A stretch of 32,000 nt of DNA. Source: Phycisphaera mikurensis NBRC 102666. Lineage in GTDB: Bacteria; Planctomycetota; Phycisphaerae; Phycisphaerales; Phycisphaeraceae. The notes under the pieces were generated by a model that had not been told where the DNA came from, did not search any database, and saw only the letters and a program-made list of their open reading frames with translations. Positions 1-32,000 of the stretch are shown here, in pieces. The DNA lies in NCBI RefSeq assembly GCF_000284115.1, contig NC_017080.1:780001-812000 (forward strand), read 5' to 3'. Positions within the stretch are counted from its first letter, which is position 1. Each line of letters begins with the position of its first letter. Made by a program: the position numbers and the translations under genes.

Positions 1-1305
1 GCCGATGGCGAAGCCCTCCCGCCGGGCAACGGCGGGCTGCGTGGCGGTGCAGAGAACGACGGTGCAGCCGAAGTTGCGGACGAGCTCATCGAGTGCGGCG
101 AGCACCGGCCGCATCAGGCCGGGCGGGATCGCTTGCGCCTCGTCGAGGATCAGGATGGCGTTGGCGAGCCGGTGCAGCTTGCGGCAGGGCGTGCCGTGGC
201 TGGCGAACAGCGACTCGAAGAGCTGCACGTTGGTGGTGACGACCAGCGGGGCCGCCCAGTTCTCGGTGGCGAGCTGGGCGGCGAAAGACACGCCCCCGGG
301 GTCGAGGCTGCTGTGGTGCTCGAGCACGACGGGTTCGCCACGCCGCGCCTCCAGGTCGCGGAAAACCTCCCGGTACCTCTCGGCGGTCTGCTCGATGATG
401 CTTGTGAACGGCAGGGCGCAGACGATGCGCCGCTGGCCGGTGTGGCGGGCGTGGTCGAGCGCGAAACGGAGCGAGGCGAGCGTCTTGCCGCCGCCGGTGG
501 GCACCTCCAACGTGAACCAGCCGGCGCCCTTCTTCGCGGCCGCGCGGCACGCGGCCAGCACGCCGGCCCGGGCGGCATCGACGGGCGACGGATCGCCCGT
601 GCGGCCCGCCAGCAGCTCCGCCATCGACGCATCGAGCGCCGCGGACATCGCTTCCGCGTCGAGGTCCGGTCGCGCGGGCCGCCGGGCGTGCCCCGCGGGG
701 TCGCTGAACCGCTGCGTGCAGAGCCGGTCGGCGTCGACCAGGCAGCTGAAGAGCATCCGTGTGAGGAAGGCGGTGGTGTGGCCGCCGAGCTCCTCCGCTC
801 CGGGCCAGCGGATCGGTCCGACGGCCGCGGCTTGCGCGTCGTCCCAGGGGCTTTCGAAGCCGGGATCGTGCGGCTCGATGCGCTTGCGCTGCGGATCGAG
901 CCGAGCCTCCAGGTCGCGGTCGCGAGCGGCGTCGGTCTGCCAGTCGGGCAGGTGCCCGTGGTGGCCGGCGACCGCGGCGGCGAGGCACGGCCCCAGCACG
1001 GGGCCGAGTTGATCCGCGGCGTAGCGCGCCCCGGCCGTGGCGTGGTCGACGCGTGCCCGGGGCCGCTGTGCCTCGCCCTCGGCTGCCGCCTCGTCGACCC
1101 CCGCTCCCAGCACCTTTTCCTGGAAGGCGAAGGTGGCTTTGCCGAGATCGTGCCAACGCCCGAGCGCATGCGCGAGCGGGCCGCACCCGAACGCTTCGCC
1201 GAATGCCGAAGCCGCGTCCGCGACTTCGCGGAGGTGGGTCGCGAGCGGTTCCCAGTGCTCGCGGCCGGCGGGGTGGGTGTGCGCGTAGAACATGCACCGC
1301 AGCAT
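1..1305 (-). CDS. cas3: CRISPR-associated Cas3 nuclease/helicase, N-terminal 435 aa (HD domain plus start of the DEAH helicase core); continues off the left edge
   Basis: Absent from the ORF track because it has no in-window stop. Reverse translation from ATG 1305 reads MLRCMFYAHTHPAGREHWEPLATHLREV. It continues with LGRWHDLGKATFAFQ (HD motif), VAGHHGHLPD and SCLVDADRL. Walker A is LEVPTGGGKTLASL, followed by LPFTSIIEQT, ILILDEAQAIP (DEAQ at 133-144) and CTATQP. The frame runs exactly to nt 1. Confidence 0.85.
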   Translation of the reverse strand, partial: MLRCMFYAHTHPAGREHWEPLATHLREVADAASAFGEAFGCGPLAHALGRWHDLGKATFAFQEKVLGAGVDEAAAEGEAQRPRARVDHATAGARYAADQLGPVLGPCLAAAVAGHHGHLPDWQTDAARDRDLEARLDPQRKRIEPHDPGFESPWDDAQAAAVGPIRWPGAEELGGHTTAFLTRMLFSCLVDADRLCTQRFSDPAGHARRPARPDLDAEAMSAALDASMAELLAGRTGDPSPVDAARAGVLAACRAAAKKGAGWFTLEVPTGGGKTLASLRFALDHARHTGQRRIVCALPFTSIIEQTAERYREVFRDLEARRGEPVVLEHHSSLDPGGVSFAAQLATENWAAPLVVTTNVQLFESLFASHGTPCRKLHRLANAILILDEAQAIPPGLMRPVLAALDELVRNFGCTVVLCTATQPAVARREGFAIG

Positions 1306-1335
1306 GGCGACCAGGCGGAGCTGCGTCCTCCTCGC

Positions 1336-1444
1336 GCGGGCGGATCCTCCCGCAGTGCAGGGAGCCGCCGACGGCGGACCCTCGGCGGGATCCGCCCGCC
1401 GCGGACCGTGGGGTCTTGGGGCTGGAAACGCTGCCGGTCCGCGG
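1336..1444. repeat. Two adjacent inverted-repeat pairs between the PhyH stop and the cas3 start
   Basis: GCGGGCGGATCC (1336-1347) pairs with GGATCCGCCCGC (1388-1399). CCGCGGACCG (1399-1408) pairs with CGGTCCGCGG (1435-1444). The second pair belongs to the recurring hairpin family listed in findings. Confidence 0.6.
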
Positions 1445-1455
1445 ATTCTGCTCGC

Positions 1456-2370
1456 TCAGGGTTCCTGCTGGATGCCGCTGCCGTCGCCGACGCACTCGGT
1501 GCCGAAGAGGAACTCGCCCTCGCGGCGGGGGCGGCGGCCGCGGACCATGAGGTTGGGGCGCTGGGCCGACTGGCCGCGGGTCTGCCGGTTCAGCGGGTGC
1601 TTGTAGCCGACGCGGACGAGCCGGCGCATGTCGTTCGTGCGGTTCACGTGGCTGCCGTGGACGGTGAGGATGTTGAAGACGACCAGGTCGCCGGCCTTGG
1701 CGGGCACCGGGTCGGTGTCGTCCAGCGAGAAGCGCTCCCAGGGCAGGTGCGGCGTGCAGGGCACGGTCTCGCCGGCGTCGTTGCGGTGCTCGGTGACGTG
1801 CTCCAGCGGCCCGAGCTTGTGCGAGCCGCTGACGAAGCGGATCTCGCCGTTCTCGTGGCGGGTGTCGTCGAGGTGGACGAGCGCGTCGACGTAGCGGGCG
1901 TCGGCGTGGTCGTAGAAGGCGAGGTCTTGGTGCATCGGGAAGGGGTGGCCGGTCTCCGGCGGCTTCACGTGCATCGTGGAGTGGTGCAGCTCGACGGGGG
2001 CGCCGCCGGGCTCGTCGGGGCCGGTGAGCAGCTGCGACATCCGCTCGCCGACGTCGGCCCGCGTGACCGCCCGCATCCACGCCTGGCTGTAGTACTGCAG
2101 GTCGTGCATGACGATCAGCTTGCTCTTCGCCTCGGTGGAGGCGTCCATGATCTTCTGCCGCCACGGGCCGGTCCACCCGCCGGAAAGCTCGGCCCAGTCG
2201 TCGATCATCCAGTCGAGGTCGGTCCGCATCGCGGCGACCTCCGCGGCCGCGTAGACGCCGGGGATGCGGAGCCACCCGTGCTCGTGGTAGAACGCCACCT
2301 GCTCGTCGGTGAGGCGGTCGGTGCCGGAGGCGGCGGGGGGAACCAGGGGTGCGGCGGCGGTGGCGGGCAT
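1456..2370 (-). CDS. Phytanoyl-CoA dioxygenase (PhyH) family Fe(II)/2-oxoglutarate oxygenase
   Basis: 304-aa ORF with normal composition. It has an HxD...H facial-triad pattern (PFPMHQDLAFY and LTVHGSHVNR) and PhyH-like N-terminal wording (LTDEQVAFYHEHGWLRIPGV). Confidence 0.8.
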   Translation of the reverse strand: MPATAAAPLVPPAASGTDRLTDEQVAFYHEHGWLRIPGVYAAAEVAAMRTDLDWMIDDWAELSGGWTGPWRQKIMDASTEAKSKLIVMHDLQYYSQAWMRAVTRADVGERMSQLLTGPDEPGGAPVELHHSTMHVKPPETGHPFPMHQDLAFYDHADARYVDALVHLDDTRHENGEIRFVSGSHKLGPLEHVTEHRNDAGETVPCTPHLPWERFSLDDTDPVPAKAGDLVVFNILTVHGSHVNRTNDMRRLVRVGYKHPLNRQTRGQSAQRPNLMVRGRRPRREGEFLFGTECVGDGSGIQQEP

Positions 2371-2449
2371 GATGGGGATCCGTTCGTGGATTGAAGGGTT
2401 CTTCGGAGGTCGTCGCCCTTCATCATCGCGGACACAAGCGAGAAGCGCC

Positions 2450-3355
2450 GTGGCAAAAGCTCAACGCAGAGTGGTCAAAAAACAACAGACCGAGGCCGCG
2501 CCCCGGCGGGCCGTCCGCGTGGAGGAACCGCCGGGCGTGGCCATCGCCTGCTACACGCCGATGCCGGCGGACGCGTTCGGCACGGGTTACCTCGCGCCAA
2601 CGCACGCGCTGCACCTCTACGAGTACGACGCGACGCTGCGGCTTTGCGGGCGCGAGCTGGCGCTGCGGCGTGGGACGCTCTCGTTCACGCCGGCGGGGGA
2701 AGAGTCGCGGTACCGGGTGCCGCGGGCGGGGCGGCACTGGTGCGTCCACTTCGCGGCGGAGGAGGGGGCGGGCGACGACCGGGGGCGGCTGGACCTGCCG
2801 CTGGTCTGGGACGCCGGGGACCTCGCCGCCGACGCCCGCTCCCGCTTCGAGCGGCTGGTGGCGCTCGCGGCGGACCGGCCGGCGCGCGGGGCGGGGGCGT
2901 TGCTCGAACGCTCGCTGCGGGTGGCCGCGCTGGAGCTGGTCCTGTGGTTCGCACGGGAGTCGAGCGTCGCCGGCCCGCCCGACCGCCGGCGCGTCGCCGA
3001 GGGCGTCGGCGTCCACCCGGCGGTGGCGCGGCTGGTCGCGATCGTCCAGCGCGACCTGCACCGGCCGCTGCGGGCCGCGTCGCTCGCCGCGGAGGTCGGC
3101 ATGAGCCAGAACCACCTCGCGCGGCTCTTTCGGGAGGTCCACGGCTGCACCATCCCGGCGTGGATCCTGCGCCGCCGGATCGAGCTGGCGACGCTGCTGC
3201 TGGCCACGACCGACCTGCCGGTCAAGGCGATCGGGCACCGCGTGGGGCTTCCCGATCCGCAGCACTTCAACAAGCAGTGCCGCCGGCTGACCGGGACGAG
3301 CCCCAGCGCGATCCGACGCCGCGGCGGCGCTGCGGCCGCCTCCGATCGTGGCTGA
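2450..3355 (+). CDS. AraC/XylS-family transcriptional regulator, divergent from the PhyH gene
   Basis: C-terminal double HTH: LAAEVGMSQNHLARLFREVHGCTIPAWILRRRIELATLLLATTDLPVKAIGHRVGLPDPQHFNKQCRRLTGTSPSAIRR. The track start (2309) overlaps the PhyH start. An in-frame GTG at 2450 or 2471 is more likely, so the start is uncertain. Confidence 0.8.
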   Translation: MAKAQRRVVKKQQTEAAPRRAVRVEEPPGVAIACYTPMPADAFGTGYLAPTHALHLYEYDATLRLCGRELALRRGTLSFTPAGEESRYRVPRAGRHWCVHFAAEEGAGDDRGRLDLPLVWDAGDLAADARSRFERLVALAADRPARGAGALLERSLRVAALELVLWFARESSVAGPPDRRRVAEGVGVHPAVARLVAIVQRDLHRPLRAASLAAEVGMSQNHLARLFREVHGCTIPAWILRRRIELATLLLATTDLPVKAIGHRVGLPDPQHFNKQCRRLTGTSPSAIRRRGGAAAASDRG

Positions 3356-3625
3356 GGAGCGACCCCGGGGCGCGCCGTCGCTTTCGCCCCGTCGCCGCCG
3401 AAGAGGACGCGGCCCCGCCTCCCGCTCCGCGGCGGGACCCGCTCCGGGCGGGTGCGGCGTGATACCCTCCCGCGCATCTGCCGCGACGGAACCCCGAGCC
3501 GGGGTCGCGGCGGGGCGTTCACCGTTCCTCTGCGGTCTTGGGCTCCGGACCCCGACCCGCACGATCACCGGGGCATCGCATTGACCAACACCCGTTTCGC
3601 TTCCGCTCCGCACGCCGCCGCGGCC

Positions 3626-4426
3626 ATGGGGAGCGTGCTGGAGGTCGTCGAGCCGCTGACGGTGGCGGGCCACGCCGCCGACGATCTGAAGATCGGTCGG
3701 CTCCTCCACGTCGAGGGCGTGCGGATCGAGGGAGAGGATCCCGAGACCGCCGAGCGGGTCTGGATCAACACCGAGCGTGGCCGGCGGCTCACCTTCGGGC
3801 GGGCGGAGCTGGAGCACCGCGCCCGCGTGCTGCGGGTGGAAGAGCTCGGGGTGGTCGAGCTGGAGCCGGTGGCCGAACCAGCCGAAAGGGCCGGGAGGAG
3901 GAGCCGGGCCGTGGCACAACGCAGGAAACTCGCCCGCCGCCGGGAGGCGATCCACCGGCTCGCTCTCGCCGTCGAAGAGCTGGGCAGGGGCCGCAGGGCG
4001 CGGGCCGGTCGCGTGGGGGCCGCGGCGGCCGGGCAGCCGACGCAAGCCGTGCCGTTCCTGCACCCGGCCACGCCCGCGCACCGGGTGCTCGGCATCCATT
4101 GGCAGACCGCGGAGGCCGACTGGAACGCGGCGCTGACGGAGGAGGTGGACGTGGTCCACGTCCACGCCGATCCCGACCCCGCGGCCCGCGAGAAGGTCCT
4201 GCAACGGGCCCGCGACGTGAAGGAGGCGATGCGGGCCCGCGGCATGCACCGGGTCGATCCGGTCGTGGTGGGGCCGCTGGGCGACGAGAGCGACCTGCTC
4301 TTCACCGCGTGCCTCGCCGCCGGCATCGCCGTCAGCGGCGACGACCACGGGGGCTACACCCGGACGGTCGCGGGTGCGGTGCGGAAGCGCGGCGCCGCCG
4401 GCGCGTTCCGGATCGACCTGCGCTAG
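3626..4426 (+). CDS. Hypothetical protein (266 aa), no recognisable family
   Basis: ATG at 3626 lies inside track ORF 3452..4426. Third-position GC is high and residue composition is balanced (MGSVLEVVEPLTVAGHAADDLKIGRLLHVEGVRIEGEDPE...). The antisense ORF 3565..4326 is Ser/Thr/Arg-rich junk. Confidence 0.6.
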   Translation: MGSVLEVVEPLTVAGHAADDLKIGRLLHVEGVRIEGEDPETAERVWINTERGRRLTFGRAELEHRARVLRVEELGVVELEPVAEPAERAGRRSRAVAQRRKLARRREAIHRLALAVEELGRGRRARAGRVGAAAAGQPTQAVPFLHPATPAHRVLGIHWQTAEADWNAALTEEVDVVHVHADPDPAAREKVLQRARDVKEAMRARGMHRVDPVVVGPLGDESDLLFTACLAAGIAVSGDDHGGYTRTVAGAVRKRGAAGAFRIDLR

Positions 4427-4568
4427 CGGGCCACCGCAACGCCGTCGGGGCGGCGAGCGGGCCCGATCGCGACTCGCTTCGTCGGGCGAGGCTTCCGTCG
4501 GCGACAGCGGCGCGGCTTCCGCTCCCCCCGCGAGCCACGACCTGGTCGCGCTCCCGCCCGACGCGGGG

Positions 4569-6029
4569 TTGCGCGGCGGCCTGATAGGTTCGGGTTGCGT
4601 CGCGATCCTTTGGGGGTTTTTCTTGCTCATCGAACAAGCCCGCCTGGCGGGCGGCGTCTACGGGCTCTCGGGTCGGTTCAGGCCGGGATCCATCCGCGAC
4701 GTCGCGTGGCGGGCGGAGCAGCTCGCGGCCGCTTTGGTGGAGGCCGGCGTGCTCGGGCCGGGGACGGAGGTGGTCATTGCCGGGGTCGGTCCCGCCGGCG
4801 TCGCCGCGACGGGGGCGTGCCTGGCGGCCGGGGCGACCGTGACGGTGGTCAGCGGAGCGAGCGGCCGCCAGTCGATCCTCCAGCGATCGACGCGGCACGT
4901 CTGCCCCACCACCTTCGACCACCCGATGGACCACTGGCAGATCGGCTCGCACCCGCTCCCGGGGCAGGACGCGGCGGTGGCCTGGGCGGCCGGGCCCGCC
5001 GACCGACTTCTCGCGGGCTTCGCCGCCAACCTCAACCGGTGGCTGCGGGAGACGCCACGCTTCCGCGTCGTCGGATCGACGGATTTCGTGGGCTACGAGG
5101 CGGTCGGGGGGGGCGGGGTCGTCGTCTCGTGCTCGGGCGGGCTGACGCTGCGGGCCGACCTGCTGCTGCTCGCGACGGGCATCGGCTTCTCGCGGCGGGG
5201 CGTTCCGGGCAGCTTGTTCCGGAGCCGCGACTACTGGGAGAGCCACGACACCGTGTTCAAGCCGCCGCGGGCCGCGGGCCTGCGGGTGCTGGTTGCCGGC
5301 GGCGGCGACGGGGCGTTGAACGACCTTGTGCGGCTGCTCACCGGGCGGGCGAGCGTCGACACGCTCCTGGAGGAGGTGGACCGGTGCCTGCCGCTCACCC
5401 TGGTCCGCGAGCACGCCGAGCACGCGTGGCGGGAGTTCGCGGCCGGCGGCGACGAGGCCGCCGAGCGGCGACGCCTCCGCGACCGCCAGCGGTGGCTGGA
5501 CGGGCACCTGGACGAGCTCTGGGGCCGGGCGGCGGTGCGGGCCGTGATCGGCGACGCGGCGTTGCCGCTCACCCGGCGCTCTTGCGTGAGGCTGGTGACC
5601 CGCGAGGCCTGGTTCGACGACGCTTACCTCGTGAACCGGCTGCTCGCCGGGCTGCTCCTGCGCTTCCTCGGGGAGGACCTGCCCGGCCGCAACGGCGGCC
5701 TCGTGCCGCTGCTTTGCGGTTGGGAGGTCGCCGGTTGCGTCGGCCTGAACGGTCATGCGTGCGAAGGCGACCGCCACCTTTGCGCCAAGCATCCCCACCG
5801 CGTGCGCTTCCGCCGCTGGCCCGGGGCCGCGCGTCCGGACGCCGACCGGCCCTTCCTGAGCACCCGCGGGGTCGAGGGCGACTACGACCGCGTGCTCCTG
5901 CGGATCGGGGCGGATGCCGCGGCGGGGGCGGGGGCGGGGGCGGACGCGGGGGTCGCCGCCGCCCCGGCCGGGGCCGCGGAGCACCGCCACGTCCCGCCGT
6001 TCTATTCCCGCGGCTTCCGCGACGGCTGA
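4569..6029 (+). CDS. FAD/NAD(P)-binding oxidoreductase with a thioredoxin-reductase-like two-Rossmann layout; function unknown
   Basis: Motifs occur in TrxR-like order: VVIAGVGPAGVAATGACLAAG (~4771-4812), LLLLATGIG, then RVLVAGGGDGALNDLVRLL (~5281-5325). There is no redox CxxC between them. No ATG is available near the start. Candidate starts are TTG 4569, which would add a hydrophobic LIGSGCVAILWGFFLLI segment, or TTG 4623. Confidence 0.6.
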   Translation: MRGGLIGSGCVAILWGFFLLIEQARLAGGVYGLSGRFRPGSIRDVAWRAEQLAAALVEAGVLGPGTEVVIAGVGPAGVAATGACLAAGATVTVVSGASGRQSILQRSTRHVCPTTFDHPMDHWQIGSHPLPGQDAAVAWAAGPADRLLAGFAANLNRWLRETPRFRVVGSTDFVGYEAVGGGGVVVSCSGGLTLRADLLLLATGIGFSRRGVPGSLFRSRDYWESHDTVFKPPRAAGLRVLVAGGGDGALNDLVRLLTGRASVDTLLEEVDRCLPLTLVREHAEHAWREFAAGGDEAAERRRLRDRQRWLDGHLDELWGRAAVRAVIGDAALPLTRRSCVRLVTREAWFDDAYLVNRLLAGLLLRFLGEDLPGRNGGLVPLLCGWEVAGCVGLNGHACEGDRHLCAKHPHRVRFRRWPGAARPDADRPFLSTRGVEGDYDRVLLRIGADAAAGAGAGADAGVAAAPAGAAEHRHVPPFYSRGFRDG

Positions 6030-6108
6030 TCGGCCTCCGGTGGGGGGCGTCGGCTCGCGGCCGACCGATCCGCGGATCCTGCGCCCGCTGGGCCGATCGC
6101 GTCGCCGG

Positions 6109-7314
6109 TCAGCTCGGGTCCGTCGGGGCCCCGCCGGCGACGCGGCCGGTGGGCATGGTGCGGCCGGGGCGCAGGTCGGCGAGGAGCAGGGGGGTTTCGC
6201 CCGTGTAGCCGGCGGCGGCGGCGTCGGCGAAGCCGAGGCGGGCGGCGGCCTCCTCGCTCAGGAGCCCGGCCGCGACGAAGAGCCGGGCGAGGCCGCAGGC
6301 GCGGGCGGCGGTGAGGCCGGCGGCGGCGAGCGGCTCGGCGAGGTCGGCCTCCGCGAAGGGAGCCAGAACGCGGAGGCCGGCGAGGCGGCCGAGGCCGCGC
6401 GTGGCGACGCCCACGAGCCCGGCTTCCTCGAGCGTCAGCTCCCCGACTTTTGCGCCCGAGGCCTCGGCCACGAGGCGGGCCAGGCGCACGCCGCCGCTCT
6501 CGTCGGGCTCCTCGCGGACCGTGACGATCTTCGCCCCCGGGGCCCCGCGGTCCGCGGCGCCGCCGCCGCCGAGCAGGTCGGGGCGGTTGCGTCGCGTGGT
6601 GGCGAGGGCCTCGGCGGCCCGCCAGGCCTCGATTCTGCCATGATCCCCGGACCGCAGCACGGCCGGCGCCTCGCGGCCGTCCCAGACCGGCGGCTTGGTG
6701 AAGTGCGGGTGGTCGAGCAGGCGGTCCGCCCCGGCGGCGAAGCTGTCGTCGCGGGCCGAGTCGGCGTGGCCGAGCACGCCGGGCAGCAGGCGGACGACCG
6801 CGTCGATGAGCGTCATCGCCGCGAGCTCGCCGCCGGAGAGCACGAAGTCGCCGAGGCTGATCTCGTCGAGCCCGGCCGGCTCGTCCCGCATGCGGGCGAG
6901 CACCCGCTCGTCGATGCCCTCGTAGTGGCCGCACAGCAGCAGCAGCCGCGGCTTCCCGGCCAGCCGCTCCGCCACCGCCGCCGTGAGCGGCCGGCCCTTG
7001 GGCGTGAGGAACACCCGGTGCGGCGGCCGCGGGTCCTCGGCCGTCGCCGCCTGCACCGCCCGCCACACCGGCTCGCACCGCATCACCATCCCCGGTCCGC
7101 CGCCGTAGGGCGGCGCGTCCACCTTGTGGTGCTTCGGGTCCTCCGAGAACGCCCGCAGCGCGTGCAGGTGGTACGACGCGACCGCCGGCCGGTCCCGCGA
7201 CCGGTCGTCCGGCGCCGCCGGATCCGCCACGTCCCGCGCCGCCCGCGCGAGGATCGAGTGCCCGAGCACGCTCTCGAACATCTCCGGGAACAGCGTGACG
7301 ACGTCGATGCGCAT
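6109..7314 (-). CDS. trmD: tRNA (guanine37-N1)-methyltransferase TrmD with a ~150-aa C-terminal extension
   Basis: MRIDVVTLFPEMF..., PPYGGGPGMVM, LLLCGHYEGIDERV, ISLGDFVLSGGELAAM and RSGDHGRIEAWR. The start is ATG 7314 inside track ORF 6109..8397. The core ends near RRNRPDLL (aa ~248), but the frame stays open to 6109. Confidence 0.9.
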   Translation of the reverse strand: MRIDVVTLFPEMFESVLGHSILARAARDVADPAAPDDRSRDRPAVASYHLHALRAFSEDPKHHKVDAPPYGGGPGMVMRCEPVWRAVQAATAEDPRPPHRVFLTPKGRPLTAAVAERLAGKPRLLLLCGHYEGIDERVLARMRDEPAGLDEISLGDFVLSGGELAAMTLIDAVVRLLPGVLGHADSARDDSFAAGADRLLDHPHFTKPPVWDGREAPAVLRSGDHGRIEAWRAAEALATTRRNRPDLLGGGGAADRGAPGAKIVTVREEPDESGGVRLARLVAEASGAKVGELTLEEAGLVGVATRGLGRLAGLRVLAPFAEADLAEPLAAAGLTAARACGLARLFVAAGLLSEEAAARLGFADAAAAGYTGETPLLLADLRPGRTMPTGRVAGGAPTDPS

Positions 7315-7400
7315 GGGCGAAAGCGGAGCGGACCCGCTGCTCGTCTCCGTCTTCCGGTTCTCTCGCCTCCGCGTCTCTTGGGCGGCCGGGCCGCTGCCCA

Positions 7401-7676
7401 TCAACCCTTCACGAGCTTCCGCGTCTTCTTGTCCAGCACGCCTTCGCGCACGAGCAGGTCGGAGACGGTCTCGGAGGGCTGGGCGCCGGTGCCGACCCAG
7501 TGGCGGATCCGCTCGACGTCCAGCGAGGTCTGCTTCTCGGGGTCCTGCTGGGTGGGGTCGTACCAGCCGAGCTCCTCGATGGCGGCGCCGTCCCGCGGGG
7601 CCCGCTGGTCGATGGCGCAGAGGCGGTAGAAGGGCTTGTGGGTGCGGCCGAAGCGCTTGAAACGGAGGCGGACCAT
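7401..7676 (-). CDS. rpsP: 30S ribosomal protein S16
   Basis: MVRLRFKRFGRTHKPFYRLCAIDQRAPRDGAAIEELGWYDP... (91 aa) from ATG 7676, inside track ORF 7401..7811. Confidence 0.95.
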   Translation of the reverse strand: MVRLRFKRFGRTHKPFYRLCAIDQRAPRDGAAIEELGWYDPTQQDPEKQTSLDVERIRHWVGTGAQPSETVSDLLVREGVLDKKTRKLVKG

Positions 7677-7905
7677 GGCGAGAATCTTCTTTCCGGGGGG
7701 CGGCTTGCGCCGTGACGGGGGTGTCTTCCGCGGGGGCACGTCGCCGGCGCGGGGAGGAAGGATAGTGACTCCGCGAGCGGGGGGCTCCCGGGGCGCCACG
7801 CGCCCCCGCAAGCCGTGGGTGGCTGCGGACTAACCTCGATCGCGATCGCGGCCGCAGCGGCCGCGTCCTCCCCGCGCCATCCTTCTCGAAACGACGCCAC
7901 GACCG

Positions 7906-9234
7906 ATGCCTGAATCCACCCGCCGCGTGATGCTCATCTCGACGCACGGCTACGTCTCCTCGCAGATCGAGTTCGGCAAGCCCGACACCGGCGGGCAGGT
8001 CGTCTACGTGCTCGAGCTCGCCAAGTGCATGGGCCGCTTCGGCTTCCAGGTCGACCTCTACACCCGCCGCTTCGAGGGGCAGGACGAGATCGAGCAGGTC
8101 GACGAGAACACCCGCATCGTGCGGGTGCCCTGCGGCGGCGACGACTTCATCGGCAAGGAGACGCTCTGCGACTTCATCCCCGAGTGGGTCGAGAACGCGA
8201 AGGCGAAGGTGGAGGAGGTCCAGAAGGCCGAGGGCAAGTACACCTTCGTGAACAGCCACTACTGGGACGCGGGCCTCGCGGGCATGGGCATGGCCCACCA
8301 CCTCAAGATCCCGCACATCTTCACGCCCCACTCCATCGGCGCCTGGAAGCGGAAGAACATGGACGGCGACCCCGAGGAGCTCGAGAAGCAGTACCACTTC
8401 AAGCGGCGGGTGAAGGAAGAGAACGTCATCTTCTCAGACTGCGACTCGATCATCGCGACCACGCCCCAGCAGCGCGACATCCTCCAGGACGTGGAGTACA
8501 AGGTCGCGCCGGCGAAGATCCACGTGATCCCGCCCGGCTACGACGACACCAAGTACTTCCCCATCTCCGAGGCCTCGCGGGCGGCGCTGCGGGCGGACCA
8601 CGGCTTCGACGGGCGGATCGTGATGGCGCTGGGCCGCATCGCCCGCAACAAGGGCTACGACCTGCTCATCAAGGCGATGCCCGAGGTGCTCAAGCGTCAC
8701 CGCGACGCGAAGCTGCTGCTGGCGATCGGCTCGACCGAGCCCAGCAAGGCGGAGATCGAGATGGTCGACGGCTTCAAGGAGCTCGCCAGCGAGCTGGGCA
8801 TCCGCGACCGGGTCGTCTTCGGCGACTACATCCCCGACGAGGAGATGCCGGACTTCTACCGCATGGCCGACGTGTTCTGCCTGTGCTCGCGCTACGAGCC
8901 CTTCGGCATGACCGCCGTGGAGGCGATGGCCTGCGGCACCCCGACGGTCATCACCACCGAGGGCGGCCTGTGGGAGCGCGTGGCGTACGGGCAGCAGGCC
9001 CTCTACGCGAACCCTTTCGACCCCTACGAGTACGGCGCCGCGATCCACAACCTGCTGCAGCACCCGCGGCTGTGGGCGAACACCAGCCGCGACGGCAGCC
9101 ACCTGGCCCGCGCCGAGTTCACCTGGGTGGGCATCGCCCAGCAGGTCATCAACCTGGTGAAGACCAGCGACGTGATGAGCACCCACGACGAGGCGCGGGC
9201 GGAGGCGCAGCGGGAGTTCTCGACGAGTGGATGA
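7906..9234 (+). CDS. GT4 glycosyltransferase of the sucrose-phosphate synthase type (glucosyltransferase-only form); mannosylfructose-phosphate synthase is the alternative
   Basis: GKPDTGGQVVYVLELAK, FTPHSIGAWK, GRIARNKGYDLL and SRYEPFGMTAVEAMACGTP. It is followed by an SPP-like HAD phosphatase. Confidence 0.75.
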   Translation: MPESTRRVMLISTHGYVSSQIEFGKPDTGGQVVYVLELAKCMGRFGFQVDLYTRRFEGQDEIEQVDENTRIVRVPCGGDDFIGKETLCDFIPEWVENAKAKVEEVQKAEGKYTFVNSHYWDAGLAGMGMAHHLKIPHIFTPHSIGAWKRKNMDGDPEELEKQYHFKRRVKEENVIFSDCDSIIATTPQQRDILQDVEYKVAPAKIHVIPPGYDDTKYFPISEASRAALRADHGFDGRIVMALGRIARNKGYDLLIKAMPEVLKRHRDAKLLLAIGSTEPSKAEIEMVDGFKELASELGIRDRVVFGDYIPDEEMPDFYRMADVFCLCSRYEPFGMTAVEAMACGTPTVITTEGGLWERVAYGQQALYANPFDPYEYGAAIHNLLQHPRLWANTSRDGSHLARAEFTWVGIAQQVINLVKTSDVMSTHDEARAEAQREFSTSG

Positions 9235-9395
9235 AGGGGGTCGGGAGAAGCGAAGAAGCGAAGAAGCGAAGAAGTTGGGAAGCGAAGAAGTCAGGCACCG
9301 CGTCGGCTGCGCCGACCGGAGGACACGCACCGCCGAGCGGAGCGATGGCGCGCCTGCCTGACTTCCTCGCTTCCCCGCTTCTCCGCTTCTCCGCT
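9225..9395. repeat. Copy 1 of a ~171-bp long-hairpin element whose arms are built from 8-mer GCGAAGAA units
   Basis: It starts GAGTGGATGAAGGG, overlapping the stop codon of the upstream gene (9232-9234). The left arm (~9243-9297) pairs with the right arm (9355-~9395) over ~40 bp. The core is ~57 nt (9298-9354). Confidence 0.85.
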
Positions 9396-9577
9396 GAGTG
9401 GATGAAGGGTGCCGGGAGAAGCGAAGAAGCGAAGAAGTTGGGAAGCAGAGAAGTCAGGCACCGCGTCGGCTGCGCCGACCGGAGGACACGCACCGCCGAG
9501 CGAAGCGATGGCGCGCCTGCCTGACTTCTTCGCTTCTTCGCTTCTTCGCTTCTCCGCTTCTCCGCTTCTTCGCTCCC
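9396..9577. repeat. Copy 2 of the same hairpin element, in direct tandem with copy 1
   Basis: Near-identical to copy 1 from GAGTGGATGAAGGG through the core. It differs in the number of 8-mer units in each arm and by a few substitutions. Confidence 0.85.
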
Positions 9578-9674
9578 GTCGCCGGTGTAGCTTTTCCGGC
9601 CGGTCCCGTTCCGCTTCCCGCCCCCGCCCCCGCCCCCGCTTGCCCGCCCGGTCGCCGGAGGCGACGCCCCCGCC

Positions 9675-10433
9675 ATGCCCGACGCCCCGCCGTACATCCT
9701 GCTCTCCGACGTCGACGACACGCTGCTGGGCGACGACGCGGCGACGCGACGCTTCGCGGACTTCGTGGAGAGCCGCCGGGACCGGCTCGCCTTCGTGATG
9801 AACTCCAGCCGCTTCGTCGCTTCGCAGCTCCGCTCGCTGGAGGAGACGGCGCTGCCCGGGCCGGACCTGCTGATCGGCGGGATGGGCACGGAGATCGCGC
9901 TGCCCCCGGGCGGCTCGCGGCTGCCCGACGCCCAGGCGCACGCCGACATCTGGCGGGCGAAGCACCTCGCCGGCTGGGACGTGGTGAAGGTCGTCGGCGT
10001 GCTCGACCGCTTCCCCGGCGTCGAGCCGCAGCCCGAGGCGAACCAGAGCGACCTCAAGCAGAGCCGCTACCTGCGCGACGCCTCCGAGGAAGACCTCGCC
10101 GCGCTGCGGGGCGAGCTGGCGGACGTGGGCCAGGACGTCCGCGTGACGTACAGCTCCGCGCGCGACCTGGACGTCACGCCGGCGGGAGCGGACAAGTCGA
10201 CGGCGGTCCGCTTCGTCATGAAGTCCTTCGGCTACGACGACGGCCACGCCGCGGTCGCCGGCGACTCGGGCAACGACCGGGCGATGCTCACCTGCGGCGC
10301 GTGGGGCATCGTCGTCGCGAACCACCGGCCGGAGCTGGCGGACCTCGCCGGGGAGCGGATCCACCGGGCTGCGGCCGGCCACGCGGACGGGGTGATCGAG
10401 GGGCTGAAGCGCTGGTTCCCGGAGCTGGCCTGA
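9675..10433 (+). CDS. HAD-superfamily sucrose-phosphate phosphatase-like protein
   Basis: LLSDVDDTLLG (DxDxT), GMGTEI, LDVTPAGADKSTAV and AGDSGNDRAML...VVANHRPEL. This matches the SPP (HAD IIB) layout. Confidence 0.75.
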   Translation: MPDAPPYILLSDVDDTLLGDDAATRRFADFVESRRDRLAFVMNSSRFVASQLRSLEETALPGPDLLIGGMGTEIALPPGGSRLPDAQAHADIWRAKHLAGWDVVKVVGVLDRFPGVEPQPEANQSDLKQSRYLRDASEEDLAALRGELADVGQDVRVTYSSARDLDVTPAGADKSTAVRFVMKSFGYDDGHAAVAGDSGNDRAMLTCGAWGIVVANHRPELADLAGERIHRAAAGHADGVIEGLKRWFPELA

Positions 10434-10475
10434 GGAGGCGCTGCCTCGCCGCGGGCCGTCCGTAGTCTCCTCCGG

Positions 10476-11771
10476 ATGCCGAGCACCCCCGTGAGCGACC
10501 TGCAGGCCCCGCGCGGAACGCGCGACTTCTACCCCGAGGAGATGGCCCGGCACCGCCGGCTGCTCGACGCGTGGCGGCGCGTGTCCCTCCGCAACGGCTT
10601 CGAGGAGGTCGACGGGCCCATCTTCGAGACGCTCGACCTCTACAAGGTCAAATCCGGCGACGGCATCGTCTCGGAGCTGTTCAGCTTCCGCCGCGACGGC
10701 GGCTCCACCGACTACGCGCTGCGCGCCGAGTTCACGCCGACGCTGGCCCGCATGGTCGCCAAGCGGGCCAACGGCCTGCCCAAGCCGATCAAGTGGTTCG
10801 CCACGCCGAACTTCTGCCGGGCCGAGCGGCCCCAGCGGGGGCGGCTCCGCGAGTTCTGGCAGTGGAACGTCGACTTCCTCGGCGAGGCGGGCCCCTCCGC
10901 CGACGCCGAAGTCGTCTTCGTGCTCGTCGACCTGCTGCGCGAGCTCGGCGTGCGGGAGGGCCAGGTGCAGGTGCGGATCAGCCACCGGGCCGTCGTCGCC
11001 CAGGTGCTGCAGCGGCTGGGCGTGCCGGCAGAGAGGCTGACCGAGGCTTTCGAGCTGCTCGACAGCCGGAGCAAGCTCGAGCCCGGCGTGTTCGCCGAGC
11101 GTGCGGCGGGCCTGGGGCTGGATCCCCCGAAGGTGCAGCGGCTCGACGAGGTCTGCCGCCGCCGCTTCGCGGCGGGCGACCTAGGCCACCTCGCCCGGGC
11201 GCTGGGCATGGACGCCCCGCCGGACGACCTCGTCGGGCTCGACGCGCAGCTGGTCGCCTTCGGCATCGCCGGCTGGTGCGCCTACGACCTGGGCGTCGTC
11301 CGCGGGCTCGCGTACTACACGGGCACGGTGTTCGAGGCCTTCGAGACCGCCGGCGTCGAGCGGGCGCTCGCCGGCGGAGGCCGCTACGACCGGCTGATCG
11401 AGACCTTCGGCGGCCCGGCGATGCCCGCCGTCGGCTTCGGCATGGGCGACGTGGTGCTCGCGAACCTGCTCAGAGACAAGAAGCTCGAGCCCGAGCACGC
11501 GGGCGACGGGCCCGACGTGTTCATCGTCCCGCTGGCCGACGCGGACCCCGCCGCGGTCACCGGCTGGGTCGCACGCCTGCGAAGCGGAGGCCTGCACGCG
11601 CGCACCACGTACAAGCCGACCCGGAACACCGGCAAGCTGCTGAAGGAAGCGACGGGCGCCCGGGCCCGCTTCGCCCTGCTCGTCGGCGTCGATTCGCTCG
11701 AGCTCAAGAACCTGGCCACCGGCGAGCAGCAGGCGATCGCCGACGAGGACGTCGCCTCCCGCCTCCGCTGA
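10476..11771 (+). CDS. hisS: Histidine--tRNA ligase
   Basis: APRGTRDFYPEE, FCRAERPQRGRLREFWQWNVD, GLAYYTGTVFE and GGGRYD. Confidence 0.95.
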   Translation: MPSTPVSDLQAPRGTRDFYPEEMARHRRLLDAWRRVSLRNGFEEVDGPIFETLDLYKVKSGDGIVSELFSFRRDGGSTDYALRAEFTPTLARMVAKRANGLPKPIKWFATPNFCRAERPQRGRLREFWQWNVDFLGEAGPSADAEVVFVLVDLLRELGVREGQVQVRISHRAVVAQVLQRLGVPAERLTEAFELLDSRSKLEPGVFAERAAGLGLDPPKVQRLDEVCRRRFAAGDLGHLARALGMDAPPDDLVGLDAQLVAFGIAGWCAYDLGVVRGLAYYTGTVFEAFETAGVERALAGGGRYDRLIETFGGPAMPAVGFGMGDVVLANLLRDKKLEPEHAGDGPDVFIVPLADADPAAVTGWVARLRSGGLHARTTYKPTRNTGKLLKEATGARARFALLVGVDSLELKNLATGEQQAIADEDVASRLR

Positions 11772-11773
11772 AG

Positions 11774-11819
11774 CCGCGGACCGCGGGCGCAAACGCCGCT
11801 CCCGGCCGACGGTCCGCGG
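11774..11819. repeat. Post-stop GC hairpin of the recurring family (CCGCGGACCG-N26-CGGTCCGCGG)
   Basis: A perfect 10-bp inverted repeat begins 3 nt after the hisS stop. No T-run follows it. Confidence 0.6.
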
Positions 11820-11847
11820 GAGGGGGAGGCGGAGAGAACCTTCCTGG

Positions 11848-12744
11848 ATGCCGATGACCCGCTCCCTCCTCTTCGTCGCCGCCCTGGGTCTGCTCGTCGG
11901 GTGGATCCTCTGGCGGCTGCAGAGCGGCCCGCCGGCTTTCGCTTCCCTGCCGGGGCCGACCCGGAGCGTCGTCTACAAGACGACGCCGCAGGGCGAGCTG
12001 CGGCTGTTCCTCCACGAGCCCGCCGAGCGGGGCATCGGACCCGCCCCGGCGGTGCTGTTCTTCCACGGCGGCGGCTGGCTGAACGGCACGGCGACGCAGT
12101 TCGACGGCCAGGCCGGCCGGCTCGCGGACCGGGGCATCGTGGGGATCCAGGCCGAGTACCGCCTCGCGGACCCGCACGGCGCGACGCCCTTCGCGTCGCT
12201 CGCCGACGCGATCACGGCGATGCGGTACGTCCGCCGCCACGCGGCCGGGCTGGGCGTCGACCCCGGCCGCGTGGCCGCGGGCGGCGGCTCCGCCGGCGGC
12301 CACCTCGCCGCGGCGCTCGCGACGGCGACGGCGGAGGACTTGGACACCGACCCGCCCGCGGACCGCGGCGTCTCGTACCGGCCGGACGCGCTGATCCTCT
12401 TCAATCCGGTCTACGACAACGGCCCCGGCGGCTACGGCCACGAGCGGATCGGCGACCGCTACACCGACTTCTCGCCGCTTCACAACCTCCACGCCGGCAT
12501 GCCGCCGACGCTGGTGATGCTCGGCGACCGCGACGACCTCGTACCCGTCGCCACCGCGGAACGCTTCCGCGACGGCATGCGGGGCCTGGGCGTCCGCAGC
12601 GAGCTCATCGTCTACCCCGGCGAGACCCACGGCTTCTTCAACCCGCACCGCGGCCGCCGCGTCATGTACGAGCGGACGCTCGCGGCGACGGAGGCGTTCC
12701 TCGCGTCGCTGGGCTGGATCGGGCCGCCGCCGGGCTCGCGTTGA
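11848..12744 (+). CDS. Alpha/beta hydrolase (HSL-type esterase/lipase fold) with an N-terminal anchor or signal
   Basis: HGGGW oxyanion motif (VLFFHGGGWLNG), nucleophile elbow GGSAGGH, and hydrophobic N-terminus SLLFVAALGLLVGWILW. Confidence 0.8.
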   Translation: MPMTRSLLFVAALGLLVGWILWRLQSGPPAFASLPGPTRSVVYKTTPQGELRLFLHEPAERGIGPAPAVLFFHGGGWLNGTATQFDGQAGRLADRGIVGIQAEYRLADPHGATPFASLADAITAMRYVRRHAAGLGVDPGRVAAGGGSAGGHLAAALATATAEDLDTDPPADRGVSYRPDALILFNPVYDNGPGGYGHERIGDRYTDFSPLHNLHAGMPPTLVMLGDRDDLVPVATAERFRDGMRGLGVRSELIVYPGETHGFFNPHRGRRVMYERTLAATEAFLASLGWIGPPPGSR

Positions 12745-12770
12745 GGGAAACCGGGGGAGCACCGCGACGC

Positions 12771-12799
12771 TCGACGCGTTCATGATAATCGGTTATCAT
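12771..12799 (+). promoter_or_regulatory. Putative promoter (TCGACG-17 nt-TATCAT) overlapped by the perfect palindrome ATGATAA-TCGG-TTATCAT (12782-12799), a Fur/Zur-box-like operator
   Basis: This is the only strongly AT-rich palindrome I saw in the window. Its TGATAA/TTATCA half-sites match the classic Fur-family half-site. It lies upstream of the first H-X9-DG/PEP-CTERM module. Confidence 0.5.
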
Positions 12800-12805
12800 G
12801 GTGCG

Positions 12806-12922
12806 GTGCCCAAGCCGCCCCCGAGCCACGAAGCCGTTCGATCCGCGAGTCCCGCGGCGCGGGCGGCAGCGGGTGCGCAGCGCCCGGGCCGCGGTGCCGC
12901 GTGCGGCAGGGCCGGCCGGTGA
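12806..12922 (+). pseudogene. 38-codon remnant of a Fur-family regulator paralogue (internal deletion)
   Basis: From GTG 12806 it reads VPKPPPSHEAVRS..., versus the intact regulator VPRSSPHAASVER... from GTG 16065. The preceding 22 nt are 19/22 identical (TCGGTTATCATGGTGCGGTGCC versus TCGCCTATCATGGAGCGGTGCC). Its TGA (12920-12922) overlaps the next ATG, mirroring the TTTGA overlap at 16439-16442. Confidence 0.45.
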
Positions 12923-13152
12923 TGGGCGCCCGCTCCCTCCTCGCTCCGCTGCTGGCGCCCGCGCAGCCGTCCGCCCCCGGCGGCCCGGCCGGGTGGCTGG
13001 CGCACGCTCCCGGCGCGTCCGGGAGCCGCGGCGGCGCGACCCGCCACGCGGCGACCCACGCCGCCGCGGTGTCGCCCGCGGAGGGTGCGTTGCGGAACCC
13101 GGGCACGCGTCTCCGCTCGCCAGGCCGCGGACCGCCCGCCGCGGACGCCTGA
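12922..13152 (+). pseudogene. Decayed paralogue (76 codons) of the small His/Cys-rich membrane protein at 16439..16825
   Basis: Shared segments are GGPAGWLAHA versus GGPAGLLHHRLAHA and the C-terminus GRGPPAADA* versus DRGPPAADV*, with near-identical DNA across the stop. The His tract is eroded, the CxxC is lost (NPG-TRLR versus DPGCTLCH), and prolines interrupt the N-terminal helix. Confidence 0.45.
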
Positions 13153-13192
13153 CCGGCGGCGCGTTGGCGCCCCGCTCTGCCCCGTCCGCGGC
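13138..13192. repeat. Hairpin GCCGCGGACG-N35-CGTCCGCGGC spanning the small-ORF stop
   Basis: Perfect 10-bp inverted repeat at 13138-13147 and 13183-13192. The same stem sequence occurs at the equivalent junction at 16811-16870. Confidence 0.6.
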
Positions 13193-13241
13193 CGCCACCG
13201 GCCGCCGGTCAACACCCGCCCTCGCTCCAAGGAGGTGTGCC

Positions 13242-14021
13242 CTGCGCATCCGCTCCCCGGCTCCCGCTCCGCGCGCCTTCACGCTCATTGAGCTGCTGGT
13301 CGTCGTCTCCATCATCGCCCTGCTCATCGGGCTCCTGCTGCCGGCGCTGGGCAGCGCCCGCCGGACCGCTTCGGCGCTGGCCGACCTCAGCAACCTCAAG
13401 CAGATGGAGATCGCCCACGCCAGCTACGCCGTCGACAACGACAGCCGGCTGATCCAAGCCAACCTCGCGCACGGCGGCGTCGTTCACTACAACCCCGACG
13501 GCTCGCCCGTCGTGCCGTGGATCGACACGCTGCGGACGTACTACGCGGCCGATCTGGTCGTGCGCTCGCCGCTGGACGACAGCCCCCACTGGGGGCCGTT
13601 CCCCGCGGGCGAGCCCATCCCGGGCGCCCCGGCCAACCAGCGGCGCGTGACCAGCTACGGGATCAACACCTTCACCGACCCGGTGCTGGTGCCCTGGGGC
13701 CCGGGCTTCGTCTCGCCCTTCCGCGGGTACACGATGGACACGATCCGCCGACCGGCGTCGGTGGTGCACTTCCTGCCGATGGCCCACGGGGGCACGTTCG
13801 CCGGCGCCGACCACCCCCACGCCGAGGAGTGGCTGGTGCATCCCGTGCCCGCGTTCGCGGCGCAGGGCCAGGCGCAGATCAACGCCGTCAAGGGCGAGCC
13901 GGGCACCCCGGCCGCCGTCGCCAACTGGGGCTTCCTGGACGGCCACGCCGCCGCCACCGGGTTCTCGGAGCTGGTGACCGACCTCCAGCTCAACCGCCTC
14001 GACCCCGACCGCGCCCCCTGA
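13242..14021 (+). CDS. Prepilin-type N-terminal methylation-domain protein, DUF1559/H-X9-DG-like (copy A; the H of the motif is replaced)
   Basis: [30 protein letters not shown]. The C-terminal motif is ...PAAVANWGFLDGHAA, where the DG is kept but P replaces H. RBS AAGGAGG (13229-13235) lies 6 nt before an in-frame CTG at 13242. There is no ATG/GTG/TTG between the RBS and the leader, so the start codon is uncertain. The upstream part of track ORF 12798..14021 is non-coding-like. Confidence 0.8.
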   Translation: MRIRSPAPAPRAFTLIELLVVVSIIALLIGLLLPALGSARRTASALADLSNLKQMEIAHASYAVDNDSRLIQANLAHGGVVHYNPDGSPVVPWIDTLRTYYAADLVVRSPLDDSPHWGPFPAGEPIPGAPANQRRVTSYGINTFTDPVLVPWGPGFVSPFRGYTMDTIRRPASVVHFLPMAHGGTFAGADHPHAEEWLVHPVPAFAAQGQAQINAVKGEPGTPAAVANWGFLDGHAAATGFSELVTDLQLNRLDPDRAP

Positions 14022-14062
14022 GCGCGGCGGACCCCTTCCAAACGCAATCCACAAGGAACGCC

Positions 14063-14830
14063 ATGCAACACACGATCGCCCCCACCCTCCTCCTCGCCGC
14101 CGCCCTGGCTCCCGCGGCCGCCCACGCCGAGCACGCCGACGCGATGCTCCTGGTTGGCCCCGACGGGCGGCTGACCACCGGCCTCTACAGCTTCGACACC
14201 GCGACGGTGCTCGCCACCGACGAGCGCGTCTTCGAGGGCGAGTTCGACGCCTTCGGCATCGTCGCCGAGCCGGGCTTCAACGCGCTGCCGGCCGGGAGCG
14301 CCGGCCTCCCCGCGGGCTTCTCGGCGCTGCCGGGCAACACGCCGGTGACCTTCACCGGCCGCGCCTTCACCCAAGCCGGCGTGACGAGCAACCTCTGGCA
14401 CTGGGACGCCACCGGCCCGGTGGACTTCCAGCCGGTGACGGCTCCGACCTCGCTGGACATCAAGCGCTCGGTCTTCACCACCAACCTCGACGGCGGCTCC
14501 GCCGACGCGGCGGGCTTCCTCATCGACACCACCGGCGCCAGCGGCTCGCTGCACCGGCACGTGAGCTTCCAGGTGAACGACGGCGACGGCGACCCGCTCG
14601 TGCAGTCCGCGGCCGCGGGCTTCTACCTCTGGTCGATGGAGCTGGCCGTCGGATCCGCCCTCACCGCCGAGCCGATCTTCTTCGTCCACGGCCTCGGCGT
14701 CGAGAACGAGGCGCTCCACGAGCAGGCGATTGCCTTCGTCGAGGCCAACGTCGTGCCCGAGCCCACGGCGGCCCTGGGCCTGGCCGCCGCCGGCGTCGTG
14801 CTGCTGTCCCGCCGCCGCGCTGCGGCCTGA
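14063..14830 (+). CDS. PEP-CTERM-anchored secreted protein (A1)
   Basis: ATG 14063 follows AAGGAA. The signal peptide is MQHTIAPTLLLAAALAPAAAHA. The C-terminus VPEPTAALGLAAAGVVLLSRRRAAA shows the PEP motif, a TM segment and an Arg cluster. Confidence 0.85.
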   Translation: MQHTIAPTLLLAAALAPAAAHAEHADAMLLVGPDGRLTTGLYSFDTATVLATDERVFEGEFDAFGIVAEPGFNALPAGSAGLPAGFSALPGNTPVTFTGRAFTQAGVTSNLWHWDATGPVDFQPVTAPTSLDIKRSVFTTNLDGGSADAAGFLIDTTGASGSLHRHVSFQVNDGDGDPLVQSAAAGFYLWSMELAVGSALTAEPIFFVHGLGVENEALHEQAIAFVEANVVPEPTAALGLAAAGVVLLSRRRAAA

Positions 14831-14916
14831 TCGACCCCGACTTCGCGATCGGGCCCGTCGCCCGGTGGCTCCCCCGGCCGCTTCACCGCCGGCCGCCTCT
14901 CCGAAAATAACGAACC

Positions 14917-15861
14917 ATGAAACGACCCTCCGCCTTCCGCTCCCTCGCTTCGTTCCGCTCGCTCTGCTGCGTGTGCACCACCGCGGCGGCCGCCGCGGCC
15001 GCCACGGCCCCCGCCCCCGCGGACGCCTCGCCCGAGCCGGGCATCAACATCTACCACGTCGGCGTCGACGCCGGCGCGACCATCGGCTTCGGCCCGTACA
15101 AGGGCCTGGTCAACCCCAACGAGAACCGGCTCACGCTGTTCCTCTCGCACACCTTCACCGACACGCCCACCAGCAACCACTACCACCGCATCGGCTCGTA
15201 CGCCTACACCGGCGGTCCCGCCGACCCGCAGCCGGGCTTCTCGGGGAACAACCGGCTGCCCGAGCCCTACCAGCAGGACGACGGGCTGTCGCTGCTGCCC
15301 GGCTCGGGGGTCTTCGCGGGCAAGATGGTTTCGGGCCTGGGTCCCGCCGCCTTCCCCGGGGACGAGATCGAGGAGGAGTACGGCGACCTCACCGTGCGTC
15401 CCATCGACCAGCTGCTGCCCTTCGATGGACGCCTCGCCGACCCCGACGACCCGCGGGGCCAGCCCTTCCACCCCGGCCACTACCTGGTCAACGCCTCCGG
15501 GGGCGTCTACAAGACGCCGATCGCCGGCACCACCGTCGGGCTCCGGCTGACGGAGCTCTCTGAAGGCTTGGGCGTGTTCGACGCGAGCGGGAACGAGCTG
15601 TTCACCGGCGTCGGCGAGGTGCTCACCCTCGGCGACAGCGCCGACTGGTCCTTCTCGCCGGTCTTCGCGGCGGAAGGCGACGCCACGCCCGGCACCGCCT
15701 TCTCGGCGACCTTCGAGCTGACGGACCTCTCCGCCACGCCCACCTACGGCGACTCCGCCGCCTTCTCGGTGGACTTCGTGGCCGTGCCCGAGCCCACCGC
15801 GGCCCTCGCCCTCGCCCTCGCCGGCGTCGGCCTGCTCGGCCGGCGGCGCCGCCACGGCTGA
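14917..15861 (+). CDS. PEP-CTERM-anchored secreted protein (A2)
   Basis: The C-terminus is VPEPTAALALALAGVGLLGRRRRHG. There is an N-terminal hydrophobic/Ala-rich signal. His-containing motifs are SNHYHRIGSY and FHPGHY. Confidence 0.85.
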   Translation: MKRPSAFRSLASFRSLCCVCTTAAAAAAATAPAPADASPEPGINIYHVGVDAGATIGFGPYKGLVNPNENRLTLFLSHTFTDTPTSNHYHRIGSYAYTGGPADPQPGFSGNNRLPEPYQQDDGLSLLPGSGVFAGKMVSGLGPAAFPGDEIEEEYGDLTVRPIDQLLPFDGRLADPDDPRGQPFHPGHYLVNASGGVYKTPIAGTTVGLRLTELSEGLGVFDASGNELFTGVGEVLTLGDSADWSFSPVFAAEGDATPGTAFSATFELTDLSATPTYGDSAAFSVDFVAVPEPTAALALALAGVGLLGRRRRHG

Positions 15862-16030
15862 GCTTTCTCGTCGCGCCGGCTCCCGCACCGGGGGCCGGCG
15901 CCTTGGACGCCGCACGCCGCGGCGTCCGCCAAGAGGGTCCGCGACGGGCGCCCGAGGGTCCGCCCGCGCGGTCGGCTCCGAGGGCCGCGGATCCCCGTGT
16001 CGCGACGCGGGCGATCGGGTGGGTTTCTTC

Positions 16031-16058
16031 TTGGCGTCTCGCGAGAGTCGCCTATCAT
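16031..16058 (+). promoter_or_regulatory. Putative promoter of the Fur-family gene (TTGGCG-16 nt-TATCAT), paralogous to the block at 12771-12799
   Basis: TATCATGGAGCGGTGCC (16053-16069) matches TATCATGGTGCGGTGCC (12794-12810). Here the left half of the palindrome is degenerate (GAGAG versus GATAA). Confidence 0.4.
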
Positions 16059-16064
16059 GGAGCG

Positions 16065-16442
16065 GTGCCTCGCTCCTCCCCCCACGCCGCCTCCGTCGAG
16101 CGACTGCTGCGCGACGCGGCGGGGCCGATGTCGGCGGCGGAGGTGGCCGAGGCGCTGGCCCACACGGGGATCGGGATCGCGACCGTCTACCGGCTGCTCG
16201 GCCGCGGCGCGGAGGAGGGCCGGTACGTCGCGGTCGAGATGCCGCACGGCCCGGCCCGGTACGAGCCGGCGGACCGTCCGCATCACCACCACTTCGCGTG
16301 CACCGCGTGCGAGGCGGTGTACGACGTGCCCGGCTGCACGGGGAACCTCAAGAAGCTGGTGCCCGAGGGCTTCACGCTCGACGCCCACGAGATCCTGCTG
16401 ACCGGCCGGTGCGCGGACTGCAGCGCGGGGTCGAAGCTTTGA
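16065..16442 (+). CDS. Fur-family metalloregulator (Fur/Zur/Nur-type, 125 aa)
   Basis: Winged helix MSAAEVAEALAHTGIGIATVYRLLGRGAEEGRYVAVE, then RPHHHHFACTACEAVYDV and LLTGRCADC (HHHHFxCxxC...CxxC). The GTG 16065 start is inferred. The track start (TTG 15903) adds an Arg/Ala/Pro-rich stretch that looks non-coding. Confidence 0.8.
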   Translation: MPRSSPHAASVERLLRDAAGPMSAAEVAEALAHTGIGIATVYRLLGRGAEEGRYVAVEMPHGPARYEPADRPHHHHFACTACEAVYDVPGCTGNLKKLVPEGFTLDAHEILLTGRCADCSAGSKL

Positions 16443-16825
16443 GCGTCACGCGACCGCTCCTGTTCCTGGTCGCCGCCGCGCTCCTGCTGAGCCTCGGCGG
16501 CCCCGCCGGCCTGCTGCACCATCGGCTGGCTCACGCGGGCGGCCACGCCGCGGCTCACGGCGGGCACGGCCACGCGCACGCTCATGCGGACGCTCCCGCT
16601 TCGCCGGCTCCCGACGAGCCCGCGGACCCGCAGGAGCCAGCCGACCCGGGCTGCACGCTCTGCCACGCCCTCGCGCACCCGCTCGCGGTGCCGCCGCAGC
16701 CGGTCGTCGCGGCCCCGCTCCCGCCGCTGGGCGCGGCGGTGCGCGCTGCCCGGCCCCGGTCGGTCTACGCGACCTCTCAACGGAGCCGTCCGCCGGACCG
16801 CGGACCGCCCGCCGCGGACGTCTAA
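16439..16825 (+). CDS. Small membrane-anchored His-rich/CxxC protein (128 aa), DUF2946-like by motif
   Basis: TTG 16439 overlaps the regulator stop (TTTGA). The sequence is SVTRPLLFLVAAALLLSLGG (TM), then HHRLAHAGGHAAAHGGHGHAHAHAD, then a Pro/Asp/Glu linker and GCTLCHALAHPLAVPP. Confidence 0.65.
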   Translation: MSVTRPLLFLVAAALLLSLGGPAGLLHHRLAHAGGHAAAHGGHGHAHAHADAPASPAPDEPADPQEPADPGCTLCHALAHPLAVPPQPVVAAPLPPLGAAVRAARPRSVYATSQRSRPPDRGPPAADV

Positions 16826-16870
16826 GCGGCGGCGCCCCTGCGCGCCGCTCCGTCTCGCTCCGTCCGCGGC
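16811..16870. repeat. Hairpin GCCGCGGACG-N40-CGTCCGCGGC spanning the small-ORF stop
   Basis: Perfect 10-bp inverted repeat at 16811-16820 and 16861-16870, homologous to 13138-13192. Confidence 0.6.
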
Positions 16871-16933
16871 CCCCGGCTCCTCGCTGAGGGGCGGTCTCGC
16901 GGAACCCGGTCTCCCTGCTCTCCAACGGAAGTC

Positions 16934-17728
16934 GTGCCCGTGCGCACCCGCACCCCCGCCGCCCCCTCGGCGACGGCCTTCACGCTCATCGAGCTGCTGG
17001 TCGTCATCTCCATCATCGCCCTGCTGATCGGGCTGCTGCTGCCGGCGTTGGGCGCGGCGCGGGAGACCAGCCGGATGGCCAAGTGCCTCAGCAACAACCG
17101 GCAGATGGCGATCTCGACGGTCAACTTCGCCTACGCCGGTGCGCAGCCCGTGCGTCCGGCCGGCGCGTCCCGCGACGCGTCGCTGCTGCCCAGCGTCGGC
17201 TTCAGCCACGGCGGCAGCACCTACTCCGAGCAGGGGTCGTGGTTCTTCCTGCTGCAGGACTTCTCCGACGGAACGCTCGCCTGGCGGTGCGACTCCGACG
17301 AGAGCCCCGCGTGGGAGACGCCCCAGGGCAGCCCGTCGCGGCTGCGCCGGGTGAGCTACGCCACCAACTTCCTGTTGAGCGGCTTGAGCAGATCGATCGC
17401 GCCCTCGGGCCGGCCCTACCGCACCTACGCGGACCTGGACAAGATCCCGGCTCCGTCGGCCACCTGCTTCATCGTGGAGCTCGCCGAGGAAAGCTCGTCC
17501 GGCTTCGCGACGGCGGACCACGTCCACCCCGAGACCTGGACCGGCAACCTGCCGGCCATGCGGAACCAGATCGAGCTCGAGCAGCACGCCGGCAAGGCGA
17601 ACTACGCCTTCCTGGACGGCCACGCCTCCACCGAGCAGCGTGAGGGCGTGTACGACCTGGATCCCGCTTCGGTGATCCCCAACCTGATCTGGCGTGCGAA
17701 CGCCTTCGACCCGGAGGTCGCCCGCTAA
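16934..17728 (+). CDS. Prepilin-type N-terminal methylation-domain protein with an intact H-X9-DG motif (copy B)
   Basis: [30 protein letters not shown], and [12 protein letters not shown] at 17585-17620. The start is GTG 16934 or GTG 16940; GGAAG lies at 16927-16931. Confidence 0.85.
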
Positions 17729-17815
17729 AGGGCGGCTCCGGACCTCCCGTTCCGGGAGACCCTGGCGGGTGCGCGTTGCACCCGCGACGATCCGACGACT
17801 CTGGAGAATGATCCC

Positions 17816-18466
17816 ATGACGACCCTTTCCACCCTCAGCACCCGCGTCGCCCTCGGCGCCGCCGCCGCCGTCCTCGCCTTCCCCGCCGCGGCCGACGGCG
17901 AGGGCGACGGCGCCCCGCACGTCGCCGTCGCGCAGGAGCTCACCGGCGAGCTGGAGATCGAGTACGAGGTCGACGCCGGCCTCGACGAGTCCGTGACGCC
18001 GGTCCGGCTCACGCTCGACACCTCGGCTTACAGCACCCTCTACGCGGGCTTCCGCACCTTCCCCGTCAACGACACGCCCAGCCCCAACGACGACCTCGGC
18101 TTCGTGTCGGAGGTCGAGGGCGTCGACGAGGAGGGGGCGGCGCTCTCGGAGAGCATCGGCCTCCGTCTCCTGAGCAAGGACGCGGACTTCGCCATCTTCG
18201 ACGGCACGACCGAGATCCTCGCCTCGCCCAACGCGACCTTCAGCCTCGGCAACGCCTTCGACTTCCACCCGGTCTGGGTGCTCCGCACGCAGGACCAGGG
18301 CTTCTTGGGCACCTCCGACGCCTCGCTGGAGGTGTTCTCCGAGGCCACCGGTGACTCGATCGGCACCTTCGACGTCCGCCTGGCCGTCCCCGAGCCGACC
18401 ACCGCCGCGCTCTTCGGCATCGCCGGCACGCTGCTGCTCCGCCGCCGCCGCGACGCGCGGGCCTGA
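17816..18466 (+). CDS. PEP-CTERM-anchored secreted protein (B1), homologous to the C-terminal half of A2
   Basis: Signal MTTLSTLSTRVALGAAAAVLAFPAAA. The C-terminus is VPEPTTAALFGIAGTLLLRRRR. It shares the pattern GLRL..FD..LG..PV..E..GDS..F.V..VPEP with 14917..15861. Confidence 0.85.
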   Translation: MTTLSTLSTRVALGAAAAVLAFPAAADGEGDGAPHVAVAQELTGELEIEYEVDAGLDESVTPVRLTLDTSAYSTLYAGFRTFPVNDTPSPNDDLGFVSEVEGVDEEGAALSESIGLRLLSKDADFAIFDGTTEILASPNATFSLGNAFDFHPVWVLRTQDQGFLGTSDASLEVFSEATGDSIGTFDVRLAVPEPTTAALFGIAGTLLLRRRRDARA

Positions 18467-18498
18467 TCCTCACGCCGACGCTTCGGGAGGAGAAGAAG

Positions 18499-18550
18499 AC
18501 GCCGCGGACCGTCGCCGGTTCGCGGCGTTTTCGCGCGCGGTCCGCGGCGT
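18499..18550. terminator. Nested hairpins in the convergent gap. The outer is ACGCCGCGGACCG/CGGTCCGCGGCGT. The inner is CGCCG-GTTCG-CGGCG followed by TTTT (18513-18531).
   Basis: A perfect 13-bp inverted repeat at 18499-18511 and 18538-18550. The inner stem plus T-run looks like an intrinsic terminator for the + strand operon. Confidence 0.45.
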
Positions 18551-18669
18551 TTCGCTCGGCCGGAGGCGGCAGCGCCCGCCGCCGGGCCGCGCCTCCGGCG
18601 TGGCGAGGCACCCGGGCTTCGGACGCTGCGGGCGCCCGCGTCCTCCTCGGGATGCGGATCGGGCGCGAG

Positions 18670-19554
18670 CTAGTCCAGCGTCCGGACCTTCGTCTTGATC
18701 GTCATCTCCATCGGGAGCGTCATCGCGCCGGCCGCGGTTTCCCCGGTGATGGTCTGCGTGAGGTCCATCTCGCGGGCGAGGCCCGTCGCCCGGTCGAGGG
18801 TGGCGGTGCCGGACGTGCGGATCTGCATCCGCACGGTCGCCCCGCCGCCGGGCTGGAGGTTCATCTCGTTGTCGCCGTCCACGTCGAAGCGCGCGGACGC
18901 GTCGTCGAAGCCGGTCAGTGTCCAGCCCATGGCCACCTCCACGGGCAGGCCGCCGGGCGCGGCGATCTCCACGCTCTGCTCCCAGCGGTCGCCGACGGCA
19001 ATCGGACCCTCGGGGAGCTGCGGCTGGCCCCCCAGCATCGACTCGATCGTCCCTTGCGCCTCCTCCGCCACCGCGAGGTTGCCGGTGTCGGCGTCGACCA
19101 CGACGCCGCGGTCGGTCATCGTCGCCCGCACCGTCTCGCCGATCATGGCCGCCAACGGCCCGAAAGCCGCCGCCGCGGGTCCCTCCGCGGGCGGCCCGGG
19201 ATCGTCGCTGTCGTAGCGCATCGGCTCGGCGTTGGGAACGTCGAGTTCCATCGTCGCCCGCTGGATCGTCGTCGCGAGGACGAAGTCGCCTTCGGCGGGC
19301 TTCTCGTCGAGCGTGACCATCGAGGTCTCCAGGGTCATGTCGGTGCGCACGTCCATCGGCTTGTCCTGCCCCGGAACCGGCTGCCGCATCCGCATCTCCA
19401 TGACCATCCGCTGGCGGACGGCTTCGCCGACCGGGGGGTTCAGGCGGAGCCGGATCGTCTCCGCCGCGGCGGCGGGCGCGGGAGCGGCAACGATGAGCGA
19501 GGCCGCGAGGGCGAGCAAGGGGGCGGTGCCGCTTCCGGCGAGCTTGTTGGGCAT
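18670..19554 (-). CDS. Secreted hypothetical protein (294 aa)
   Basis: Signal peptide MPNKLAGSGTAPLLALAASLIVAAPAPAAAAE and a balanced Met/Thr/Glu/Asp-rich composition. The overlapping + ORF 18652..19602 is Arg/Gly/His junk. Confidence 0.7.
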   Translation of the reverse strand: MPNKLAGSGTAPLLALAASLIVAAPAPAAAAETIRLRLNPPVGEAVRQRMVMEMRMRQPVPGQDKPMDVRTDMTLETSMVTLDEKPAEGDFVLATTIQRATMELDVPNAEPMRYDSDDPGPPAEGPAAAAFGPLAAMIGETVRATMTDRGVVVDADTGNLAVAEEAQGTIESMLGGQPQLPEGPIAVGDRWEQSVEIAAPGGLPVEVAMGWTLTGFDDASARFDVDGDNEMNLQPGGGATVRMQIRTSGTATLDRATGLAREMDLTQTITGETAAGAMTLPMEMTIKTKVRTLD

Positions 19555-19601
19555 GGAGGATCCTTGGAGCGAGGGGGGTGGCGGGTGGAGGGTGGAGGCT
19601 A

Positions 19602-19756
19602 AGAGGCTGTTTCAGAACCTGCTGGGCTTCGCCACCCGCGGCCGCCCGCTGCCCGCGTCGGGCTCCGAACGGGGGGACTGCCCCCCGCTCTCACCCTCCT
19701 TGGCAGCAAACAGCCACGGGCGACTCGGGCGTGCAGCCGGTTCTGAAACAGCCTCT
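19602..19756. repeat. 155-bp element bounded by 18-bp perfect inverted repeats AGAGGCTGTTTCAGAACC / GGTTCTGAAACAGCCTCT
   Basis: The arms are at 19602-19619 and 19739-19756, with partial pairing continuing inward (GCTG/CAGC). An internal hairpin CGGGGGG-ACTG-CCCCCCG lies at 19670-19687. The element sits in the divergent intergenic region. Confidence 0.8.
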
Positions 19757-19845
19757 AACCGGCGCGTGCGCGGCGCAAGCCGCGGCCGCCGCCGACGTAC
19801 ACTTGGGCTCTCTCGCACGCGGCCGATCCCCGCCGGCGTTCCCGC

Positions 19846-20592
19846 ATGGCCTCCAAGCACCCGAAGCGAACCCCAACGCCCCGCTCGCCCGCTCCCGGCG
19901 GCGGCGGCGTGGTCTCCGCCGTGCTCGACCGCGGCACGGGGCCGGTCGCCGCCGGCGTGGCCAGCGCGCTGGACAGCCACGTGCTCGTGCTCAACAAGAT
20001 GTGGATGGCGATCCGCGTGGTCGACGGCCGCGGCGCGTTCCAGCTGCTGTGCCGCTCGATGGCCGAAGTCATCCGCGTCGACGACGGCAGCTACCAGGGG
20101 CACACGCTGGAGAGCTGGGCCGACGTGGCGGACACCCTCCGCTCCTTGCGGAAGGCGGATCCGGGCGTCGCGCACTACGACTGGGTGCGGACCGTCCGCG
20201 CCGACCTGCCGGTGCCCAAGGTCATCCGCCTGCTCGGCTACGACAAGCTGCCCGCCCAGGGCGTGAAGCTGAACCGCCGCAACATCTTCGCCCGCGACAA
20301 GAACCTCTGCCAGTACTGCGGCGGGAGCTTCCCGACGAGCGAGCTGTCGCTCGACCACGTCGTCCCGCGCAGCCAGGGCGGCGGCACCAGCTGGGAGAAC
20401 CTCGTGTGCTCGTGCGTCCGATGCAACAGCCGCAAGGGCGGGCGGACGCCCAAGCAGGCGCAGATGCCGCTGATCACGGTGCCGGTGCGGCCGCGGCGGA
20501 ACCCGGTGCTCTCGGTGCGCGTGGGCTCGGCGAAGTACGCGTCGTGGAAGGCTTTCCTGGACAACGCGTACTGGTCGGTGGAGCTGCGGTAG
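19846..20592 (+). CDS. HNH endonuclease family protein
   Basis: VLVLNKMWMAI..., RRNIFARDKNLCQYCGGSFPTSELSLDHVVPRSQGGGTSWENLVCSCVRCNSRKGGRTP. The N-terminal ~45 aa are low-complexity, so the true start may be later. Confidence 0.85.
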   Translation: MASKHPKRTPTPRSPAPGGGGVVSAVLDRGTGPVAAGVASALDSHVLVLNKMWMAIRVVDGRGAFQLLCRSMAEVIRVDDGSYQGHTLESWADVADTLRSLRKADPGVAHYDWVRTVRADLPVPKVIRLLGYDKLPAQGVKLNRRNIFARDKNLCQYCGGSFPTSELSLDHVVPRSQGGGTSWENLVCSCVRCNSRKGGRTPKQAQMPLITVPVRPRRNPVLSVRVGSAKYASWKAFLDNAYWSVELR

Positions 20593-20661
20593 GGGCCAAG
20601 CTCCAGCGGCAGCGGGTGGATCCCGGCCGACCCGGCGGGCAGGCGCGGACGACGATCGGGT

Positions 20662-21741
20662 TCACAGCTCGAGGCCTGATCGCTTCAACCGCTTCAGAAG
20701 GTCCGGCAGCTTGCGGACCGCCACCTCCTGGCGGATCCGGTCCTTGAAGTGCTGGGCGGGGATGCCGCCCCACTCCACGCCGGCGGGCACGTCGGCCATC
20801 ACCTGGCTGCCGCCGGCGAGCTTGGTGCCGGGGCCGATGGTGACGTGGTCGGCGAAGGCGGTGGCGCCGCCGACCATCACGCCGTCGCCGATCACGCAGG
20901 AGCCGGCGATGGCGCAGCAGCCGGAGATGACCACCAGGTCGCCGATGACCACGTTGTGCCCGACCTGCACGTGGTTGTCGATCTTGGTCTGGTTCCCGAT
21001 GCGGGTGGAGCCGAACTTGCCCTTGTCCACGCAGGTGCAGGCGCCCAGCTCGACGTCGTCGCCGATGACGACGTTGCCCAGGTGCGGGACCTTGCGGATG
21101 ATCGGCCGCCCGTCGTCGCCCGCGTCGCCGCGGAAGCCGAAGCCGTCGCCGCCGATGACCACGTTCGCGTGGGCGAGGAAGCGGGCGCCGATGCGGGTCC
21201 GTTCGCGGATCACCACGCCGGGCCAGAGCGTCCCGCCCGGGCCGATCACCGCGTCGGCGTAGACGTGGCTGCCGGCGTGGAGCACGCAGCCGTCGCCGAG
21301 CCGGACCCGCGGCCCGACGGTGCAGCCGGGGCCGATGGAGACGCCGTCTCCAACGTCCGCCGTCGGGTCGACCAGGGCTTGCGCGTGCACGCCCGCGGCG
21401 GGGGCCTCGTCCGCGGGCGTGATCGCCTCGAGCAGGCGGGCCATGCCCAGGTCGGCGTCGGCCACGCGGATCACCGGGGCGTGGTGGCCGTCGGCGCGGG
21501 GCGGGAGTTGCACGCCGCGGCTGGCCATGACCACGCCGGCTCGCGAGGCGGCGTAGCGGCCGGCCCAGGCCTGGACCGCGACGAACGAGAGGTCCGTCGG
21601 CTCCGCCTCGTGGAGCATCGCCAGGGCGGTGATGCGGGCGTCGGCGTCGCCGCTCTCCAGCTCGCCACCCACAAGCGCGGCGACCGCGCCGGCGTCGGCC
21701 GGGAGGCGGAAGTCGGGTTCGCTCCGGGGGGTTCCGCTCAC
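20662..21741 (-). CDS. lpxD: UDP-3-O-acylglucosamine N-acyltransferase
   Basis: Left-handed beta-helix hexapeptide repeats, GDGFGF, and HLGNVVIGDDVELGACTCVDKGKFGSTRIGNQTKIDNHVQVGHN. It lies downstream of skp-bamA. Confidence 0.9.
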   Translation of the reverse strand: MSGTPRSEPDFRLPADAGAVAALVGGELESGDADARITALAMLHEAEPTDLSFVAVQAWAGRYAASRAGVVMASRGVQLPPRADGHHAPVIRVADADLGMARLLEAITPADEAPAAGVHAQALVDPTADVGDGVSIGPGCTVGPRVRLGDGCVLHAGSHVYADAVIGPGGTLWPGVVIRERTRIGARFLAHANVVIGGDGFGFRGDAGDDGRPIIRKVPHLGNVVIGDDVELGACTCVDKGKFGSTRIGNQTKIDNHVQVGHNVVIGDLVVISGCCAIAGSCVIGDGVMVGGATAFADHVTIGPGTKLAGGSQVMADVPAGVEWGGIPAQHFKDRIRQEVAVRKLPDLLKRLKRSGLEL

Positions 21742-21751
21742 GGGCCGCTCG

Positions 21752-22360
21752 TCAGCCGTTCGCGTTGAGGCGGAGGAGGACGGCCTGCGTCAGGTCGACC
21801 TTGTCGCTGCTGTAGAGCACCTTGCGGTTCTGCAGGATGGCGGTGATCTGGTTGCGGTCCGCGCGGACCAGCTGCTCCATCTCGGGCAGGTCGCTGCTCT
21901 CGAGCACCAGGTCGAGGCCGCGGTCCTCGGCCACCGCCGCGACGGCCGCGGTGGCCCGCTCGTAGAGGTCGAGGAACTCGCGGGACTGGTCGGTGCCCTC
22001 GATCTGCTTGGAGATCTGCTCGTACGCCTGGAGGTTGGCGGCCATCTCCAGCACCTCGCGACGCTTCGCTTCCCAAGCGGGCGTCGCGGGTCCGAGCGCG
22101 TCGAGCTGGTTCTGCACGCCCTTCACCTCGCCCTGACGCCGCTGCATCTCCTCCGCGAAGCGTTGCTGCCGGGCCTGCCGGGCCTCCTGCATCTGCTTGA
22201 ACCGGTCCGAGCCGTCGAGCACCGCCTGCAGGTCGACCACGCCCACGCCCGCGGCAGGGGTGGCGCTGGAGCCGGCTTGAGCCACGACGGGCTGCGGCCG
22301 CAGCTGCAGGAGGCCGAGCGCCAAGACGGCCGCGGCCAGCAGGAGAGTGAGCGTCTTCAT
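21752..22360 (-). CDS. skp: OmpH/Skp-family periplasmic chaperone
   Basis: A signal peptide followed by a Gln/Glu/Arg-rich coiled region (FKQMQEARQARQQRFAEEMQRRQGE). It sits between bamA and lpxD. Confidence 0.8.
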   Translation of the reverse strand: MKTLTLLLAAAVLALGLLQLRPQPVVAQAGSSATPAAGVGVVDLQAVLDGSDRFKQMQEARQARQQRFAEEMQRRQGEVKGVQNQLDALGPATPAWEAKRREVLEMAANLQAYEQISKQIEGTDQSREFLDLYERATAAVAAVAEDRGLDLVLESSDLPEMEQLVRADRNQITAILQNRKVLYSSDKVDLTQAVLLRLNANG

Positions 22361-22460
22361 GCCGCCAAGGTAGCGGGCACGGCTTCGCGCAGCGGACCGG
22401 GCGGCACGCCGCCGAGCCCTCCGGGGGCCGGCCCCTCGGCCGCGGCGCCGGCGGCGGCGC

Positions 22461-25010
22461 TCACTGGAACGGGATGTCCAGCGTGAAGGAGATCAGCTCG
22501 TCCTCGTCGCCCTCCTCGTCGAGCAGCGGGACGGCGAAGTCGATCGCGAAGGGTGCTTGGCTGAGGAACGGGATGGCCATCCGGATGCCGGCCCCGACGC
22601 TCACGCGCCAGCGGCCCAGGTCGACGGAGGTGTCGATGGTGCCCTGGTCGGTGAAGACCACGCCGCGGAGGTAGCGGTCGACCAGCGGGAACTCGTACTG
22701 CAGCGTGGTCAGCAGGCTGAAGCGGCCGCCGACGGCGTCGTCGCCGACCTGGCCGGTGTCGTTGCGGACGCCGCGGGGGCCGATCCCGCGGAAGTCGAAG
22801 CCGCGGAAGCTGCGGCCGCCGGCGTAGAAGCGCTCGAAGACCGGCGCCTCGTTCTCCTGGAGGATGTAGCCGGCGTCGACGCCGAAGCTGACGATCGTCC
22901 GGCGGTCGAGGTAGTCCTGATCGACGGTCCAGAACTTGGTGAAGCCGGCACTGAGCCGCGTGAACTCGAAGCTGCCGCCGAGGGCGCCCACCTGGTCGAC
23001 GCCGAACTCGGTGCGGCTGCCGCGGCTGGGGGTGAAGAAGCTGTCGGCGGTGGAGCGGGTGAAGCTCAGTCCCAGCGAGGTGAGGTCGTTGTCGCCCTCG
23101 ACCGCGAAGACGTCGACGGGGGCGTCCTCCTCGATGTCGGCGATGCGGATGCTGTTGTAGCGCCCGACCACGGCGCCCGACCACACGTCGCCGAAGCGGC
23201 GGCCGACCCCCACGCTGCCGCCGCCGCGCCGCTCGTCGAACTCGCGGCGGTCGCGGTCGTTGAAGAAGGCCGACAGCGAGAGCGAGAAGTCGCTCTCGAG
23301 GAAGGCGGGGTCGCGCCAGCTCACGGCGTAGCTGGAGTTGCGGGCGCCGGGGCTGGCGGTGAGGTTGAAGGTCTGGCCGGCGCCCCGGAAGCTCTGGCCG
23401 GTGACGAAGTCGCCGAGGGAGGCGGGCGTGTCGGTGATGTCGAAGTTGCGCTGCGTGAGGTCGATCGCGCCGCCGAGGCCCAGGTCGGAGCTGACGTTCG
23501 CGCCGAAAGCGATCGACCCGGTGTTCCGCTCCTGCACCTCGATGAGCACGTCGCGGACCGCGTCCCCGGGCTCGCCGAGGATCGTGACTGTCGGCTGGGC
23601 GAAGAGGGCGGACTCGGAGAGCCGCCGCCGCGTCTCCTCGAGCCCGACGGCGTCGAAGCGGCGGCCGGGCGTGAGCCCGCGGGTCTCGCGGAGGACGACC
23701 CGGGTGCGCGTCAGGTTGTTGCCGCGGACGTCGACCTTGCCCACGACCGCGGGCTCGCCCGGGTCCACGCCCACCTCCAGCGCCACTTCCGGCCGCTGGG
23801 GATCGAAGCGACGCTCGACGCGGGCCTCGGCGTCGAGGTGGCCCAGCCGCCCGTAGAGCGCCTCGATCGCCGCACCCGATTCCACCGACTTCTTGACGCT
23901 GAACACCGAGCCGGGCTTGAGGCTCATCGCCAGCAGCAGCTGCTCCTCGGGGATCAGCAGCGGGCTTGCCGCCCCCGCGCCGCCAGCGGGCACGAACCGG
24001 ACCGACTTCACCGTGTAGCGGGCGCCCTCCTCGACGAGAAACGTGACGACGGCCCGCTGCTGGTCGGGCGAGACGTCGATGCGCGAGCCGACCTGGGCGT
24101 CGAGGTGGCCGCGGTCGCGGAGATACTCCCGCACGCGGGCGGCGTCGAGCTCCACCAGGTCGCGGTCGAGGTTGCCCTGCCGCAGCACGGGGATGCGGGT
24201 CGGCTGCTTCACCTCCTTGCGGAGCTCGTCGTCGCTGAAGACCTCGTTGCCCTCGAAGGCGATGCCGTGCACCCGGAGCTTGGGGCCCTCGCGGATGGTC
24301 AGCACCAGCGTCCGGTCACGCCGCAACGCCTCGCGGTCGACGCTCACGTCGGCGACGAAGAAGCCGCGTTTCCGATACAGCTCGCCGATCTGCCGCACGG
24401 CCCGCTCGACGAGGAACTCGTCCGCCGGATCGCCGGCCCGCAGCGTGACCGCGCTGCGCAGCGTGAGGTCGTCGACCGCTTTGTTCCCGCGGATCTCCAC
24501 CCCCTCCAGCAGCGGCTGCTCCTCCACGCGGTACACGAGCCGCACGCCGCCGGCCACCGGCTCGACCTCGGCGAACACCTTCCGGAAGCGGCCCAGCCGC
24601 GTGAGCCGGTCGATGTCGTCGTTGACGCGGGCGGCGTCGTAGGGGTCGCCGGGGCTCATCCGGACGGCGTTGCTCGCGAGCGTCTCGGAGACGGTCTCCA
24701 GGCCGGCGAAGCCGACCTCGACCACGGCGCGGTCCGTCCAGGCGTCGGCTGCCTCCTGGGCGAAGCCAGCGGGGGCCGGGGACGCGGCGAGCAGGGTGAG
24801 GCAGAGCGTGAGGCTCCCCGCGAGGCGGCCGGAGCGTCGGCCCGGGCCGGCGGCCCTGCCGCCCGGGGTGTCTGGGCGCTGGGCGCGTGCCGTCGGGTTC
24901 ACAGTCGGCCGATGGTAATGGCGGGCCGGCGGGCGCGTCGCAGCGGCGGGCCACCCTCCCGCGGCCCGCGGGGGTCGCCGGGGGCGGCGGCCCGCGGTGC
25001 GGTCCCGCAT
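22461..25010 (-). CDS. bamA: Outer-membrane protein assembly factor BamA (POTRA repeats plus Omp85 barrel)
   Basis: POTRA-like repeats (VVEVGFAGLETVSE..., IEGVEIRGNKAV..., VHGIAFEGNEVFSDDEL...) and a C-terminal barrel ending FTLDIPFQ. The start is uncertain between ATG 25010 and GTG 24902. The signal-like segment is LTLCLTLLAASPAPAGFA. Confidence 0.9.
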   Translation of the reverse strand: MRDRTAGRRPRRPPRAAGGWPAAATRPPARHYHRPTVNPTARAQRPDTPGGRAAGPGRRSGRLAGSLTLCLTLLAASPAPAGFAQEAADAWTDRAVVEVGFAGLETVSETLASNAVRMSPGDPYDAARVNDDIDRLTRLGRFRKVFAEVEPVAGGVRLVYRVEEQPLLEGVEIRGNKAVDDLTLRSAVTLRAGDPADEFLVERAVRQIGELYRKRGFFVADVSVDREALRRDRTLVLTIREGPKLRVHGIAFEGNEVFSDDELRKEVKQPTRIPVLRQGNLDRDLVELDAARVREYLRDRGHLDAQVGSRIDVSPDQQRAVVTFLVEEGARYTVKSVRFVPAGGAGAASPLLIPEEQLLLAMSLKPGSVFSVKKSVESGAAIEALYGRLGHLDAEARVERRFDPQRPEVALEVGVDPGEPAVVGKVDVRGNNLTRTRVVLRETRGLTPGRRFDAVGLEETRRRLSESALFAQPTVTILGEPGDAVRDVLIEVQERNTGSIAFGANVSSDLGLGGAIDLTQRNFDITDTPASLGDFVTGQSFRGAGQTFNLTASPGARNSSYAVSWRDPAFLESDFSLSLSAFFNDRDRREFDERRGGGSVGVGRRFGDVWSGAVVGRYNSIRIADIEEDAPVDVFAVEGDNDLTSLGLSFTRSTADSFFTPSRGSRTEFGVDQVGALGGSFEFTRLSAGFTKFWTVDQDYLDRRTIVSFGVDAGYILQENEAPVFERFYAGGRSFRGFDFRGIGPRGVRNDTGQVGDDAVGGRFSLLTTLQYEFPLVDRYLRGVVFTDQGTIDTSVDLGRWRVSVGAGIRMAIPFLSQAPFAIDFAVPLLDEEGDEDELISFTLDIPFQ

Positions 25011-25084
25011 CCCCGACGGTTATGCTCCGGGGCACCCTTGAAGCTCCGCACGCGGCGGTGGCTTCGCCACCGCGGAGGCGCACC

Positions 25085-25663
25085 ATGGAACAGGATCAAG
25101 CCGCGAGACGGATCGCCGGCAAAGCGTTCGTCCTCGGCGACGACATCGACACCGACCAGATCATCCCCGCGGAGTACCTCGCGTACAACCCCAGCGATCC
25201 CGAGGAGCGGAAGTTCTTCGGGATGTACGCGAACGTCGGCGTGCCCAAGGGCCAGTCGGGCTTGCCCGGCGGGAACCTCCGCTTCGTCCCCGAGGGCGAG
25301 TTCCACAGCGCGTACAAGATCGTGATCGGCGGGAAGAACTTCGGGTGCGGCTCCTCGCGGGAGCACGCGCCGCTCGCGCTGGCCGAGGCGGGCGTCGAGG
25401 TCGTCGTGGCCGAGTTCTACGCCCGGATCTTCTTCCGCAACAGCGTCAACGGGGGCTACCTGCTGCCCATGGAGGCAACGGAACGCCTCTGCGACGGCGC
25501 GGTCGAGACCGGCGACGAGTGCGAGGTGGACCTCGACGCCGCCACCCTCACCAACCGCCGCACCGGCAAGCGCTACGCGCTCAACCCGCTGGGCGACGTG
25601 CAGCCGATCGTCGACGCCGGCGGCGTCTTCGCCTACGCCCGGCAAGAAGGAATGCTCAGCTGA
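25085..25663 (+). CDS. leuD: 3-isopropylmalate/homoaconitate dehydratase small-subunit-like protein (aconitase swivel domain)
   Basis: DIDTDQIIPAEYL and GKNFGCGSSREHAPLAL. ATG 25085 lies inside track ORF 24887..25663. Confidence 0.8.
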   Translation: MEQDQAARRIAGKAFVLGDDIDTDQIIPAEYLAYNPSDPEERKFFGMYANVGVPKGQSGLPGGNLRFVPEGEFHSAYKIVIGGKNFGCGSSREHAPLALAEAGVEVVVAEFYARIFFRNSVNGGYLLPMEATERLCDGAVETGDECEVDLDAATLTNRRTGKRYALNPLGDVQPIVDAGGVFAYARQEGMLS

Positions 25664-25677
25664 ACGCGGCGGCCGGC

Positions 25678-26616
25678 GTGCTCGGGGACCTGATCGCCGC
25701 GGGCATTCCGGCGGAGGCCGACGCCCCCCTCGGTGCCCGCACGTGGTACCGCTGCGGCGGGCGGGCCGAGCTGCTCGTGAAGCCGCGGACCGTGGACGAA
25801 GCGGCGGAGATCCGGCGGCGGTCCGCGGATTCGGGCACGCCCTTCCGCGTGCTCGGCGGGGGGGCGAACCTGCTCGTGCCCGAGGGCGTGGTGCCGGGGA
25901 TCACGGCGCGGCTGGCGGGCCCGGCGTTCGAGGGTGTCCGGCTGGAGGCGCAGCGGCTGGAGGCGGGGGCCGGCGTGGACCTGTACGCGCTCGTCACCGC
26001 CGCCACCCGCGCCGGCCTCGCCGGGCTCGCCCGCGTGGCGGGGGTGCCCGGCACCGTCGGCGGCGGCATCGCCATGAACGCCGGCGGCGCCCACGGCGCC
26101 CTCGGCGACCGCCTCGCCTCGGCGACGCTGCTCGACGCGGCGGGGCGGCTGGAGCGGGTGCCCCCGTCGGCGCTGCGCCTGGGCTACCGGACCAGCGAGC
26201 TCGGCGGGCGGCTCGTCGTCGCCGCGGCCTTCCTTCTGGAGCCGGAGGACCCGGCGTCGATCCGGGCCCGCGTCCGCGAGCGGCTGGCGCTGAAGAAGGC
26301 CGAGCAGCCGCTCGCCGCGAAGAGCGCCGGCTGCGCGTTCCGGAACCCCTCGGGCGCGTCGGCTTCGGTCGGCGATCCACAAGATCCGGGCAGTTGGGCG
26401 GCGGGCAAGCTGATCGACGCCGCGGGCTGCAAGGGGCTGCGGATCGGGTCCGCCCGGGTCAGCGAGCGTCACGCGAACTTCGTCACGGTCGATGCGGGCG
26501 GCCGGGCCGCCGACGTGCTGGCGGTGATGGACGAAGCGGCCCGCCGGGTGGCGGACCGCTTCGGCGTCGCCCTGGAGCGCGAGGTCGCGGTCTGGACGAC
26601 CCGGCCTTCCCCGTGA
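25678..26616 (+). CDS. murB: UDP-N-acetylenolpyruvoylglucosamine reductase
   Basis: GGGANLLV, GVPGTVGGGIAMNAGG, SAGCAFRNP and SERHANFVTV. The start is inferred as GTG 25678 (or CTG 25660), just after the leuD stop. Confidence 0.85.
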   Translation: MLGDLIAAGIPAEADAPLGARTWYRCGGRAELLVKPRTVDEAAEIRRRSADSGTPFRVLGGGANLLVPEGVVPGITARLAGPAFEGVRLEAQRLEAGAGVDLYALVTAATRAGLAGLARVAGVPGTVGGGIAMNAGGAHGALGDRLASATLLDAAGRLERVPPSALRLGYRTSELGGRLVVAAAFLLEPEDPASIRARVRERLALKKAEQPLAAKSAGCAFRNPSGASASVGDPQDPGSWAAGKLIDAAGCKGLRIGSARVSERHANFVTVDAGGRAADVLAVMDEAARRVADRFGVALEREVAVWTTRPSP

Positions 26617-26642
26617 CCCGGGCCGCCCGCCTCCCGGCGGGT

Positions 26643-27833
26643 TCACCGCGGCAGCGGCAGCACGGCCGACCGCACCGCCGCGGGCGCCTCGCCCGCCGCC
26701 TCGGTCCAGTGTGCCGTGAGCCGCCCGCCCACCGCCGCCAGCAGCACGTGGCTCGGCAGGTCCGGCCCGCCGCCCGCGAACGCTGCCGGCTCCGACCAGG
26801 TCTCGCCGCGGTCCGTGGAGATGGCCGCCACGAGCGTCGTCCCTTCCGCCGCGTGGCGCGTCCACGCCGCGGCGACGACGCCGCCGCCGAGGGCGGCCAT
26901 CCGCGGGTGGGTCGCCCCGTCGCCGCCGAGGCGGACCGGCGGCGACCAGCTCTCGCCGGCGTCGTCGCTGAAGGCCCGGTAAAGACCGGCCGCACCGTCT
27001 TGGCCGGTCCACACCGCGGCGAAGAGCCGGCCGCCGTCGGGCTCGGCGGCGAGGCCGGCGCCGACGTGCGGGCAGCCGTCGGAGGCCCAGCCGAAGCGGG
27101 CGACGGGGCTGCCGTCGCTCCACGTCCGGCCGCCGTCGAACGTCCGCGCGGCGGCCATGTCGCTGGGCTCGACGTCGCGGTACACGAAGACTTCCGCGCC
27201 CCCGACGGCCGCGAGGGCGTTCCAGCAGCAGGCGCAGCCGGCGGCGTCCACGACGACGGGCTCGGACCACGACGACGCGTCGGGATCGAACCGGGCCGAA
27301 CGCATCGAGCGGGCGTCGTCGCTCGCGTCGATCCACACGAGGGTGAAGCCGCCGCCCGGGCTCGCCTGCAGCGCGGGGAAGCGGGCGCCGTGCGCTCCCG
27401 CCGGGTCGTCCGCCGGGAAGGGCGCGGGGTCGCCGGCGGGCGACCACGTCCGGCCGCCGTCGCGTGAGACCGCGGAGCCCAGCGGGCCCGATCCCCAGAC
27501 GCCGGTGCCGCGGCCGGGCCAGACCGCCAGCAGCGTGTCGCCGGCCGCGGCGATCGCCGCGTCCTCGCCGCGCGAGACCTTCTTGATCGGTGGGCCGGCC
27601 GGATCGCCCTTGACCGCGACGGGCGGAGACCACGCGGCGCCGCCGTCGGCCGAGCGGTCGTACGCGAGGCTCATCGTCTTGCCGTCGGCGTTGGCGTGGC
27701 CGACGAGCCGGTGCAGGACGCCGCCGTCGGCGACGACGGCGAGGCTGGCGGCGGGCGCCGGGCGGGTGCCCCCGGCCGCCGGCCCGCAGCCGCCGAGCGG
27801 GAACACGGCGGCCAGCGCCGCGGCGGCGAGCAC
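26643..27833 (-). CDS. BNR/Asp-box repeat lipoprotein (beta-propeller, sialidase-like fold)
   Basis: Lipobox AAVFPLGGC. Five SxDxGxxW boxes: SADGGAAWS, SRDGGRTWS, TFDGGRTWS, SDDAGESWS and STDRGETWS. The start is GTG 27833 or CTG 27839. The longer track ORF extends falsely into the upstream gene. Confidence 0.8.
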   Translation of the reverse strand: MLAAAALAAVFPLGGCGPAAGGTRPAPAASLAVVADGGVLHRLVGHANADGKTMSLAYDRSADGGAAWSPPVAVKGDPAGPPIKKVSRGEDAAIAAAGDTLLAVWPGRGTGVWGSGPLGSAVSRDGGRTWSPAGDPAPFPADDPAGAHGARFPALQASPGGGFTLVWIDASDDARSMRSARFDPDASSWSEPVVVDAAGCACCWNALAAVGGAEVFVYRDVEPSDMAAARTFDGGRTWSDGSPVARFGWASDGCPHVGAGLAAEPDGGRLFAAVWTGQDGAAGLYRAFSDDAGESWSPPVRLGGDGATHPRMAALGGGVVAAAWTRHAAEGTTLVAAISTDRGETWSEPAAFAGGGPDLPSHVLLAAVGGRLTAHWTEAAGEAPAAVRSAVLPLPR

Positions 27834-27850
27834 CTTCAGCAGATGAGGCG

Positions 27851-28591
27851 TCAGTGCAGGTCCCACAGGCCGTCCTTGTAAGCGGGGTCGCGGCGGTCGA
27901 ACACGTTGTTGCCGGTCCACACGCCGACGGGGCCGGCATAGAACGGCGGCTCCATGCGGCGCGTGTCGGCGTGGCCGTCGAGCCAGGCGACGCTCGCCCG
28001 CTCGCCGTGCCGGGCGTTGGGCCGGCACTCGAAGCTGCCGGCGTCGGGCCGCCCCTTCCAGCTCGGCGGCCAGAGGTGCGTCGCGTCGCGGGGCTGGCCG
28101 AGGTCGTTGATCCCGCCGTCGGCGAGGCCGACCGTGTCGGAGGGGGCGCGGACCTGGTGGATCCGCTTTCGGTTGAGGTTCGTGTTGAAGCCGTAGCTCG
28201 CCTCCAGCACGACCCGCCGGCTCGGATCGAGAGGATCCGGCCGGGTGGGGTTGGCGTTCTCGGGGCAGTTCCAGACGTCCGCGTCGCGGTGCTCGGCGTT
28301 GGTCGCGGTCTGCTCCAGGTAGGGGACGAGCAGCATCTTGCGGTCGGTGCCGGGGCTCCAGGAGACCCACCGGCCGCCGTGGTCGTCGGCGAACATCAGG
28401 GCGGCTTGGCCGATGCTCCGCGCGTTGGCGAGGCAGGCGACGCCGCGGCCGGCGCCCCGGGCGGCCCCGAGCGTGGGGAGGAGGATGCCCACGAGCAGGG
28501 CGATGATCGAGATCACCACCAGCAGCTCGACGAGCGTGAAGCCCCGCGGGGCGGGGGAGGCGCCGGCGCGGCGCAAAATCGAAGAAGGCAA
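27851..28591 (-). CDS. Prepilin-type N-terminal methylation-domain protein with an intact H-X9-DG motif (copy C)
   Basis: [30 protein letters not shown] and HGERASVAWLDG. TTG 28591 lies 5 nt after GGAAGGA; TTG 28576 is the alternative. Confidence 0.85.
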   Translation of the reverse strand: MPSSILRRAGASPAPRGFTLVELLVVISIIALLVGILLPTLGAARGAGRGVACLANARSIGQAALMFADDHGGRWVSWSPGTDRKMLLVPYLEQTATNAEHRDADVWNCPENANPTRPDPLDPSRRVVLEASYGFNTNLNRKRIHQVRAPSDTVGLADGGINDLGQPRDATHLWPPSWKGRPDAGSFECRPNARHGERASVAWLDGHADTRRMEPPFYAGPVGVWTGNNVFDRRDPAYKDGLWDLH

Positions 28592-28710
28592 GAGAATCCT
28601 TCCGGCCGGGCGGCCGAACGGGGGGAGCGCGAGCGGCCGGCGGCCGCGCGTCGCGCAGGGGAAGAGACGCCGACGCGGACCCGGAGGCCCGCGCGCAGCG
28701 CCGTCGCGGT

Positions 28711-29112
28711 TCAGCCCGCGGCCGGCGGCGCCCGCCCGGCGAGCCGCCGCAGCGGCGCGGGCTCGGCGGGGCGGTGGGCGTCGTCGCGCTGCGCCGCGAG
28801 CCAGTCCAGGCGCTCGCTCGACGCGATCAGCACCAGGCCCGGCGCGGGCAGGTCGAGCGTGCCGCTGAAGTGGCAGATCGGGCAGGAAGAGCCCGGTTCC
28901 GCGGGGCCGCCGGGTGCGGGCGTTCGGCCGGGGTTCTCGCCGCCGGGCAGCACCAGCACGCAAAGCGGGCAGAGCACCTCGCCGCCGGGGGAGGCGGCGG
29001 CCGTGCCGCCGAGGCGGGCCGACCAGGCGTCGCGGTCGTGCATCGGGATCACCGCGCAGAACAGCACCCCGAGCCAGGCGCACGTCGCACAGGTGAAGAG
29101 GCGTTGCAGCAT
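28711..29112 (-). CDS. Small membrane-anchored Cys-rich protein (133 aa), DUF2946-like; third paralogue of the small-protein family
   Basis: Hydrophobic N-terminus FTCATCAWLGVLFCAVIPM, then CPLC and SCPICHFSG motifs. The C-terminus GRAPPAAG* and the DNA across the stop resemble the junctions at 13152 and 16825. Confidence 0.6.
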   Translation of the reverse strand: MLQRLFTCATCAWLGVLFCAVIPMHDRDAWSARLGGTAAASPGGEVLCPLCVLVLPGGENPGRTPAPGGPAEPGSSCPICHFSGTLDLPAPGLVLIASSERLDWLAAQRDDAHRPAEPAPLRRLAGRAPPAAG

Positions 29113-29210
29113 CGGGAGCCGGCGGGGCCGGCGGGAGACGTTACCCGCGGGTCAGCCGCGTGGCGGCGCGGCGCCGAGCCGGTCGGCGTCGGTCGGGTTC
29201 GGGCGCGGGC

Positions 29211-30638
29211 TCAAGCCTGCACGAAAGCCGGACCCGAGGCGTCGTACCCGTCGGCGGGGTGCAGCCGCATGCCCGGCGTCCGCGGGTCGCCGCCGAGGGC
29301 CGGATCGTCCGTGTCCCGCATCCAGCCGTCCAGCCGCGCCCGCATCTCGGCGAGCTCGCGGGCGTAGCGCGGATCCGCGGCGACGTTGCACGCCTCCGAA
29401 GGATCAAGAAACAGGTCGAAGAGCTGCTCGTCGGGGCGGGGCCCGTCGAGCACGCCCGCCGCGTGCAGCCGCGTCTTGCTCGGGCCGTTGTCGATGTTCG
29501 GGAGCACGGCGTGCGGCGGACGATGCGCGTCCAGCCGGCGGATGTAGCTGTGCCGGGCGGTGCGGACGCTCCGCATCGGCTCGTGCGCCGCGTGGTCGTT
29601 CACCTCCGCGAAGACGGCGTCGCGGACGGCGGCGGGGTTCTGCGGATCGTCCAACGCCGGGCGGAGGGTTCTGCCCTGGGCCCAGGCGGGCGTGTCGATG
29701 CCCGCCGCCTCGCACACCGTCGGCAGCAGGTCGACGTGGCTCACCAGCGAGTCGACCACGACGCCCTCGGGCAGGCCCGCGCCGGCCATCAGCAGCAGCA
29801 CGCCGGTGCCGTGGTGGGTGAGGTTGCACTTCATGTGCGGGAACGCAAGGCCGTGGTCGGTGGTGACGAAGACCAGCGTGTTCTCCTGGAGGCCCGCGGC
29901 GTCGAGCGCGTCGAGGATGGCGCCGTGGTAGCGGTCGAGCCGGGCGACCGCGGCGGCGAAGTCGGCGAAGTCGGCGCGGGTGGCGGGGGTGTCGGGCAGC
30001 GGCGCGGGGACGCGGGCGTAGCGTGAATCGCCGGCCGGCGAGCCGCCCGCGTTGTGCCACTGCTCGTCGGCCGGGCCCGCCCCGGGCTTCGGCGTGCGGT
30101 GCGTCGCGAAGAAGCCCACGTCCAGCAGGAAGGGCTTGCCCGCGGCGGCGCCGCCCGCGCGGTCGCCTCCGCTGCGCCGACGCAGGAACCCCGCCGCCAC
30201 CTCCACCGTCGCCTCGTCAAGCCCCGCCCAGTCGTGCGGATCCACCCCGCGTCGCTTTCGGAACAGCTCGTCCGTGTACCCGAGGTCGCGCATCGACGCC
30301 CCGTCCTCCAGCGTGTGGACGTGCTGCAGGCCGGCGAGGACCGTCTCGTACCCCGCGTCCCGCAGCACCGCCGGCATCGTCCGCTCCGGCTGCTCCAGCC
30401 GCCCGCCGCGGTGCGTGAGGCCCATCATCCCGTTGCTGTGGGCGTAACGGCCCGAGAGCAGGCAAGCCCGGCTCGGCGAGCACGTCGGGTTGTTGCAGAA
30501 GGCCTGCCGGTAGGTGACGCCCCGCTCGGCGAAACGCTGGAGATTCGGCGTGTCGACCGCGAAGCCGTAGGGGCTGGCGTGCCGGCCGGTGTCGTGGCTG
30601 TGCAGGTAGAGGACGTTCGGGCGCGTCATGGGCGGCAT
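29211..30638 (-). CDS. Formylglycine-type sulfatase
   Basis: NVLYLHSHDTGR and the signature NPTCSPSRACLLSGRY (CxPxR). No obvious signal peptide. Confidence 0.9.
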   Translation of the reverse strand: MPPMTRPNVLYLHSHDTGRHASPYGFAVDTPNLQRFAERGVTYRQAFCNNPTCSPSRACLLSGRYAHSNGMMGLTHRGGRLEQPERTMPAVLRDAGYETVLAGLQHVHTLEDGASMRDLGYTDELFRKRRGVDPHDWAGLDEATVEVAAGFLRRRSGGDRAGGAAAGKPFLLDVGFFATHRTPKPGAGPADEQWHNAGGSPAGDSRYARVPAPLPDTPATRADFADFAAAVARLDRYHGAILDALDAAGLQENTLVFVTTDHGLAFPHMKCNLTHHGTGVLLLMAGAGLPEGVVVDSLVSHVDLLPTVCEAAGIDTPAWAQGRTLRPALDDPQNPAAVRDAVFAEVNDHAAHEPMRSVRTARHSYIRRLDAHRPPHAVLPNIDNGPSKTRLHAAGVLDGPRPDEQLFDLFLDPSEACNVAADPRYARELAEMRARLDGWMRDTDDPALGGDPRTPGMRLHPADGYDASGPAFVQA

Positions 30639-30814
30639 TCTGGCGTGCGGCGGAGGGCCGGCGACGGGCGCCCCCCCCGCCCCCGACCCCGGTGTCGATC
30701 CGCGTTCATCTGTGGCTGGTCCCTCGCCCCTGGCGGTGACGCGCTTCGGGACAGTCTCCAGGCCCGCGCGGCCGCGTGCCCGGCCGCGGGGCGAGGCTTA
30801 GCGTCCGCCCGCGC

Positions 30815-32000
30815 ATGCGACGGCGAAACCCTCCATCACCGCCTTGGGCGGCGGCCGCGGCGGCGGTGGCCGGCGTGCTCGCGGTGGCGGGGGTCCTGCT
30901 CCGGGACCGCTTGGCGGAGCCCGGCGGCGCGGCGTTTTTCGGGGGCCTCGCGGCAACCGGGCTCGCGTTGCTGATCCCCGGCGTGCTGCTGGCGCCGCGC
31001 CGGCCCGCGGCGGGTCGCCTCCGGCGGGGCATGGCCCGCCTGTCGGACTTCTGGCTCGTGGCGGTGCCCGGCCTGCTGGTGCTGCACCTGCACCTGCTCG
31101 CCGTGACGGGGCGGCCGACCTGGTTCTACGCGTGGCTCCTCGTGGACCGCACCGCCCACGCCTGGGCGGGCCCGGAAGGCCTCACGCCCAACCTCGGGCT
31201 CTTCCTGCCGGTCGCCGCGTCGATGGGGCTGGCGATGGTCGCGGTCCGGCTCGCGGTGGGGCGGCTGCGGGGGCGCCGCCTGCCGGGCCGGGTGTACGCC
31301 TTGCTGCTGGCGGGCGGCGCCGCGGTGGCGTTGCACCCCGCCGGCTGGGCTTCGGCTCCCGGCGGGAGCCCCGGCGGCTGGGAGCGGGCGCTGCCGGAGG
31401 TGACCGGGCCCACGGGGGAGGCCACGCGGGACACCGTGCTGATCGTGCTCGAGTCGCTGCGGGCGGACGTGCTCGAGCCCCGAACGATGCCCCGCGCGTC
31501 GGCGCTGGCCGAGGGCGGCCTGGTGCTCGGGCGGCACCACGCCGGGGCGAACAGCTCGCTGCTCGGGCTGCACGGCCTGCTCACCGGCCGCCCGGCGGCA
31601 CACGCCGAGGCCGACCTCGCCGCCGGCGTGATGCCGCCGCTGCTCGCCGCCGCGCGCCGAGCGGGTTACCGCACCGCGTGGTTCGACGGCGGCCACGAGG
31701 CGGCGGGAGCGGGCGGCTTCGGCCGGCTCGCCGGCCCGGCGTTCTTCGACCGCCACCACGCCGGCGCGAACGACGACTGGGCCGCGGGCGACGCCTGGGC
31801 GCTCGACCGCCTCGCCGACACCCTGGCCGAGCCAAACCGCCCGCCGGTGTTCGCCGTCGTCTTCCTCGTGGCCACGCATTTCAACTACCCGCCACCGCCG
31901 GCCGACGAACGCCGCTTCGCGCCCGCCGCCGGCGACGGCGGCCTGCTCGTGCCGCGGCCGCCGACCGGTCCCTTCCGCACGCCGGTCGTCAACCGGTACC
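30815..32000 (+). CDS. Membrane protein with a sulfatase-like (alkaline-phosphatase superfamily) domain; partial, runs off the right edge
   Basis: Absent from the track because it has no in-window stop. From ATG 30815 the translation is MRRRNPPSPPWAAAAAAVAGVLAVAGVLL..., with several hydrophobic helices. It continues DTVLIVLESLRADVL and HHAGANSSLLGLHGLLTG, like LTA-synthase or phosphoethanolamine-transferase catalytic domains. Confidence 0.55.
   Translation, partial: MRRRNPPSPPWAAAAAAVAGVLAVAGVLLRDRLAEPGGAAFFGGLAATGLALLIPGVLLAPRRPAAGRLRRGMARLSDFWLVAVPGLLVLHLHLLAVTGRPTWFYAWLLVDRTAHAWAGPEGLTPNLGLFLPVAASMGLAMVAVRLAVGRLRGRRLPGRVYALLLAGGAAVALHPAGWASAPGGSPGGWERALPEVTGPTGEATRDTVLIVLESLRADVLEPRTMPRASALAEGGLVLGRHHAGANSSLLGLHGLLTGRPAAHAEADLAAGVMPPLLAAARRAGYRTAWFDGGHEAAGAGGFGRLAGPAFFDRHHAGANDDWAAGDAWALDRLADTLAEPNRPPVFAVVFLVATHFNYPPPPADERRFAPAAGDGGLLVPRPPTGPFRTPVVNRY

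Follow-up and report, generated by a model that had tools for sequence, protein, structure and literature searches.

The 32,000 nt of Phycisphaera mikurensis DNA that were analysed (the window) contain two gene groups on the + strand, located where the original prediction had placed them, and GC3 frame plots back every called frame. Unit A (12771-15861) comprises a truncated leader, ppA, pep255 and the gene for ZepA; unit B (16031-18553) comprises the genes for a regulator and a leader peptide, followed by ppB and pep216. Both are operons, and the cell-envelope proteins that they encode probably serve to scavenge zinc. It had been stated beforehand that a non-conserved gene order would speak against the prediction; when related loci were compared, the order was found to be conserved. 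The core, a DUF1559 pseudopilin gene with invariant DHxHxExW/DGH followed by a PEP-CTERM gene, was present in 17 of 17 modules, and a MerC-type permease gene lies 3' of it in five loci.

Promoters, operator and regulator

A sigma-70 scan of 12600-18800 (6.2 kb) detected exactly two sites, with approximately 0.1 expected by chance. Promoter A (12771-12799, + strand) consists of the -35 box TCGACG, a 17-nt spacer and the -10 box TATCAT, and promoter B (16031-16058, + strand) of TTGGCG-16-TATCAT. The two can be aligned over approximately 35 nt with 27 identical positions, in agreement with the claim that module A carries the same promoter block. The -10 boxes are located 6 nt upstream of GTG 12806 and GTG 16065, respectively, and because of this short distance to the start codon the transcripts look leaderless.

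The AT-rich palindrome predicted for module A is real: the 16-bp sequence TGATAATCGGTTATCA (12783-12798, 7-2-7 symmetry) has a single match in the 32 kb (0.07 expected), is situated in the spacer of promoter A and overlaps the -10 box. It is a candidate site for a Fur/Zur-like repressor. Of 14 related loci, 11 have the motif 5' of pseudopilin or Fur genes, and it lies between -35 and -10 in L003, L004, L005, L006, L009, L010 (twice), L011, L012, L016 and L018. Promoter B contains a degenerate version, CGAGAGTCGCCTATCA (16042-16057), which matches 10 of the 14 specified positions. Thus in P. mikurensis the operator of unit A is perfect and that of the regulator's own promoter is degenerate; the orthologous Fur promoters have sites matching 12-14 of the 14 positions.

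The first gene of unit B (16065-16442, + strand) encodes a Zur-like regulator of 125 amino acids, whose predicted membership in the Fur family was confirmed by a match to PF01475 (42.5 bits). Translation starts at GTG 16065, the ATG within TATCATGG being out of frame. The protein has HHHH at residues 73-76 and two CXXC pairs; these, together with H108 and E67, are invariant across the orthologues. Among solved structures its best relative is the Streptomyces coelicolor Zur (3mwm, E 9e-11), with Campylobacter Fur a close second (7.5e-10). As had been noticed, the stop codon overlaps the TTG start of the next, small gene (TTGA, 16439-16442), by which the leader peptide is translationally coupled to the regulator.

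Pseudopilins and PEP-CTERM proteins

The gene ppB (16934-17728, + strand) encodes a prepilin-type DUF1559/H-X9-DG pseudopilin-like protein of 264 amino acids. A motif search bore out both the prepilin leader and the H-X9-DG motif, the latter as H-X9-DG-H at 17585-17623; DHVHPETW is encoded at 17516-17539. D193, H194, H196, H216, D226 and H228 are invariant in the subfamily, 38 of 46 members of which match PF07596. The AlphaFold2 model has a pLDDT of 91.8, and no solved structure was found to match the globular domain of ppB. Like the DUF1559/H-X9-DG prepilin-type proteins of Planctomycetota and Verrucomicrobiota (PF07596, TIGR04294), ppB has a class III signal, a pilin helix and H-X9-DG. Its subfamily, approximately 900 (E<=1e-30) of approximately 390,000 representatives (E<=1e-3), differs from the family at large in the additional invariant DHxH(P)ExW, which was found in 0 of 80 sampled general DUF1559 loci, in its invariable association with a PEP-CTERM gene, and in its position behind an operator and/or an arrest-peptide leader. 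An upstream ORF was linked to 1 of the 80 general loci.

The prepilin-type, DUF1559-like paralogue ppA (13164-14021, + strand) has FTLIE at 13278, DHPHAEEW at 13809-13832 and DGH at its end. Its description as an intact H-X9-DG-like paralogue has to be qualified, the H of H-X9-DG and one conserved Cys being absent. The dN/dS against the orthologue is 0.35, akin to that of its neighbours. Where translation of ppA starts is uncertain: the annotated start is TTG 13164, and CTG 13242 is the codon that corresponds to the GTG of ppB.

All three proteins predicted to carry PEP-CTERM do so. The last gene of unit A (14917-15861, + strand, 314 amino acids) encodes an exoprotein that is already annotated as ZepA/All3515, "Zur-repressed" and active in zinc uptake. 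It scores 272.9 bits with NF040463, whose cut-off is 75, and has the His triad H78-X9-H88-Y-H90 (15148-15186). The protein is listed in the supplement of the 2024 ZepA paper, in which ZepA homologues, including one PVC protein, were zinc-specific: they rescued growth with Zn but with none of the metals Cu, Ni, Co and Cd (PMC10957091). pep255 (14063-14830, + strand; TIGR02595, 18.6 bits) has orthologues in L003 and L018. pep216 (17816-18466, + strand) is a distant ZepA relative (hhalign probability 96.9%): its C-terminal half is ZepA-related, the His triad is replaced by NDDL, and all members of its family share DGAPH and FDxHP. Unit B is closed, as predicted, by a terminator-like GC-rich hairpin with short T-runs (18498-18553, + strand, dG -43.3, z -2.8). 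In L003 a comparable terminator-like element was seen 3' of pep216.

The locus shares with the Zur-ZepA system (All3515; PMC10957091) the signal-type N-terminus, the H-Xn-H-Y-H triad and PEP-CTERM of the exoprotein, a FUR-family gene and further PEP-CTERM genes adjoining zepA, as reported for PVC genomes in the same paper, and a palindromic site overlapping the promoter. It differs in the position of zepA at the end of an operon with a DUF1559 pseudopilin gene at its head, in the adjoining operon of regulator, DUF2946 leader, pseudopilin and a ZepA-related protein without the His triad, and in the 7-2-7 operator of 16 bp. The main text of that paper does not mention pilin, prepilin, DUF1559 or DUF2946. 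The original prediction had not been aware of a described regulator-linked context for H-X9-DG proteins; such a context has been published, both in this Zur-zepA pair, which includes the P. mikurensis protein, and in the DUF1559 class of PMC12992588 described below.

The leader peptide and the history of the two units

The small His/Cys protein of unit B (16439-16825, + strand, 128 amino acids) fits a regulatory arrest-peptide leader like CruR and CutF better than a structural protein of the membrane. It consists of an N-terminal hydrophobic export helix, a His tract (9 His ahead of CTLC, 16652-16663), the CXXC, 45 residues, RGPP (16799-16810), 4 residues and the stop. The match to DUF2946 (22.5 bits) is just below the threshold of 23.7; the Pfam alignment extends from end to end of the leader, and three orthologues are above the gathering threshold. 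There is also similarity to the CzcI-like family NF045614 (E 6.6e-4). The pattern CXXC-x43-47-R[AG]PP-x2-8-stop occurs in 10 related ORFs besides the P. mikurensis leader, and the full pattern was not found in any of 200 randomised windows. RGPP and RAPP swap between orthologues (RAPP in L018). The leader is 52% identical to its L018 orthologue with a dN/dS of 0.52, ppB being 87% identical; a search of 5.8e9 proteins recovered just 2 homologues of the leader, and the gene is dispensable in the operator-only loci L005, L009, L011 and L012. The window encodes a second DUF2946 protein, which is Cys-rich with three CXXC and one His before the last of them, and which looks copper-type.

RGPP is an experimentally robust arrest core. 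In the supplementary tables of PMC12992588, 'DUF1559 domain-containing protein' is among the classes enriched downstream of RAPP/RGPP upstream ORFs, although the text does not discuss it. The best-described relative of the leader is CruR (Bp2923), a copper-responsive DUF2946 upstream ORF of Bordetella pertussis (PMC9426467), whose arrest was shown in vitro (PMC12992588). Both have an export helix, CXXC, about 45 residues and R[AG]PP, with a few further residues to the stop, and in both a long intergenic gap is followed by envelope genes that act, or in P. mikurensis probably act, in uptake. Unlike CruR, the leader has RGPP rather than RAPP and an extra tract of 6-10 His, is second in its operon and coupled to a Fur-family regulator, precedes a pseudopilin and a PEP-CTERM protein instead of a TonB-dependent transporter, and probably responds to Zn.

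The 108-nt region between leader and ppB (16826-16933, + strand) is predicted to form a long stem that includes the RGPP codons (dG -98, z -2.9). Its C/G ratio is 1.4, without C enrichment over the surroundings, and thus nothing specific points to Rho.

Module A had been described as containing decayed copies of the regulator and of the small protein. A regulator remnant was not detected: 12811-12921 compared with the Fur gene body gave z 0.6. The segment instead contains a mini-ORF of 38 codons (12806-12922, + strand), whose GTG aligns with the regulator start and whose TGA stop overlaps ATG 12922. Apart from the promoter block, just its first two codons are common to it and the regulator gene. 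The remnant of the small gene, on the other hand, is real (12922-13152, + strand, 76 amino acids or 83 from GTG 12901, GC3 0.95): similarity to its module B counterpart gave z 7.0, with none of 300 shuffles scoring as high, and a Pfam search gave no match. Most of the likeness falls in the final 33 nt, where RGPPAAD-stop is encoded. The remnant retains RGPP (13126-13137), AADA and the stop, and has lost CXXC and the export helix.

Of the proposed tandem duplication only the leader of module A, approximately 440 nt long, stood, as a recent partial copy of module B. Rather than a whole copy in decay, ppA-pep255-zepA is a paralogous unit of old standing: ppA and ppB are approximately 40% identical, ZepA and pep216 have only the C-terminal half in common, and pep255 has no counterpart in module B. 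L018, the closest relative, has the same two units, with ppA directly behind its own operator.

Model of metal control and its alternatives

The original reading of the locus as a metal-regulated envelope module was upheld, and the metal, given there as Zn, Cu, Ni or Fe, can be narrowed, short of proof, to zinc as the most likely one. On balance, we lean towards a system of envelope metal uptake under starvation, most likely for zinc, with two transcription units and combined control by repressor and arrest peptide. The conserved operator sites suggest that the metal-bound Zur-like repressor would block RNA polymerase by binding the 16-bp palindrome in the promoter spacer. By analogy with CruR, the DUF2946 peptide, translated right after the regulator, would arrest the ribosome on RGPP near its stop codon, and the stalled ribosome would keep the ppB-pep216 message transcribed and translated. 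Metal binding to the His-rich/CXXC segment, 45 residues upstream and just out of the exit tunnel, would relieve the arrest and decrease downstream expression; for CruR this mechanism and the 45-residue spacing are published (PMC9426467). Since the unit A leader would be an RGPP stall module without a sensor, unit A is expected to answer to the repressor alone. ZepA would act as zinc-scavenging exoprotein, pep216 and pep255 as exosortase-sorted surface proteins, and ppA and ppB as pilin-like proteins tethered to the inner membrane. The invariant D-H-x-H-x-E-x-W and D-G-H of the latter are predicted to form a metal site, probably passing the ion inward, in relatives perhaps to the MerC-type permease encoded directly downstream. 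Against the model stand the place of the leader behind the regulator gene, whereas CruR comes first in its operon, its DUF2946 score just below threshold, the missing indication of Rho, the lack of a solved match for the globular domain of ppB and the CTG of ppA. If correct, it offers the first testable role for one branch of the huge DUF1559 pseudopilin family.

Both characterised DUF2946 sensors have a Cys motif and sense copper, with opposite polarities, and it is conceivable, if unlikely, that the leader does the same and that the envelope proteins handle copper (or Ni/Co, to which His-only CutF-like proteins are tied). The MerC-type heavy-metal permeases, the position of the RAS2 (L014) module behind an RND/HMBD/OEP efflux cluster and the partner protein in L015, which would mature to an ATCUN-like copper/nickel-binding N-terminus (GGH...), are consistent with this. 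However, the growth rescue by ZepA homologues is specific for Zn, and the Fur-linked leaders carry 6-10 His before a single CXXC, the copper-type features being those of the Cys-rich second DUF2946 protein. Moreover, we know of no copper-sensing Fur-family regulator.

The polarity of the leader could also be that of CutF from Rhodobacter capsulatus (PMC9973294; 10.1101/2025.02.05.636593), another co-translationally exported DUF2946 metal sensor, with stalling at a C-terminal proline motif and an effect in cis on the gene that follows. In that case a detoxification enzyme is induced by CutF in the presence of copper, through the melting of a stem-loop in which the ribosome-binding site is hidden, whereas here the downstream genes are uptake-like. 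Periplasmic metal would then enhance stalling and switch ppB-pep216 on, so that production of the system would require both a starved cytoplasm (repressor off) and available substrate outside. The strong predicted stem over the RGPP codons and the intergenic region would fit, but conservation of the stem does not extend to module A (z -0.9), the intergenic sequences are not alignable among orthologues, and it is the polarity of CruR that has been documented for an uptake system. The CutF-like variant thus appears improbable to us.

An iron system, in which a genuine Fur would control pseudopilin and PEP-CTERM proteins that acquire iron when this metal is scarce, is very doubtful. The half-sites TGATAAT/ATTATCA do resemble the classical Fur box, Campylobacter Fur scores almost as well as Zur, FeoAB adjoins the regulator divergently in L003, and flavodoxin and ferredoxin genes are near it in L004. 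Yet it is ZepA, of a zinc-specific, Zur-repressed family, that lies behind the best operator; in L003 the FeoA-Fur spacer of 577 nt contains a single operator, right next to the regulator gene and approximately 540 nt from feoA; and the Feo and flavodoxin neighbours are not conserved in other loci.

Finally, the original interpretation of the small His/Cys protein as a stable membrane metallochaperone or structural subunit, for which its single hydrophobic helix, His tract, CXXC and resemblance to CzcI-type proteins (annotated as efflux-system components) can be cited, is likewise very doubtful. What the protein conserves is a spacing of 43-47 residues and, 2-8 residues ahead of the stop, an arrest motif that proteomes avoid, features typical of CruR and other RAPP-type arrest peptides. 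Outside its motifs it is poorly conserved, and the gene is dispensable in four loci.

Organisation and history of the two units

The locus is an already annotated Zur–ZepA locus in which two associations are new to the literature: the Fur-family regulator is followed by a putative leader of CruR type, and DUF1559 pseudopilins of a subfamily with a metal motif are paired with PEP-CTERM proteins related to ZepA. Because long spurious ORFs are abundant at the G+C content of the window (~74%), frames were selected by third-position GC. Annotators' starts and neighbouring gene calls were taken from contig JACHEL010000006.1 (GCA_014207395.1). Upstream of unit A, the plus strand encodes HisRS (10476-11771) and an esterase (11848-12744). 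Unit A consists, after a short leader region, of the pseudopilin-like gene ppA (13164-14021, annotators' start TTG 13164), pep255 (14063-14830) and the gene of the 314-aa PEP-CTERM protein ZepA (14917-15861), all on the plus strand. In unit B, on the same strand, a Fur-family gene (16065-16442, GTG start) is followed by a 128-aa DUF2946-like ORF (16439-16825, TTG start), ppB (16934-17728) and pep216 (17816-18466). The unit is closed by a hairpin (18498-18553) that has short T-runs.

As proposed in the original prediction, the two units carry the same promoter block (~35 nt aligned, 27 positions identical), and unit A has an AT-rich palindrome, TGATAATCGGTTATCA (12783-12798), which occurs once in the window. 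In 6.2 kb, where 0.1 sigma-70-like sites were expected, these two blocks were all that was found. Among related loci fetched for comparison (L003-L018), 11 of 14 have the 16-mer operator in the promoter spacer, between -35 and -10, and it was found almost nowhere else in those loci. GTG 12806 and GTG 16065 are each located 6 nt after a TATCAT -10 box, an arrangement shared by the Fur genes of L003, L004, L016 and L018 and by the ppA genes of L003 and L018. For these reasons the transcripts of both units are probably leaderless.

Unit A had been thought to be a tandem duplicate of unit B with decayed copies of the regulator and of the small protein. The regulator copy was not found: segment 12811-12921 compared with the Fur gene gave z 0.6, and there was no DNA or protein similarity past the promoter and the first codons. 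The small-protein copy was detected (z 7.0), with similarity mostly in the last 33 nt and reaching past the ORF into the intergenic sequence (79% over 72 nt in repeat D3). L018, the closest relative, has a ppB 87% identical to that of the window and the same order, ppA-pep-ZepA and then Fur-leader-ppB-pep; its ppA is leaderless and lies immediately behind its own operator. In L003 the two units stand in reverse order. Since L018 and L003 hold both units, ppA/ppB and ZepA/pep216 are, as judged from the sequences, old paralogues. By the same kind of comparison, what was recently copied from the 5' region of unit B in P. mikurensis is just the ~440-nt leader of unit A, which comprises promoter, first codons, leader-ORF tail, intergenic region and pilin N-terminus (79-92% nucleotide identity in the matching segments).

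The remnant leader has kept RGPP-AADA-stop and lacks the CXXC and the export helix. This suggests a metal-blind stall leader, although the remnant could merely be decaying. Two tandem modules were also found in a Phycisphaera MAG (L010, 8811-11120). In the second of these, the operator, TGATAATCTATTATCA, is perfect and the leader (CQVC-44-RGPP) is intact, the pseudopilin has diverged, and the Fur gene is truncated, with about 70 residues left, which parallels the absence of the regulator from unit A.

The description of ppA as an intact H-X9-DG-like paralogue was correct in that the ORF is open and DG-H is present, but Pro replaces His 10 residues before DG, as it does in the ppA orthologues of L003 and L018. 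The prepilin motif is present (TIGR02532, 23.5 bits). The start codon and one conserved Cys have been lost, as would fit a pseudogene: CTG 13242 is the codon homologous to the GTG of ppB and to the ATG of L016, and the AAGGAGG ahead of it is intact. However, dN/dS against the L018 orthologue is 0.35, similar to that of the neighbouring genes (0.21-0.53), and we did not conclude that ppA is a pseudogene. The ppA orthologue of L003, a metagenome contig, is at 8647-9452 and is frameshifted into ORFs of 206 and 80 aa, through pseudogene formation or assembly error.

A probable DUF2946-type leader

The product of 16439-16825 scored 22.5 bits against PF11162 (gathering score 23.7), and its orthologues scored 25.0, 25.3 and 29.4, above the threshold, or 16.3 and 11.6, below it; the leader and its orthologues aligned over the entire 117-position profile. 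By inspection, the N-terminus, R-PLLFLVAAALLLSLGG, reads as an export signal or N-in/C-out helix, and those of the orthologues are alike. The helix is followed by nine His, CTLC, 45 residues, RGPP, AADV and the stop. Because a homology search of 5.8e9 proteins with the small protein gave two matches only, the family was gathered from the fetched loci by pattern. Ten related ORFs were obtained (L003, L004, L008, L010 (two), L016, L018, L013, L014 and L015), with 43-47 residues between the CXXC and the RGPP or RAPP motif (RAPP in L018 and L013) and a tail of 2-8 residues. In a six-frame search, R[AG]PP no more than eight residues from a stop was found four times in the window, three times in such ORFs, and the full pattern was found in none of 200 randomised windows. 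In Fur-linked loci the leader is the second ORF, after the regulator; in L008 and L013-L015 it has neither a preceding Fur gene nor an operator. Leader and ppB are 108 nt apart in the window, and the corresponding distance in the relatives ranges from about 60 to 235 nt.

The same parts are known from two published leaders. In CruR of Bordetella, an export signal is followed by a CXXC and, 45 residues on, by RAPP, which lies three residues ahead of the stop. When copper is absent, a ribosome stalled on RAPP blocks Rho, so that the uptake genes further on are expressed; copper relieves the stall, and transcription is terminated (PMC9426467). CutF of Rhodobacter is built alike but has the opposite polarity (PMC9973294; 10.1101/2025.02.05.636593). 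Of the arrest cores, RAPP and RGPP were shown to be the most robust; proteomes avoid them, and they are concentrated close to the C-terminal ends of small exported proteins encoded ahead of regulated genes (Fujiwara et al., PMC12992588). In the supplementary tables of that paper, 'DUF1559 domain-containing protein' is enriched 6.5-fold downstream of RAPP uORFs and 8.7-fold downstream of RGPP uORFs; the main text does not mention this class. The window leader shares the 45-residue spacing of CruR, but has RGPP instead of RAPP and is the second gene, after the regulator, whereas CruR is the first gene of its operon.

From this likeness in sequence we infer that 16439-16825 encodes an arrest leader of the CruR/CutF type, which would act by arrest and metal control. 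The original prediction took it for a structural His/Cys membrane protein, and a structural role retains some support. However, the spaced CXXC and RGPP motifs are kept while the remainder evolves fast (52% identity to the L018 orthologue), and a nascent-chain sensor therefore fits better than a structural subunit. There is also some support for an arrest leader with the polarity of CutF. A Rho-utilisation signal was looked for in the intergenic region, where the C/G ratio (1.3-1.5, the same as in nearby coding sequence) was uninformative. A strong stem was predicted in the leader-ppB region of unit B; for a conserved RNA switch, no stem was predicted in unit A and the orthologous intergenic regions could not be aligned.

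A second DUF2946-type ORF is located on the minus strand (29112-28711, 133 aa). It has three CXXC; 46 residues separate the last of them, CPIC, from RAPP, and AAG-stop comes next. About 120 nt after it begins a prepilin-type DUF1559/H-X9-DG gene (28591-27851, minus), followed by a BNR/Asp-box lipoprotein gene (27866-26643, minus). This region (29112-26643) has no operator, and its leader is Cys-rich, perhaps of copper type. With 29112-27851, leader-pseudopilin pairing occurs twice in 32 kb.

Pseudopilins and PEP-CTERM partners

In Planctomycetota, few paralogous expansions are as large as that of the DUF1559/H-X9-DG proteins, which, to our knowledge, have no assigned function. As predicted, ppB carries the H-X9-DG motif (H218-X9-D228-G229) and a prepilin leader, scoring 18.1 against TIGR02532 (cut-off 16.3). 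Its scores were below cut-off for PF07963 (19.1; 21.2), PF07596 (14.9; 23.3) and TIGR04294 (18.3; 19). The prepilin N-terminal methylation motif was present in all 46 members of the ppB subfamily, 38 of which matched PF07596. The predicted model of ppB (pLDDT 91.8) resembles solved pilins and pseudopilins in the N-terminal helix only, and the fold search gave no significant PDB match past that helix. In the numbering of the subfamily sequence P0001, C49, C117, D193, H194, H196, H216, D226 and H228 are invariant, and H90, E198 and W200 nearly so; these conserved residues may bind metal. A profile search returned ~390,000 DUF1559-like representatives, 919 of them at E<=1e-30, and DHxH was found in 114 of 142 new top representatives.

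In the comparison of neighbourhoods (15 loci, 17 ppB-type modules), DHxHxExW was present in every ppB-type gene, and in all 17 modules the next gene encodes a PEP-CTERM protein. The order operator-Fur-leader-ppB-pep was found in the window, L003, L004, L010 (twice), L016 and L018, operator-ppB-pep-MerC-type permease without a leader in L005, L009, L011 and L012, and leader-ppB-PEP-CTERM without an operator in L008, L013, L014 and L015. L006 falls outside these layouts, having an operator and a divergent Fur gene without leader or MerC. As control served 80 general metagenome DUF1559 loci, taken from a ppB-profile scan in which matches to the generic FTLIELL pattern predominated. DHxHxExW was found in none of the 80; a linked R[AG]PP ORF was found in at least one, a lower bound because many control contigs are short.

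The prediction of PEP-CTERM proteins was confirmed by TIGR02595 signals of 22.6, 18.6 and 20.5 in three proteins (cut-off 16), the last value being that of ZepA; no exosortase gene was found within the 32-kb window. ZepA matched NCBIfam NF040463 over model positions 1-227 of 227 (272.9 bits, E 2.4e-81; cut-off 75), and its His triad, H78-TFTDTPTSN-H88-Y-H90, fits the family motif H-X2-9-H-F/Y-H, a putative zinc site. By sequence it is a member of the ZepA/all3515 family, for which zinc binding and Zur repression would be expected by family analogy. This part of the finding was known before: WP_014436087.1 (P. mikurensis, 314 aa) is listed in the supplement of the ZepA paper with 37.25% identity, 75% coverage and E 4e-37 (PMC10957091), the minimum for the family being 35% identity and 75% coverage to Anabaena ZepA, together with a C-terminal PEP-CTERM. 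In Anabaena, zinc uptake is mediated by the Zur-repressed exoprotein All3515, or ZepA; its homologues from Proteobacteria, Nitrospirota and the PVC group showed zinc-specific behaviour in an E. coli assay, and in PVC genomes a FUR-family gene and other PEP-CTERM genes are located near zepA (PMC10957091).

Membership of pep216 in the ZepA family was ruled out by its score against NF040463 (15.2; cut-off 75) and by the missing His triad, the position of which reads N-D-D-L. It is a relative only, with homology confined to the C-terminal half (99 columns; hhalign 96.9%). The pep216 family is small, with 23 clusters among 5.8e9 proteins, in six GTDB species annotated Phycisphaeraceae, Phycisphaera or Planctomycetota, and DGAPH and FDxHP are invariant in it. 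The predicted model is an all-beta sandwich, for which a search of solved structures gave weak generic beta-sandwich matches and none that was specific.

In five loci, mostly leader-less, a MerC-family gene lies directly 3' of the pseudopilin/PEP-CTERM pair (L004, 8633-9274; L005, 8518-9189; L009, 8780-end; L011, 1731-2306; L012, 8834-9595). Its product is a candidate inner-membrane importer; no MerC gene was found at the P. mikurensis locus. In Phycisphaerae bacterium RAS2 (L014, CP036352.1, 1-5369) the module is directly 3' of an RND efflux cluster (ACR_tran, HMBD, OEP), which hints that some modules belong to heavy-metal rather than zinc loci. The PEP-CTERM partners in L013 (6768-7382) and L015 (6907-7497) have the predicted mature N-termini GGGHNHADED and GGHGHEHED, resembling the His/Asp/Glu-rich N-terminus of Anabaena ZepA; the latter, with His at position 3, is ATCUN-like (copper/nickel).

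The metal and the proposed route

The regulator (16065-16442) belongs to the Fur family, as had been predicted (PF01475, 42.5 bits; cut-off 23.1). Its motifs HHHH (73-76), CTAC (79-82) and CADC (116-119) are invariant in seven orthologues. The nearest solved structures were S. coelicolor Zur (9e-11), Campylobacter Fur (7.5e-10), Nur and M. tuberculosis Zur, and none of the NCBIfam equivalog thresholds was reached; as a guide to subtype the sequence was not decisive, with Zur on top and Fur close behind. It is from the ZepA context only that we infer zinc as the metal. An iron system has some support. In L003, FeoA and FeoB (5187-5570 and 3142-5190) divergently adjoin the Fur-family gene, and in L004 a flavodoxin gene (3053-3565) is near it; these iron-type neighbours leave room for a metal other than zinc. 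FeoAB was rejected as a regulon member, there being no operator near feoA. A copper system has some support as well.

On the parts observed, with their motifs, conservation and co-location, and on published work concerning the zinc role of ZepA (PMC10957091), CruR (PMC9426467), CutF (PMC9973294) and RGPP arrest (PMC12992588), the following mechanism can be drawn. The repressor would bind the palindrome, the leader would stall the ribosome and sense metal, the metal sensed would be zinc, and the pseudopilins and PEP-CTERM proteins would hand the ion to the permease. A broader reading, which we regard as possible though rather doubtful, is that the DUF1559 subfamily with DHxHxExW and DGH comprises membrane-tethered periplasmic metal receptors and not secretion-pilus subunits, that together with ZepA-type PEP-CTERM proteins and a MerC-type permease they serve zinc import in Phycisphaerae without TonB or an ABC transporter, and that the DUF2946 leader is the first zinc-sensing member of the CruR/CutF class, acting in series with Zur. 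The locus itself links one defined DUF1559 subfamily with a putative metal regulon and metal-sensing leader, with a family of zinc exoproteins that has been characterised, and with a metal permease. CruR/CutF-type sensing would reach beyond Proteobacteria and beyond copper, and the locus places a leader of the putative arrest-peptide type directly after the gene of a transcriptional repressor. That ZepA has downstream partners was inferred in the ZepA paper, which left them unnamed (PMC10957091); the genes of this locus are candidates for these missing partners.

Just downstream of unit B are a DUF6263 protein gene (18670-19554, minus) and, beside it, a gene for a stand-alone HNH endonuclease of 248 aa (19846-20592, plus), which matched NF040563 (IscB/Cas9 HNH region) with E 5e-13 and 48.8 bits, below the cut-off of 175. 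Both appear to be unrelated to unit B. Immediately downstream, by the contig gene calls, lies an LpxD-Skp(OmpH)-BamA outer-membrane biogenesis cluster (20662-25019, minus).

Follow-up and report, generated by a model that had tools for sequence, protein, structure and literature searches.

A predicted Zur operator heading a zepA operon in Phycisphaera mikurensis

An AT-rich palindrome at 12781-12800 of the window (the whole 32,000-nt stretch of DNA that was analysed) is very probably a Zur box, the operator of a Zur protein encoded 3.3 kb downstream, and would control a zinc-starvation operon that includes the gene of the zinc-uptake exoprotein ZepA. This reading is based on the match between the palindrome and the boxes at the promoters of orthologous regulators, on the neighbours of these regulators in several phyla, and on the genes located behind the palindrome.

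Results

An AT-rich palindrome overlaps a predicted promoter

An earlier note on this DNA had described an 18-bp palindrome with 7-nt arms and a 4-nt spacer at 12782-12799 (ATGATAATCGGTTATCAT), with A or T at 13 of 18 positions and beginning 38 nt after the stop codon of a hydrolase gene. This description was exact, and the arms can be extended by one base on each side, so that the perfect repeat is 8-4-8 (CATGATAA-TCGG-TTATCATG, 12781-12800) and carries the Fur-type half-sites TGATAA and TTATCA. The gene upstream encodes an alpha/beta hydrolase and ends at 12744 (TGA at 12742-12744). The GC content of the window is about 74%, and perfect inverted repeats with 7-nt arms number between 6 and 18 for each spacer length, AT-rich arms being found only in the repeat at 12781-12800. 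TGATAA and TTATCA are each present once in the 32 kb, and TATCAT only at 12794 and 16053. As the pattern of the palindrome occurred a single time in the window even at 3 mismatches, and in none of 100 shuffles, a chance match is excluded as its origin.

The 16-bp core of the repeat (12783-12798, TGATAATCGGTTATCA) constitutes the predicted Zur box. When sites were scored with a 16-bp matrix built from ten sites, that of P. mikurensis among them, this core reached 33 bits, the highest value of all the sites scanned. The next site in the window scored 8.9 bits, and a second strong box was absent from the 32 kb.

A consensus scan predicted a sigma-70-like promoter on the forward strand at 12771-12799 (TCGACG-17-TATCAT), the -10 element of which (12794-12799) lies within the right arm of the box. 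A second promoter, assigned to zur, was predicted on the same strand at 16031-16058 (TTGGCG-16-TATCAT). These were the two matches found in the 5.2 kb between 12000 and 17200, compared to 0.1 expected by chance, which supports the earlier proposal that the palindrome overlaps a plausible promoter. The -35, box and -10 arrangement of the promoter at 12771-12799 was also seen in orthologous loci.

Gene content downstream of the palindrome

The gene map was drawn from codon-position GC profiles and from family searches (Pfam, NCBIfam); all the genes described in this section are on the forward strand. The first intact gene behind the palindrome (13164-14021) encodes a prepilin-type protein with an N_methyl domain (Pfam; TIGR02532), the motif FTLIELL and a C-terminal FLDGH. 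It is followed by the gene of a secreted PEP-CTERM protein (14063-14830; TIGR02595, 18.6 bits, cut-off 16), whose mature N-terminus reads HAEHAD..., and by zepA (14917-15861). The 314-aa ZepA is itself a PEP-CTERM protein, with a TIGR02595 match at residues 290-312 (20.5 bits, cut-off 16), and scored 272.9 bits against NCBIfam NF040463, the cut-off of which is 75. This family is called 'Zur-repressed PEP-CTERM protein', the same name that NCBI gives to the product. ZepA thus belongs to the ZepA/all3515 family and would represent the zinc-limitation response in this operon; under the accession WP_014436087.1 it is listed in the supplement of Sarasa-Buisan et al. (2024, PLoS Biol; PMC10957091). 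The three genes (module A) are separated by gaps of 41 nt and 86 nt, and no terminator was predicted in the module A region, which counts for little in a genome rich in GC; from the gaps and the lack of a predicted terminator we infer that they are co-transcribed.

Module B begins with zur (16065-16442), which codes for a Fur-family regulator of 125 aa. The next gene (16439-16825) encodes a small, His-rich membrane protein with a CxxCH motif that resembles DUF2946 and CzcI; its Pfam DUF2946 score (19 bits) is below the cut-off and its CzcI match is weak, and its L001 orthologue scores 32 bits for DUF2946, above the cut-off. A second prepilin-type H-X9-DG protein (16934-17728), 37.5% identical to its module-A paralogue, and another PEP-CTERM protein (17816-18466), with orthologues in L008 and L009, are encoded further downstream. 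DNA and protein comparisons between both modules were made by local blastn and tblastn. Across 12700-16100, two further assemblies were identical to the window.

A family of 67-nt direct repeats (14752-14818, 15783-15849 and 18385-18451) was also detected. They encode the PEP-CTERM sorting signal (VPEP, a hydrophobic stretch and RRRR) at the 3' end of three genes, and were rejected as a regulatory repeat.

The regulator belongs to a short subfamily associated with zinc genes

The product of 16065-16442 matched Pfam FUR (E = 2e-10) and showed 100% identity with the P. mikurensis protein named 'Fur family transcriptional regulator' at NCBI. Its GTG start codon is located 6 nt after TATCAT, and the length of the homologues (~125 aa) confirmed this start; zur is, therefore, probably leaderless. 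An alignment of 27 homologues defined a short (~125 aa) Fur subfamily in which the motifs PHHHHFxCxxC and GRCxxC are invariant, and it was used to retrieve 80 loci from reference genomes. Loci are cited here by L numbers.

The earlier note had placed a Fur-family gene 3.3 kb downstream of the palindrome, behind a paralogous promoter block. The gene is real, and the blocks at 12794-12810 and 16053-16069 share 16 of 17 bases, but the copy of the box at the zur promoter (16042-16057, CGAGAGTCGCCTATCA) is only degenerate (8 vs 33 bits). With 8.2 bits it ranked third in the window and by score alone is not separable from the background; its register matches that of TGAGAATCCGCTATCA in L083, the closest relative. 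Because of this degenerate box, autoregulation of zur is probably weak in P. mikurensis.

The sequence of the regulator is in itself insufficient to tell Zur from Fur. In a PDB search, Fur and Zur structures scored similarly and the top matches were Fur proteins, and the NCBIfam matches were to Fur and PerR only, both of them sub-threshold. The authors of PMC10957091 likewise state that sequence alone does not settle this question. The neighbours of the orthologues were more informative: ZnuA, ZnuC and ZnuB adjoin the regulator or its boxes in L012, L022 and L087, COG0523 GTPases in L002, L012, L020, L022 and L024, and ZIP transporters in L020 and L027. Altogether, zinc-type neighbours (ZnuABC, COG0523, ZIP or ZepA) recurred in at least 10 loci from several phyla. 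Because its orthologues adjoin znuABC, COG0523 and ZIP genes in other phyla, the short subfamily is assigned to Zur. Judged from these neighbours and from the presence of ZepA in the operon, the regulator encoded at 16065-16442 is Zur and not an iron Fur, which would make the palindrome a Zur box.

An iron-responsive (or Mn- or Ni-responsive) Fur box, bound by the same regulator and controlling an iron-starvation response, appears improbable. It would agree with the half-sites TGATAA and TTATCA, which the classical Fur box also has, and with the Fur proteins at the top of the solved-structure matches. In addition, feoAB (Pfam) adjoins the short Zur-type regulator in L090 (752-3180) and a probable FeoB, judged by its N-terminal sequence alone, is encoded near the regulator in L024 (9408-11312); both may be co-regulated or serve another metal, and they leave a slight possibility that iron is involved. 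However, the zinc-type neighbours in at least 10 loci point to zinc, the 16-bp spacing differs from that of the 15-bp Fur box, and a growth assay of ZepA homologues from three other lineages or phyla showed them to be specific for zinc (PMC10957091).

In three Zur-linked loci of different phyla, a gene for a WD40 beta-propeller protein was found directly 3' of that of the COG0523 GTPase (L012, 10434-11471; L020, 9988-11028; L024, 2352-3398).

The box recurs at the promoters of orthologous regulators

With no more than 3 mismatches allowed, TGATAA-N4-TTATCA was matched in the 100 nt that precede the regulator gene in 25 of 36 loci; with no more than 2 mismatches, the number was 21. Both counts are non-circular, as the hexamer pair of P. 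mikurensis alone was used as query. An equally good match was found elsewhere in approximately 0.4-6% (mostly less than 2.6%) of the equal-sized windows of each locus. The spacing was strictly conserved among the 36 loci: with up to 2 mismatches, 21 of them matched with an N4 spacer, and no locus did so with N3 or N5.

The loci that combine the short Fur subfamily with the box belong to Phycisphaerae, Latescibacterota, Chloroflexota, Gemmatimonadota and beta/gamma-Proteobacteria. In the first three of these groups, the distance from the end of the box to the start codon is usually 8-9 nt, with a leaderless geometry. The boxes found 5' of the orthologous regulator were TGATAACTGATTATCA in L001, TGAGAACCGATTATCA in L002, TGATAAACGATTATCG in L003, TGAGAATCGATTATCA in L008 and L009, TGATAATTGATTATCA in L010, TGAGAATCGAGTATCA in L012 (Chloroflexota) and TGAGAATGCGTTATCA in L027 (Gemmatimonadota), whereas in Competibacteraceae the boxes are in tandem. 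In L020 (Latescibacterota) the box is identical to the 16-bp core of P. mikurensis. Their consensus, an even palindrome of 16 bp, has the halves TGAkAATC and GATTmTCA. Scans with the 16-bp matrix gave essentially one strong match per locus of ~16 kb, located at the regulator promoter; additional boxes precede znuC (L022), COG0523 genes (L022 and L024) or a prepilin-like gene.

These data favour the Fur-family gene of the window as the likely cognate regulator, as had been suggested, since in at least five phyla the box accompanies the same Fur subfamily. They also bear on the earlier description of the palindrome as a Fur/Zur-box-like operator: the comparative evidence speaks for a Fur-family operator and narrows it to Zur, but the classical 15-bp 7-1-7 geometry does not apply, as the hexamers are separated by 4 bp instead of 3 bp and the box spans 16 bp.

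Binding of the palindrome by another transcription factor, different from the neighbouring Fur-family protein, is likewise improbable, since the box is found at the own promoter of this Fur subfamily in at least five phyla, and the zinc-uptake genes beside the regulator also carry it.

Boxes of the orthologues have arm substitutions, such as TGAGAA opposite TTATCA, which are non-compensatory; these changes break the complementarity of the arms and keep Fur-type half-sites, which fits binding by a protein better than a hairpin in the RNA. The least probable reading is the lack of any operator role, with the palindrome serving as an AT-rich promoter element or as a hairpin that terminates the hydrolase transcript: the RNA would fold into 9 bp (-11.9 kcal/mol, z = -3.4) at 38 nt past a stop codon, but a U-tract is absent (GGUGCGG follows), no terminator was called and the arm changes of the orthologues are non-compensatory, for which the terminator or hairpin was rejected, and against a mere promoter element stand the exclusion of a chance match and the left arm, which is outside the -10 and yet conserved as a Fur-type half-site.

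The same operon in related genomes

In L088 and L089, a box of 25 bits (TGATAACTGGTTATCG) is located just before the leaderless GTG of a prepilin-like gene, which is followed by a PEP-CTERM gene, zepA and zur. Their ZepA is 81% identical to that of P. mikurensis, and the DNA is 82% identical across 13255-15838; for the prepilin-like gene (13164-14021), the identity with its leaderless orthologue in L088 is also 82% at the DNA level. Boxes of 27 and 24 bits precede the equivalent module in L090 and L091, respectively. Orthologues of this prepilin-like gene come after zur in L001, L003 and L008-L011.

The box of the structural (zepA) operon was stronger than that of zur in all four genomes with both promoters: 33 vs 8 bits in the P. 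mikurensis window (12783 vs 16042), 25 vs 17 in L088 (1231 vs 4013), 27 vs 12 in L090 (6223 vs 3724) and 24 vs 16 in L091 (6180 vs 3696). These higher scores of the operon boxes suggest tight repression of the zepA operon and weak autoregulation of zur.

Two other arrangements were observed. In L011, a Phycisphaeraceae contig, a box (CGAGAACGGATTATCA, within 3591-3620) is located between zur and a leaderless prepilin-like gene, and no box was recognisable upstream of zur. In L092 (Planctomycetia), zepA follows a DUF1559 gene, and this DUF1559 gene is divergent from a longer Fur-family gene (171 aa). The intergenic region (5400-5580) lacks a TGATAA-type box and contains several TGCAAT-type palindromes, such as ATGCAATTGATTTGCAT, which may serve a distinct Fur-family lineage as another kind of operator.

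A probably decayed leader follows the promoter in P. mikurensis

Between the promoter and the prepilin-like coding sequence, P. mikurensis has approximately 360-430 nt of decayed sequence, a gap that is absent in L088. The leader holds a 38-codon ORF (12806-12922, forward strand), whose GTG follows TATCAT and ggtgcg with the same leaderless geometry as in module B. The distance from the box to this GTG is 8, a value that recurs at the zur promoter in L002, L008, L009, L010, L012, L020, L085 and L088, and the ORF resembles the 5' end of zur (VPKPPPSHEAV vs VPRSSPHAASV). A second ORF of 83 codons (12901-13152, forward strand), without any family match, is annotated as a gene in GCA_014207395.1. 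Its similarity to the DUF2946-like protein of module B is weak (E between 3e-6 and 8e-8, in a search space restricted to this small region), and its 3' end plus the spacer (13118-13196) shares 78.6% of the DNA sequence with the end of the DUF2946-like gene (16791-16874). Both ORFs look like decayed copies of zur and of the DUF2946 gene. The simplest reading would be that recombination joined a partial copy of the 5' part of module B (promoter, zur and DUF2946 gene) to module A, and that this copy later decayed, with loss of the regulator copy but retention of its promoter and operator.

An Rfam scan of 12000-17200 at E values up to 1 gave two chance-level matches only, and none in the leader (12800-13240), so a riboswitch or other known RNA in the leader was rejected.

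The ancestral start of the module-A prepilin-like gene has apparently been lost (13229-13300). A Shine-Dalgarno-like AAGGAGG sequence precedes a GTG at 13237 and, compared to module B (GTGCCCGTGCGC), a 1-base deletion shifts this GTG out of the FTLIELL frame. Gene callers start the gene at a TTG (13164), which results in an unusually long prepilin leader of 39 aa. Three assemblies concur on the sequence of this region.

Discussion

From the arrangement of the box, the promoter and the genes we infer Zur binding, a zinc response and the start of transcription as follows. Under zinc sufficiency, a zinc-loaded Zur dimer would occupy the half-sites TGATAA and TTATCA and, because the right half-site contains the -10 element TATCAT, the bound protein would occlude this element and block the access of RNA polymerase to the promoter. 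Under zinc scarcity, Zur would leave the DNA and transcription would start from about 12806, the transcript passing through the decayed leader into the genes of the prepilin-like protein, the PEP-CTERM protein and ZepA. In literature searches, zinc-dependent Zur binding or expression data for P. mikurensis were not found, nor was a study of a planctomycetal Zur regulon, and searches with the exact 16-mers returned nothing relevant. A ZnuA search for other zinc loci of P. mikurensis had no protein of this organism among its best 120 matches.

This type of switch is already known, and the site of P. mikurensis is a further example of it and not a new mechanism; the general picture of repression by the Fur family is unchanged. 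The analysis provides a concrete, testable predicted Zur operator and a minimal regulon for P. mikurensis and for Phycisphaerae generally, and it extends the published pairing of Zur with zepA to Planctomycetota. It also ties the even-centred 16-bp box to a short (~125 aa) Zur subfamily across several phyla, and assigns H-X9-DG proteins of the prepilin-like type, together with DUF2946 proteins, to a predicted Zur-controlled module, which gives a clue to these functionally uncharacterised families.

A broader proposal is put forward tentatively, as a possibility that we consider less likely than not. In Planctomycetota, Zur might control a conserved module formed by DUF2946/CzcI-like, prepilin-type H-X9-DG (DUF1559-like) and PEP-CTERM proteins, in some cases together with ZepA. 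This module could be the missing partner machinery for zinc capture by ZepA at the cell surface, and the even 16-bp box might mark a distinct, cross-phylum lineage of short Zur proteins. If this were true, zinc acquisition would be the first physiological role assigned to a protein of the prepilin-like H-X9-DG type, a planctomycetal family that is very large and uncharacterised.

The classical Fur box can be read as a 7-1-7 palindrome (TGATAATnATTATCA; Bacillus subtilis Fur/PerR/Zur family). The box of P. mikurensis has the same hexamer half-sites and would likewise be bound by a dimeric winged-helix regulator that represses by promoter occlusion. In contrast to the classical box, there is one more base pair between its half-sites and the metal is predicted to be zinc. 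Zur boxes are usually given as 7-1-7, 9-1-9 or 23-bp palindromes (PMC6103462).

The closest comparison is with the Zur sites of zepA (all3515) described by Sarasa-Buisan et al. (PMC10957091), which are a 15-bp 'motif 1' in cyanobacteria and a 16-bp 'motif 2' in Proteobacteria, such as TGATAATCCATTATCG upstream of zepA in Methyloversatilis. As in those sites, the predicted target belongs to the ZepA family, a FUR-family gene is located nearby, the palindrome lies over the promoter or directly behind it, and its length is the 16 bp of 'motif 2'. Unlike them, the box of P. mikurensis lies 2.1 kb 5' of zepA and heads a planctomycete operon of three genes. In that work P. mikurensis appears in a BLAST table only, and the computer search of the 200 bp upstream of zepA found no such motif in the PVC superphylum, because in P. 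mikurensis the box heads the operon rather than adjoining zepA.

In Anabaena sp. PCC 7120, the Zur box is a 15-bp 7-1-7 palindrome (TGATAATCATTATCA; consensus of Napolitano et al., 2012, as cited in PMC10957091, with the sites in its Table S3). There, ZepA is a zinc-uptake exoprotein that Zur represses through sites overlapping the -10 boxes, and gel shift assays showed the binding of Zur to the all3515 promoter (PMC10957091). The half-sites of P. mikurensis are near-identical to those of Anabaena and overlap the -10 in a similar way. In contrast to the odd-centred Anabaena box, that of P. mikurensis has 16 bp and an even centre, and its N4 spacer is strict in the subfamily.

Follow-up and report, generated by a model that had tools for sequence, protein, structure and literature searches.

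The window analysed here is a stretch of 32,000 nucleotides of Phycisphaera mikurensis NBRC 102666 (contig NC_017080.1, positions 780,001 to 812,000), and all coordinates below are counted from its first letter. It carries three related small open reading frames (ORFs), each of which precedes a gene for a pilin-like protein, together with a Fur-family repressor gene, genes for PEP-CTERM proteins and putative regulatory sites:

12771-12799, promoter-like site from a promoter scan, its -10 hexamer TATCAT overlapped by the palindrome of the next entry
12782-12799, no strand assigned, Fur/Zur-box-like operator, a perfect palindrome (ATGATAATCGGTTATCAT)
12922-13152, plus strand, degenerate third copy of the candidate leader ORF, 76 aa, tail RSPGRGPPAADA directly before the stop codon
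13242-14021, plus strand, pilin-like gene 1, DHPHAEEW subfamily
14063-14830, plus strand, gene for PEP-CTERM protein A, which by reading ends in VPEPTAALGLAAAGVVLLSRRR
14917-15861, plus strand, gene for a Zur-repressed PEP-CTERM protein of the ZepA/all3515 family (zinc-uptake exoproteins)
16031-16058, plus strand, promoter-like site of the fur-leader operon, TTGGCG-16-TATCAT
16065-16442, plus strand, Fur-family repressor gene, 125 aa, HHHH motif and two CxxC
16439-16825, plus strand, candidate leader ORF, copy 1, an open frame of 128 aa with a TTG start
16826-16933, plus strand, intergenic region from leader copy 1 to pilin-like gene 2, 108 nt, more C than G
16934-17728, plus strand, pilin-like gene 2, prepilin N-terminus and H-X9-DG
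17816-18466, plus strand, gene for PEP-CTERM protein B, TIGR02595 at 22.6 bits (cut-off 16)
27851-28591, minus strand, pilin-like gene 3, H-X9-DG and a C-terminal ...LWDLH tail
28592-28710, minus strand, intergenic region from leader copy 2 to pilin-like gene 3, 119 nt
28711-29112, minus strand, candidate leader ORF, copy 2, intact, 133 aa, P-x-H-x-R-G/D subtype

Three related ORFs and their common tail

The TTG start codon of the ORF at 16439-16825 shares the letters TTGA with the stop codon of the Fur-family gene (TGA, 16440-16442), a stop/start overlap in keeping with the translational coupling proposed in the preliminary description. The predicted N-terminus has an arginine at position 5, followed by the hydrophobic segment LLFLVAAALLLSLGG; by inspection only, an export or anchor segment can be read both here (MSVTR-PLLFLVAAALLLSLGG) and in the minus-strand copy at 28711-29112 (MLQR-LFTCATCAWLGVLFCAVI). 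The N-terminal helix, the acidic, proline-rich linker and the GCTLCHALAHP motif described previously were all found again, while the 25-residue tract holds 9 histidines on recounting and not 11, the latter figure being the total for the whole protein. CTLC occupies residues 72-75 (nt 16652-16663) and RGPP residues 121-124 (nt 16799-16810), four residues before the stop codon, which gives the arrangement CTLC-45-RGPP+4. The second intact copy, in which the CATC, CPLC and SCPICH motifs could be located as reported, has CPIC at residues 77-80 (nt 28884-28873) and RAPP at residues 127-130 (nt 28734-28723) with three further residues before the stop codon (CPIC-46-RAPP+3), and no co-directional gene lies directly upstream of it.

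The third ORF, at 12922-13152, indeed has neither the His tract nor a CxxC, as had been stated, but its RGPP codons (13126-13137) are likewise followed by four residues and a stop codon. In its tail and in the hairpin DNA behind it, it matches the intact copy almost completely, but not in the body of the ORF; we read this ORF as a decayed leader in which the arrest tail alone is retained. The conserved DNA across the stop codon to which the preliminary description had drawn attention amounts to 23 identical bases out of 23 between the copies at 13123 and 16796. It encodes ...R-G-P-P-A-A-D, that is, the RAPP-type arrest motif, and had not been recognised as such. RAPP and RGPP strings are frequent in every frame of this 73% GC genome, which we counted against a reading of the ORFs as leaders: of the 38,718 ORFs with 40 aa or more in the six reading frames, 149 end in R(A/G)PP plus 0 to 6 residues. 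A CxxC situated 42-49 residues before such an ending was found genome-wide in only two of these 149, namely the ORFs at 16439 and 28711. A fourth chromosomal match to DUF2946 (C1:1229915) is spurious, as it lies out of frame within a FabH-like gene.

The resemblance to DUF2946, which had been proposed with the suggestion of a profile search, was supported by such a search: PF11162 aligns with the 16439 ORF almost from end to end (profile positions 6-117 of 117; 22.6 bits, E = 2e-4), 1.1 bits under the gathering score of 23.7 bits, and the 28711 ORF matches nearly the full profile at 16.7 bits. Several homologues from planctomycetes exceed this cut-off, at 24-27.6 bits, and with a profile built from such homologues the ORFs at 16439 and 28711 rank first and second of the 38,718 (E = 9.4e-8 and 0.025). 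The earlier reading as a small membrane protein did not take into account that the members of this family are now known to regulate as nascent peptides and not to act as stable proteins of the membrane. According to Roy et al. 2022 (PMC9426467), its members are defined by an export signal, a CXXC and a RAPP three residues from the end, with 45 (±1-2) residues between the two motifs and a long spacer behind the gene; more than 95% have an export signal or an N-in/C-out transmembrane segment, and only "a few" were recorded in Planctomycetota. The ORFs at 16439 and 28711 display all the sequence hallmarks of this definition: a putative export segment, a CXXC, a C-terminal R(A/G)PP and a spacing of 45-46 residues.

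Since GC3 does not separate the leader frame from its antisense (0.88 versus 0.90), the case for translation of the 16439 ORF rests on comparative evidence. Genomes of 49-75% GC from many families contain homologous ORFs that agree in motifs, spacing and position; the indels among these ORFs preserve the frame, and they are called by the gene callers of public assemblies, in one case with a Pfam match to DUF2946. The distance from CxxC to R(A/G)PP is 43-48 residues in 18 loci across the phylum and 44-47 both in the loci of the class and in metagenome loci. In an alignment of 18 sequences only the two cysteines and R..PP are invariant, A and G alternating within R(A/G)PP while R, P and P are constant. 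Between close orthologues, identity is only 44-52% for the leader but 74-84% for the adjoining pilin-like gene, and despite this low identity the leaders keep frame, motifs and spacing. What the sequences show directly are the motifs and their spacing, the family similarity, the conserved gene order and the conserved stop/start overlap; we consider it likely that 16439-16825 (plus strand) and 28711-29112 (minus strand) encode regulatory leader peptides of the CruR/CutF type (DUF2946).

Spacers and pilin-like genes downstream

The leaders are separated from the pilin-like genes by 108, 119 and about 89 nt. Across the stop codon of copy 1, GCCGCGGACG (16811-16820) can form a hairpin with CGTCCGCGGC (16861-16870), and single-sequence folds of tail plus spacer gave z-scores of -0.7 to -1.5, no better than shuffled sequences; the value for the 108-nt region, -1.5, is not significant. 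A scan of the spacers in the window for intrinsic terminators found none, and Rfam returned no match within the window. Rho, which would make the termination proposed below feasible, is present in the genome. By eye, hairpins followed by T-rich stretches can be seen in some relatives of lower GC content. RNAalifold applied to seven close relatives paired the R-G/A-P-P codons with the Shine-Dalgarno and start region of the pilin-like gene, with 85% of cells paired, compared with 73% after shuffling and 37-53% when the register was slid, a helix derived from the very seven related sequences on which it was tested. As a general feature this helix was rejected, for in a permutation test over 28 loci a locus's own pairings beat the permuted ones in only 11, and no class-wide spacer structure emerged. 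In the window itself, the spacer close by is the better pairing partner for the arrest codons.

All three downstream proteins pass the cut-off of the prepilin model TIGR02532 (18.1, 24.2 and 29.2 bits; cut-off 16.3). They resemble the H-X9-DG/DUF1559 proteins (PF07596, TIGR04294) in their prepilin segment (FTLIELLVV...LLPAL) and C-terminal ...DGH, and their homologues are named DUF1559 in public annotations. They differ in scoring below the family cut-offs (PF07596, 14.9 bits for gene 2 and 19.2 for gene 3 against 23.3; TIGR04294, 18.3 against 19) and in forming two subfamilies of short proteins (about 230-260 aa), one characterised by xHGG, DHxHxExW and an N.FDP tail, the other by the ...LWDLH tail. 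Of 20 subfamily members, no more than 5 have a match to PF07596 at E ≤ 0.01, and the three proteins of the window are best called H-X9-DG-like pilin-like proteins. The literal H-X9-DG is present in gene 2 and takes the form HGERASVAWLDG in gene 3, while the C-terminal site of gene 1 reads PAAVANWGFLDG and has no histidine. Each of the three paralogues, which the earlier description had placed before H-X9-DG genes, precedes a gene with a prepilin-type N-terminus. When pilin-like gene 1 is compared with pilin-like gene 2, its canonical GTG start is out of frame, which leaves CTG at 13242, behind a strong AAGGAGG, or TTG at 13164. The AlphaFold2 model of pilin-like protein 2 has a pLDDT of 90.6, and a Foldseek search of the PDB with it returned nothing at E < 4. 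Gene 3 is of the same subtype as the gene after the leader in one relative (G654).

The genome contains 62 ORFs with a prepilin motif, and an ORF ending in R(A/G)PP lies within 400 nt upstream of only the three in the window, which are also the genome's only members of the two special subfamilies. Among the loci sampled from the Phycisphaerae, a prepilin-type gene follows the leader at a distance of 68-340 nt in 20 of 29, and 18 of these 20 genes carry DHxH..W. Conversely, a leader was present in 7 of 10 contexts of pilin-2 homologues and missing in the other 3, so that the pairing is not universal. The enrichment of such small ORFs upstream of H-X9-DG genes envisaged in the preliminary description is found only for one specific subfamily and mainly in relatives. 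In other planctomycetes the partner is a protein of about 470 aa without a Pfam match.

The Fur-family repressor and the metal context

The product of 16065-16442 matches PF01475 at 42.5 bits. Its best matches in the PDB are 3mwm and 7vo0 (45 bits), with 2o03 (FurB/Zur) also high, and Campylobacter jejuni Fur is nearly equal to these Zur-type matches at 42 bits; because of the operator and the ZepA context, the protein is probably a Zur. A stop/start overlap with a Fur-family gene, whose end lies 1-4 nt within the leader's start codon, is seen in about ten lineages. The operator-like palindrome at 12782-12799 has no second copy in the genome, where the closest other site shows three mismatches, and the architecture ATGATAA-N4-TTATCAT recurs upstream of the fur-leader operons of three relatives (G356, G577 and G441) and of the module-A pilin-like gene in another (L070). 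The promoter-like site at 16031-16058 retains just the operator's right half. Its -10 hexamer ends just 7 nt before the GTG at 16065, so the fur-leader mRNA may be leaderless.

The protein encoded at 14917-15861 covers the whole of NF040463 (positions 1-227 of 227) at 272.9 bits against a cut-off of 75 and has a PEP-CTERM domain at residues 290-312, whereas PEP-CTERM protein A has no NCBIfam match. The function of ZepA in Anabaena has been described by Sarasa-Buisan et al. 2024 (PMC10957091). As in the ZepA-Zur loci of that study (PMC10957091), the zepA homologue adjoins a FUR-family gene, a palindromic operator overlaps a promoter, and further PEP-CTERM genes lie nearby. The main text of the paper makes no mention of leader peptides or pilin-like genes, and ZepA is lacking from most Phycisphaerae that have the leader/pilin-like module. 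In the relatives, zinc enzymes (Amidase_3, MpaA-like) are found among the neighbours. Owing to the ZepA gene, the Zur-box-like operator, the Zur-type match of the repressor and these zinc-enzyme neighbours, zinc is most likely the metal sensed. Co-occurrence with ZepA fails as a general argument for zinc: ZepA is present in 7 of 301 genomes of the class, in one of them (G612) on another contig than the leaders, and it is not generally linked to the leader/pilin-like module across the class. The clues from other relatives are mixed: in L065 FeoAB diverges from the fur-leader operon, L067 has a P1B ATPase on the upstream side, and in both L062 and L063 MerC follows downstream.

Proposed mode of action and competing readings

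The closest described system is CruR (Bp2923) of Bordetella pertussis, a DUF2946/PF11162 member (Roy et al. 2022, PMC9426467). The intact copies share with it the 45-46 intervening residues, a spacer that is likewise long (108-119 nt, compared with 162 nt in CruR) and, behind the spacer, genes for envelope proteins, here with a putative role in metal acquisition, whence by analogy the expected logic would be uptake OFF in the presence of metal (PMC9426467). They differ in their targets, which are pilin-like and PEP-CTERM genes instead of PepSY and a TonB-dependent transporter. Moreover, as a second cistron overlapping the Fur-family gene, copy 1 departs from the published rule that cruR is the first gene of its operon, and it combines RGPP with a long His tract where CruR has the experimentally tested RAPP. 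The metal, too, is probably not the copper of CruR, and the link to copper made in the preliminary description would then give way to zinc, to which ZepA, the operator and the neighbours point. CutF of Rhodobacter capsulatus (Ozturk et al. 2023, 10.1101/2022.11.11.516240; 10.1101/2025.02.05.636593) belongs to the same superfamily and likewise combines a signal peptide with a metal site of Cys and His and a Pro-rich stalling motif at the C-terminus, and it acts in cis on the next gene, as we propose for the present leaders. It has, however, a CxxxC, a short spacer and a stem-loop that hides the Shine-Dalgarno sequence, and its copper-induced stall turns ON a detoxifying oxidase; the present leaders have a CxxC at CruR-like spacing in a context of metal starvation. 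With the RAPP/RAGP arrest peptides SecM, ApdA and ApdP the leaders also have in common a C-terminal R-A/G-P-P/G core, by which peptidyl transfer is stalled in those peptides, and, as we propose, a regulatory effect on the downstream gene. SecM, ApdA and ApdP sense the status of protein export and not metal, and were compared with the leaders by the motif.

We infer a scheme in which the leader would be made with its N-terminal export or anchor segment, and the His-rich stretch and the CxxC would bind metal while the chain is still attached to the ribosome. R(A/G)PP, at its fixed distance of 45-46 residues after the CxxC, would act as the ribosome-arrest sequence, and the persistence of the stall would decide on transcription or translation across the spacer of about 110 nt into the pilin-like and PEP-CTERM genes. 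Under the CruR logic that we favour, the stall in the absence of metal would block termination in the spacer and keep the downstream genes ON, while bound metal would release the stall, permit termination and turn them OFF. In copy 1, the TTGA overlap would couple the leader to a Fur-family repressor, probably Zur, that regulates its own gene, so that a single promoter would serve control at two levels and the cell could produce the repressor while sparing itself the expense of the secreted proteins. These associations give hints that the pilin-like proteins work in the acquisition of a metal, probably zinc. The complete picture, a zinc-responsive switch of the CruR type that is hard-wired to its own Zur and governs a metal-binding pilin-like family (DHxHxExW, xHGG, DGH) together with PEP-CTERM partners, is put forward tentatively, as a possibility that we ourselves hold to be somewhat doubtful.

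That the frame at 16439 is open by chance and untranslated is scarcely credible; long ORFs occur in all frames of this 73% GC DNA and GC3 does not prefer the frame, but chance would have to account for homologues at quite different GC contents with frame-keeping indels and the same motifs, spacing and position, called as genes by public annotation. We also deem it improbable that the ORFs encode a stable protein that is anchored in the membrane and binds metal in the periplasm, as a chaperone or a sensor like CzcI, acting with the pilin-like protein and having no nascent-chain role. The single N-terminal helix with His and Cys ligands, a weak NCBIfam match to CzcI (20.3 bits against a cut-off of 100) and a plasmid copy without the arrest motif would suit such a protein. 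With the two cysteines, R..PP and the spacing alone invariant and the linker sequence free to vary, a ruler for the ribosome tunnel fits and a folded domain does not; furthermore, the degenerate third copy retains precisely the tail, and mature CruR and CutF are undetectable.

Among readings that accept a nascent-chain switch, the reverse logic of CutF, by which periplasmic metal would induce the stall, the stem-loop hiding the Shine-Dalgarno sequence would melt and the genes would be turned ON for sequestration or detoxification, appears unlikely to us. CutF, as a DUF2946 member, does work in this way, the RNAalifold pairing in the seven close relatives would conform to it, and a heavy-metal P-type ATPase, MerC or OEP gene adjoins in some relatives; yet the Fur-family repressor, the Zur-type operator and ZepA mark an uptake locus induced by starvation, the permutation test shows no specific complementarity across the class for a helix tested on its own source sequences, and the arrest codons of the window prefer the nearby spacer. 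A response of the leader to copper, as in CruR and CutF, or to iron instead of zinc is a possibility to be entertained with some reserve. CxxC is a classical set of ligands for Cu(I) and the two family members that have been studied respond to copper, and for iron there are the divergent FeoAB and the almost equal scores of the repressor against Campylobacter Fur and Zur. Zinc is indicated by ZepA and the zinc-enzyme neighbours, by the His-rich tracts of the leaders and by the insert GHGHHDHDHGHEEEHDDDHD in the pilin-like orthologue of G172, and to our knowledge no copper-sensing Fur-family regulator has been described. Nor is the family wholly copper-specific, as some CutF-like clusters are His-rich and not specific for copper (Ozturk et al., 10.1101/2022.11.11.516240; 10.1101/2025.02.05.636593).

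Read as CruR-type leaders, the ORFs extend the recently found sensing of metals by nascent peptides to the Planctomycetota, probably with a different metal, and the translational coupling of a leader to a Fur-family repressor represents a new wiring for such switches. For structural work on the route from bound metal to the peptidyl-transferase centre, the ruler of 45 residues, fixed across distant phyla, is a strong constraint. For a subfamily of H-X9-DG/DUF1559-like proteins, whose gene expansion ranks among the largest and most poorly understood of the Planctomycetota, the arrangement provides a first concrete functional handle: the control by metal starvation that we suppose, together with the conserved His/Asp motifs, makes these pilin-like genes testable for metal binding and uptake. 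If the proposal is true, some H-X9-DG "pseudopilins" would serve a pilus- or secretion-based scavenging of metals that replaces TonB-dependent uptake.

Leader ORFs of the window and their family

The window (G000:C1:780001-812000 of the source genome, which comprises a 3.80-Mb chromosome and an 81-kb plasmid at 73% GC) holds three copies of a small leader ORF, each followed by a prepilin-type gene with a C-terminal ...DGH:

12922-13152 (+), leader copy lacking Cys and the His tract, C-terminus ...GRGPPAADA
13242-14021 (+), pilin-like gene 1, ~89 nt past the leader
16065-16442 (+), Fur-family regulator (PF01475, 42.5 bits)
16439-16825 (+), leader, 128 aa, no internal stops
16934-17728 (+), pilin-like gene 2, 108 nt past the leader
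17816-18466 (+), PEP-CTERM gene
27851-28591 (-), pilin-like gene 3, 119 nt past the leader
28711-29112 (-), leader with CATC, CPLC and SCPICH, C-terminus ...GRAPPAAG

The 16439-16825 peptide consists of a basic residue and a hydrophobic stretch of 15 residues, a His tract, a linker rich in D/E/P, GCTLCHALAHP, a Pro/Ala-rich stretch of 45 residues and the tail ...RPPDRGPPAADV. The preliminary description had placed 11 His within 25 residues of the tract; we counted 9, 11 being the total of the whole protein. Its other sequence features were confirmed: all three Cys motifs of the minus-strand paralogue, the loss of both features from the 12922-13152 copy and the conserved DNA across the leader stop codons were recovered, the two plus-strand copies sharing 23/23 bases that code for R-G-P-P-A-A-D.

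The resemblance to DUF2946 proposed in the preliminary description was borne out in part by the HMM check: PF11162 aligned with 16439-16825 almost end to end (E 2e-4), but at 22.6 bits, 1.1 bits under the gathering score, and with 28711-29112 at 16.7 bits. DUF2946 was characterised in 2022, when Bordetella Bp2923/CruR was described as an upstream ORF whose nascent product senses copper via a conserved CXXC, and the family was defined by an export signal (>95% of members), CXXC, a RAPP motif three residues short of the C-terminus, a distance of 45 residues between the two motifs (to within 1-2) and a long intergenic region (Roy et al. 2022, PMC9426467). Since the intact copies show CTLC-45-RGPP+4 (16439) and CPIC-46-RAPP+3 (28711), both ORFs carry, as judged from sequence, all sequence-level defining features of CruR-type leaders, the single copy at 16439 differing by RGPP for RAPP (Ala to Gly). 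Six-frame translation of the genome gives 38,718 ORFs of 40 aa or longer. An R[AG]PP end with 0-6 residues after it occurs in 149 of them, as can be expected at 73% GC, and is preceded by a CxxC 42-49 residues upstream in the 16439 and 28711 ORFs only. When all 38,718 ORFs were searched with a leader profile built from 18 planctomycete homologues, the two intact leaders took the top two ranks (E 9.4e-8 and 0.025).

A fourth DUF2946 match (26.2 bits, over the Pfam cut-off) lies on the plasmid (C2:32222-32503(-), locus L001). It contains CHGHG and TCDCSG, has neither the CxxC-45-RAPP layout nor an R[AG]PP tail, and is followed 3' by genes for small Met-, His- and Asp-rich lipoproteins; the setting looks like metal resistance, and the ORF may be a CzcI-like, non-stalling relative.

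In sampled genomes, of which kindred ones are not independent observations, PF11162 matched 24 of 401 Planctomycetota and the leader profile 34 of 301 Phycisphaerae. The 18 loci inspected in detail share a hydrophobic N-terminus, a His-rich stretch, (H)D..C..C and an R[A/G/P]PP end with spacings of 43-48, only the two Cys and R..PP being invariant in an alignment of 18 sequences. Close orthologues of the leader are 44-52% identical, as against 74-84% for the pilin-like protein, and despite indels retain the frame, LGGPAGLLH, the His cluster, C..CH.LA and R.RPP.R[AG]PP, a pattern that would be expected if function sat in a few motifs and length rather than in a fold.

Module A (12771-14021), around the third leader copy and pilin-like gene 1, aligns with module B (fur, leader and pilin-like gene 2) at the promoter/operator, at the arrest tail with its hairpin and at the pilin-like gene start, and is devoid of the fur body and of the Cys/His part of the leader. 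A strong AAGGAGG stands ahead of pilin-like gene 1 (window 13227-13244); owing to a 1-nt difference, the GTG aligned to the gene 2 start is out of frame. The only starts left in frame are CTG 13242, behind AAGGAGG, and TTG 13164, farther away, so translation of the gene may be poor or the gene may be in decay. In a metagenome relative (L070), the operator stands directly 5' of the orthologous pilin-like gene; from this, the module alignment and the frame difference, 12922-13152 reads as a decaying leader. That its tail is retained almost perfectly suggests that some function remains, by constitutive stalling or read-through, or else that gene conversion has acted.

Pairing with prepilin-type genes and coupling to fur

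Each leader had been described as lying immediately upstream of an H-X9-DG gene. The pairing recurs across the class, but within the genome an ORF ending in R[AG]PP lies at most 400 nt upstream of only three, all in the window, of the 62 ORFs that encode a prepilin-type N-terminus. Among the prepilin-type genes, DHxH..W (in two) and the ...LWDLH tail (in one) are likewise confined to these three. Twenty-nine leader loci from the 34 Phycisphaerae genomes were inspected downstream, and in 20 of them a prepilin-type gene begins 68-340 nt past the leader stop. Eighteen of these genes carry DH.H..W (DHPHVENW, DHTHSRSW, DHVHPENW and variants) together with xHGG, ...FLDGHA and an N.FDP tail, and belong to the same subfamily as window genes 1 and 2; the remaining two lack DH.H..W, one of them (genome G654) matching window gene 3 (...LWDLH). 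In the reverse test, which started from homologues of pilin-like protein 2 and hence was not conditioned on the leader, a leader with spacing 44-47 was found 60-112 nt upstream in 7 of 10 contexts and was absent from three (L063, L064, L068). AlphaFold2 gave a confident model of pilin-like protein 2 (window 16973-17728; pLDDT 90.6, pTM 0.83), for which Foldseek returned no PDB chain at E<4; going by this model, the globular domain of its H-X9-DG-like subfamily has no solved relative detectable by Foldseek.

At one locus (L031, G223:C20), two CruR-like leaders (5960-6472 and 9913-10368) lie 3.5 kb apart, ahead of a full-length DUF1559 gene and a DUF58 protein, respectively, with an OEP efflux gene upstream. 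Outside Phycisphaerae, the usual gene 3' of the leader (L006, L009, L012-L015, L017, L021, L024, L025, L032) encodes a ~470-aa protein with a signal peptide, a coiled-coil-like N-terminus, conserved HPH.W.[FW] and an aromatic residue at the C-terminus. Pfam gives no match for this protein, which may be an outer-membrane channel, as yet uncharacterised, that is controlled in the same way.

In the window, the TTG start of the leader at 16439 overlaps the TGA (16440-16442) of the Fur-family gene (TTGA). A co-directional Fur-family gene immediately 5' of the leader was also found in relatives, with the junction ATGA in genomes G254, G577 and G356 and metagenome loci L062 and L066, TTGA in L065, GTGA in L067 and L071, TGATG in L070, and a 3-nt gap in genome G206. 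Because stop/start junctions recur in this way, the translational coupling noted in the preliminary description is conserved. The fur-coupled leaders thereby depart from the published rule that cruR is the first gene of its operon.

Ahead of the fur-leader operons of relatives, the -10 hexamer TATCAT is overlapped by an 18-bp palindrome of ATGATAA-N4-TTATCAT type (ATGATAAACCATTATCAT in G356, ATGAGAACGTATTATCAT in G577, ATGATATTTCATTATCAT in G441). A perfect copy, ATGATAATCGGTTATCAT, unique in the genome, stands ahead of degenerate module A at 12782-12799, while the intact module has only the right half in its promoter (16031-16058). There, a perfect 10-bp GC-rich palindrome, TCTCGCGAGA (16037-16046), lies between the -35 and -10 in place of the left half of the AT-rich operator in module A. 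As the -10 TATCAT ends ~7 nt before the fur start codon in the window (16053-16067) and in G577 (L043; L058), the spacing suggests a leaderless fur mRNA in both.

Metal and mode of control

The main metal clues favour zinc. The best solved relatives of the repressor are 3mwm/7vo0, which we take to be Streptomyces coelicolor Zur, with 2o03 (FurB/Zur) among the top six, and Campylobacter Fur scores only 3 bits under the best match. The gene at 14917-15861 encodes a full-length homologue of ZepA/all3515 (272.9 bits; cut-off 75). In Anabaena this exoprotein mediates the uptake of zinc; in several phyla its gene adjoins presumed zur genes of the FUR family, and its promoter carries Zur sites (PMC10957091). 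Zinc enzymes neighbour the module in relatives (Amidase_3 in G254, an MpaA-like M14 peptidase in G172), and a GHGHHDHDHGHEEEHDDDHD insert is found in the pilin-like protein 2 orthologue of G172. Against zinc, ZepA occurs in only 7 of 301 Phycisphaerae genomes and is otherwise unlinked to the leader/pilin-like module, and FeoAB, a P1B ATPase and MerC adjoin the module in other loci; copper and iron are each plausible, with the balance tipping slightly towards zinc. In two relatives (L062, 4633-5274; L063, 4518-5189), the pilin-like and PEP-CTERM module is followed 3' by a MerC-family membrane protein, which might serve as the inner-membrane importer of the metal.

On the CruR model, a ribosome translating the leader would halt at R(G/A)PP as long as no metal is bound to the nascent chain, and the stalled ribosome would block premature termination in the spacer. 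The repressor would be made each time the promoter fires, and the pilin-like gene and the next PEP-CTERM gene only under true starvation. The spacer is richer in C than in G, and the genome has a gene for Rho (533.8 bits). A GC-rich hairpin with arms GCCGCGGACG (16811-16820) and CGTCCGCGGC (16861-16870), present also at 13138-13192, has its 5' arm directly after the Pro codons, so that a stalled ribosome would cover that arm. Folds of tail and spacer gave z-scores of only -0.7 to -1.5, and support for this scheme is not statistically secure. In the opposite, CutF-type logic, metal induces the stall, which opens an SD-sequestering helix. Such a helix drew modest support from seven close relatives and failed a permutation test over 28 loci; together with the fold z-scores, these results leave the CutF-type logic a live rival to the CruR-type scheme.

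Roy et al. (PMC9426467) noted 'a few' DUF2946 members in Planctomycetes, and Ozturk et al. counted a 'pilin-like signal' class with the proteins encoded downstream and described some clusters as His-rich and not specific for copper. In the searchable literature, the titles and abstract openings of papers that mention DUF1559 contain nothing on metals or zinc, leader peptides and pilin-like genes go unmentioned in the main text of the ZepA paper (PMC10957091), and no report was found of a conserved overlap between fur and the leader, of this pilin-like subfamily as its target or of the zinc context.
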